Of a stretch of 64,000 bases of DNA, positions 1 through 64,000 are shown one piece after another. Position 1 is the first letter of the stretch, and every line of letters begins with the position of its first letter. The stretch covers positions 31,481-95,480 of the forward strand of contig JAQGDQ010000789.1 of assembly GCA_030141605.1 (NCBI GenBank), read 5' to 3'. Below the pieces are notes generated by a model. It ran no database searches, was not told where the DNA came from, and saw only the letters and a program-made list of their open reading frames with translations. Position numbers and translations under genes: made by a program. The stretch is from Tubiluchus corallicola. Its lineage: Eukaryota; Animalia; Priapulida.

Positions 1-84
1 AAATGAAGAAAATAGGAGGCAACACTGCGATCATGAAGTGTGGCACAAAATTTCCTGTTGCCATTGTGGCAACCTGGGACCTAT

Positions 85-680
85 ATATTTTTCTGGATTG
101 CATTTCCAGTGTATATTGAGACGAATCTTAAACTGGGCAGGACTAGAGGCTTGAACTACAGTGTCAGGCAGCATGTTCCATTCATTAATTACTTGCCTTG
201 CAAATGTTAACCTCCTTCTACTCCACCTTCGGGGAACTGTTCTCTTCTTAATTTTGTAGGAGTGACCTCTGGTAAAATGATGTCTGTCGATGGAAAAATA
301 TTTTGCTGTTGATGGTTTCTGTACCTCTAAGGATACAAAATGTTTGAATTGTCTTGTCTTTTGCATCTATTTTTCAGAGTTGTAAGGTACAGAATCTTAA
401 ATCTTGCAGCATATCATAAATGAGAAACAGCAGGTACGAGTCTAGTAGTGCGACGTTGTACACTTTCAATATTCCTTTTCATGTCTTGACGAGTTGGGCT
501 CCATATTACATCACCATAATCCAATATTATAGGGCGAACCATTGACTAGTATACCTTGGCCAGCATAGATCCATCAAAATAAGAGAAACTACGCTTGATT
601 AAGGCCAGTCTTCCAAGTGCTTTATTGACAACGTTGTTTATGTGTCTGAAATTTAAGCATACTGTCGATGGTGATACCCA
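85..680 (-). mobile_element. Degenerate non-LTR retrotransposon (CR1/L2-like LINE) ORF2 C-terminal fragment
   Basis: Minus-strand translation across stops and frameshifts gives HINNVVNKALGRLALIKRSF...VRPIILDYGDVIWSP...IESVQRRTTRLVP...TRGHSYKIKK...FARQVINEWNMLPDTVVQA...FKIRL, the typical post-RT C-terminus of CR1/L2/Jockey-group LINEs. Confidence 0.8.
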
Positions 681-1559
681 GATCTTTTTCATCATTTTTA
701 TAAAAAAACGACAGAAAGAGTTGGATTTTTGAACTGCCATTTTGCGTTCAAACTAAACTAAACGACTCGCTTACACGCATAAAAACGTGATAACCCCATC
801 ATCATCATCCTTGCTAATTAAATATGTTTGTTAAAGCTGCTCAGCACAAAAATATATTAATTTTATTACACAAACATAAAAATTAAAACAGTGCTCAGTA
901 TCAATACATTTAAACGTTTCAAACAATTAATGCGTATTTACATTTAGGCTTAATCTAAACAGATTACACTCATTGTTAACTAAAAACAATAACTGCGTTG
1001 TAACTGAAAAGTGCTAATTTGATATACGAAAGGATGGATCATTGGACTGATATGGTATGAAGTGGTGCTGTAAGCTTCACAAATTGAAACGCAGACGCAC
1101 TCTTCATTCGCGGCAAACACTTTCATTCAATCCTTGTTTATTAGATAAGGGTCACTAATACTCCAACTAACATTAAATGACGATATTGCCCAGCGTACAT
1201 TGGCTCATGGCAGTCCAGAGTTCATACCTTGTAACTACGACAACCGGTTTCAGCATTTCCTGTGTTAGATCGCTCATGTTAGAGTGATTTTAATTTTAGA
1301 TAAATTTTAATTTTGGTTAATTACAGCCTGAATTTAACCTGCAGTCTCCAAACCATGACAATTAAAATGATGCATAGAAACTAGACGTGCTGCAGGCAAG
1401 CCTCGTTCAGGACTCCAATGTTATCCATCCAGTAGTAGACTCAAAGAGCTAAAATAAAAATTACATCGTAAGAAATTACATAAAATATTCAAGATAAATT
1501 ACTTAAAATATTAAAATTATTTAATAAGATTAAACACTAAAACTAAATAAAGTATATAC

Positions 1560-1960
1560 AAAGCCAGTGGATTAAAATGCGTGCCCTTGGATAGTAAAAT
1601 GATGGAAGACAGCCTGTTTGAAAGAGGATTAAAATTACATCTGCAGGTAATTCTTTCCACAAGCGTGAAAGTCTGTTATAAAATAAAGCACACTGACAGG
1701 TAATTCTATTTCTTTTTAAAAGCATTTGACTATGCATGTGGCATAATCTTGAAATTGTCCATTGGCTATCTAATTGATGACGGAAGAAACCGTGCATTGC
1801 CTTATATCGAAATACAAAAGAGGATAGGTCCCTTTTGCATTTGAGACACACAATTTTGAGAGCTTGCAGGCGATTATTGTAGTCAGGCATGGGTTTACAG
1901 TCTAGGAGGTACATATAGTGCATTGCCATTCATTGCACAGATTCTAGTTTACGAATTAAT
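1560..1960 (-). mobile_element. Second degenerate LINE ORF2 C-terminal fragment
   Basis: ORF 1543-1929 contains PDYNNRLQALKIVCLKCKRD..FVFRYKAMHG...FYNRLSRLWKELPADV, matching the Y..RL..L.L..L..RR and F..R....WN.LP pattern of LINE C-termini. Confidence 0.6.
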
Positions 1961-1993
1961 GCCATAGACAGTGTGCGTTGATTGATTTCAAAA

Positions 1994-2348
1994 TGAACTG
2001 AACCTGAAGAAACAACACTTATGTGCAGAGCTTTGCTACTTTCTCATGTAAATACATATATGTAATGTTATTGTAGAACTTATGAACTGATGATATGAGG
2101 TATTATGTTAATTTCAATAAATTTCTTTCATATTTATTTCACTAATGCTGGTTCACACATCATTTGTATGAACTGAACTTCAAGAGACAACACTTGTATG
2201 CAGCGCCTTATTACTTACTCATGTAAATACATGTATGTAATGTTATTGTAGAACTTGTGAACTGATGATAATTTTATGAGATGTTATGTTAACTTCAATC
2301 AATTTCCTTCATATTTATTTCACCAACGGTGGTTCACACATCATTTGT
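1994..2348. repeat. Diverged tandem duplication, two units of ~175-180 bp
   Basis: 1994-2168 and 2169-2348 both begin TGAACTGAAC, share CTCATGTAAATACAT..TGTAATGTTATTGTAGAACTT, and end GGTTCACACATCATTTGT. Confidence 0.85.
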
Positions 2349-3419
2349 GTATACTGCTATACACCCTTCACATGCCAACATAACTAAACAAAAAATGAAC
2401 CAAAATATCTTTTAAATTTATTCCTTACAGTATGCACTTTGGCACACTAAAGCCAGTAGCCAGTGTCCAGTGCAGGGTCTCGTTAATTTCATTGATTGTT
2501 GTTCTAAAATAGAAATCCTAGGCTGATCGAAAGTCCCATATGTAATGATATGGGGCATGGAACTGTCACAGAATACATCTTACCTATCAATATATCCATA
2601 TGATAATTAACATCGCTTAATGAAAAAGTATAAGAGCTAAGGAAGCATTATTGCGAAAAAAAATTGTGGAAGAGCAATTCTCTTGACAAACACGTATCCG
2701 TTTGCTAAAATAATATAGTTGATAGGAAGACTTTAGCATTGCATACCCATGGTCACTATATTATAATTCCTTATAAGGGAACAATTACCACTCACTCGAC
2801 TCTATTTGGCTCGATCACTTCTAGTAATATAAGCAGTAAGGTAACAACTTAAGCACCTGCATATTGTTGTTGTGGTGATGGACTTAATCTAGTTCAAATC
2901 CAGGATGTATTTAAGCAGAAAGTTTAGTTCTAACCCAGAACGTATTTAAACTTTAATTTAGTTTTTCACATTGCCTAACCATAGCTGTTTTTCAAAGGTT
3001 TGTTTCAAATTTAAAATTGTGGGTAACTTATACAATCATTAATAAAATCTGGTTATTAATATTATAAATAATTATTTTCTATTTAAAGGTATTAGTTTCA
3101 AGTAATTTCCTTACAGGTTGGCACTGCTTGCAAAACTGAAATGTAAATTATTTTTTAAGAATAATAGTGGAAATCAATAATATCCCAGCATCAGTTAACA
3201 TACGTATGCAACAAAAAGTTGCACAACCCTCAATTAAATTGCTTATAACAATACATAATAGACTACACATACAAGCCTGATAGAAACAAAACTTTTAAGT
3301 CCTGAGATCACTGCTCTGTTAGAGTGCTTGATTGAATGTTCCATTTGCTTGTTTATAATTCCTTTCTCTCTTCTTATTTGTCTCTCAATTTTTACATTAC
3401 TATTAATAACAATATTTCG

Positions 3420-3571
3420 GGTATAGTATTCGTCTTATACGTACTAACACGGATCAGCAGAGAAAGTCTGATTATGTTGCTGGGCAAATGACGAGGTCGT
3501 AGTGGAATCCCTTTGTAGTACGAGGTTTGTGGTATTCGGAGACCGCTCAACAGTTTTTCTCAAACCTAGGA
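3420..3571 (+). promoter_or_regulatory. Probable HDAC1 promoter/5' UTR region
   Basis: Locally raised GC and CpG content immediately upstream of the ATG at 3572. Inferred from position; no specific core motif identified. Confidence 0.35.
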
Positions 3572-6500
3572 ATGGCGACGATGGGTCCGATTGGCGCTCA
3601 CAGTAAAAAGCATGTTTGTTATTACTATGACGGTACGTATTTAACGCAATTATCTAGAAAATTTGCACAGATTATTGCAGAATCTAATAACATTAATTGA
3701 TGTTCTTATCACTATGTGGTTTCTGTGTAAATGGTATAAACAGTACTGCTGTTTCTAGTTTTTCGGTTTTGTTTGTTATGAGCTACCGTACTTGTGATTA
3801 CAAAGAAAACGCTGTAATACATTTCTTGGAGTTGCCAAAGTTTTCCTTTTCTGGGGGTGGGTTGTATAATTTTAAGAAAATCAAGTTTTACGAAATTACC
3901 CGATTTTTAATAAGCAACACTACGTTTCGTAGAATTTGAAAACGGCTTGAATATATTTTTTTACCCAAGTTATTGGCATCTTGCATAAGCCTTGCATCTA
4001 GTGCAGTTGTAATTGTGCTGGACTACTAGGCCTCTACTCTAGTCTTGATTGTATTGTTAGGCTGTTTCCATTTGTTTATTGTAAAAATTTTATTAAGTTC
4101 TGTTAAACTGTTTGTCTAAGTTTATTGCAATACAACTGTATAGAAGTTTGTATCTTGTTATTTTGTTAAATCTGTATGTCTCTAACTCTTGTGTCATTAT
4201 TTCATGCAGTGACTTTCACTTTGCCTTGCTCTATCAATTTTGAATGTAAACTCATTAACCCTTAGATGATGCACCTACACAAGTTTCTATAACTTATTGT
4301 ACTTAACATTTTTCAGGTGATGTTGGCAATTATTACTATGGACAAGGGCATCCGATGAAACCCCATCGGATGCGCATGACACACAATCTCATTCTGAATT
4401 ATGGCCTTTACAGGAAGATGGAAATTTATGTAAGTTTAAAACTGGATCACATGAAATAATTATATTTTCAACCAGTAATTATCACGCAATATAGATATAT
4501 TTTGCAGCAGTTAGCAATGTATTAATAGTAACTTAGAACAAAATTATAAAAATGTAGAGAATATATAATTGTGTAAAAATAATTATGTCACTTCTCTTGC
4601 ATTAGAAAGTGGAAAGGAATGTAGAACATTTGCATTTTCGGTTTTCTATGCTTGATTTTAATAACAACTGGCTGTGCTCATCCTAAAAGTCTAATGACAG
4701 AATAAAAAATTTGTTATGCTGAAATGGTTAGTGATAGGTTTCAGCTAGAATACATAAATATATGAAAATTAGTGGCATAAGCTTAATGTTTTTAAATAAG
4801 CTTCCTTCCATACTTGGTTTATTACTTATCTCCTTACTTCCTTACTCCTTACTCCTTACTCCTATTATTACTTCCAATTATTTATCTTAGGCCTAGTTTC
4901 AGTTTGCCAGTAATACTGGATGTTTCTCCAGTACTTAGCAGTGTACCTTCCTGTTTGATTAATTAACGTTGTTTTGTTCATTTGCTAAATTATTATGTGG
5001 AGTTTACACAAATAAAGTCAATGCTGTAATCTATATATTTCCAAGTTGAAGCATTATAATAACTGTAGTTTTAACACAAAAGTATTTTATACATATTTTG
5101 CTGTTAAAATTACATGCAGTTTTTACAGTATAAGCAGTTGTGGGTGTTTTTGTAGCGACCGCACAAAGCGACACAAGAGGAAATGACAAAGTATCACAGC
5201 GATGACTACATACGTTTTCTGCGCAGCATTAGACCAGACAACATGTCAGAATACAATAAACAGATGCAGAGATGTAAGAATCGTTCCTGTATTTAGCAAA
5301 CAAGTAACAAAGATGATGTTTGCTAGTTGAAAATTATAAATAAACACTTCACTAGGCACCAAGATTATAGTATTTTTGCTATGTGTCATTAGATTTATAA
5401 ATGTTTAAATGAACAGTGATGTAAATTGAAATTCTGAAATGTTGCTTACTGCTACCGGCTGTTATTTATTTGGATTATTTAGATTAAAATTCTTTTTTCA
5501 GTTAACGTTGGTGAAGATTGCCCAGTCTTCGATGGCATGTATGAGTTTTGCCAGCTTTCAACAGGTGGCTCTGTTGCTGGTGCAGTAAAATTGAACAAAA
5601 ATGCAACTGACATTGCCGTAAATTGGGCCGGCGGATTGCATCATGCTAAAAAATCGGAAGCATCTGGTTTTTGCTATGTAAATGATATTGTACTTGCTAT
5701 TTTGGAACTTCTGAAGTAAGTTTAAATAGCAGAATTCACTGGTGATTATTCTTGCTTATGTATGAGAGTGCCCACACAATGTATTTCGTATGTGATATGT
5801 TCAATTTATTCTGTATATTCTGCACAGTTAATGTGTGATATTCTGTTTAACTACAATTATATCCTGCAAATTTTTATTGTAGTTCTATTATTTATGCTTC
5901 CCATGCTATTTATCACAAGTCATTGTCTAGTACCTTCTTTGCACTGTCATTGTGCAATTAAGCGATTATTATATATACGAGTAATTGGAAAAAAACAGCA
6001 TTTTTTCAACTAATTAAAAATTGAACCCGTTTTTTAGAATAATTTTTAGATGCTCCTTTAGCTGAGATCACTTGATTGGATTCTTTGTAGTACTGCATTA
6101 GTTGCATATAGTTGAACTGCTGTAATGATTGTGTCTAATCTATCAGAAACATAGAATTATATATTTTTATAAGCCCTCCGATTAATTTTTTGAATGCTAG
6201 GTATCATCAGCGGGTATTGTACGTTGATATTGATATTCATCATGGTGATGGGGTAGAAGAGGCTTTCTACACGACAGATCGTGTAATGACTGTATCATTC
6301 CATAAATATGGGGAGTATTTCCCTGGCACAGGAGATCTAAGGGTGAGCATCTATGAGAAATTTAAAACTTATTTTTTGTGGTATTTGGGAAACGTAGGAA
6401 AGATTTTGTTTAAAACAAGCTTCATACAAAAAATTTGTAATAAACTAACACTTATTTAAAATAAAAACAATAAACGTAGTAATCCGTTGTAAGAGATTAC

Positions 6501-9500
6501 AAGACACCATTTTGTGATAATGAGACATTAGTCTCTCCCTTCACAGAAATTACTAAATTTGCACTAAAGTGCAAAGGTGTATGAAATATTTAAATTAGAT
6601 TTTTTTATATTTTTGTATTTGTGTTCAGCTATATCTTGTAATTTTCTACAAATTAAGAAGAGCGAGCATATTAAAGCAACAAATGGTAAACCAGGTTTTT
6701 ACCACTTGCTCATACTATTATGTGTTACAGTTCATACGAAGAGTTTGCTACAATTTTTGTCAATTAGTTTATTCATTTTTTGCAGGATATTGGAGCTGGC
6801 AAGGGCAAATATTATGCTGTAAATTTTCCTTTACGAGATGGTATAGATGACGAGTCATATGAAACTATTTTCCAACCTGTAAGTTTTCCACTTAAATTAA
6901 AACTTATTTTTAGCGTGATCTTCTGAGATAAGACACTGAACTTGGATCTTTATCTCAGCCACATTCAGATGCCCTACATGGGCGATAGCTAGGGACAGTG
7001 TGACAGCTGACTGGAGTCAAACAGAACAGTTTTGCTACAGTCAACCATCCATTTACTAACCATGCCCAGAATTGTTTAACTTTGCGAGCAAGTACACACC
7101 ATGGGCATTCAACTGTTTTTCTTGACGTTAATTTATGTAGATGTCTTGGCATAATAAAAGTGTTAGATGTGTAGATTAAATAAATTTTACTGACAAAGTT
7201 TAAAAACGTGGAGCCAAGGTCATATACTAAGACCAGATTATTAGTTATGAATTTACGCTATAAATAATGTGTATGTTATTGCTCATTTGTAGCTTCTATT
7301 CAGATATTCACATGCACAAAATTTAAATCGCTCAGTTTGATTGTCGATTGTTTTACTACAAATTTTTTTTCCTACATTTGACAATGTCAAACTTGTTAAA
7401 TTTTATTCCTGTCCTGCGGAATATTTTCTTCGAATCTTCATATGTTATCTATTAAGTCAAATTCTGGTTAACGTTCAACAGAATAACGGTCAAAAATTGA
7501 TTACAGCTCGACGTACAAGGAAGATCTTGCGTGTAACATTAAGGTTTCATTAACGTCTTTTGTAGGTTATTTCTAAAGTAATGGAGACATATCAGCCCAG
7601 TGCTATTGTGCTGCAGTGTGGTGCAGATTCGCTGTCTGGTGATCGTCTGGGCTGCTTCAATCTCACCCTTAAAGGTAACTGAACTTTTTTTGTTTAATTC
7701 AATTAAATTGGGTTAACAGTCAACAAGCATGAATACATTACAATTATCATACAATACATATTTACAAAATATTAATGACAGCGGCATTTATAACTGCATG
7801 TATTCACATTAAGAGAAAATCCTTTTGTTTCTGTTTTAAGTTCAGCATTCCCAAATACAACAGTATATGACATCATGAATACTTTGAATGTAATGTTTAA
7901 TGCACTGGAACTTGTTGGTAGTTGTCTATACACTACTGTCGGATAGTTTATTAAGAAAAATTTATTGATTCTCTGATAATGAAAATTTTTTCATGCAATA
8001 AAATATTGAAAGCTTTTTTATGTTTCAAATTTGATTGGCACCAAGTTGTTTTTTTACCAGGTCATGCCAAATGTGTGGACTTTATGAGAAAATACAGCTT
8101 TCCATTGCTGGTACTAGGTGGCGGTGGTTACACAATAAGAAACGTTGCAAGATGTTGGACATATGAAACAGCTGTTGCGCTTGGCGTGGATATTGCCAAT
8201 GGTAACAAATTGCACTTGTGTTGATTATGCTTAAGTGTATAATTAACAGATCTTTTTTGCTAGAATTTTTGAACTGATACTGTATAATGACTTTTTCACA
8301 GATCTGCCATACAATGATTACTTTGAATACTTCGGCCCTGACTTTAAGCTACACATCAGCCCATCTAACATGGCTAATCAGAACACGACAGAGTATTTAG
8401 AGAAGATAAGGACTCGCTTATTCGAGAACTTGCGCATGCTGCCCCACGTACCCGGTGTTCAGATGCAACCTATCCCGGATGATGCGCCGATAAAAGACGA
8501 TGAAGAAGAAATGGAAGAGAAGCATAACCCGGATGAACGCATTTCAAGTAAGTTTTTTCAAGTTCAAGTTCAAGTTTATTTTTCCCTCGACAGTACATTT
8601 TACATATTGAATAAGATCATTGAACATCATAATAATTACACATTGAACAAGACATTTTAGTCTCTTGGTCTACAAATTATTATTTTGACTCTTGTTCACA
8701 ACGTGCCACTAAGTCGTAAATCACTCTGAAAGCATTTTTTGTACCGAAAGATGGTATTGTTGTAAAGTGCGAATGCCATGATTCTATGTAGAAAAAGGAT
8801 TGCTGTCATATGAATAAAGCAATGTCAAAAGTAGTGTGATTTCGACTTTGGTTTTGTTGTTACGTGTCTAAAACGCTAATGGGCATTTGCGTTTCACAAA
8901 AATTAATTTGATGTATTAATAGATATGTGTGATTTGAATAAAAAAAATTGTCATATCTGCATATTATTGTACTATTTCACCGTGTACATTACTTTAATAG
9001 TATGCATTATTTTATAATTAAATGATGTTTGCTATATGCGCCATTACAGTTACGCTGTGCGCATGCTAACAATGATGTTTTGTGTATAAACAAAATCACA
9101 ATACTGTTAGACGTACATTGTTGAATAGCATCGAAATGCTTTTGTTTAGACATGAAATGGAACAGAAATGAAACCGAAACAGGGTTAATTGATGATTGAT
9201 TAATAAATTACAATTTACTATCTTGAACAGTGAAGTATTTTATTATTATTAGTGTCATTTTGTTAATTCATTCATCGAATTGTTTCAGTTCGTGCCAGTG
9301 ACAAGCGCATCACGTGTGATGAAGAATTCTCCGATAGCGAAGACGAAGGAGAGGGTGGAAGGAGAAACGTCATCTCTCACAAGGGGAAGAAGCGACGGAG
9401 GGATAGCTCCGAAAAAGAAAAAGGTGGTTACTTCTGATGCTGCATTTGATTGCTTGCATGGACTATTTCTATTTGCAGTAGAATTTTTTATAAGCTGTAA

Positions 9501-10793
9501 ATTGAAAGGTGTTCTCAAGACTCCACTTTTCACTTGCAACAAAGCATTGCATCTAAAAACTAGTGTTTAATAATTAAATTAAAATTAAGCAACACGGACT
9601 ACAACGAGCGCTTAGACAGGTTACCTTAGTCCAAGGCTACAGCTGCATCACCTGACCAAAATACACTGGTATAAAATGTGAATGTAGGTTGCCAATATGA
9701 TATATAATAACATCTGGTAGTAGACTTTTCTAAAGTTGGTGTCAGGAACGCAGCTTAATTTACTCCCTAAATTTTTGGCGATAATTTTGTCACCGTGCGC
9801 TTGTGACTCATGAATGTCAAATGCAAAATTACACCTTGGGTACCACTAATAAGTGCATCGAAAAGGTTATTTCAAAGTTGAAATTTATCTCGGTGAATTT
9901 CAGACGTAGAACAAAAGTTGAAAGAAATGAAGCCAGAAGCCATGGAAGTTAGCGAGTCTACTCCCAAGGTACCGTCTCCCACTGATGAAAAACAGGGTGA
10001 GAGATATGTAGCAGTTAAATATTCTACAGTTCAATAATGCATTGCATAATTCGTGTGCAATATTTGACAATTGGCAGTTTAATAATAGAACCAGGGTTAT
10101 AGGTTCTAAGTCGAGTTCTTTGTAAGTGCTTAACCATCTCTGATTTCAACTTAAAACAATGCAACTAGTTCTGGTGGATTTTATATTAGAAACCTTGAGT
10201 AAGGCTGATTGTATAAGGAGGGAGTATTTAATAAACTGATTATGACTTCTCTGGACAGTGCATTTTTAAGACACTGTAGCATTATAGCAGAAAAACCGAA
10301 ATTGAAACGAAAACTTTTTTCTTCAAGTAATGAGCAGCCACAGTCAATTTATTAAATAATCCTTCCCTAGACGTAAATGCTAACTTACTCAGCTCTACTC
10401 AAGTATAAAATCCACTGGAACTGGTTGAACCAGTCTAATAAGATGCCTTAAAACCTGGAGTTAGGGCTAATATGCTTTTAGGATCAATACCTAAAAGAAT
10501 AACAGCACTGCAATTCAACAACGGTCGAAAAAATTACAAGTTTTTGTTCTGTATTTATGGGAATGGCGAATTTAATGCAAATGCACACAAGCATGTTTTA
10601 CAAACGTATATTAAGTCTGCATGCAGTGATGCTTGTTACATTTTAAAAGAGTTGCTTATTTGGAAAGTCAGATTTGTGAATGTTTGTGCTTTGTTTTTCA
10701 GCAGAGCCAGTTAATCTAGAATCGACCCCCTCCGGAGAGAAAGATGCTCCTCCTGCATCTGCTGCTCAACCTCAAGACACGCCTGTATCATAG
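3572..10793 (+). CDS. HDAC1: Class I histone deacetylase HDAC1/2 (Rpd3), 12 exons, ~518 aa
   Basis: GT-AG exons: 3572-3632, 4317-4429, 5156-5273, 5502-5715, 6201-6342, 6786-6878, 7566-7674, 8061-8201, 8302-8547, 9289-9423, 9904-9996, 10702-10793 (sum 1557 nt, in frame). Motifs: [98 protein letters not shown], and the HDAC1/2 tail [18 protein letters not shown]. The last two exons are less certain. Confidence 0.96.
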
Positions 10794-10975
10794 AATATAA
10801 TTTATTTTCAATTTTAAAACTGCACTATTATTTTTACATAATTGTTTTATTTTACTCACTCACACACGTTATTTATGTACTTTTGGCTAGCCCCCGTTTA
10901 CACTATCAAGGTAGTGATGTCTTACTGCAAGCACTGAAGAACATTACTACTTAAACTTTTCTTTGAAATTGCTGC

Positions 10976-11050
10976 ACAGTATAACATCATTATAGCGAAT
11001 TTGCTTGGGACGCAGAAAAAGTACTCTATAACCGAGGTACTCTATAAGCA
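10976..11050. mobile_element. Possible pogo/Tigger-type MITE terminus remnant in the HDAC1 3' region
   Basis: ACAGTATAACATCATTATAGCGAA...GGGAC...TATAACCGAGG resembles Tigger-like TIRs. Similar CTCGTTATAAC motifs occur at ~53156-53240. No paired end found. Confidence 0.25.
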
Positions 11051-13282
11051 TACCCTGCTTATCATGTGCATATGATTACTAGATGGACTGGCAGGTATTA
11101 CTAATAAGTGTATAAATAATGTACAATGTGTGGCTTCATAGAGGATCTAAAGTATTTTTAGAAGAAGCTGTCAACTGGCAACTACTTTGCTATATACTCA
11201 TATTCAATTAAAAGTATTTTATTTGACTTCAACAAATTAAAGATTATCGAATGTTTCATATTAAATTGAGTGTACAACTGTACATGTAATATGTGGTACA
11301 CGCTCATTTGTAAATTTAATGACATGTTCAGTAAGGTCAATCAGATTTAAAAAATTTGTCAATTTTGTTTACACAAATTTCTGTTTGTCCTTGTATAAAA
11401 AGTTTTTCCAGTAGGATTCATCACTTTATGCAACATCTCAGCAATGTGTTTTGTGTGTACATACAGGCAACACACTGGGTGCGAAGCCGCTGTGTGATAC
11501 ATTGCTTTTATACAGCAGTAGACAAGATCGCCCTTCGACTCATTAACAACTGTGCATGCCCAACAAATTTTTTGTAGTGCCACGAATGACGGGTTAAATT
11601 TGGCTGAAAATGAATTTGTAAATGGCTGACAAAGGTAAAGTACTCAGTAAAAACTTATAAATACATAGTAAATCAAATGGGCTGGACAAAAACTCAGCAA
11701 TATGCAATTACCGAATACGCTACATGCAAAGTGATAATACTAGTTAATGTAAATTAATGATGAAAGTTCGTTCTTTTTCGTGAGTTTGCATTACCGATGT
11801 GTATGCAATGAACCATGTGCGCTATAATGGTGTTATACTGTAGCTTAACTCTAAGCTATTTTTCCCCTGATTGATCATTGTCTCGTATGATTATAGGTAA
11901 CCCAAAGGCATATAATAATACTTGTTAGCAGTGTGTGTAGTACCTGTTTTTGAGACTCCTACTGCTCATACTTGAAATCCATTTATATGGATTTTAAAAA
12001 GAACTTTGAAAGGAACTGTAATAGCAAATATGGCTTCAGCCATAATTATAGCACCTGGCATAAACAAGAGTTTATTGAATAGCGGATTATAAACTTAACA
12101 TCCAGTTAAAGTTGAAAACTACATCCACATTCATAGAAGTAAAAAATTTGTTCGGCATCAAAGAAGAAAGCTAAAAAATAAGCAAGAATAGAATGTTCGC
12201 ATTTTTCTTTCATTTGTCTAGCTATTCAATTTTCAAATGCATTTATACACTGTCGTTTCGATTTTAAAAATGTAGTAACGTAATGCACATGGATATTTAA
12301 TGAAAACTGCATTTTTTCTGCTCTCACTGAAATATTTATGTACGGTTGTAAGTGTACAGTGTTTATGTACAGAATTTTTCATGAAACAGTGAAATTTTGC
12401 ATTCATGACCTGTCTGTCTATGAACTCTTTGGGAATCATTAGTGCTTCACATAACAATTGTTTGATGTTTTGTGAACATGCTTTGATGAAACTCAACGAA
12501 ATACTAACATTTTTTTATAAAGATTTCTAGTTTTTGCCAAGCTGTTAAAGTTAATGAACTGAGTACATTATCTAATTGGTTATGTTAAATTAAAGGCCCC
12601 TTTTCCTAAAAGCATTTACTTTCTTTGGAGTGTAAGTAAAATGTAATATATCATTAATTAATATAATTCTGCTTTTGACACGCTGTTAATAGTGATGCTT
12701 TCACACAAACATTTGTCAGGTTTGTCGCTCAAGCATTGTTTGTTGTTCTCCTTTTGCTTTTTGTAATGCCATTTCTAATCTGTACTTATAGAGTTAAAAA
12801 TAACATTTTAAATTACTTTACTCAAGTTCGTTAGTTCACAGTTAGTTCACCATCTGACACCAGTACTTTTGTAGAAATGGCTTTGCTATATAACTGTGTC
12901 ACATCAACTGAGTCTGATATTTGTTTGATGCTGCAGTCTCTAAATCGAACATTTTTCAATACAAAGTTATTCTCTGGAGTTCTGTTTTAGTAAAAGTTTT
13001 TGTAAAAGTGGTAGCTTGTATCATTTGTCCCACGCACATAAGTAGATTAGTCCTAAAAATAAATCACATTAAATAAATTTTGCCTGTTCGCCGCTTTTTG
13101 TGTATTATTATTTAACGTAGAATTACTTGGAATTCAAATTGCAATACATACTACATAAATTTTTTATATAGTTAAGGATATTTGTAACAATTGCGGCTAA
13201 CAAAAAAGTGTAACTGTTGTTCAATAAAGGCCTAATTATCTAGCCAATTATTTAGTCTCTGGGTTTGGTCCCTGTGTTCTTG

Positions 13283-16200
13283 TTAAATAGAGATCCAGTG
13301 CCGTAGCTGAAAAAAATATAATCATGTTAAATAACATAAAGTAACACATCAAATAGTTTTGTGCAAAGTTGGATTATTCAGTAAACTCAATAGACATTGA
13401 TTTTCTGCATTTATTCTGTTATTTAACAAAATCTATGCTGCGAAGGCTTATTGGAACAGAATATAAACAGAAACAGAATATAATGACTACAGCAATTGCT
13501 TTTGTTTTATTCAGTTGGTACTAATCCATTGAGATGTTGCAAAGTTGCCGCTAGATGGCACCACCTACCTGAAATCTCTTCACAACACGAGTTTGCTGCA
13601 TGGCTTCATGTTCGTGTTCGGGAGTAATGCAGATAGCAAATCGCTGGTCAGGTGATCCGTGGGTTAGGAGGAACTGTTAAAACAGATAAAAAATTCCGTC
13701 GAGAAAAGTGGAAATTAATATCATAATGATACCGACAGCTGCAACCAGGCAATTTGTACTACAATAGTATGTAAGGTTCCCACAAAAATCTCCAATTAAA
13801 CAATAATTATCCCGTCAGTTACTCGTCTTCCAGCCATCTTTGGTTAGCAGACGTTGTTGCATAAGCTTTTCGGCGTAACTTGAAATGCATTAAGCTATAA
13901 ACTTGTAACTTTCACAGCCAAAACCTAAAGTATTGTGAAATTTCAACTTTGTAAGACGCTTGTTTCTAACTTCATTTAATATTAGCTCATACATTCAATC
14001 ATATAAATATTATTTAATAGTAGTCTAACTTTCGGCACATTGTTTCTGTACCCAACCCAACACGCAGTACCCAACCGCCACACAATACGTAATAAGAATT
14101 ACACCTGCAAACAGCAATACAGATGACTGTATATAGTGCCATCTATTTTATACGGATTCCACAGCACAATTCGAAAATTTGACTAGTTTTTAATAATGTT
14201 ATGGTATGAAATTTCGAATTCGAAAACTCCGAAAGGAGTCTAATAAAACGTAGCAGTTTTTCAAACTCAGGCTCATTTAAAACAAATTATATCTCGTCTG
14301 TTACTCGTCTTCCCGGAAATTTTTACAAAAGATACACTGAAATATACTCAGAAGAAATGTGTCAAGGTCAGCGCACACAAGAGGTAAAAATTTACAAACA
14401 AAAAACAAGAAACACTAAAAAAGTTGTTTTTGATAGTTCTGCAAACGTTTCGTGTTTTCCTCTGCTGGACATGCATACACAGCCACCCGCAATGCGAAGC
14501 AAAAACGCTCGCGAAAAAAAAACTATATCAGATCAAGTGATTCGTTTTTGGGAAACAGCCTAAGGTGGCATTTACCTGACATCCGGAATGCGTATGCGGA
14601 TGCGGAATAGATAAAATCGGTTTATATTGTTTTCAATGCACTCGTTTATTCAGACCTGATTATGCGTTATTTTTTCTGCAGGTATTTCCTGTTAATTTGT
14701 TACATGCAGCTGTTCCACAAGTGGATAACGAATAACGCATTCCGGATGTCTGGTAAACGCCCACACTTGACACTTGTTTTTTTTCTCTAGCGCTCATCAG
14801 ATGTTTTTATGTTGTGTTTCATGTTTTTCCTAACCGTGTGCGTTGACCGAGATTATTACCCCGCAATATTAACATAATCCATTGTAGCATTCTGTATGTT
14901 TTGTTTGTCATACCTTGAATGCAGCGTAAATTGGTATTATGATCACGGCAGAGAGGCAGACGAGCCATGCCACTGCATTCGCCCAAACTGGATAATAGTA
15001 GTGCTCGTAAGTCAGAGGAAAGTAACGGATAAAGCTCAGAATTGCCAAGAACTGAAATAAATCAATAATTGAAGGAGTCATATCAGAGTTAGTTATGCAT
15101 CGACTGATCAAAATGTAATATTCCGGATAAAGATAATAAACTATCCTACGTGTGGAATTAGAAAATGACTCACAATTATAAATCTTCTAAACCAAACTTA
15201 GCCGACGAAAGAAACTGGAGGCAAGGTCTTAAACTGATTTATCTCAATCGAGCTCAATCCCAACCTTTTCATATATCATTTCTTACTGTAAAGTTTGGTT
15301 TCCTGACAAACCTTTTTGATCTATTCACTCATTCGTTGGCTTATAATCTTGACATCAAAATGATAAAAAATTACTTTTACAATTTCAACAGTCCGTTTTG
15401 CACCAATTTGAAGATATGCAACATTTTTACAGCAGCACTTTGAAGGAGCGAAAGCTTGATCTCCAGGGAAGTAATTTATGCATCATTTTACCCCAAAATC
15501 TGATAATTAAGAAAAGGCACCATACCTGGATTTATCCTGTGCGTAGCTTATGTACACAAACTATTATTTACAGACATACAAACATGAAAAATTGGATCAG
15601 GTACTATAATTTGCAGTGTGCAATTGCAAGCTATAAATGACTACTAATAATTACTGTACTAAAAGTTGTACAATTTTATTTAAAATGGTAGCCTTCAAAG
15701 AGGCCAGAAGCTTCTCTAACCTAAAATTTTGAGCAATGCATTTAAAGGATGGCAGGATGATTTTTCATATACTACCCCATCTACAAGTACAGTAAAAAGT
15801 ATACATTTTAACACCAATAATACTACAAAAGCGTTTCTAATAATTAAATAATAGATTAAAATGGCGAGCCCAACTAGTGATGACATCACAAACTAACATA
15901 ATTTTAACTATCAAAAACATTCCTGAGCATGTTGCGCGTGTTGCAAAAGCGAAAATTTAAGTACAGTGCTACTGTAACAGATTCAGTGTGTTGTACTAAA
16001 ACTCGGCAAGATTTAAGATAAAAATTAAATTTTCAATTTTACCGCTATACTCACGTATGAGCTGTCGAACGTGTGCAGTTCGTCACAAACGAACACATCA
16101 GAACTGAGAGGTACTAACCACTACTGCCCGTCTAACTATGGAATGGCGAAATGCATGTAACAGAGAAGAACTATTGGCGCGAACGCGAAATTGGGTTTGT

Positions 16201-17321
16201 AAGGTAATAAATCTTTCACGTAAGGCATTCTTTAGAAAACAGTGTTTCCTTTCAATATTTTAAAGAATAGATTGTTTTGACCTACAGTTTAACATTGGGT
16301 CCAGCTTTGCTTTAATAAATAATTACTGTCTGCCACTAATGCCATCAGTAACACCAGTCAGTTTCTTGTAACATTGTTTTAATCAATTCTTTTTTCTTAA
16401 GTGCGTTCAAGTTGCAATTAGGCCACATTTCAAAGTTCTCCTTGCACGTTCGATAAGCGTTATTAGGCCTACTCTCTTCATAAGCACTTATAGGCATACT
16501 CTACATTTTATAAATAAATACTATTTGCATAGTGGATAAACACAGACAAACACAGCCTAACTCTATTCGTTTTTCCACTTACAAAAATAATGATAGGAGT
16601 CAACAACTTCCAGCATATCCTCCAGTATATCCCGGGTCTGAAGTTCATCATTGATTGAACGTCACAGCATAACTGTTCAATTCCTGCACAGAATATTACG
16701 CCTTATTAAACTTGAAACAGGAATCATTCTCTCACATTGACCCCTCAGTATTGTTCGTTTGTGAAAACTATTTTGTGTCTGGTCATAATTAACTCGACAC
16801 AAAAAAGTTGGCTTCTAATTTATGAAATTTTCAATTTATGTTTAATATGAATCAATTATCGGTCCTAAATTTCTATTAAATGAAGCTCCAAAGCTATTTA
16901 TAAACTTCTAAATCACAGTATACATTGTACGGAGACTACATAGGCCACATACACCCTCAGTTAGTCCGGCAACTCTCATAGCATTTAAATGTTTAAAGTT
17001 ACTTTTTGATTTCATTATAATTATTATAAGGAGGGTGCAATTTATGAAAGTTTACATTTTTATCTTTATTGGCTTTTACATGCACATAGTTTTTGCTTCC
17101 TTTTGATAATAATAAAAGTGAGACGTTTTTATGCTGCCAAAACTGCATAATAGGTGAAGGCGAGTTGTCTTTTGTTTTCGAACAATCACAATCCACGAGT
17201 GTATACTAAATTACTGATCCTTATATTTTGTTATATATGCATGTGTAAATTATATGTGTTTTTGTATTATGTATTCCATAAACTTGTAATTCGTAAAAAA
17301 ATCTTAATTACTAACTTACTA

Positions 17322-17409
<88 letters not shown>

Positions 17410-20400
17410 TCTTACTTACTTTCTAACTTACTAACTTACTTACTTACTCACTCACTCACTCACTCACTCGCTCACTTACTTGCTTATTTACTTACTCTCT
17501 CACTTACTTTTTACTTACTGGCTTACTTTTACTTATTTACTTACTTACTTGGTCATCTGTGTTATTCTCGGCTTGGGTCATCTAGACCGCTCTTTTATCG
17601 CTATATTTTCAGCTGTTGGACAACGAAGAAACAAAAATAAATGAAATTCACATACTTCATCATGTCCTTCTACTTCTAACAGAATTGCAAGAATCTTACG
17701 TTTTGGTTACAGTCGTTGACTTAAGCCTCACTATAGTTGCAATTAACTTGTGTACAGTTTATTTCTTTTTAGTACAAACCGGTCAAATTCACTATAAAAA
17801 TAAATCTCTCAAAAAGCGCACAACTGAACGCATTTCTTAAATTTTTAATTTGTAATTTTGGACTGAACACTATATACTGCTTTGCACCAAGTATAAAATC
17901 ACACTAGGCACGGATAATAGCTGAATGATTACCATGCGACCTCGGCTGTGAAATTAAGGAATGGCAGATCTGTTGATGAGTGACCACAGAGAAAGTTATT
18001 TTGGTAGTTTTATCTACCATCATACCCTTGGTTATTATATCAGTTAAGAAAGATCGTATACACATATTTTATGTACAACCTTTACAAATTCAATATCTAA
18101 CCTGATGATATTTGAGGATTATGTTTAATAATGAGACAGGTTCTGATCCCGCCATAATAAATAATCATATAATGTTAAAAAGGCAACTTTATTACAAATG
18201 CTAGGTGTCGACCTGCTAACAGTCAAGTTACTAGTTATAAAAGTCTTTTACCAGGACATAAATACAGAACACAGAATCTTTATGACGGTGCGAATTAGTT
18301 AAAATGTGAAAAGGGAAAGGATGACGAACTATATATTGGTTTCCGGCTAAATTCATGCTCCCGAGTTTTCTCTGGGAGTCATAAAACAAGATATCATCAT
18401 CAATAAAACAGCAGTGTCAATGAAACATCTGCTGTATTTTGATGGAAGCATTGAAGCTTTGGAACCCTGAAACATAGAAAGCTTGGTGCAGAATATTTTT
18501 TGACGCCTTTCTAGTCTCTAGCGAGTACTAGGTACTAGTTTTTCAACACATCATATAAAATTACAATAAATAAACGCAAAATTCCCAGGATTGTTAATGG
18601 GAAAGAGCGCCTGCAGTTGACTTACCGTAAAGCCAAGATGTCGCCACTAACTCGAAGAATACAGCAATAAACAAGGAGGCTCCGGCGGCATAAGAGTCCA
18701 TTAATGTTATTACAAAAACGCCACCCTATAAAATACTGCGCTATATAATTTGGAATAATGAAGGCTGTTTTATATCGCACATTAAATGTGCTGTTTCGAT
18801 TAAGTGCCTTCTCCTGTATCAGTATCTTGTTCATTATACTCTTATATGTAAACAAGCACAGGTCGAGTTCAGGACAGGAAAATCGCAAAATTCGGTCCCA
18901 AATTTTGCAGAACTTGTTTATTTGCGATAAATGGTCAGAAATAAACAGTAATTTTTTTCTGATCTTACAGAACGTAGACAATGCGTAGGCCTACGTCCAG
19001 CCTCCCATAATGTCAAAAATTAATTTTTAAGAACGCATCTTCCGTTATTCGACTCCGAAGATAATCGCTTCTTAAAATTGCCAGCTTAAATAAAATCTTT
19101 CAGCAAATGTCAAAAGTCTTCAAACAATTCCTTTTTCTACAAAATTTAAAAAAATGTCACTCAAAAAGTTTTGTCCACCAGAGATAATGCAGAAGACAAC
19201 GAATAACAGTTCAAGAAAACAAAATAAGATAGTGCACTTCTGAGACTTGCCATGGTCATAAGCATAAAGACGACAAAGTGTCTCTCAAAAATGTTTATTT
19301 TTCACAGGAGCTTTTGTCCTTCACGGATTTTTTCAGCTGAAATCTACTTGTATGGCCTAGATCTTGAAATATTTTGAAAGACATCTAAGATCTTGAAAGG
19401 GATCTAAGATCTTGAACGAGATCCAGGATCTTGAAAGAGATCTAAAATCCTGAAAGATCTTGAAAGACTTGCATGACTAGTCTTTTAATATCTAGACTAT
19501 ACAAGCAGATTTATGCTGACGAAGTCCGCGAAGGACGAATTAAAGCTCATGTGAAAACAAAAATTTTCGAATCTAAACGGGCACTTCTTTGCGATTCAGA
19601 GAAATAGATTAAACAGCTGGACAATTATAGGCATAATGTACATATGTATGTAGTGTCATACATAAGTGTCAATTTAGAGTGCGCCATAATTCATATATAT
19701 TTAGATTTTTCTATACTTACGTAGGTAGTACACGACAATCCTACAAGAAAAGTCACATAAATCATAATAAAGCTGAACACTTGTCGACTGTATTTCCATC
19801 GTTTTAGTAGCCAGTAAAGTTCATCCTGCAGACCTGTCAAAAGAGCCTCCATGCCACCAATCTATTTAAAAGAGAAAGTTTTGTCAATTGTAGAGCCGGG
19901 AGTCAAGGAATGTGCTTTACGACCGAAGTTTAGCAATACTGAGTCTGGTGAGTAAGTGGATGGCGGAAAACCAGAAAAATTGCTCTGCATATAACTCCTT
20001 GTTATTACCTCGTAGAAAGAAGATGTACGGACATTCTTGTGACTCGGAAATTACTATCGATAAAAAGCTAGGTTTGGCTCTTCACATATAAAAATCCACA
20101 TTAACTAGGTCCCATATTACTAAGAAAATTTCATGCAAAAAAACTGTCAACCGATTTAATTCTGGGATTTTTCGTTAAAAAGCCAGAATATGTCATGATT
20201 ATAGGAAAAACATTTCGTCATCCTCTGCCAATTGACATGAAGCTATTGTAGCCCTTATTTTAAGTGGCCATGTTAGGGTGAAAGCTATAAAAATCGTTGC
20301 AGTAGAACGAGAACCGCTCCCATTATTATGACTAACCTTCTAAGGCAAGCTGGCAAACGTAAGTTAACTATGATCAGATGTGAACACTTCCTCCTTCAAC

Positions 20401-20565
20401 AAGAGAGATAGCCGGAGGTAGTATGGAAAATCACTGAGAAGCTTTTTACTATCGATCGGCCATCCGTGGTCTATAAGTCAGAGCCAGCGTTTTTGTAATT
20501 TGGACAGCAAGGATCCAATAGTACTAATAGCAGAACACAATGTCTAGATGGAAGCAGCGTTAAGC

Positions 20566-20638
<73 letters not shown>

Positions 20639-23600
20639 CTAGTACTAGTACTAGTACTAGTACTAGTAGTACTAGTACTAGTACTAGTAGTACTAGTACT
20701 AGTAGTACTAGTAGTACTAGTACTACTACTACTACTACATAAGAGCTGACAACTTAAAAAGACAAGCAAAAGAGCAATAATAAACAAAAAGGAAAGCGCT
20801 CAAGTTAACTCTGAAAAGCTATATTATTACCTTATTAAAAGCTATACTGCTTCAGCCAATCTCCGACAAACATGAAGCCATGTACCATCATCTGGAAATT
20901 GAAGCAAATGTCACAAGTAACAAATCACAATTTTAAAAGACTAGATGGTAGCAGCAAACATGTGCATGAAGGACGAGAATCATATAGACGCTTGTTACTA
21001 CCATATAGTCTTTTAGTTCTGTGTCTGATGCTAGTTTGTCACTTGATGTATTTGATCAAATTTTCAAATGCCGGTATACAGCTTCATATTTGTTTGAATG
21101 TGGCTAAAGCAGTATAGCCAAAACTTTGCACAGTTTTCAATAAAGATTTGAAAACTTCACCTAGTTTTGGCACTTTGTCTTTTGGTTTATTGCCAAGTTA
21201 AGATTCCCAAAAAGGTACTCCAAGATAACTTTAGTATGTGTAAGAACAGTTACTAAGTTTTGTTTGCTATAAAATGTTTATTGAACGAAAATTATAAACT
21301 TCGCTATCATTTAAAAACCGAATAAATTTAATTTTAAAGCACCAAACTTACTGAACTCCCTAGTCCAAGCGTGAGCAACATTACAAAGAAAATAAGGGCC
21401 CAAAATGTTGATCCTGGCAAAGTAGCAAGTGCATCTGGCAGTACCGTAAATCCAAGTCCAGAACCTTAACAAAAACGGATCCTGGTTTTGAGTTTGAAAA
21501 AACAATGACTAAGTTAACTGTACTAACATTGTTTAAATAATCCTACTTAAAGCTTGTGAAACATACCAGCACTGACTACATTGGAGATGCGAACATTTTT
21601 TGTCCAGGCCAAGTATCCCATGTATGAAAAAACTACAAATCCACACAAAAAGCTCGTCAAACTGTTGACAATTGACGTGATAAGCATGTCTCTGAAATCA
21701 GCAAGAAAATAAACATGTAAACAATGCAATGTATTGCAGTAAGCACTAAAATCGGGATTTTCACTATCAATAGTTTGTAATTGCTCTCAAAAGGCAATTT
21801 GTCTACGGAACGGTTACTAACTGGCAAAGGAGATGAAAGAGATGCTTGGTACAGAAATGCACACATCAGGGTATTAAGTCCACACTAGGATCAAAACCGT
21901 TTCGGTGGTCACTCAAAAAACTGTAAAAAAACTAGTCAATATATTCTTTAGTATCGCCCTTGTTATTATAGTCTGTCATTAGTTAACGTTACTGCCAGAC
22001 CGAGTGTCATCATTATTGTTAGCATCGTAGACGCCACAGGCGTTTTGGTATCTTCGAATCGGCAAAGTCTCAGACAGGTCTTACGTGGTTAAAAACTTAC
22101 ATTGATCAAAATAGAATAAAAAAGCTATTCAACGAATAGTTTTCGTCATACGTTATGCCAGTGTTAATTGACCTGCTACTGTTAAACGACCTACATTCGC
22201 GTGTAAACTTATTATAACTGGGATTGGTGTCCACATCAGCAACAACATGTAATGAAATGTCATAACACCGACAAGCTTTGACAACGATAAAATTAAGCCT
22301 ATAGCAAGGCAAAACGCATAGTGTTGATCCCCTTAGGCATTGTGGATAACGGCAAATGGCCATGTATCAAACCACAGAATTATAATTTCTTCATTTTAAT
22401 GAAAAATTTCTTGAACTTACCTGTAGACATTGTTGTGAAATCTATTGAAGGACGCGTAGGCCGTGTATACACCAAATCCTGGTCCTATGGAGTAGAATAC
22501 TTGTGTTGCTGCATCAAACCATGTCTATAACAATAATTATTGTATTGTCGCACGTTAATTAGTTACAGGAGTTCTATTTCTATAGGCATTTATTTCCATT
22601 ATTCACCCTTTTAATACCCTTTACCGTGGGTATATAATAGTGTTAACAGTAAGTATCTTTCTTCTATTACATAGCCCTGAGTAACTTCACAGAAGAAAAA
22701 GCTGTTAATGACGAAATTGGGAAAAATTCACAAATATCAGTCTTTGAAAAGAGCGCAGCTTCAGATGGAGTAGAAGGAAAAGAAGAAAAAAGAACACAAT
22801 AGCACAAATTCTCTAATAGGTGGTTTTCGGTTTCTAACAGATAAACTGAGGGTTTGTAATGCAAAACTTAAGCACACATTTTGCTAATTAAGCACACAGG
22901 TAAAATCTGTAGGTGGCATTAAGCAGTAAGCAAAATCAAAACAATACGATAGTGAGTAAATGTGAAGACCGTTAAAAATATACGAATAAAGTAATATGGT
23001 GGTCAAACATTATCCAGGTACACCCATTATTTAAATTATCGTAATTACATAGAAGTTTTCCAGTTAAAAGTGATTCATTAAGAGAATAATAATTCTTTTG
23101 TACTACATTAACATTAATAAATTAACATTAACATTAACAGATTTGCGAAAAGGTTGCTTAACTACAGCTGGCTCGACAATGTGTCACTTAATGGTAGTGT
23201 TTGTTTGAGGTGTCAAAATTATTTTAAAATTACTAAAATCAAAAGTATGATACACCTTTCTTACACAAGGTTTATGCTTTTTCGATGATATATACATGCT
23301 GTAAATGATAAATTCCCAAAAGTTCGTGTTTAGTTATTTTTTGCACATTTTCTTTTTAATTTGAAGACATACAGCAATGCATTGTATTAGTACTGCGTCT
23401 TTTCAACTTCTTTGTTATTCTGCAATCAATATTCTAGACAGAACTACTGTTCCGCTTTTGCTTACCTCAAGCCGTAAGAGCTGCGTTGCATTTGGTGTGA
23501 GATAGTACAGGATACCATCTTTTGCTCCAGGCAATATAGCGCCTCGAATAAGCAGTATAATCAGCATAACGTACGGCGTCACTGCTGTTAGATACATAAC

Positions 23601-26600
23601 CTAACAAAATAAGATTTTGCGATTTTTTATTCAAATATCCTGTAGTTATAAAGGGAAAAGAAAGAAAAAATTACGACGTTCTAAACTGCTACTGCAGTTT
23701 GTTATTAGATGAAAGACAACCACAAGTAATTACTAACACAAATTTTTAGGCGTGTGTTTTACATATGGCACAGAAAAAACATAGCAAAGCAAGAAACACG
23801 AAGAAAATGCATGGAAACACTAAATCCCTGGCCTCAGTTAGACAACACAACAAAAACTGATAGAAATAATTTATTATTAAGGTTCTGTGGTTAATTTTAA
23901 ACCTTGTAAATGCAAACACTACAATGTTCGGAGATGTGTCAGAAAGAAAAAGAGACAGAAAGACAAAAAATATTAAAAGACAAAACAGAAAAATAAAGAA
24001 AGAAACAACAGTTATTGTTAAGAAAAAGAAATGTCTAGAAAAGCAACAACGAAGAAATGTTGTTGTACATAAGTAACCATCTTGTTATGACGTAGTTGAC
24101 AAGGCCTACCTTCCCAGATGTCTTAACACTTTTCAGCAATGCCAGAAATAGAAAGGTAAACACTAGCAAAGCACACAATGTCACGTCCCATTTCAAACCT
24201 CCCAAATCGTTTATTCCAGAGCTTTTGGGTATACCCAACACTTTGTGGCTGTAGCAAAAAAAGAATGGTTGAAGTTTGTGACGCCGGGTTTTACTTGTTG
24301 GTTTTCTGTTCTTTATTTAAACCAGATTTTCTTCAACAATTCCCAAACTACTACTCCTAGCCGAGCGGTGAGGTAGTACACAGATGTTAGTAGTTTAGAA
24401 ACTGAATAAGTTTCTCATAGGTACCTCTACGGGGCGTACCTTGAGATAAAAGATGTGGGTTCGAATCACGAGCGGGATCTTAAGTGTCGGCCTTAAGTTG
24501 CTGTTATTGTGTTTAGCTAACAAAGTGTGAACTATTCATAATATTTTCACTATTCAAATACTTTTTAAACGTTCACAAAGAAACGCACTCCAAGATACAT
24601 ATTTTGTGTATAAAGAACAATCAAAATTTAATGAACAAATTTGTGATGATATGATCAAAAAGATAATTTTCAAAAGCAATCAGATAAATACGAGGCAAAA
24701 CCCAACTAAAGATAAACAAATTAGATTCTAATACACTAGGTACTCACTAATTACCCTTTCCCTGGGAGGTGCACCGAAAAACCTGTCCACGCTGAGATGG
24801 TTCACTGTTCATTAATATCTTGGCATGCCACATAATCATTGGTGACGTCACTGGAAACGAAGTCTGCACTGTCCCGTCTATGAGGTAGGTGAGGTGACAT
24901 CGAGAATGGTTTAACTTCCTCAGAGGCTGGCGTCAGGTAAATTTATGCGGTGATATTCAGTCCAACCTTCCACATGAACAGTAGTAACTCCATAACGGCT
25001 TTTAAGCAAATTGTCCCAAGTATCCATTTTGCTGTAAATTTCGATAGTGCACAAAATGTATCACAACGTATCTAGACTGCTCGAAAACGTTACTGTCCTT
25101 TAACTGTAATCACAGCTATATAAAATGCTAAATGCCAAACTGCAACACATTACATAGTCCGCAGGTAACACGTACAGAGCAAACGTCTTTACTTCATAGC
25201 TATAGAGGTGCCGACTGAAACCGTCGAAATAAACTAGGACGACAACCTGGTTTCCAACTTATGCATTTGTTGAAGGACAGGTGTGTGGCTTTCCCATCCC
25301 GCAGTACTTACAGTACCTATTCGTAATACTAGCTACACATTCATGTATAGTAAACTGTTCATAACAAAGTTTTAGTAATCATATGAACCCGTGAAAGCAA
25401 TACTAAATTAGAAAGTCTGAAAAGTCCACTGAGACTCGAGACCAAGACCTACTGCTAGCCGTTGTACTAAAAGGTACCCTGATGTCTTAGACTCGGAAAT
25501 TTACATTATAATTTACACTAGAGATCTGTGAGCGACACATTTCATACTGCATCAAGACATAATGCAAATTCAATCGCTATGTTGGTAACAACAATAAAGT
25601 CAACACCCTGTCCTTGTAACTTTATATGCATCCACAAAATTTATCCAGACAGTTTAGTTTCGAATAGAAATTGTGATGCTGATAATGATGATGATGATGA
25701 TGACAGGTCATGCAAATTACCGCGGTGCGACCTTTTGCCGTGAGGATAAGCAATGACTTTGACATGAAGTGAACTAAAAGGAACTGGAGTGAATTGAAGT
25801 ATCATTAACTAATTAGATTACGACCGTGATTGCCAGAGTGTTTAAACTATTGTGGTTTATTTTTAACAGTCATTACCCATTGCGGGTAATGAGTTGCAGA
25901 AAGAAAGGAGACGCCGCAAATGGTTTATAAAGACTCTGGTAATCACGGGCATAATCTAACTGATTAAAGATATCGTTAGTTGCCAGCTAATGTGAGAAAA
26001 ATGAACTGATTTGTGTTTACAAGGATTAATTCTAGCAGAAAAATTTAAGAGCGCTTAAATTACTCAAGACTAGGGGGACAGGCGATAGGGAATAGATGAT
26101 ACATGTGTCGAAGGCTAGCGATGGTACCTTTCAATATAATCGTGACTTTGTCAGGGCTGACCCTACCACTAGATTAACTAGCCAGTCGCCTAGGGCGCCA
26201 AATTCTGAAGTAATTATTTAGTATTTAAGTTTAGTATAAGTAACAGCATAGTGTTCGTGAAATTCCTTAAGTAGCCAGCGCTAATTAAATGAAATGAACT
26301 ATTTGTGTATTTTCCTGTCAAAATGCATAATTCATCGATTCTAGCAAATGTCTTTCCGCGGCAAAACACGTTTTATTTTTGCTTTATCTGGTTTCCTTAG
26401 ATTATGTCATTTCTTACAAACGTTACAGACGCGTTATCCTTATTTATCCAGTTTCTACATAGTAGCACAAGCTGCAGATAGGTAATTAACTATAGCTAAT
26501 TAGTACACTATAATACATGCATACATACATATAATACGGTGTCAAATCGGTGTTGGCCGCGCCTCACCGATTTGAAGAATAGAGGAAAACCGGCTAGAAA

Positions 26601-29469
26601 TCGAATCCTGATTCCTTCTGGTGTCTCTGGGTTTGGCTTCGCAATGACATTATATGCGCGGACTATATGCTGTGTGTCAGCCTCGACTTGTCACAGATGC
26701 GAACTCAATTTAGTATTTAATTTTCAATTAACTAATTGACTATTAGTCATTATTTTGATTTGTATTTTTAAACATAATTTTTCATTGGCACTAAATATTG
26801 CCGTGGTGACACCTGATAACAAAATTTGCAGTTATCGCTTAATATTTTGCTACCGCTATATGTTTTGTATGGAATTAGGTCACTTAGCTTCCTCAGTTTA
26901 ATGCAGTGGTTTTTCACACTAGATAGCAGGAATAGAGCTTAAACAACGATCATAGACAAATGGGTGTTAAAAACAACGTTTTCCTCAAATGCCATGATAG
27001 ATTTGTTGATAGAAATGAACAGATTAACTGTGACTGTTCTTGACTAATGTACATTATGTTTACCATTTTTGTGTATATGTGGATCGACTATGGGACTACG
27101 AGTATGACAAAAATACAGATTGTAAAGTTAAACTATGTTTTCATCAATTGATTAACAACAGCTTTCAGTCATTTTTCATTTATTCTCAAACTCGGCCAAG
27201 CACGGTCAAGTGCAAAATGGCTTAGTTTCAGCAGGATAATAAGAAAAGCAAGACAATAAACAAGTCTTGTTCAAATATAAAAGCAGTTCATACTCGAAAA
27301 ATTCTTTTCCTGGCGATGTTTGCTGTGCCGAAAAATTCGTAGGCAAATTTCCATTCGCGCAGTAGACAGTATTCCACGGGTGTCCACAAGTGGCCCAAGG
27401 CAAATTAGCAGTGAAAGATGAGAAGAAATAGTAAAATGCCCAGCTGACGATGATGTTGTAGTAGAACGCTACATAGAATGATATCAAACATGAGGCAAAC
27501 CCAGCGCCTGTAAAAGATTTGGTTTGATTGACTGACTGATTTTTTTTATAGATTTAGTCGATCTGTACTAAATATACTTTTAATTAAAATGGAAATGTAT
27601 AGTACAAACTAAAAGTTTACGGATTTTAGATTTTACATAAATATAAAATAAACTGTATATAATAGGAGAAAGGGAAAAGTCCTTCCAGGTTAAAGTCTCT
27701 TAGTAGAAGAGTTTCAGTAAATTCAGCTAAGTTTAACACCTTGTCTCACTAGTTATTTCATAATCAGAGTCACAATTTTGAACAGGCTTGAAAATGCCGA
27801 CATTATGCATTTTGCGCATTAAATTTATGGCGGCTTGTAAAATTTGATCGGATTTCTGCAAAAAATCTCATTTGAACTGGCAACAATATGTTCAGGCAGA
27901 GCATGTCTTGACAAATCTGTTTCTAAAACGTAATTTGCTAACATCCAATTTGAATAATTTACTAAATAATTTATTAAATTTTACCAAAATAAAAAGTGCC
28001 ATTAAGCAAATACATTGTGCTATATCTTCGTAAAAATGTGAGTTTTTCTAACTACTAAGCGATATTGTTTTTATTATTTAGTTATGCACACCTAAACTAT
28101 ATATATATATGTATATGTATAGTTTGTGGGACATTTTCTTTGCTCAGTGAAACCTATAAATTAATCATACCTTTAAATAAGGGGCATAAGGTATTCCAGA
28201 TCCCAAGGCAACCTCTTCTGTGAAACTGTCCAATAATCAACTCAAGATACATCAATGGCATGCCAATCAGAAACAACATCAACAGATAAGGAATTAAAAA
28301 TACAGCTGAAAAGCAAAAGAATAAATTGATGAAAATAAATGCATGTTGCTAAATCGCGCAGGCAACAGCATGCACACATAAATTTTTTCTAATGGGCAGT
28401 AGCATGCACACCTAAACTTTTCCTAGTAGGCAGCAGCATGCACACCTAGACTTTTCCTAATGGGCAGTAGCATACACATCTAAATTTTTCCTAATGGGCA
28501 GCAGCATACACACCTAAACTTTTCATAATAGGGGCAGCATACACACCTAAACTTTTCTTAATAGGGGCAGCATACACACCTAAACTTTTCCTAATGGGGA
28601 GGAGCATACACACCTAAACTTTTCCTGATAGAGAGCAACTAGCATTCTTCGACAAGGTTTTGAGGAGTATATAAGGTAAGCGTTTTATCAGCATTGTTGA
28701 CTTCCTCAGCAACTCAGCGAAATAAAATTTCTACAATAGAAAGAGAAGATAAATTGAATCTAAAACATTATCGTCTCTTGCTGTTGTTGAAATTTTATTT
28801 TAATAGGACTTTCTGAGGAAGTCAACAGCGTTGATGAAACGTTCATGATCATCAATAAAGTTCGTTAACAGCACAATAATCCCAGTCTTCATTAATGAAG
28901 AATAATAAAATAATCCTAAAATAAACCATAGTAACATTAACCATTTTAGATGAGGCACGTACCTCCTCCGTGTATGTAGCACAGAAACGGAAATCTCCAG
29001 AAGTTTCCCAAACCAACAGCGTAGCCAATAAGAGACAAAAGCGATTCCAACTGCGTGTCCCATTCTAATCTTTCGCCCGTTTTTTCTCGCTCAAGCTCTG
29101 CCCTTTTTCTCTCTTTTTCTGGGACGAAATAGAACGCCTGTCCAAGGGCAACGGAATAAGTTGCTGGTGGCTGCACGGAACCAAAAATATTCAAAAATTA
29201 ATTATTTCGAGTGTTTTCAACGTTCTTTATCTGTAACTTAGCAGTATATTACACGTGTACAAAGCACTTTATTTTGAACTGGCCGGTAATCGGTTAATTG
29301 AAGTCAAATGTTATTTAAAGGAAAGGACAAGAAACTTAGCATGTTGGGTTTATTTTACCGTTATCACTAAAACCTAGAAAAATTTAACAAAGAAATTTGC
29401 AAAAACCTGTACGTAAAGCATAAATTTTACACCAGTACAAAGATCTTCAGGTCCAGTGGCAGCCGCCAT
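13283..29469 (-). CDS. SLC6/NSS transporter paralog A: monoamine-transporter-derived, with TM1 Asp->Gly and TM8 Asp->Gly; 15 coding exons, ~614 aa
   Basis: Exons (minus strand): 29469-29407 (tentative), 29170-28963, 28305-28171, 27507-27294, 24248-24110, 23600-23466, 22524-22421, 21691-21567, 21464-21352, 19861-19721, 18725-18626, 16683-16583, 15051-14914, 13673-13569, 13306-13283 (sum 1845 nt, in frame, all GT-AG). Motifs: [64 protein letters not shown]-terminus LRHWISI*. Confidence 0.93.
14565..14764. mobile_element. MITE with ~28-bp terminal inverted repeats (PIF/Harbinger-like)
   Basis: Left GTGGCATTTACCTGACATCCGGAATGCGT versus right ACGCATTCCGGATGTCTGGTAAACGCCCAC. A related partial copy lies at 34289-34455. 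Confidence 0.75.
17308..17550. repeat. (CTTA)n/(CTCA)n microsatellite
   Basis: Direct reading. Confidence 0.95.
19235..19592. mobile_element. Fold-back/MITE element with long imperfect inverted arms and a central AAGATCTTGA repeat
   Basis: GAGCTTTTGTCCTTCACGGA..CAGCTGAAATCTACTTGTATGGCCTAGA versus TCTAGACTATACAAGCAGATTTATGCTGACGAAGTCCGCGAAGGACGA..AAAGCTC. A homologous copy lies at 47812-48092. Confidence 0.75.
20565..20737. repeat. Compound (AGT)n-(AGTACT)n-(ACT)n microsatellite
   Basis: Direct reading. The poly-S/poly-T ORFs here are artefacts. Confidence 0.95.
24357..24545 (+). mobile_element. tRNA-derived SINE-like or Pol III-type sequence with widely spaced box A and box B
   Basis: Box A-like TAGCCGAGCGG (24358) and box B-like GGTTCGAATCA (24458), with an internal hairpin GGTAC..GTACC. 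Confidence 0.4.
26151..26220. mobile_element. Possible hAT-type MITE terminus
   Basis: CAGGGCTGACCCTACC...GTCGCCTAGGGCGCCAAA resembles common hAT MITE ends. Other end not found. Confidence 0.25.
28362..28640. repeat. Minisatellite, ~32-33-bp unit, ~8 copies
   Basis: Repeated GCAGCATACACACCTAAACTTTTCCTAATGG variants in intron 2 of paralog A. Confidence 0.92.
28681..28841. repeat. Imperfect ~29-bp inverted repeat with ~100-bp spacer
   Basis: CGTTTTATCAGCATTGTTGACTTCCTCAG (28681-28709) versus CTGAGGAAGTCAACAGCGTTGATGAAACG (28813-28841). Confidence 0.7.
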
Positions 29470-30019
29470 TCACTTGAAAATTGTGACGTAACAGGTCGAA
29501 TATCGTCACTTTTCGTGAACGCATCGTTGCTTTCCGTAAGAGCACGCTGCATAAACTAATTCATACTTCTACAGCCTTCCTAATATTTGCTTCCAGAAAT
29601 ATCACAAAACTAACTATCTAATTTTTAGGAAAAGATATTATACTTTTAACGGAAATTAACAGGGCGTTGGTTTTCTTCAGTCGATCAACGACGTCATTGG
29701 TGACTGTTCAAAATGAAAGCGCTCAAATGTGAATGATCGTGACTTTACTAAAGCGATTTTACTAATTACACGAGGCGTTTATTACATTTTCGTCCTTCTA
29801 ACAGTTTTCGCGAACACCGAAATAATCGTAACATGGCTTGGCCTTTCCTTTAACTCAAGCCTGCCTTCAATACAATGACTTATTTATTTGAAACTGTTTA
29901 TCGTAACTGCGACGTTATCAGCGAATTCATTATAAGAAATTTTAGATTGTTATAATTGGAACTACTGCCACTTTAGTGTCTAACTAACATGAAGCGTTCT
30001 AGGTCCGTCAAGATGAGAA

Positions 30020-30310
30020 AAGTCTCTCAGAAGTGGACAAGGGAGAAAAGTGAGTATTGAGAAACGTGGACAGTGCGAAATGTGGACATTAGGAAAAAGT
30101 GGGCAGTGAGAAAAGCAGACAAGACTAAGAGAGAAGTGAGAATAGTAGACAGTAAGAAAAATGAACAGCGAGACAGCGGACAGTGAGAAAAGTAGAAAAT
30201 GAGTAAGTGACCGGTGGACAAAGTAGTGGACAAAGAGTAGTGGACAAAGAGAGAAGTGGACAGTGAGCAAACTGAGCACTGAGAAATGTCAACAATGAGA
30301 GAAGTGGATA
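30020..30310. repeat. Degenerate purine-rich tandem repeat (~16-bp GAGAAAAGTGGACAGT-like unit)
   Basis: Recurrent AAGTGGACAGTGAGA / AAAAGTG motifs. Confidence 0.7.
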
Positions 30311-30319
30311 TTACAATTA

Positions 30320-30475
30320 ATGATTATTATTATTAGCGATGTTACAAACCGCAGTTAATTAAATTTTGATACCAAACTTGAAAAACAGGAAACGAGAAAA
30401 AGTTAGTATGCACACTGGATTTTAACCACGGACCTTCAGCTCACATTGCAGACCCCTTAAACCACTAGGCCATCA
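30320..30475 (-). mobile_element. tRNA-derived repeat family copy
   Basis: Minus strand: box A GATGGCCTAGTGGTTTAA, box B GGTTAAAATCC, then the family tail TTTGGTATCAAAATTTAATTAACTGCGGTTTGTAACATC. Homologous to 58963-59100 and 44655-44785. Confidence 0.7.
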
Positions 30476-30630
30476 TATCTCTCAGCGGTCAGGACAGTCC
30501 AAAGTTAATCCTTTTTTCTGGCCGACCATATTCAGCATTTTGAAAGTTAGATCGCTCACGCTACAGTAATTGTAACTAACTGGACATATTTTTTATTTTG
30601 ATCAATTTTGATTCTGAATTTTCGATGGAT

Positions 30631-30800
30631 GATTAATTATTATAATCTTAATAAGAAGATTTTTATTAATGATGTTACAAACCTACAATTAATAAAATTT
30701 TAATACTGTACCACTTAATACTGTATTAAGACGGGAAATGTGGAAAAAATTCCAGGCAAAAAGCCAGGCTAGTTTTCAGCCAGGTGATTTAAACAGTGAA
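30631..30800 (-). mobile_element. tRNA-derived repeat family, partial copy
   Basis: ATTAATGATGTTACAAACCTACAATTAATAAAATTTTAATAC and TTAATTATTATAATCTTA match the family tail. Confidence 0.55.
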
Positions 30801-30827
30801 CTTTTACTTGGGCTGCGGATTGTAACG

Positions 30828-31225
30828 TCAAAGTAGGCATTGAAAAAAAGTAAACAGTGAGAAAAGTAGGTATTGAATGATGTAAATAGTGAGAAAAGTG
30901 TGAATATTGAAAAAAGTAGGTAAAAGTGAATAGTGAAAAAAGTATGCATTGAAAAAAGTGAATAGTAAGAAAAGTGGGTATTGAAAAAAGTGAATAGTGA
31001 GAAAAGTGGATATTGAAAAAGTGAATAGTGAGAAAAGTGGATATTGAAAAAGTGAATAGTGAGGAAAGTGGGCATTGAAAAAAGTGAATAGTGAGAAAAG
31101 TGGGTATTGAAAAAAGTGAATAGTGAGAAAAGTGGATATTGAAAAAGTGAATAGTGAGGAAAGTGGGCATTGAAAAAAGTGAATAGTGAGGAAAGTGGGT
31201 TTTGAAAAAAGTGAATAGTGGAAAA
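30828..31225. repeat. Minisatellite, ~31-32-bp unit, ~12 copies
   Basis: Repeated GAAAAAAGTGAATAGTGAGAAAAGTGGGTATT. The three overlapping F/H/S-rich ORFs are artefacts of this repeat. Confidence 0.95.
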
Positions 31226-32722
31226 ATGGATTGGTAATGTGGTACAGACTGGTGATTAAATTAGGTAACAATTTTTGGTGCATCTTAACTCTGAATTTTG
31301 TCCTCTATCCCAGTGGTAATTTTTTTTAAAAACGCCCAGTTATAAATAAAATAACAGAATTTTTTAAACCTGATTTTCGTTTTGTGACCTGACGTCCATC
31401 TTTTCTTGCAACTCAAGTGGCGGATTCTCTTTCTCCATCTTGTCCTCTCTTCAAGTCCTTCACGAAACAAACGGCGAGATACGAAGTTGTTGACGCTTAA
31501 ATCAGCTTACAAACAGCACACGTCAGTGTTACATTATTAAAAGTAACTTTGATTTAAATATTTATAAAAAAATCTCATTCAAAACCGCAAAATTTGGTTT
31601 ATCGTAGTGTCAGCTGTGCTGCACAGAACACTCTCACAAATATTAACATACTCGTTTGCGCCATGAACCCTAGAAGTTGTAGCTGCTGCAATGTGGTTTT
31701 ATGTTCCCTGCCGGCTTATCAAGTTATTTAGGGGTTCCTCCCGCTTCTCTTGTTACAAAAAGTCTTAGACCAGCATCTTTCTAGGTCGGATGCTTATAAC
31801 TGGAACCGCTGCATGGCTTACTGGGTATAGTGTTTTCCTGAAATTGTAAATTCTGGCTTGTTATCTTACAACTCATAGTATTTGAGGTCAGAAGCGAGAA
31901 ACAAAATTGAATATAATTTTCCTGATCTAGTTATGATCTGAATAAGCACTTCATTTAAAATACAACTTTGTTTCTTACACAAATTACTTTTCCAAAAATC
32001 TGAATTTTTATATTTTCCGAATAATGAAAAGCTAGAATTAGATAAACAAATGAACTAAAGTGTCATATTTTTTCCTAAATGTTCTACTGCCCTACACACT
32101 GCACGTTCGATCGCACAGCCTTGCATTCCAGATATTTTCATAAAAACTGTGACGAATCCTTCGCAGTGCCACAGTTTTGGGCGACTACAATTGAATGATT
32201 ATTACAGACGATTTGAGATAGCAGTTGCTCCTACTTCAGTTGCACGTGTGTCAGCGTCTCATAATCCACTAGATAAGTATTGTGCACGTCTGTAAAATGT
32301 GTGTTTTGAAGGACAATTTGCTGCGCGTTGGCATCTGGCTATAGTAATATATGAAGTGATCCAATATCTTTAATCCAAAGTGTTTGATACAATAACACTA
32401 GAAAAAGATTGACAGATTGACTAAACCAGAGCTATATTTGCAGCCTAGTTTTACGCATGGTGCTGCAAGACACCGTCAAAATAAATTGATCCCGTGTGAA
32501 CTAGCTTCTGTTTACATTAGTGTTCTTCACATAAGAGAAATTGTTGCAACTGACAAGCTACAGAAAACAGAACCTGTGCTAAAATAAAAAACTTGTCAAA
32601 TAACAACTGGACTTAATTCGTTTTCCAGTTTTACCAAGATGGCAAGGCATTGTATATCTCCCTAGGTTGCTGAATTCAAATACGATAAAATGTTAGTTTT
32701 ACACCAGCTGCTGCTTACTCAC

Positions 32723-32930
32723 GTGTTGGCTGATTTCAAATTGCTGTAGGAGCCACTACAACTATTGTTGCTGTTACCGCCACTGCTGATTTTAGTGGCG
32801 CTGTCGTCATTGTTGCTCTTGACAGTTCAGAGCAACCAGTGTAACTTATTTAGGCAGCTTGAATGACAGCACTCAGTTTAAGTGATTTTAATACAGAATG
32901 CAAAAATGAGCAATTCACTTTTAATTTATA
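32723..32930 (-). promoter_or_regulatory. Putative TATA+Inr core promoter and non-coding first exon of paralog A
   Basis: Minus strand: TATAAA at 32930-32925, Inr-like GCATTC with A at 32899 (31 nt downstream), and a strong donor AC|GTGAGT at 32723/32722. A possible acceptor for the ATG exon is at 29546. Confidence 0.4.
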
Positions 32931-34288
32931 TCTACCTAAGTCAGCACCAATTAGCTGATTTTGGGCATCAAAAGTTACCGACATTTGAATATCAAGTTAG
33001 TCAATTTGATTGTTACTCGAATGGAATAGATTAAATTTTAGCTATGTTACGCCTGTCGTTAACAGTAAAAGTAGTTTACAAACTGCTAATACAGTACTCT
33101 AGCGTTCTCCACAATAGCGCAAAACGTGAAGTGAAAAGTGAAAATAATGTTTATTTTCATTAACCTGCATAAAAGCATTATAACCTAGAATCATTGACGT
33201 GTAGTAATAAACCCGTAAAATGTCAAAATTAGAAATCACAAACTTGAAAGCTAGTTATTTTGGCAATTTAACTTTATTTACTTATTTGAATTTCCGTTGT
33301 GGGTGTTTTTCCAATATGTTTTACTTAAACACTAAAATCGGTAAAGCACGTCTAAGTATTAAAAATTGCGTAAAGCATAAAATTTAGCATTACATGACAA
33401 TATGAGATCATTCGAAAAGCTGAAATAAAAGTCGGGATTTCAAAGGCGTTGAATTAAATACGTTGGACATTCAAAGCTGCAAAATTGAAATACGTTTGCA
33501 ATAAAATTTGATTTATGAATTCAAAAAAAATTCTAAGTACAATATAACACAGCTTATATAAAAGCAAACATAATTATGTACAACGGAATTTAATATAGTT
33601 ATAAATGCTTCCCTATGTCAAACTTGCATTAAACAATAACAAAATCTTAAATCAACAATTAAAACAATAAGCGCAATAAAACTATAAGTAAACAACACAT
33701 TACATGACATGCTATAATGAGTTTTTTATCGAAATTATTTTGAAAACATAGCTATATAACAGCTTAGTAACGCAATTATTGGCACGTGTTGGTTTGATAT
33801 AAGTACAGTCACAAAATTATATAGACAATTTGAAAGTCTAATGAATTTAGGAGAAAATCATTGGTAACACTGGAAAAGGAAGTTAAAATGTTTTTTCTGT
33901 GATCCGAAAAGCGTGAATATTCTTATGTGTTCGTGAACGCTTTACGCATTACTAAAGCCCATTGCGTTCTCTCTGCTATTTTTGGTCGGTGTTCGTAAAA
34001 AATTGAAGTAATAATTTTTGGAAGCCATGCCTCTGTCGAAATTTCAGCGTGACAGTATTCGCAGAGGTAACATTGTATTATTACACGTAAAAATTCAACA
34101 GAGTGCAGGTTTTGGGTGCATAAGATTTTGCAGGGAAAGCACAATACGGCATGTATAATCACTCAGTGAGTGAACAGCAACTAAATGCACATCAAACACG
34201 ATAGTACGCCTCTTCCAAATCTCGAAAACTCAAATGAAAGAAACGTTGCTGTGTATATGTCATAAAGTGACCAAAATTCACCAGGAAA

Positions 34289-34455
34289 CAGACAAAATCG
34301 GTTTATCATGTTTCAATGCACCCGTTTATCAGGCCTGCGTTATGCGTTATTTTTTCTGCGGCTATTTCCTATTGGTTTTTTATTCCGCACCTATTCCGCA
34401 GGGGGATAACGCATAAAGCATACACATTCCGGGCGATAGGTAAAAGCTGCTTTAA
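34289..34455. mobile_element. Partial copy of the 14565-14764 MITE
   Basis: Shares AAAATCGGTTTAT..TTTCAATGCAC.CGTTTAT...TTATGCGTTATTTTTTCTGC.G.TATTTCCT and the terminal CATTCCGG...GGTAAA. Confidence 0.7.
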
Positions 34456-34881
34456 CAGTATACTATAACAAGCGTAAAACTGCGTTTTCAGATTTTAATG
34501 CTACTGTAAAGAAACCTTTAAAAAATCATCGTACGATTTGTCATACCAACTTGTGCAAATTACATAATGCAGATGAGAGGTTTCAGAATTTGTCTTTATA
34601 TGCATAACAATCATCATTGTTACCATTAAACGATGGTAATAAAAATACATGTTCTCTATGTTAAATTTTGTTGTACACACACGATATAAATTTTAATAAC
34701 ATTTCAGTAAAAACCATAGGGTACATTATTAATGTTTACACAGTCTTACATAATACAGAATTTACAGACGTCTTGTACTGAAAATTGCACGATTAAAAAT
34801 CATATTATTCTATTATATGTATGATATGTATAGAAATTTACAAGCCTCATATAATTATGACGTTTTTGGTCTCCTTCGTCT

Positions 34882-37800
34882 TCATATTGAAATGTAATGT
34901 CTCGCCTGAAAACACAAACATAAACATATTAAAAAACTGAATATAGGGTGAAAAGTAAAAAATACATTTATATATTTAAATAACTACTAACTTTTAATGT
35001 TTGGTTTGGCCTAATAGTTTAAATATGGTTAACCAGAAAGCATTTATTGTAACCAATTGTTATTTTAAAAAGTTAGGCCTAGTTGTTTCATTGTTGTTTG
35101 ATAAGTAACAAATGAATTACTATATTGACTTTAATTTATCATCTTATTTCTCTGTGTTTTTACTGTAGCCTCGTCTTGAGCCTTTGTAGAAATAATTTTT
35201 AAGCTACCAAGTAAAAAATAAATTCTTACACTTGTCACTCATTACTCCTTCTTAATGAATGACCACAGATGGCAGCACATAAATTGAATCACTCTAATAG
35301 CTTACTCGAAATATTTAATGAATGTATATTTAATGAACATACACAATGTATTATATAATTTTGAAAACATCGTTCATTATGCCATTCACCGGGACATAGT
35401 GCAAGTACTAAAATGCAGCCACTGCATTTATAGGGATAAATTTTTCACACTTATCGATTCCATGTCGTAAGAACAGATGGCGCCACTTACCTGAAATCTT
35501 TTCACCACACGTGTTTGTTGCATGACTTCATGTTCATTTTCAGGTGTAAGACAAAGAGCCAACCGCTGCTCAGGCGTCCCTTTTGTTGTTAAATACTGAA
35601 AAAAAGTTGAAATAGACATAGTATTAGCAAGTGCAAGCCTCTCTTGTGAACTGCGGAACAGTGACTTTTTCAATATAGCGTGAAATACAAAGGTCTCTTT
35701 TATTGTGAGATATGGGAAATCACTGGCCCGCAGTTTAAAAGGGAGGCTTGCACTTGTTAATCAACTGGTCAATTAACGTTATAATTTTTTATTTATTTCT
35801 CGCAAAATTCAGTTTATATGCTGAGTACACAATAAAGTGAATCATGCTTCACACAAGTGTGAAAAGCTTGATGTATAGATCTTTTTTACATTGAAATTAA
35901 AACTTCGCATACAGCCATACTTTAGTCTCTACTCAACATCATTATCATGTATAAAATATAAAAATTTTAGTATATCCAGCTTTTTATTACTGTTTTATAC
36001 CTTTTAGACGTTTGTCGCTTAATTGTTTATTGCGACGTTAAAGTATGTCAAGCTACAGTAAGAAGACAAGAATGTGCAGCGACGGTCGACCATTCTGGCA
36101 GGTAAGCCAGTTTACCTACATAGAAGTGAGGCACTTTTCACATGCATTTTGTGCAGAGGTAATGCATTTCCAGCTCACATAAAAATATTTAAAAAAATGA
36201 ACAAAACTGGAAGTTTGTTATTGTTGCAGTCATTAGTTACTCGTTTGTGTAGTAACTCTATAAAGAGGTCTATTTCACCGTGTTGCTGGTCTCATTCATG
36301 TAAAAAGTTTTTAACAATTTTTCATAACGTCATGATAAAGTTCTGTATTGTGAATTTTTATGAAAAAAACGGATTCGTGGCAATGGTAATTTAAAGACTT
36401 TAAAGATTTAAACGAACTGACCGACTGACGGAAGCGCATTATATGAAGCCTAGCAGACGAGCTAGGTCCATGCCTACAAACACGAGTTTGTACATTTTAC
36501 AAGACAGCAAAATACGCATACATGCGTGTATGCAAATAACCCAATGCTTCACATTCCGGACTAGTTTTTTTGCTCAAGCTTTTTAGCTGAAAAAATACTG
36601 CGTAGAAAAGGAACTAAAGTTTCTTTTAAGCTTCTTTACCTCTATTTTAAAATTTCCCATTTTATAAGTTCTGTTTCGCTAAAAAATCTGCAAAGCCAAT
36701 GCGAATAAAGTTCTTTACGTTAACCGAGGTGTATAGTTTTTTTATAAACAACTAATAAACTTAAATTGCTGACCCTACCTTGTACACTGCATGAATTGGT
36801 ATTAAGATAGCCGAGGAAAGACAAATTAGCCATCCAAGTGCATTAGCCCACTTCGGATAAGTATAGTCTTCATATGTAAGTGGCGCATAGCCAATAATAC
36901 TGGCTAATATAATGCACTGAAACAAAATGTACTCAAATTAACGCTTAATTATAGGGCCATTATTAGAAATAAGTCTAAGATTTAATGTGTTGAAAAACTT
37001 CTGCAACCTTCGTGTAACTAATAACAAAAAAAATAAGTAAAGATCCGCATTACTTTGTAAATATTATATAAATATAGTAAAGATCCAGTATAAGATCGCT
37101 CAGATTTCACTCTTGGCTTATACTTCTTGACAAGAGGACACAATGTAGAAATATTCAATACGCAAAAAACACTTATTACTGCTGCCACAAATATGGACTT
37201 TCGTATTTTTGGTACTAAGTCTAAGTCACACTTCTTAAAGTGTGAACATTTCGTACATTCATGTTCCAATGACTCCTTTCTTTTTCGTTCTTTTTTCAGT
37301 GTTGTTCTTTTCTTTCGATGATTTATTACGTCAGCCTTTTACTTTTGCGTTGAATGTTTTCTTTCCAAACACACGAATGTTTGCTTGGTCAACTATGTTC
37401 ATTTGTGTGCTTTTGTCCAATTGTTCATCCTTCTTATATGAGTTTATTCATTTGTTATTTGTTTCTTTGTTCGCTGTTTGTTCACCCATTCGTTACTTCA
37501 TTTATTTGTTTATCTGCCAGCTAGCTAGTTATTTAACATGACAAAAGAAATTTGATGTTCTTCTGCATGTATGTCTGAAAATGTGACTGTAAGTTTTGTA
37601 AAAACATTTTCCTCGCTTTCAGCAGTTAAGTTAATAATTATAACTATAATATAGATTTTCATAAAACTTACAAAAATAAATATGGGACTCAAGAATTTCC
37701 AGCATATCCTCCAGTATATCCCAGGTCTGAAGTACATCATGGTTTGGACATCTCTACATAAATTCTCAATTCCTACACACAAAAACATAAATTGTACACA

Positions 37801-38716
37801 TACCTTTTAATATAATAACAGCGTAAATCGTCTATATTACTTTTTCAAACAATAAAAAAGACGTCAAGCAAATCAGGACTTGAACTCCAGACCTTGCGCT
37901 AAATACATACTTGCTTTAAAAGTTCTCAGATTACAACACTATCAACTCGTGCGGGCGTTTCATTGATGAAAAATGGCGTTATTTTCGCCTAGTTCCAATT
38001 CTTTGAAATTTAGTACACACGCCATAAAAATTAATGAAAAGTATAGAATTGCAAAAGCCACAAGGACGAAAAACAGGTATATTACCGCATGCTGACGTGG
38101 TTTTTATCTGCTTACCATAAAACCAAGATATTGCTACTGTCTCGAAGAACACAGCAATTAGAATGGATGTCCCAGCAGAGAACGAGTCCAATAAATGTAC
38201 TACGTAAGAACCGCCCTAAAAAGGAAAATGCCAAATAATCTTAGTAATGTAATATGAAGATGACGACGATAATGGCGGTAACGATGATGGCAGTGGCAAT
38301 GACAACGATCACGACCATGATGATGTTGATGATGATGACGACGAGAATGGCGATAACGATGATGATGAAAGTGACAAACGACGACGATGACGATGATGGT
38401 TATGATAATGATGATAGTGATTGTGTTGGCAATGATGGTAACAACAATGACGATGATGATGATGATGATGATGATGATGATAATTGTGGCGATGACGATG
38501 ATAATGACGATGTTGATGACGATGGTGATGGTGATGATTAAGATGATGATCATGATGATGATGATGAAGATAACGACAATGATGATGATGATGAAGATCA
38601 CGACACTGATGCTGATGATGGTGATTGTGACGATGACGTAGATTTTGACGATGATGATGATAATGATGATGGTGGTGATGGTGATGATGATGATGATGAT
38701 GATGATAATGATGATG

Positions 38717-38748
<32 letters not shown>

Positions 38749-38778
38749 GATGATGATGACGACGACGATGATGATGAC

Positions 38779-38811
<33 letters not shown>

Positions 38812-41800
38812 AAGATGATGGTGATGATGAAACTAATGACAATGATGATGACGATTGTGGTGATGATGATGGTGATTATGACGATGATGAAGATTGTGAC
38901 GATGATGACGGTATTGACAATGATGATGATACTTTGATAATAACAACAAACACCACAATGATATACCCGGCAATGACAACATCTAAGATAATAATGACGA
39001 GAAAGTAATGACGATGACAGTCATGACTGAGGTGACAATGACGATGACGACGACGATGATGATTGTGTTTATGAAGTCGCTTATCGCGATAATAATCAAT
39101 GATAATATTTATAAGTATAAAAAAACTGGAGTAGTGATTGTTGTATATCCAAAATGGCGCTGCAATTTAATGCAACATAATTTGCAACAAACACTGATGA
39201 CTGATCTCAAAATGGCGATGTTATTTAGGAAAACACTCACATATGTAACGCAAGAGAAGCCCACGATGTAAGCGAAGTAAATTATAATAAAGCTAAACAC
39301 TTGTCGACTGTATTTCCATCGCTTTAACAGCCAATGCAGTTCATCTTGCAAGCCTGTCAGAAGAGATTCCATACCTCCCATCTAGAAAAGAAAGTCGTTC
39401 CCGTTGAACACAAAAAATCTTGCAGCAATAATTGTTGTCGAGTGGTATTTAATGATTGGTCTTTCAAAGCTGGAGCTAAGAGAACAAAAGTGAAGAAAAA
39501 AGAAGGAATGAGACGACAAGAAAAGGAAAGTGGAGAGAAGAGTAGAGTAGAAAGAGAGAAGAGAAAAGAAGGAAGGCAAGGCAAGGGAAGGCAAGGGAAG
39601 AGAAGAAAAGAGAAAAAAGGAAAAAGGAGGGAAGTGGAGGAGAGAGGAGAGGAGAGAAAAACAACATGTAAAAAGAAAGAAAACATTTATTTATCGTCGC
39701 TCGTTTAGCAAACAACATTAGTAATAAGAGCTATTTAGCGACTTACAACAAAACAGGCAAGGACACAACGCACAAACAACAAATAGTGTGTAGATGTGTA
39801 TCCTAGTATTGGCCGCCGCTTGATTCGAGCTGAAAACTGCACTTGCATCCCGCAATATAGACCACTAAAAAGTTATAGATATGACAACTATATAGACAAC
39901 TTGGTTACCCGACACCCAGGACTGAAGAGTGGTGAAGAAGACTCAAAACAATCGTTGTCTTCATGCCTTCATATTTATACAATGTCATCTTTGTAACGGC
40001 ATTTTCTTGTGGCATAATGGCGGAATTTATATAAAGTGAAAAAGTGCTTTTGTCGTGGAGCGCAAAATACCTGGCACAAGATTGAGCTGCATAGTTACTA
40101 TTAAATTATTTCATGATTATGCAGACCCATGCAGGTTGAAGGAATCACATTCATTACCTCAGTGAGACTTGCTTGCAAACTTCTATGAACTTACCGCACT
40201 ATCTAAACCAAGAGTAAGCAACATTATGAAGAATATAAGTGCCCAAAACGTAGATCCAGGCAAGGTAGCAATTGCTTCGGGATACACCACGAAAACCAGT
40301 CCTGGACCTGTGAAAAGAAAAACGATAGAACCATAGAACATGAAATAAAACTAGAGTTTCATACGTTTCTTTATCAAAAGTAACTTTCCCCGTAGAACAA
40401 TCATATCTCCCTTGTTCTATCGTTCAGTCAAGCATTTGTTCTTGTTTCTAAATGGCCTACTAATGGGAGTACGCGATTGTGGGCCCAACGCGGCTTAGCT
40501 CTGTGTTTTCTGTTTGTTGTTCTTTAGTACAATTGGTCGCTTTTCCGATGAACAACAAGATAATTATAACTCGTTTAGATTAAAGGCTTTTTAACTCATT
40601 GGCTCACAACTTAGCGGGTACCCAATCAAAACTTCGGGTGATCTTTCAATAACTGATTTTTCAAACATAACCCCGCTTTTGTCTAACCCACACACGAACA
40701 AATCCCAATTATATTAAGAGTTATTAACTACTTAATGAGCATTAGCATAACAAAATGCTTAGAAACATAAACGCTGGTCTAAGAAATCAACTGACAACAA
40801 AAGCATCATTAGGTCTAAATGCACTGGAAATGGAAATCATGAGGCCTTTATTTCACATAACACATTTACAATAATTTTTAGTACAAAAATACAGTGAAAA
40901 GGCCTACAATGAGCATAATACAAATTATTTAATACTGTTTCTGTACAAGAAAAGGCTCACACTATGTTTGCTTAAGGATCAATGGAAATGTACTGAACCA
41001 TGAACTGGACAAGACTGGAGACAGTGAATGCATAAATGGAGCTCGGATACCGACAAATGATGGTCTGTTCGATTAAGTAGAAGTCTTTTGTACTTTGTTT
41101 GGCATTACAACACCACTTAAGTTTTACCACCAAGAGCATATGTGGTGGTAACCGCTTTTTACCGTATTTTACTGCTACAAAATAATTCATAGGGATGTTG
41201 ATTTAGAGCCCGAAAAAAAATTACAAGAGCACTCACTGACAGGACAAAAAGTAACCACAGTCTCAAGCTGTATGTTCGTAGAACGAACAAAAAAAGTTTT
41301 GGGTTTTTCTTCTACGTGTTTTTCAAGTGTGGAACTCCTTACCCAGTTCAGTAAATGCACCTTTGGTCACTGCAAGCAACTCTAAACTTTTCAAAAATAG
41401 ATTGAAGTTTTTGAATTTTGATAAATGGTTTGTGTGATAATCGTATGTAAGCAGCTTGTCTCTTTACGTCTCCGCCCACATTCATGTTTTCAGTGTTTTA
41501 TAGTCCATTTTTAATCTATTTTTAAAACGAATGTGAAATAAAATAAAAATAAAATAAAGTGTCTAAAAATGTGTACAGATGTCTATGCCTACAGAACATA
41601 TATCATACTATGTTATAAGGAGTAAACGCCTATGGGTTGAGAGTATGTCAACACCGCTAACCACTTACCATCGCTGGCCACCTTGTCAATAGTGACATTC
41701 TGCGAACTTGCCATATAACCTAAGTAAGAGAAAATGACGAAACCAGAGAAGAAACTCGTCAAACTGTTTACACTTGCCGTGATGAGCATATCTCTGCAAT

Positions 41801-43976
41801 AGAATAAACGCTCGAAGTATGTAATAATTCCTCTTTTTATATTTAGAATATATAAGACGTATAAGATGATTTTGTAGCGAAATTGTAGTTTGTTTAAAAA
41901 TTATATTACATGCCTTGTGTCTTCGTTTATTAGCTGTAACTTTAACGTAGCCATCAGATATAATACATAAAATAATAATGTAGGCTAGACTGACTACAGT
42001 GAAAAAACAGGAACCAACAAAACAAAAATTACTTGCAAATATGTTGGCTTTATCATGCCAGTTTTTACCCGCCACTTGATTACTCGTTGTTATCGACGCA
42101 TTAACAGACTTTGGTGTAAAATAAAACATTGAAAATGTTTTAAACAAGTTGGAGGAGTGATCAAGATGTGTATTTGTAGCACCATCTGTGTGTTTTTCAG
42201 TTTTTAAATGGTTTCATCTCCGATACTGCTTCTGGTATTTACATTTCACTGATCGATGTTATGCCTTTAAAGTTTAAAGCGATATCAGAAGTCTCTGTCG
42301 GTTTAGTATCGCATCTTAGAGAATTAACATCGATAACGAGATGAGTTGCGGTCCACTTAAGGTGTGTCCTGTCGTTAGATGTTCAATTTAGACTCTGAAG
42401 ATTAAAATTTTGTTTCATGTTTGGACAATTGCATGCATGAGTTTACGTTTTTAGATATTGCACATAAAAAAACGTTAGACATCTATAACACCAGATCCAA
42501 GGTGCACTGAGCACCAGCACACACAATCTTAGTACCAGAACCAGCACCCCCGGTCTCAGCACCAGCATTCTCAACCTCAGTGCAGAAAACTTCATCACCT
42601 GTACTCACAGTGCTCCCAATGAATTGTAATTCATACTACTCCGATGAAAGGAATTTTTTATACTCTTTATCGCGACTGTGGTGAATACAAGAGCTGAAGT
42701 TCTGTGACCGAGGTTGTGGGTGCTGGTGCTGAGAGCACCTGGGTCGGGTATTGTAATGTGGTCAAACGTCATGTGATGCTGACCATCGTCGCACCATCAT
42801 CAGTGGCAGTACGGTTGTTGTTATCAACAATGTTATTGTTCTTCAATGGGTGTTTTGTATGTTATGAAATAACGTAATGAGCTCACCTGTATACATTGTT
42901 GTGGAATTTATTGTAGGAAGCATAGGCAATGTGTACACCAAACCCTGGCCCAACTGAATAGAAAATTTGTATTGCTGCATCTATCCACACCTGTATCGGA
43001 CAATAATTACTATTCCTTTAACAATAATCAAACACTAATATAGTTCCCATAACTTGAGTCATTACGTAATTAGCCAAAAATCTCAGGAACGAATGGCTAG
43101 CAACTGTTAGTGTGTTCACACTGATTGCGTTCACTGCAGATACATATCACCATTGCATCCGGTTTATGTTCACTCGGGTCAAACTGATTAAACTGAGAAC
43201 AGTGCTTACAACACCCGACTCCCATTTACAGTACTTATACACTGTGTACAAAAACCCAGTCCTTTTTACACTGCATATAAAAACCCTGGCTTGTTTACAC
43301 TTCATATAAAAACCGAGTCCTGTTCACACTGTTTGTAAGAAGCGAGTTATGTTTAAACTATTTACAAGAAGCGAGTCCTGTTCACACTATCTGCAAATAT
43401 GAATTACCTTGAGCACTTTCAAACAATAATTGATTATACCAGATATTAACAAAAAATAACTTACCTTTACTTCAATTTCTTTAAACGAAAGCATGTCAAA
43501 AATACAAGTTAAATGTTTCAAAGATGTAGTTTTGAAAACTAATACTTATTTTATTCTAAAATCTGTTTCACACAGTCTTCTGAAATTAGTAGTCAATGTA
43601 CTGATAATTTGATACAAAAACGACTAAACACTTACTTCAATGTGTAACAGTCGTTCAGCATTTGGTATGAGGTAGTATTTGATACCCTCTTTTGCTCCTT
43701 CCAACATGACTCCTCTAATAAGCAGTATAAGTAACACAATGTAGGGCATTAGTACGGTAACGTAAACAACCTGCAACAATATAAACAAGTAAGATGCGGT
43801 GTAAATGCAAAAAGGGAAAGTAAAAACGAGAAGGGTAAAAAAGACGAGTAACACGAGAAAAGGAGAAAAATCAAGGCAAAAAGGAAAGCAGAAAGCAAAA
43901 AAAAGAAATAAAGAAAGAAAGGAGAAAAAAGAAAGAAACAAACAAACAAAGAATGAATTAATGAATGGATGAATGA

Positions 43977-44048
<72 letters not shown>

Positions 44049-47000
44049 AAGAAAGAAAGAAAGACAGACAGAAACAAACAAACAAAAGAAAAAATAGGTG
44101 GACAAGAGATGGGTTGCAGAAGAAAAGAAAGAAGAAGAAAATAAAGTAATAAAAATAAAAATAAACAGACTAGAGGAAAGAACAGTATAGATAAATGAAG
44201 ACAAACAAAATTATTTCACCTTCCCAGATGTCTTAACTCCTTTCCATAATGCCAGAAATAAAAAGGTAAAAGTAAGTAATGCACACAATGTCATGTCCCA
44301 TTTCATTCCTCCCAAATCTTCTATTCCAGAGCTTTTATATATGCCCAACACCTTGCGGCTGTTTCAGAGAAAAAATGGTAAAATAGTTATAATAATCATT
44401 CATTACTTTAATTTTTAAACTAATATATTTGCAGACACAAAACTCACGAATAATCGTGTAGCAATGCATAACTCATGTACCACCACTTATTATAATCTTA
44501 ATGTCAGGACTATAATCAATGATGGTATAAACTCTTATTTAATTATATTTTGAAATCATTCTTTGAAAACAGTTAGGGCATGTAAAAAAACACAGCCTAG
44601 ATTTGAACCAGGGAACTTCTCATATGTTTCTATTCCCCTGTATTTTGCCACTGGGGTTTACGATGTCCTAGTGGTCTAAAGAGTCTGCTTGTAAGTAAAA
44701 AGTCCCTGGTTCAAGTCCAGGCTGCTCTTCACATTTCCTGCCTTTCAATTTCGGTATCAAAAATTAATTAATTGTGGGTTTTTGCCGCCATATACTAACA
44801 TGGCCAGCTAATCAATAATCAAACCAACTCACTCGAAAAATTCTTCAGTCGGCCGAGTTCCTGTTTCTGAAGAATTGTCCAAGGTTCCATTCCAGCAGTC
44901 GTCAGTATTCCACCAATTTCCGCAAGTGACCCAAGGCAAATTAGCAGTGAAAGATGAGAAGAAATAGTAGAACGCCCAGCTGATGATGATGTTGTAGTAA
45001 AAAGCTACATAGTATGATATCAAACATGAGGCAAACCCCACACCTATAGATAAAGTATAAAATATTCAAATCATCCGCATTGGATGTACTTTATGCATTT
45101 ATATGATAAATAAATGATCTGTATCTGTATTTGTATTTGTATTTAAACGCAAGGTATTGTAATATTGCTTTGATTCATAGTAATTCCTATGAAAGAATAA
45201 AATGATTTATTTTATGTTAGCTTGTCAATGAAATATGTGACTAGCCTCACATTCGTTTAAAAGCCATCAATGCTTTAGGATTTTTACAACAGTTCTCTGT
45301 ACTTTGTCAGCCAACACTAATCTATATTCCTACATTGTCTAGGCTATCTCTCTAATCATCTGAATGTGGAACAACTAAAGAATTTGTTACTAAGCTCACG
45401 ACACCAAAACTGCTCATGAACTATCAAGGATCTCTTTAAATGCATTGCATTCATCCTCGTGAGTGCAGGCTAATTCATCTAACGCAGCTATACCAAATTA
45501 GCAAAGCAGTCACTCGCCCAGTTACTAAGAAGACAACTGTTACTCAGCTTTTGAGACTGAGCTCAGAAACAACTGTTCTGCGCTCTTGCGAAGCAAACTT
45601 GCCTTTAAAAAGTGGGCATAACGTGTTCCAGACTCCGATACAACCTCTCCTGTGGTACTGTCCAATAATCAGCTCTAGGTATAACAGAGGCATGCCGCCC
45701 AGAAGCAACATCAACAGATATGGTATCAAGAATGCACCTGAAAACAACCCATTGCCATCAGATACTCAGTACGCAATTATGTGCGAGACACTTGTTGCAT
45801 TTACGACACAATTTTTCAAATGTAAATTATGTAACTCATTTTGGGTAAATAATTATTGTAATAACTGCATTTGTGGAGTAAATAATCTGAATTGAATTGA
45901 ATTGACATGTCGTGGAAGACGTGGAATTCTTTCGTTAGAAGCGTTCGTGGCGGGAACAAGTTTCTAACGTATCCACACGTCTCATTTGCTTTGAAAGCCG
46001 TCTCTCGCTCCAAATATTTCTGACTAATTTTCTCGGGTCACGTTTTCTCTAGGTTCACACGTTTTCATGTTTTCACACGGACAACACAACACCACACGAT
46101 GATTGCATGCTGTTTCAAAAGTTTTGATGATAAATAACTTTTATAGTTGAAGTGGTGAATCATTCGCATCCATAATTTTAGGTTCGAATTGAAATGAACT
46201 TTCGATGCTTACCCCTAGTTGTCGAAAGCCATCAAACTGTGCTTCTTAACAGATTTAGGAAAACATGAAAAATGAAGAAAAATAAGCAGCACGTAAAACA
46301 GAAAGTAGGAATTAAAGAAATGTGAAAATCTGTGAAGATTATGAAGTTAACAGCATATAAATGAAAGACCTTGTACATACATTATGCATCATTATTTAAA
46401 AAAAACGTGTGGGGCGCCTAAATAGGTGTAAAATGAATTATATAAAGACATGCGAAAGTGGCTAAGTGCGTGCGAAACGACTCTTATGTGTGGAACTTCT
46501 AAATAGATGTGAAGCAGAAGATACGTGTTATCGTCATACCCAAGAAAGTGAAAACTGGTTTCGGCGTAGCATCGAAAGGGGCGAAAGCAACGATATATGA
46601 AAATTTTGGAACTGTGTGGAAAGTGTGGTAAGATGCATGAGTTCCATTCATCTTGCGTGATCCGTGTGAAAAATGTTAAATGAAGATGTGTGAACCTAGA
46701 GAAACTGTTAGATTCGTATATGAAAGTCAAAAATTTGAATTCGCTTCTTTCTGGCAGCTAACGCTCTCCCCTAATGACCACTTATAAAGGGGCAGTATAC
46801 CTCAGGTACTGTTTTTTTTCCAAAATTTTCCAAAAATTAATGTAGAATGTTACCTCCTCCATTTCTGTAACATAAATATGGAAATCTCCAGATATTAGCC
46901 AAGTCCACAGCAAATCCAATGACGGAAAGTAACGAATCAAAGTGGGTGTCCCACTCAGCTCTTGCTGCCGACTTCTCTTTTTCCATTTCTAGTCTCATCA

Positions 47001-47672
47001 TCTCTTTTTCTGAGATGGAATAAAGGGCTTTACCCTCTGGTAAAATCGACACTTGGGCGTCATGGTAAGCAGCGCTAGCATACGTTGGAGGTGGATGTAC
47101 GGGAAACTAAAAGTTGAAAATGAAATGAAATCGTCGCGTTTTAACAAATTAAGATGAGAGAAGTTTAATTACATTGATTTATAAAAAGTATTAAACCAGA
47201 ATAAAGCGATTTGTTTATTAAATTCAAACGTGGGGTAATATAACATTTGGAGATAAAAATTTCTTCTTATTGTAGACGTAAACTCCCTGTTATTCGTCAA
47301 ACAGATAAAAATCTGGCAATGTTCAAAACATTTAGCATGCTTACACTGAAAATAATCATTGAAACGGTTGCCTAAACTGGCAAGTTTGTTTAAAACTTTG
47401 TTTTTTGCACGATTTCACAAAATTTACAGAGGAAATGAAGATAAAAAGCAGAGCAAATGCGAAGAAACTTATTTGACTAAAATTTTAACGACTCAGGCTT
47501 TGTTTACGTTATACACTGCATAGAAACCACTGGCCAAAAAATTCAAGTTATTAGCCGTTTCCAAAACAAATCCGCTTTTATTCTCGAAAAGAAATGATAG
47601 AAGTTTGACCTGATTGTCATTTTGCAGTTTTTCGCCTCCCTTCTCCTGGAGTTCAAGAGACGGATTCTCCAT
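34882..47672 (-). CDS. SLC6 monoamine transporter paralog B (NET/DAT/octopamine-transporter type), 15 coding exons, ~628 aa from the ATG at 47672
   Basis: Exons (minus strand): 47672-47610, 47106-46854, 45737-45603 (GC donor), 45043-44833, 44358-44220, 43770-43636, 42990-42887, 41793-41669, 40307-40195, 39381-39241, 38215-38116, 37772-37672, 36916-36779, 35595-35491, 34905-34882 (sum 1887 nt, in frame). Motifs: [82 protein letters not shown]-terminus ARHYISI*. Confidence 0.95.
38255..39110. repeat. Long imperfect (GAT)n trinucleotide tract in intron 10 of paralog B
   Basis: Direct reading. The poly-H/I/D/M ORFs are artefacts. Confidence 0.95.
39480..39682. repeat. Purine-rich low-complexity tract
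   Basis: GA-rich runs such as GGAAGGCAAGG and GAGAGGAG. Confidence 0.8.
42484..42757. mobile_element. MITE with ~55-bp imperfect terminal inverted repeats and internal AGCACC motifs
   Basis: Left CCAGATCCAAGGTGCACTGAGCACCAGCACACACAATCTTAGTACCAGAAC versus the reverse complement of the right end, CCCGACCCAGGTGCTCTCAGCACCAGCACCCACAACCTCGGTCACAGAAC. Confidence 0.7.
43200..43395. repeat. Degenerate ~29-31-bp tandem repeat
   Basis: Recurrent TTTACACT...AAAAACC.AGTCC / GTTCACACT...AAGAAGCGAGT units. Confidence 0.6.
43860..44150. repeat. (GAAA)n/(GACA)n compound microsatellite
   Basis: Direct reading. Confidence 0.92.
44485..44785. mobile_element. tRNA-derived repeat family, head-to-head (palindromic) copy
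   Basis: Right arm (+): box A GATGTCCTAGTGGTCTAA, box B TCCCTGGTTCAAGTCCAGGCTG. Left arm (-): TCCCTGGTTCAAATCTAGGCTG. Family tails at both outer ends. Confidence 0.65.
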
Positions 47673-47760
47673 TTTGAATTGATTTTCTTCTTGCTCCTCG
47701 GTTTGTCTGAAATAAGTTAACAACACAGTAAATTAATTATTCTAAACTTAATGTCAACAG

Positions 47761-48290
47761 TATTATTAATGATGCTACAAACTCACAGTTAAATTTTAAT
47801 ATCAAAATGAGATATGCTCTTCTAAGATTCGCCATGGTCATAAACGATAAAAGAAGTCAAATTTCCTTTAGGTCTCAAAAAATCTTCATCTTTTCCTTCA
47901 GAAGCTTTTGTCGCTCGCGGACTTCATCGACTGAAATCAACTTGATATAGCCTAGGTATTGAGAGATCTTGACAGCGTCTATGCTGTATCAACTTGTCTT
48001 CAGCTGATGAAATCCATGAAGGACGAAAGCTTCTGAAAGAAAAATGAAATTTTTTTGAGACCTAAAGAGCATTTTGACTTTGTTTACCATTTAATACCAA
48101 ATTTGAAGGACAGAAAATGTCAAAAAATGTCGCTCGCCAGGATTTAAACAAGGGACGATCTGCTTACATAGTGGACGCCTTACACAATCAGGCAAACCGC
48201 ATTCACATATGGCATCAAAAATTGTCACTTTTCACACTTCCTGTCACCAAAATTTAATTAATTACGGCTTCGTAACATCATTGATAATAC
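47761..48290. mobile_element. tRNA-derived repeat family copy with inverted tails, interrupted by a fold-back MITE (47812-48092)
   Basis: Left end TATTATTAATGATGCTACAAACTCACAGTTAAATTTT; right end AAAATTTAATTAATTACGGCTTCGTAACATCATTGATAATA; box B-like GTTTAAATCCTGG on the minus strand near 48140. The insert is homologous to 19235-19592. Confidence 0.6.
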
Positions 48291-48585
48291 AGCAAGTATG
48301 CAAGTGATTTCGGCATCGATGTCACGCTTATCGGCTTACAAATGTTAAACTCAAAATTAATAACCAACAATCAACATTTTTATCATTTTATGCACGCCAG
48401 TAAAATAAGACGAAAATAAACAGGTTCAAACTGCATAAAAGCTATTACGTATAATAGTACTATAATCAACCACAGCTACTGTCCAACAATTATAATTTTT
48501 TCGGTAAGGTGGAAATTTGGTGTGTGAATTGTAATACCTACGTAATTGCTTTCCACCCTCCGGCAATAAACTAAAGATAAGTGCA

Positions 48586-48718
48586 GTAAGTAAGCGAGTG
48601 AGTGAGTGAGTGAGTGAGTGAGTGAGTGAGTGAATGAGTGAGTGAGTGAGTGAGTGAGTGAGTGAGTGAGTGAGTGAGTGAGTGAGTGAGTGAGTGAGTG
48701 AGTAAGTAAGTAAGTAAA
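48586..48718. repeat. (GAGT)n/(AAGT)n microsatellite
   Basis: Direct reading. Confidence 0.95.
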
Positions 48719-48964
48719 TAGTTTATTTAAAGTCGATTTTGAGGTACATAAAACATTTGTTCACATAGGAACTATTATCGCTCACCAAAATTACAACAAT
48801 TATTATAAAAACTAGTGAAAACAAGCATGAGCTTGCAGAGATAAGCACAATGACATGTACCTAAGCCTATTTACAATTTGAAAACGTATAATTAAAAAAC
48901 ACTACGTCTCGTTTAGTGTGTAAAAGTACAAAGCTGAGTGTAAAAATGATCACTTATTTGACGT

Positions 48965-49195
48965 ATGATGATAAAACCAGGTGAAAATTACAGAATTGTA
49001 ATGGTGATTACAGAATAGTGATAAAACCAGGTAAAAATTACTGAATCTCTTATTGGAACAAGTAAAACTACAGAAATACTACAATTATTACAAAATTACA
49101 GGTGAACTACATAATTACTACAAATGAAACTCTAAGAAAGCTACAGAATTACAGAAGTAAAATTATAGAATTACTTACGGGAACAAGTAAAACAG
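48965..49195. repeat. Degenerate short tandem repeats (GATAAAACCAGGT.AAAATTAC / TACAGAAT)
   Basis: GATAAAACCAGGT occurs twice about 50 bp apart, GGAACAAGTAAAAC twice, and there are many TTACAGAA motifs. Confidence 0.55.
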
Positions 49196-51148
49196 CTTTT
49201 AGTAGATAGACTCAACAGGTAATTTTTTCTGCTATGAGCTGAGTTCAAACACACTATACATTATATTAGGTAATTCCGTTTTTATAAAAACGTCAGCACA
49301 TCAAACATACAGCGTACGTTAAGTGACCGTAGATCAAAAAAATCGAAGAACCACAGTTAAAAATACACGACCTAGTCACTTAATTATTGTTTTGAAGGAT
49401 GCGCCATATTACATGCAAATCTACAAAGTTCAAATTCTTTAATAGACACTTGGGATTTGCCAAACCGCAATACGACAAAACTGAACGAAGATAGCACAAA
49501 TTCCCGACACGCTTGGCATGGCGACAATATACAACTATGATGTTTGGAAAAACTTTTCAATGGCTGCTAACAGTTCATAAATTATTCGCAATTGTGAAAC
49601 GAACTTTTCTGCAACTACAATGCGCAGTAACTGTACTATAAATCAAGGGAACGTTGTGACGGCCTTTCTGGGATTATTGGTCTGTGATAAGGGTGATTGC
49701 TGAGGTGGGTATAATAATATACCTGTACTAAACCAGTTGTGGGCATCTAGGTAATGCGGGAAACTAGAACTTGGATGACAAAACATGTGGATTTAAAAAG
49801 CGTGCTACACCATAGCACTTTCTTGTCTTCTCCTCCTATATAATATATGGCATCGCTTAACTTACAATTTTATTTTGCAAAGTCTCGTCACAGAATGAAA
49901 GTGAGTTTTTTTTACAACAAACAGAAACGAAAACAAAGTAGTAAAAAAGGAAATTGACAAAAATGACAAGTAATGAAAACTGTGAAACTATGTGGATTTG
50001 TAAATCAACAATCAACGACAAACGATATTTTGCTAACATTCTTTCCGAAATTTGCACTGTTCAAATTGGAAAGACGTAGTTTATTACCCCCTGATATGAT
50101 TACATCACCCTAACCGCCACCAGTTTCAAATGACCTCATTTTAACGCACGATTAGGTTCTGCATATAACAAAACTTGCGCAACAACTGCTTGTGGTTTGC
50201 TAATAAAGCACACAAATGAAAAAAGCTACAGATTCCCAGCCCTTCTTAGCAATTTTAGAACAAGGAATTACGAGGTATTGTTTTATGTGTTTAGTTTTGC
50301 TAAACTGATCAGACTGACAGATTCCCAAATGATTTACTGCCAAATATTTTATCGATTTTGGTGGCCCTGTTCGTGGGCATAAAAGTAGGCATACAAGCGA
50401 TCTATTACCTTGTTCCTAAATAGAAAACTAATGTATTGAACATCTTGATCAGGTGCATTGGTACAAACGAATAGGATAAAAATATTCTGTGAAATAATAA
50501 ATAATTTTTTAAATAACAAATAATGCTGCAAATCCCTGTAAGATGTACTCCATTTTTGAAGCTAAAAGACAAAATACCATTTATCTTACTTTAGTGGCTA
50601 AATGTTTGTATGTGATATGTTTTCAGTTACCAATTAGTTCAATTTTTTTGTTAACTAAAAAAGGCAAACGTCGCATAAACGTCAGAAATTATAACATATG
50701 TTGCACGAACGTGTAACAAAGCTACTTTTGCGCAATGTTATTCATTGCAACGCTTGAGAAAGCGCACTTTTTTATTGTTTTGTAGGTTGCAACTGCTTAA
50801 TAAATTATGTAAAAGATTCACCTTCCTTCTGAGTTTAAAGACTTGAATGTGGTTTAATAAATGATAGTGTATAGCAAACTACTTGTAAGATATTCTTTCT
50901 AAGTTTAGTCATTTTAGGATGTTTTTCAATGAACGCAAAAATATCATATTTTAATAACATGAATATAGTTAAACTGAACGGATCGAAAAAGATTTCTACA
51001 GTGTTTCATAGCGGCCAATGAACCTCAATTTTATCTAATAGTATAATTAAGAGATTTAATGTTAACTACGGTTATTTACAGCAAGCAAACCACGTAAATG
51101 TATTTGCATTTAATAAATCATTTACGAGTGGGAAGACAGAGACCTCAC

Positions 51149-51345
51149 TGATGCTGCCTAAACATTTTATTACAAACAGTAACCAGATCTAATAAATCAT
51201 TGGCTGCAGGCTTACTAAGTTCTGCGCATGCGTCGTTCACATTAGCATCAATGACGGCATTGTCTGCCGAAAATGAAGTCAAAATCAGCTGAATGCGATC
51301 AAGTGTTGCCCGTTTGTGATAACGACGAGCGTGGAATCGTAGCAC
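51149..51345 (-). other. Putative upstream exon of paralog B (5' UTR or N-terminal extension)
   Basis: Acceptor GTAACAG|GTG at 51345, donor CA|GTGAGG at 51149. It splices in frame to the acceptor at 47706; the ATG at 51165 would give [21 protein letters not shown]. Confidence 0.4.
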
Positions 51346-53240
51346 CTGTTACATGTTTACATTGTTTACCGTATCGATTTCGCTAAACAGCAAATATTTT
51401 GCGTGAATGATGCCTTTTATTCCACTTAGAAACTAATGTGATTTAGATTACAGCATGCGAGGTCACGATCTTGAAAATTACAATTATTTTACAGTGAAAT
51501 TTTACACGTGCAGTATTTATTAGGCGCTAGTTGCCCATCTCTTTCTAGACAACTGTATATAGTTATCCTGTACAATATGGTTTGATGTTTCTCACAATTT
51601 GATATAAAATACAGAACTTATATCGTATAAGGGATTTATGCGAGAAAATAAACAACAGCTAAGAATGGATGTTCAGAATAATTTGATTAGTTTGTAAAAA
51701 ACATTATCGATAAGAACAGGACCCTTGCGCACAATGACAAACCGACAGTTTACAGGCGTTATCAAATTTATTGCTTTACAAGTACTAAGTTGCTTTTTAT
51801 AATTATGCAAATTTGTAATTAGAGGCTGGATACAATGCCATATAGCCGAGAATTTTCAAGCAATTTATATATAAATTTAACAGGTTAAATTTCAATCATT
51901 TTAACACTTATCCACTAATTTTTGCCAAGAAAGTAGAAAAAATAAATATTTTATGTTTGATATTGCCAGGATCCATAAAAATAAAAAAGCTTTATGATAG
52001 TATGATGGTATTGTCTTTATGGGCGCTTTAATTTTATTTCATTTATTTAATAATTTATTTTATTTTATTTTTCCACATTTTTAAATTTTAATATACACCT
52101 ATGCTTTTTACAAAAGAAGACAATTCGATGTTTATAGAAACACCGTGATAAAGGATGGGGTGCAAAAACGCAATAAGGAATTTAGATCGCCTTAAAGCAA
52201 GTTATCATTGGAAAATGGGAAGAATCATCCCAAAAACAAATAAATAAACTATTTGCTATTGATTAATTCAGGCTCCACCTTATATATTATATGTATTATT
52301 ATGTATATATATATATACATATTAATACATATGTATATATTATACCACCATATTATATGTATATGTATATAGATATCTATTTTCATACGTGTTCATGTTA
52401 ACTTCATCCCATTGCAAAGAGAAATACATTTTTAACGAATCTTTTGAAAGGGCTCTTTTTTGCGTCCATCCGAATATTTTTACTTAAAGTAAAACTGAAA
52501 CAATCATACAATTTTTCTTTTAATATTAGTCTCCTAATTTTAAGGAAATTGCTAAAAGCTACATAAATGTTTACTGCCAGAAAGTAAGCATATTTCTGTG
52601 CCTATTCCCGTTAAAATATCACTGATCATGATATATTTTCAGAGTTCAGTAAATCCTTATATTCGTTGGCAAGTAAAACTTTACGCCTAGAGACGTGATT
52701 AAAAAAAAACAATTCAGGTTTGTAATTTTACAACGTTTGGTTAGTTAAATGCTAAAAAATTAATCAATCAGGATTTCCTGAGCAGAAATCAATATGAATA
52801 GCCAAAGTTCTCAGAAAAATCATACAGCGTTAAAGCCCACTAGAGTTCAAATCAAAGATACTAGGTCATGACATTTTTAAATACTGTCTACAACACGTTC
52901 TGGGCGTGGGCCAATCACCAGTTGGCCATCAGGAGTTAATCTAAAGCAATTTTGGCCCGGGAAACTTCCTGTAAATCGGCATCGGCTCGACTTGTGGGAT
53001 AGCGGTTCGAAAGGCTGGCAATTCAGGTCGATTAGCTCGAGACCTAGCTACTTAAGTACAATGCCCAAATGTTGCAAACCTGCACAGTGAGCCGATATTT
53101 AAACTTTTAAACAATAAATTATTGGAATTGGCTCTGTTGGTGTTAATATAGCTATCTCGTTATAACAAAATATTGCTTCGTTATATCGAAATACAACCTC
53201 TTTAATATCTCTTTATAACAAGAATACTATTATTTATAAC

Positions 53241-53241
53241 G

Positions 53242-53327
<86 letters not shown>
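53241..53327. repeat. (AAT)n microsatellite
   Basis: Direct reading. Confidence 0.95.
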
Positions 53328-56300
53328 TTTTATTTATTTTATTTTATTTCGCAACCAAAACACACTTGACGTGAACTCTCCGCGTTTGTTTGTGTTATAC
53401 GGCAGCAAGCAACCGTTCAAATGAGAAGATGATCTGATTGGCCATCACGAGATGGACCCCTTCTGGTTTATTGACGTTTACCGACCTGTGTATTTTACAC
53501 TGCTCAAAATCCTGCTGACTAATATTCATTGTCAAAAGAGGCAGATTCATCCAAATCTATTTTACCATTTTTGTGACAGGGCTTAGGCCTACGTTTATCG
53601 TTGTCGATTTCCTTTTTCAATTCCAATTTAAAAGGAACCCACATTTTTGCAATTGTGCAAATATTCTAATATTTGATATAATACAGAATAGTCCAGTAAG
53701 TTCAACTTGTACCTAAATACTATACAAAAATGCGACCTAAGCATTTCGCGAACAAAGCCAAAATTTTTAAACGTTCACTTGTCATGTTCATATAAGCGAT
53801 TTCCGAACGCACGTCAACCGTTCAAGCCCAATAACCATCACAAGTTTACGTTAACTATGAACAGACTAATTTCTCTGCATATATGTAAACAGATTTTCAG
53901 TTCATATTGAACGCTACCCTTATCATTAACTATACTGCGACTATTTTTCAAGATATTTGCATCAATATTATCGCAAGAGATTGTTTTTACATTTTAATTT
54001 TGCGAAATTATTACGTCTGTACAACTACACCGTCTTTTGCACTATAGTGACTAAGAAATTTCAAGCTAAGAAATTTGCGCAGAATCGTTACTGGCCAATA
54101 ATGTGCGATAATAATAACACAATAGTGTGAACTAAGCCTTTCATTCGAATAACAATTTTTCTTCTATACTTTCCATATTTCATCATCTGAGCCAGGTGAA
54201 AATGTAAAGCACGATAAAGTAAAAACCTCGATGTTCAGAGCCATCTGTGCCCAGATTTTCGTATTAATGATATAGTATCAAGCTTTAGCGGTTGTGCTCG
54301 TACCTGTATTTCTTCACGTGATTTTTGTACGGCTGTAGAAACCAGTACTTATCCTGTTCATCGGAATCACTGGTGTCCATGTAATTCACATGTTTATTCC
54401 TTCCAGGATAACACTGAACTCAGCTGGGTGAATTCATACTATCACGTATTAGCGTAATACCGGAAATGCGGCCGGATACAGTTGTAAAACGTTAGTTTTT
54501 GAAGTTCTGGGTTTACATTTATTAGCGGCCTCTGTACCCCGCCCTCACTTCGCCAAATTTATAGCCGGGTGGAACGCCCTATAGCCTCTTGGCTGAACTC
54601 AAAAGTATTCATATTCAAAGTTTCGCAACGCTGGCCCTGTCAAGTATTTAGATGGGTTTACCAAACTTGAGTTGTGGTTGGCCAATTTTCACATAAAAAT
54701 ATTTATTTCGCTTTAGATGAATAACTAAAGAATCGAACATGACAAATTAGCTTATTATTATTACTAGGACAGCCTCTGTTAACCTACTAGGATAGTCAAC
54801 TAGGATAGCTTGTGAGTTTTTGATTAAACCAAAATAATCCGAATAATTCAAGAATCAAAACTTAATAAGATTTTCGAGGTTTGTTGACTTAGTTATTGAG
54901 GTTACGCTAACTGGACTAGGATGTCCTTTCCCTGCCGGAAATCAGATAAGAATTTACTGGACTATTACATTTGTGATGAAACAGAAGTCAACGCCAAAGG
55001 AAATGGTGAATATGGAGGTCAACTAAGAGACAGATTTCGCCTACATGCCGTGAATTTCTTTTATAGAATTAAGAACAACTTGAAAATGCTGAAGAAATAC
55101 TTATTCAGAAGATATTTGAAATGTTGGTTTGACGGAGTTCTCCTTTCAGTCTTTGAACATTCTGAGCTGTTTGTTTCACGGTTCAGAGTTCGTTTCAAAA
55201 TCGAGAAAACTTCAAAACTTGGCACATTGCCAGCTCTCACCACTTGCATGCACAAGTTAGAAACTAGTGCATGTATTCATAGATAAAATATATCGACGTA
55301 ACCATTTAGTAAAATTTGTAAGAACATTGGTATTAGAAACAAAGAAATCTAGACTTTGTGTTAATTTTACATAAATATCAGATAGAGACGACAAAAACAG
55401 CAAAAATAATGAAACTGACGCTGCTGGTCGAGAAACGCACACTGCTTCCATTAAAATTAAACAGCAGCTTACACCAGGCGGAGTAAAAAATGTGCCGAAC
55501 TTTTGATCATGATATTATACGAACAAAATAACAGAAACCCTTGAAAATTACCAAACTGACGTTATAGGCGATTATGTGCAAACTTTAGGTCACTTCCACA
55601 GATTTTTCCAAAGATACAGACGTTTTAAAGCAACAAACTAAAAATAAATGTCGAACAAAATTTGTCTATCACTGTTGTTATAACATGCAGTAAGTGTCCT
55701 ATGTGTCTACCACTTTCATTGCAAATTAGACGAAAGTGTTTCTTCCAACAGCTGACACAGTTTCTCACTTCCTTAAAAATTAATGAAACGGTATTTGGTC
55801 CCGGGACGCAACAATTTTGGCCTTTATTTCCTCTGTGTCAAACGGCTCTGTGTGGCCTCCTACACTTTCTCTCTAAGTTTAAGGGAATTCCCAGATGCCG
55901 ACCCAGACGATTAAAAAAAATCACATTTTTACTGGGAGTTTTTTATTAGTGCTTTATCTTTTGTGGTGAAAACCGTGATGTAACTGGCTGATTTGATTTA
56001 TTTATTTTTTTGATCCATGTATTAAATGTTTTATACCTCAACGTAGCGGTTTTTTTAAACTTTTTCAATTGTTGATTAACTGACATTGTCCCAGCATTTT
56101 AATACGCAAAAGCTTTTTAGCCATAATTTAAAAACTACTGAAAATATAAACTTGTATCTTTAACAGCGAGAAATCAATGCATTGCAATATCATGCCGTGA
56201 AACTACAACAATGTAGGCCACTTGTTTTTACTATTATTGTAGTCTATAATTCAGCCCATTTTTCTGCGTCGAACGATTATACCGTGTATTCTCACTAGTG

Positions 56301-58962
56301 TAAAAATGACAGGCAACACACTAGACAGGTCAATTGAAAAAAATCGATTCGATATATGTATATAAATGTCACAAAATGTCACATTTTAAACTTGCAACAC
56401 ACCAATACCACACTTTCCTCAAAATTATGCGGTAGCTTTTGTTTATTGAAACTAATCGGCAGCTAAATTTCACACAAATAATAACAACTACTCATATGCC
56501 AACACCGACACTGCGGTAAAAAAGCAGTTTGCTAAAAATTCTCACTGAAAACTTTTGTGATCGGTGAGTTGCCGCTCAACGTCAGAGATATAGAACCTCA
56601 AATTTGATCCGCCGGGGTAGTTTCGGTTTCGAAAAAGGAACCGGAGTGGGGGATTTACGGGATAATAGAGGCAATTTTTCAGGATTAAGAAGGTATGCAA
56701 AGTCGATACAATGTGGCCCGGTACCAGATGCAAAGCTTGGCCATTTGCTGTATGCTTAGGATCTGTCGTATAGCAAATTCCTTCCATGAACTTGAGAAAG
56801 ATAATAAGTGAACAGAACATTAATGAATGCAAAATTTTCATACATACTGTAAAGGAAATTATCATGAAAAACTATTAGAATACCCAAAAAATAATGTTGT
56901 AAATAATCGTACAGTAATTTTTGTCTATAACTGTACAGTAACATTAAATTTAATGTAAGTTAAAATCAAGCAAAAATAAAGCAAATTGTGCGAATTTCAT
57001 TACCTTTGGCCAGCCGCCTATTTAAAAGTTTAATGAAATAAACATTGTTTTAACGTGTTTTTATCATAAGCGTCCCTGCAAATAGAAGGATTGTATCGTT
57101 GATGTATTGATGCCAATGATGAGAAGACACCAATGATATAAATGATACAATATCAGGTGATTACGGGTAAAACAGGTAAACTTCCATGATTCTTAAAACC
57201 CCGTTTGCGCAATGAAGTTACGCAAGTTTTTTACCCAATAATTGTCCGAACTGAGAAATAGTACGTCCAAGGCTCGCTTCAGTGATTCTGGGGCGCGTTT
57301 ACGATAAGTTAATGTTTTTTTATTGACAATGTGTTACCATGTACATAACAGTGGCCATTTTTCAGTCAGTTTCAGCAAGAAGTGTCATACATAAATACAC
57401 TGCGAAAACATTCCTTGCAAAACAATGAAAACAAACCACACTTTTTGTGAATTAGATGTAAATAATTGTTTGTAAATATTGTTTTTGCTGGAATTATAAC
57501 CAGTAAGAGAGCGTGCAGTAGAGCTGTGTCCCTCTGCTAATGACCCTCTAATTTTTCCTGCTCAGATGTGCTCTAGCCTACTCTGCTTTGCCATCCTCTG
57601 TCTTGCCCTGCTTTGCCTCTTCATGTTCAACGTCACCTCCCAAATTGCCTAGCACTCTTTTCAATATCTCTTCTCTGTTTCGCTCCATTTCATTTTATAT
57701 TCTCTTTATATCGCCATTGCATGAAGTCTAAACCCATCTATATCCGCATTACCTCATTACGTCATTATAATCCACATCATTCTATGTTCTACCTTCTTAT
57801 TCTTTTAAAAATATTTTATATTTTGTAATTTTATGCTGTACTGTAATTCAACCTTTTGATTGTAATGATGATAAATGAGCTTATATTGAAATTCTTGCTT
57901 AAAAAATTTAATATAAAAAAATCATTACACTCTTCTTTTTTTAAACTTGGTTTTGTGCCTTCCTTTAGCAAGCAAATGTGACTATCTGACATTAAAACGT
58001 GATCAGAAATGTGAAGCAAAGATTTTAAAATATTATAATTGTTAATTAATTAACAAATTAGCAAACCTCATGTGTTCTCAGTAGTCAGAATCCACAACTA
58101 ACTCAAGTAGCTAAGTGTTTCTTGAGGAAAACAACAACGCCTGTTTGTTTACGCTCATATTTGTTTATTTTGATCTTGACTCAGACGCATATTACATGAT
58201 TAGCACTTAGTAAGCCGATATTAAATGTCACAAAAAAACTTCATAAAATAACAAGTGCACCTCAGGCTGAATCTGAAAGCTCAGACTGCATCTTGTTAAC
58301 GATTAAGCTGCCCATTAAACTCCCCAGCAGCGTAGCACAGCACCACAACGTACAATGAGAAAAATAAAGTAAGAAGGTACACAAAAGAGTCCTTAGGCGC
58401 TTCCAGAAAATTAAGTTCATATTCAAGACTCCTATTCTGAAACTTAGAAAATCACACGGGTTTCTTAAGCAAGGCAAGACATCCAGCCGATTCATAAGAT
58501 AGCAGCTTTTGGTATCATCTAAATTATGCGCTACTTTAGCAGCACTTGCATATTAATGGAAATGCAACTTACAAACTTCCTCTTGCAACCCTTCTTTTGT
58601 CTGGTCATTGTAATTTCTCATTTTGAAGGACTCAAAGTTCTCAAACTGTTTCGTGAGTCACACATAGTTAATGATACATTTTACATTATCCCTTACAGTC
58701 CAGAACAACGTGCACGCTTACAATAACATCTATGAATTTAAACTGAATATTTATGTTAGGGTTAATAAACACGTTTGTTTTGTGGTCTTATGTTTGATTC
58801 TTATTATGAGATACAAAAAGTAAGGCTAAGGGTAAAGATTTATGTGAACTAGACAAGTTAGTACGTCAGTTAGTCAGACAAAAATCATTGAAGCAGGAAA
58901 TACTGTATTTGGTTAGCCAGTTATAAGAATGAACTTTTGGAGTGTCTTGATCACTAGGAAAT

Positions 58963-59109
58963 GCGGTGGCTTAGTGGTCTAAGACCTTTATAATGTAAAC
59001 AGAAGGTCACTTGTTCAAATCCAACCTGTATTTCATATTTCCTGTCTTTCAAGTTTGGTAATAAAATTTAATTAACTGGAGGTTAGTAACATCATTAATA
59101 ATAATAATG

Positions 59110-59141
<32 letters not shown>

Positions 59142-59330
59142 GATAATGATAATGATATGATATGATAATGATATGATATGATATGATATGATATGATATG
59201 ATATGATATGATAATGATAATGATAATGATAATGATAATGATAATGATAATGATAATGATAATGATAATGATAATGATAATGATAATGATAATGATAATG
59301 ATAATGACTAAGATTATAATAATTAATTTA
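58963..59330 (+). mobile_element. tRNA-derived repeat family copy with an internal (GATAAT)n/(GATAT)n expansion (~59095-59306)
   Basis: Box A GGTGGCTTAGTGGTCTAA, box B GTTCAAATCC, tail TTTGGTAATAAAATTTAATTAACTGGAGGTTAGTAACATCATTAATA. After the microsatellite the family sequence resumes (AAGATTATAATAATTAAT). Confidence 0.7.
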
Positions 59331-59781
59331 CAACATCATTTTGCCTGAATTGTATTCTATGTAAACGCTTTTCGTCTCACTTTTCACGAATCTGCGTCGA
59401 GCAGGCCAATAAATTAAAACAGTAAAATGCGCAAAGAGGAGCTTAAGAGTTCCTTTAACCATAATACCTGCCTAATAAGGCAGACAAAAAATGTATCACC
59501 GCGGAACTTCTTAAATCACGCAAGTGTTTGTGCGCGCATTTTCTTGACACAAAATTTATTTTTACCACCAACGAAGTTGCATAACATGGTAATTTTAAAC
59601 TGTCTACCTCACACTTTGAAAACAGCCAAAATGGTTTTAAATTTTGCTTTCGCTAGGGTTAAAAGCAGACTAGAATGTCATTTTTTTAATTCCAGAAATT
59701 TTAGGAAAATGTTCTGAGTCTCGATATTTTCGCCTTTCATGAATCACTTCTTTCTCCATGAGCTTCCAATTTCATGACGTA

Positions 59782-60783
59782 CCGTAAAACGGGGTGAGTT
59801 CGCCACTTTTTAGGGGTATTTTTTACGTTTCCTGCCATAGCAAGAGAATTACCCAACCGATTTTCTTAGTTCAAGCTTTATATTGCCTTTCGTATGAAAC
59901 ACTATCGTGGGGTGAATTCGCCACTAACAATTTAACACTGTGTAATGCCATTCTAGGCAGCTGAAGTTAACTGGTTGTGATTGGCTGGTTGGGGGTGAGT
60001 TCGCCACCCTATGAAAAAATTATGAAAAATGTCTAGTTTTAGCCGAATTATTGAAAATGTTCGATGGTGGGACGTTTTCAATAAGGGGCCCTACGTTGGC
60101 AAGGAAGGCTTGAACGTCTTGTGCACTGATCTTCGCGCGGGCGTCCTTGACGTTGCCAGCCACTCTGAAAACCAGATTGTTCCTTCGTGCGAATGATTTG
60201 ACAAAGTCTATTCCAGGGGTGTTTGCCTTGAATCGTCGTTCCTGGATTCCCTTCACGTCGAGAACACTCTTAATCAGTAGTCGGAGATCGATGGCAGTCA
60301 TTGGGAACCCCCACTCAGCGGCCACTTGGAGTGTTGGCGATTTCGTGCTCCTCGGCGGCGGAGAACACTGGCTGACCTCCGGTCTTCCGCGGATGACTTC
60401 GTGAGAGTTTGTCAGAAAGGGACTTTCTTGGAACTCCGAATTGCCTCGCCGCTGCGCTGACTGTCCTGTTGGTATTCTTGACGGCATGTAGGGCAGCTTC
60501 CAGAGCTTCTGGGGTATAATTTTGGTATCTATGACCCGGTACAGGGGTGCAGGTGCGTGGCATGTTAAGTAGCAAGAAATAGTAGACAAATAATATGTAG
60601 TGCAGAATGGAATACTTCTAGTGCGAATTGAAAGAAGATAACTGTCGCAAACTGTTTATAATGACGGTGATCATGATATCTGTTCATTAAACACTGAACA
60701 ATAGTTACAGCAAACACTACAATGGCCATTACGTAGGGGGTGGCGAACTCACCCTCGGGTGGCGAACTCACCCCGTTTTACGG
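59782..60783 (-). mobile_element. Internally deleted pogo/Tigger-like (Tc1/mariner superfamily) DNA transposon, 1002 bp
   Basis: Perfect TIRs CCGTAAAACGGGGTGAGTTCGCCA / TGGCGAACTCACCCCGTTTTACGG flanked by TA on both sides (59780-59781, 60784-60785). Subterminal GGGGTGA.TTCGCCAC repeats at ~59909, ~59992 and ~60737. Confidence 0.93.
60040..60563 (-). pseudogene. Frameshifted, truncated pogo-like transposase (pipsqueak-type HTH + CENP-B-type HTH; no DDE domain)
   Basis: MPRTCTPVPGHRYQNYTPEALEAALHAVK...SAAARQFGVPRKSLSDKL...PVFSAAEEHEIANT, frameshift near 60328, then LQVAAEWGFPM...PGIDFVKSFARRN...ARAK...PPSNIFN, ending where the catalytic DET motif would begin. Confidence 0.85.
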
Positions 60784-60993
60784 TATCGTCCGATGACCTT
60801 CATTTTTCTGCAGGTTCTTCTATTAAAATTAACTAATTGTTCCTCTTTGGTTTGTTTCTACCTGCAGATCTGGTTTCTCCTAATCTCTCTAAAGCCCTCG
60901 CCATCAGTATTCTGGCAAAGTTTGCCCTAAGTCGTATGCTGGACAGCGGAAGTGTAGCCATTACTTGTGCAATGTTCAGTGTTTAGTTTGTTA

Positions 60994-62234
60994 TTGTATA
61001 ACCGGTGTTATTCCTGTGGTCATCATGTATAGGCGTACCGGAGAAAATTTCGCAAGTGCGCTGAAGAAATTTACCCTAAAACTTTTCAAAGTTGCCCTGG
61101 CCTGATTTTGAAACAACTGTAACAACTAACAACGGACCATATAACAACAAAAATATCATATATAAAACAATATACATGTAATAGGAAATTATATAAATAA
61201 AATTTACCAAAAATTATTGGTAAAAAATGCAAGTACATTTTCTAACGTTTTAATAATTCGAAGAGAGTGGAGTTTCTTCTTTGCAAACATGTCTGTATAG
61301 ACTTATAAAACTTTTTTACATTCATTGATGAATACGTGCTAAAATTGTAAAGGAGCCTATGCGGTTTTACTGAACCAAATTTCATAGCAGCAATTATTAT
61401 TAACCGAAAAAAAAACTTAGAAAACAAATAAACAGAATTATTTGTCACGAAAATAACCAACTTTTGTCCTGAGAGGGCAGTCGCTTCTTCAGACTCCCGC
61501 TAGTCCCGCTCACCCATGTCATCGCCTTGTGTGTAAAAGCTGCTTAGTTAGTTTAATTCCGTGTTACGCAATTCTTAATAAAGAGTTGTTGTGCCTAAGC
61601 ACTCATTTCATTAGCTTTGCTGTTCACACGCCCCGATTATAGACCTCGTCGGCTCATCATATCTAATCCTGACTTTCTTTCTCATGAATTGTGTCCCTTG
61701 TACCCTCTAGGTCGCCAAGGGCCTCTAGGTCGCCAAGGGCCTCATTTCGCGACAATATGTATAGGCCTCTGAAATTCCCGAATTTAATATTTGTAAACAG
61801 TTACGTTTTACTTCCCTTGTGTTTTTAAATGTATCATGGCTTTATAAGAAAATTTGTAATTCCTTATGGCAGGCCAAACCTCCAATAATTTGAGAAATGC
61901 ATGTTTTTCAGAGCAAACGCTCTTTCCGCTCCAAAAAACTTCAGTTTAATCAGAAACCATGAATTTTGCTATTAAAGCATTGTTTCGCTCAGAAATCCTG
62001 ACATCAGAAGCCAAAAAATAAGGCCAATAATTAAGCAAAAAACTGGTTTATAAACAGTTTTCTGCATAAGAACAGTACAGATGGGGGAGGGGGAGAAGTG
62101 ATGGTTAAAAGAGATCTCAGAAAGGAAGGGTGGCTCCGGAAGATTCCGCTCAGCGAGTTCAAAAAACACCCAGTATTGTACTCAAAAACACAGCTGTGTC
62201 ACACAGGTAAAATGAGTTGGACCTAGTTTGTATA
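60994..62234. mobile_element. ~1.24-kb non-coding repeat, copy 1, bounded by TTGTATA direct repeats
   Basis: 60994-61216 and ~61911-62234 are each highly similar to the reverse complement of parts of 63462-64000. TTGTATA occurs at 60994-61000 and 62228-62234. Confidence 0.8.
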
Positions 62235-63461
62235 TAGGCAGCAAGAAAGAAAGTATTATTGCCTGACAGAATATTTAAATAATAAATATCATATTGACAT
62301 TTACTACGACAGGTAAACGAGCTCCATAATTTGGTTGCACTACAGCTGATGAAATGTTTTCCATTATTGATTTGGTTCCACAATGACTATTGACTAAGCT
62401 GGTAATTATAATATCCTGTATCGTATAATTTAACATTTTCAATGAACAATCGACAATTCATCAAATTAATGTAAAGACGACAGGTGACTTATGCACGTTA
62501 CTGATGTTTCTGTAACCTCGTACCTATAAGTCCTATATAGTAACCAAGTTAAAAAACCTCAAGTGCAACTTGAACGCAGAACCGCTGTAGTTTGGAGTGT
62601 TTCGACTTTAACCTAATGTTACTAAGCCCCATATACCGACGAATTTTTAGACTTCGTAAAAAGGTATCTCAAACCATTAGTAGAAAATCGGCTAGTATTA
62701 ATCTTTCAATTGTTACGCATGCCTTCTTAAGTAAAGTTAATCAAGAATGCCATACTCACCTGTTAATTTTCTATTAGATCGATCAAACTGCACCTTCCCT
62801 GTTTGCGATTAATGCTTTTTATGGGTGAGCTGCGACGCAGTTAAACCATTTTCAATGCACCTTTCCGTAATTATTTTTAATATTTTAGTGTTTAACGGGG
62901 AAACAGAAAGCCCACAACCTACTGCTCTGCACTTCGATGTTAAATTCTGGTTGTTTCCAATATTACTATTTGAAATCCCCTTCGGAACGTCGTCAAAACG
63001 ATTAACTCGTTTTAGTACCCGGAATTTGACTTTAGTTAAAAGTACAACGCACTTGACACTTCAAGTTACAATAAACATCATGCATCGAAGAATATATTTT
63101 AGGCGGAGTGACACTGTTATTTCCTCTTCCTGTTCTAATTTCACATTGAGTAATTCCGCACGATAAAACCACCGATACCACACCAACTCGCAATTCCTCT
63201 ATAGTCTCTCAGAACCACGACGAAATTCCCTCCCCTTAGAGGTTTCTTGTAAGAGGATACGCGATTCATAGAACAGTATTGTAAACGAATCTGCTTGCCT
63301 GGTCTAGCAAGGTGGTACCAAAGTTTCAGAGAGTTTATACGCATATCGTTACATTTTGAACAGCTGAGAAGCTTGAAGCCACATGCGAATTGTTATGGCC
63401 TTAAAGAACTTCTTCCTTCTCTTCCTTTTGTGTACAATGTATTGCATGTACTTGAAGACAT

Positions 63462-64000
63462 TAATTTTTGGTAAATTTTATTTTATATAATTTCCTATTA
63501 CATGTATATTGTTTTATATATGATATTTTTGTTGTTATATGGTCCGTTGTTAGTTGTTACAGTTGTTTCAAAAATCAGGCCAGGGCAACTTTGAAAAGTT
63601 TTAAATCAAATTTCTTCAGCGCACTTGCGAAATTTTCTCAGTACGCCTATACATGATGACCACAGGAATAACACCGGTTATACAAACTAGGTCCAACTCA
63701 TTTTACCTGTGTGACACAGCTGTGTTTTTGGAAGTACAATACTGGGTGTTTTGAACTCGCTGAGCGAGATCTTCCGGAGCCACCCTTCCTTTCTGAATCT
63801 TTTAACCATCTTCTCCCCCTCCCCCATCTGCATTGTTCTTATGCAGAACACTGTTTACAAACCGGTTTTGTGCTTAATTATTGGCCTTATTTTTGGCTTC
63901 TAATGTCAGGATTTCTGAGCGAAACAATGCTTTAATAGCAAAATTCACGGTTTCTGATTAAACTGAAGTTTTTTGGAGCGGACAGAACGTTTGCTCTCAA
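63462..64000. mobile_element. Inverted, circularly permuted copy 2 of the 60994-62234 repeat (runs off the window end)
   Basis: 63462-63685 is the reverse complement of 60994-61216, and 63679-63997 is the reverse complement of ~61911-62234. The two parts join through a single TATACAA at 63679-63685. Confidence 0.85.

Follow-up and report, generated by a model that had tools for sequence, protein, structure and literature searches.

The switch between aspartate and glycine at one position of TM1 is the accepted divider of amine and amino-acid transporters in the SLC6 family. Biogenic amine transporters have been said to conserve the TM1 aspartate completely (PMC10707687), and, by the family rule, where glycine stands here the substrate carboxylate replaces the aspartate and completes the Na1 site (PMC10707687, PMC7466448, PMC10352132). 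For GlyT1, carboxylate contacts by TM1 backbone amides and a TM3 tyrosine, together with a size motif in TM6, have been described (bioRxiv 2020.12.20.110478). The known exception to the glycine rule is TuriSERT, an NSS protein of Turicibacter, which carries Gly at the TM1 site, yet binds 5-HT and not tryptophan or 5-HTP (PMC10707687); TM1 Gly as such is thus no guarantee of an amino-acid substrate. A dopamine-transporter scaffold with a GAT1-like carboxylate site exists as dDAT-GAT (PDB 7wgd; PMC10352132), which is a laboratory-engineered protein demonstrated with inhibitors. Among the papers listed by the literature searches, with subscription journals mostly outside their scope, no natural monoamine-clade transporter without the TM1 aspartate was found, nor anything on priapulid monoamine transporters, nor substrate tests of the D->G change, and the searches showed no described animal precedent for such an Asp-less transporter. 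Trees and alignments in the supplements of PMC10244343 and bioRxiv 301192 could contain Asp-lacking monoamine-clade sequences.

In the window, by which we mean the whole 64-kb stretch of Tubiluchus corallicola DNA that was analysed, tblastn detected two SLC6 genes only, paralogs A and B. They form a tandem pair on the minus strand with a common layout of 15 coding exons, agree at 430 of 613 residues (about 70%), and their TM1 exons both match Pfam PF00209 (SNF). Paralog B (34882..47672; exons 47672-47610, 47106-46854, 45737-45603, 45043-44833, 44358-44220, 43770-43636, 42990-42887, 41793-41669, 40307-40195, 39381-39241, 38215-38116, 37772-37672, 36916-36779, 35595-35491 and 34905-34882) encodes 628 aa, counting from the first ATG that was located; a coding exon before it is possible. 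It is a canonical monoamine transporter, assigned to the octopamine/noradrenaline type by its best matches (50-55% identical) and by the trees, and it has both the amine-binding TM1 aspartate (Asp89, codon GAC, 46903..46905, minus strand) and the Na2-site aspartate (Asp424, codon GAT, 40201..40203, minus strand).

Paralog A (13283..31438, minus strand) is a tandem duplicate of B that is intact and evolves fast, and it has lost the amine-binding TM1 aspartate. Its gene model is based on homology, with no transcript behind the exon boundaries, and consists of 15 exons (31438-31370, 29170-28963, 28305-28171, 27507-27294, 24248-24110, 23600-23466, 22524-22421, 21691-21567, 21464-21352, 19861-19721, 18725-18626, 16683-16583, 15051-14914, 13673-13569 and 13306-13283) encoding a derived monoamine-clade SLC6 protein of 616 aa. 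The initial annotation had called the gene intact, and this was borne out: 616 codons and a stop are read without internal stop or frameshift, all 14 introns are GT-AG, and an in-frame stop lies directly upstream of the ATG. Seven of its exons find their counterparts, one after the other, in solved SLC6 chains, which places A in the SLC6/NSS family.

The TM1 exon of A (28963..29170, minus strand, with AG..GT boundaries) reads GYAVGLGN, the motif found in GlyT1 and also in the GlyT2-type chain 9km2. Codon GGT at 29012..29014 (minus strand) puts Gly76 at the position of hDAT D79, where B has its Asp89, which in an ungapped register with solved chains corresponds to hDAT 79 and hNET 75. These readings of both codons, of the equivalent sites and of the GlyT motif had all been made in the initial annotation and proved correct, as did its view that the rest of the exon aligns between the paralogs (50% over 86 columns, with PP.TY, EKE, EWDT and SLLS in common). 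Its further point, that three positions changed together, reduces to a single diagnostic change, D->G, and is weakened for F->Y and A->G. Tyr73 (29021..29023, minus strand; hDAT F76) is a state common to vertebrate SERT and GlyT, and Gly78 (29006..29008, minus strand; hDAT A81) is common to SERT and amino-acid transporters; both are SERT states (P0146), and a lizard SERT reads GYAVDLGN. Since SERTs (SLC6A4), which form a separate clade, carry this tyrosine and glycine and keep the aspartate, D->G is the sole diagnostic change. LeuT G24 and GAT1 G63 are, we assume, glycines at this same position, and D46 of dDAT presumably is the aspartate.

A search that was not selected on TM1 yielded 19 TM1 motifs among the 150 matches listed; all 15 of the monoamine type have Asp, and the four with Gly are the four amino-acid-type rows. 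The TM1 exon is also the only tested exon of A for which GlyT1 ranks first in PDB, and four TM1 sites (E65, Y73, G76 and G78) are now in amino-acid-transporter states. The chance of reaching the three motif changes through random single steps is about 0.003 if fold constraints are ignored. An apparent cluster of changes in TM1 (9 of 27 against 22 of 189) has a Fisher p=0.006, but p=0.20 after correction for how the tract compared was chosen. An exon swap was rejected as origin of the motif, as A has the same intron positions as B and shares the N-terminal half of this exon with it, and so was a sequencing error, the codon change spanning two bases amid many coherent changes. Glycine as the ancestral state was likewise rejected, with Asp in all sampled relatives; the Priapulus model lacks the TM1 exon.

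In a tree of 22 rows, A is the sister of B (support 98/96) and lies within the monoamine clade of SERT, iDAT and NET/DAT/OAT (92/95), as the initial annotation had predicted. A grouping of A with the amino-acid-type rows, instead, is rejected by the AU test (p=5.7e-5), these outgroups being four partly incomplete rows among which full-length GlyT and nutrient transporters are absent. A is thus not derived from the GlyT1/2, PROT, GAT or TauT subfamilies, nor from a glycine, GABA or nutrient group, and GYAVGLGN arose inside the monoamine clade. Synonymous divergence between A and B is low in exons 3-4, so the TM3 residues kept in A may partly reflect conversion with B; that the sisterhood is an artefact of such conversion was rejected, its support being 100/100 (20 rows) when both exons are removed. 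A position next to arthropod octopamine transporters has moderate support (87/89) in the 22-row tree and is unresolved in the tree without exons 3-4. The nearest sampled relative is a 164-aa fragment from Priapulus caudatus. In agreement with an origin in the NET-DAT/octopamine group (SLC6A2/3 type), to which A is 42-48% identical in its best matches, NET/DAT ranks first in PDB for six of the six other exons tested.

A shares the TM3/TM6/TM8 aromatic pocket with the NET-DAT/octopamine group. The TM3/EL2 exon (27294..27507, minus strand; query 2-53 = hDAT 142-193) has the equivalents of hDAT S149, V152 and Y156, with Ala at G153 as in B; the TM6 exon (22421..22524, minus strand; query 2-34 = hDAT 311-343) retains Q317, S321, G323 and F326; the TM7 exon (21567..21691, minus strand; query 1-38 = hDAT 345-382) keeps N353 and S357; the TM8b exon (19721..19861, minus strand), which starts at hDAT 424, keeps G425, G426, M427 and E428; and the TM10 exon (18626..18725, minus strand; query 1-33 = hDAT 467-499) keeps the gate residue D476. 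The Na1 ligands (N82, S321, N353), the chloride ligands (Q317, S321, N353, S357) and the residues of the gate salt bridges (R60, R85, D436, D476, E428) are all retained, and the aromatic sub-pocket (V152, Y156, F326, S422, G426) is present. The sub-pocket residues and the Na2 ligands D421 and S422 are named here after PMC11324517. Moreover, TM1 Gly occurs in A together with the Na1 ligands and the TM3 Tyr, the combination of amino-acid SLC6 transporters and, as far as motif and tyrosine go, of GlyT1. GlyT1 differs in its TM6 Trp, which narrows the pocket; A has Phe there and Gly at hDAT 426 in TM8, and a much larger pocket is predicted. Departures from the NET-DAT/octopamine group are found at the TM1 and Na2 aspartates, in EL1 and EL4, and at the gate tyrosine. 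In the EL4/TM8 exon (21352..21464, minus strand; query 2-36 = hDAT 388-422), Gly412 (GGG, 21360-21358) stands at the Na2-site D421 next to the retained S422, and EL4 shows P->S, V->G and Y->L; the gate Tyr Y335 has become Phe (codon 22449-22447), NGGGAF has become HGGAVF, and conserved EL1 residues are also lost. Among 238 strongly conserved columns, 31 are changed in A and 4 in B.

These features, taken from sequence, suggest that A may have been neofunctionalised and may carry a substrate with a carboxylate, probably an aromatic one, a reading to which we give about even chances. A would then likely carry an acid, for instance an aromatic amino acid, in place of an amine, a predicted natural switch of substrate class. 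B would have retained amine reuptake, leaving A free to change; the substrate carboxylate would occupy the place of the lost aspartate, and the unchanged wide sub-pocket (equivalents of S149, V152, Y156, F326, S422 and G426) would still hold an aromatic ring. Transport is proposed to be sodium- and chloride-coupled, with Tyr, Phe and L-DOPA as candidate substrates; the kept pocket fits the earlier guess of Tyr or L-DOPA. Against this reading, A has lost the Na2 aspartate, which the amino-acid-type rows covering TM8 keep; the loss would alter sodium affinity or coupling. More tentatively, at roughly a one-in-three level of belief, A might be a natural case in which the switch at the origin of the monoamine transporters went into reversal, so that an octopamine/noradrenaline-type carrier would have become an aromatic amino-acid (Tyr/L-DOPA) transporter through a re-evolved TM1 motif with the catechol pocket unchanged. 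The initial annotation had inferred convergence on an amino-acid transporter; the origin of A and the purifying selection on it agree with this, but most other changes do not go towards amino-acid transporters. Leaving aside those four sites in TM1, the majority of the other 27 changes give states found neither in amino-acid transporters nor in monoamine transporters, so that loosened constraint fits too.

One alternative is that A carries an amine without the aspartate, as TuriSERT does, or that its substrate is an N-acyl amine (N-acetyldopamine or N-acetyloctopamine, for example) with the carbonyl group at the lost aspartate's place. Ecdysozoans inactivate amines by N-acetylation, among other routes, and the aromatic sub-pocket of A is identical to that of B. 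TuriSERT, with Gly at this site, is displaced by 5-HT and not by tryptophan or 5-HTP (PMC10707687). That protein, however, is bacterial and chloride-independent, departs from the rule in the opposite direction to A, and has an extra acid, D262, in its Na1/Cl site, where A keeps Asn; no new acidic residue appears among the changes of A in TM1, 3, 6 or 8. As noted above, Asp is present in every monoamine-type TM1 motif among the matches listed, and we consider an amine or N-acyl amine substrate rather unlikely.

A similarly doubtful alternative is that A, with its TM1 and Na2 aspartates both gone and its gates altered, was kept for a role other than coupled uptake. The protein would then be weak, leaky or uncoupled, and might act as an ion leak or a sensor or tune B as its partner. 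The D421->G and Y335->F replacements, the HGGAVF motif and the EL4 changes speak for it, as does the rate of evolution, the A branch being about ten times as long as that of B (relative-rate tests with five outgroups, p=1.5e-5 to 0.003). The D421N mutant of hDAT has less than 10% of uptake left and is leaky (PMC7612411). Against a leaky protein, A has kept every residue of the Na1 and chloride sites and of the gate salt bridges, and what TM1 acquired is a motif that works elsewhere in the family, not a random set of residues. Furthermore, a gastropod SERT-like copy (P0131, second half) has Gly at the Na2 position with its TM1 Asp intact. GlyT1 presumably also has Gly at the Na2 Asp position. 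Its Na2 site has been described without Asp (bioRxiv 2020.12.20.110478).

Much less probable is that A is being lost or has fallen silent already, with the motif a by-product of relaxed selection within the tolerance of the fold. The same rate asymmetry could be cited for this, and neither word searches nor a HMMER search found an orthologue of A: six candidates with A exon 3 and none passing, one of six passing with A TM1, a GlyT-like fragment, and a best HMMER match of 60% identity. No RNA data set was listed as matching 12800-13700, and one run under the species label gave no near-identical match to A at 18500-29300 or to B at 39100-47800, a blank that speaks neither for nor against expression. 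Yet about 48 nonsense changes would be expected in A under neutrality and none is present, and every intron and the whole frame are intact. The initial annotation had named dN/dS near 1 as a sign against its reading; instead, a pairwise Nei-Gojobori estimate for A and B gives dN 0.187, dS 0.99 and a ratio of 0.19 (bootstrap 0.15-0.24), and even with all of dN and half of dS assigned to A the ratio on A is about 0.38 at most. We therefore conclude that A is not decaying and evolves under purifying selection; any silencing could possibly have happened only very recently.

Hardly credible, finally, is that a short conversion event copied the motif into A from an amino-acid SLC6 gene, which would explain the origin of the motif only and would allow the carboxylate function: four changes in 14 codons match amino-acid transporters, a GlyT-like fragment (P0125) shares QLE and WRFPF with A, and Nei-Gojobori pS, 0.55 overall, reaches 0.85 at codons 67-88, but codons for the same amino acid differ in 9 of 18 cases in the tract and 151 of 354 elsewhere (p=0.63, with low power), fourfold sites are identical at 4 of 9 and 72 of 155, A and B have WDT and the SLLS serine in common inside the region, where other SLC6 rows have Phe, and each change needs one non-synonymous step.

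Whatever the substrate of A, the clade alone cannot tell the substrate in the annotation of invertebrate SLC6 proteins. With a selected, intact, Asp-less gene and its canonical sister, 70% identical, side by side, the Asp/Gly rule can be tested directly, and the pair poses the questions of what else a monoamine carrier needs to accept a carboxylate and whether loss of the Na2 aspartate is part of it. If the reversal reading were true, A and B would constitute a ready pair for defining the smallest set of changes that separates amine from amino-acid transport.

The two tandem SLC6 paralogs of Tubiluchus corallicola, A with the TM1 motif GYAVGLGN and B of canonical monoamine type, are arranged head to tail on the minus strand, with 3.4 kb between them. 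In gene models built by homology, A (31438-13283) has 15 coding exons, introns that are all GT-AG and a 616-codon open frame. B (47672-34882) shares this 15-exon layout, except that one donor is GC, and runs to 628 codons counted from the first placeable ATG; the proteins are identical at 430 of 613 aligned residues. The GC donor (45602-45601) closes the third coding exon of B (45737-45603), and its counterpart in A is GT. An acceptor and open frame at 47706-47672 lead into the first ATG of B, which may therefore have an earlier coding exon; in A, an in-frame stop lies directly upstream of the ATG. No third copy was found by tblastn within the 64-kb window. A 226-base contig of sequencing run X1, putatively RNA, spans the junction of the third and fourth exons of A (24129-24245 and 27294-27337). 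It mismatches A at 17 of 161 aligned bases and exon 4 of B at 14 of 110; at the exon-3 end it aligns to A, not to B. The contig stops short of TM1 and may represent either a third paralog or the counterpart of A in a related species.

A short motif just within intron 13, beside the splice donor, is kept in both paralogs (13553 and 35475, plus strand) and resembles a CTCF site core. A non-coding repeat (80% identical) occurs in an intron of A (14606-14740) and downstream of the B stop (34287-34421). Exons of a histone deacetylase gene (6139-6456, which matches PF00850, and 8247-8657, plus strand) converge on the 3' end of A, and inverted repeated DNA (about 61000-63960) lies near an HTH-psq transposase-like remnant (60318-60617, minus strand).

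Translation bore out the placement and reading of the TM1 exons in the initial annotation (A, 29170-28963; B, 47106-46854), including the codons GGT in A (29014-29012) and GAC in B (46905-46903). Compared with solved chains, positions 46-84 of the B exon match hDAT 57-95, which places the B Asp on hDAT D79; the top match of the A exon is GlyT1, with an identical TM1 motif. For all six other A exons tested, NET or DAT ranks first in PDB. Among the best 120 of 241 matches, both paralogs are closest to arthropod octopamine-type and vertebrate noradrenaline transporters, with identities to the best matches of 50-55% for B and 42-48% for A. The proposal that A is sister to B within the monoamine clade was upheld both by a 42-row quick tree and by a careful tree of 22 of these rows, from which long partial and redundant ones had been dropped. 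In the 22-row tree A and B grouped at 98/96, a Priapulus caudatus fragment was their sister at 100/98, and arthropod octopamine transporters adjoined this group at 87/89. The position of this one fragment would mark the source animal as probably a priapulid or other scalidophoran. After removal of exons 3-4 and of two rows mostly covering them, A and B grouped at 100/100, with deeper forks unresolved. Placement of A with amino-acid transporters was rejected (52 log-likelihood units, AU p=5.7e-5) against four amino-acid-type rows, the outgroups being few and partly incomplete, with neither a GlyT nor a nutrient transporter at full length. The closest relative, P. caudatus model P0126 (XP_014680190.1), skips the TM1 exon.

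The derived copy is A, not B. Its branch measures 0.58 vs 0.053 for B in the 22-row tree, and relative-rate tests with five outgroups gave p values of 1.5e-5 to 0.003. Of 238 columns with conservation of 85% or more, 31 are changed in A only, 4 in B only and 18 in both; the TM1 columns are biased, since the 49 full-length matches defining the set were collected with TM1 words of B, but 22 of the 31 A-only changes fall outside residues 65-94. In an exon 3 HMMER search, not selected on TM1, Asp stands in 15 of the 19 TM1 motifs found among the 150 matches listed; the other 4 have Gly and are the amino-acid-type rows.

In hDAT numbering, A carries F76Y, D79G and A81G in TM1, with D68E, Y88F, Ile at position 92, N93H, G96A and A97V close by, Y335F in TM6, and altered EL4 residues and D421G in EL4/TM8. 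It retains S149, V152, Ala at 153, Y156, Q317, S321, G323, F326, N353, S357, S422, G425, G426, M427, E428 and D476, as well as R60, N82, R85 and D436. R60, R85, Y335, E428, D436 and D476 have gate roles. The three motif changes, which the initial annotation had read together, are real, but only D79G is diagnostic: lizard SERT reads GYAVDLGN, keeping Asp amid Tyr and Gly, so the other two are ordinary family states. The chance of all three by random steps is about 0.003, a figure that takes no account of the small number of residues tolerated in the unwound helix. Clustering of A changes in TM1 was not significant with window choice allowed for (p=0.20), and beyond four TM1 sites the changes mostly fit neither the monoamine nor the amino-acid class.

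Passages of the literature assign roles to D79, the aromatic sub-pocket and the Na2 ligands D421 and S422 (PMC11324517), and give amine carriers a TM1 Asp and amino-acid carriers Gly (PMC10707687; PMC7466448). The sections concerned place the substrate carboxyl of GAT1 in the Na1 site (PMC10352132) and that of GlyT1 on the TM1 backbone and a TM3 Tyr, in a pocket narrowed by a TM6 Trp (bioRxiv 2020.12.20.110478). Together with this rule and these contacts, the Phe that A has in place of the Trp favours a carboxylate substrate whose side chain is large. Tandem duplication would have come first, after which B, judged by its canonical residues, would have retained amine reuptake; loss of the TM1 Asp in A would have made space for a substrate carboxylate completing Na1, while the wide aromatic pocket was left unchanged. 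A substrate switch, as initially claimed, is plausible in this one genome. We give about even chances that A carries a carboxylate-bearing substrate. With such space and a wide aromatic pocket, an aromatic amino acid would be the likeliest cargo, a tentative assignment, followed by aromatic acid metabolites and other amino acids.

That A carries an amine or N-acyl-amine is rather unlikely, but the Turicibacter transporter TuriSERT, with Gly in TM1, is described in part of PMC10707687 as binding 5-HT and not its amino-acid precursors, which counts against the carboxylate reading. A leaky or non-transporting role, to which we give a similarly low probability, would fit D421G, a change that likewise speaks against a carboxylate carrier, as hDAT D421N leaks with uptake under 10% in the section concerned (PMC7612411), and the same Na2 Asp is used by GlyT2 in a model outlined in PMC4919009. 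Against it, the passages on the solved GlyT1 and GlyT2 Na2 sites describe them without Asp (bioRxiv 2020.12.20.110478; PMC13273173), and a SERT-like gene of the gastropod Gigantopelta aegis shares the Na2 Gly of A with its TM1 Asp intact. This gene is the second of two divergent SERT-like genes that are fused in one protein model (P0131, XP_041349165.1), the first being altered in TM1b.

A silent gene is very improbable. The frame is intact, as had been stated, and between A and B dN is 0.187 and dS 0.99 over residues 57-610, a ratio of 0.19 (bootstrap 0.15-0.24), or 0.38 on A if it takes all dN and half of dS; nonsense changes are absent vs about 48 expected under neutrality. A has been constrained through most of its history, less strongly than B. 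Synonymous divergence differs among exons (p=1e-4) and is lowest in exons 3-4 (A, 27294-27507 and 24110-24248; B, 44833-45043 and 44220-44358), at 0.18-0.21 of same-residue codons vs 0.33-0.67 in other exons, which suggests old gene conversion between the paralogs. Copying of the TM1 tract from another SLC6 gene, to which the high value of a cruder count (pS 0.85) would point, is the least probable reading, since divergence at same-residue codons there is not raised (9/18 vs 151/354 elsewhere, p=0.63, at low power) and a graft is thus unsupported.

We found no natural animal case of an Asp-less monoamine-clade transporter in the literature, a search with few subscription journals and supplements excluded. 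The portion of PMC10244343 that describes three monoamine clades does not contain the word aspartate, the available contents of bioRxiv 301192 report a molluscan SERT duplication and no Asp change, and the parts of PMC8310414 and PMC6590891 consulted hold nothing on Asp loss in monoamine transporters. The evolutionary claim is well supported: in this intact duplicate of monoamine-clade type, the loss of the amine-binding Asp is real, derived and selected. A descends from within the monoamine clade yet is without its defining residue, and bears the amino-acid TM1 signature yet stands outside the amino-acid subfamilies.
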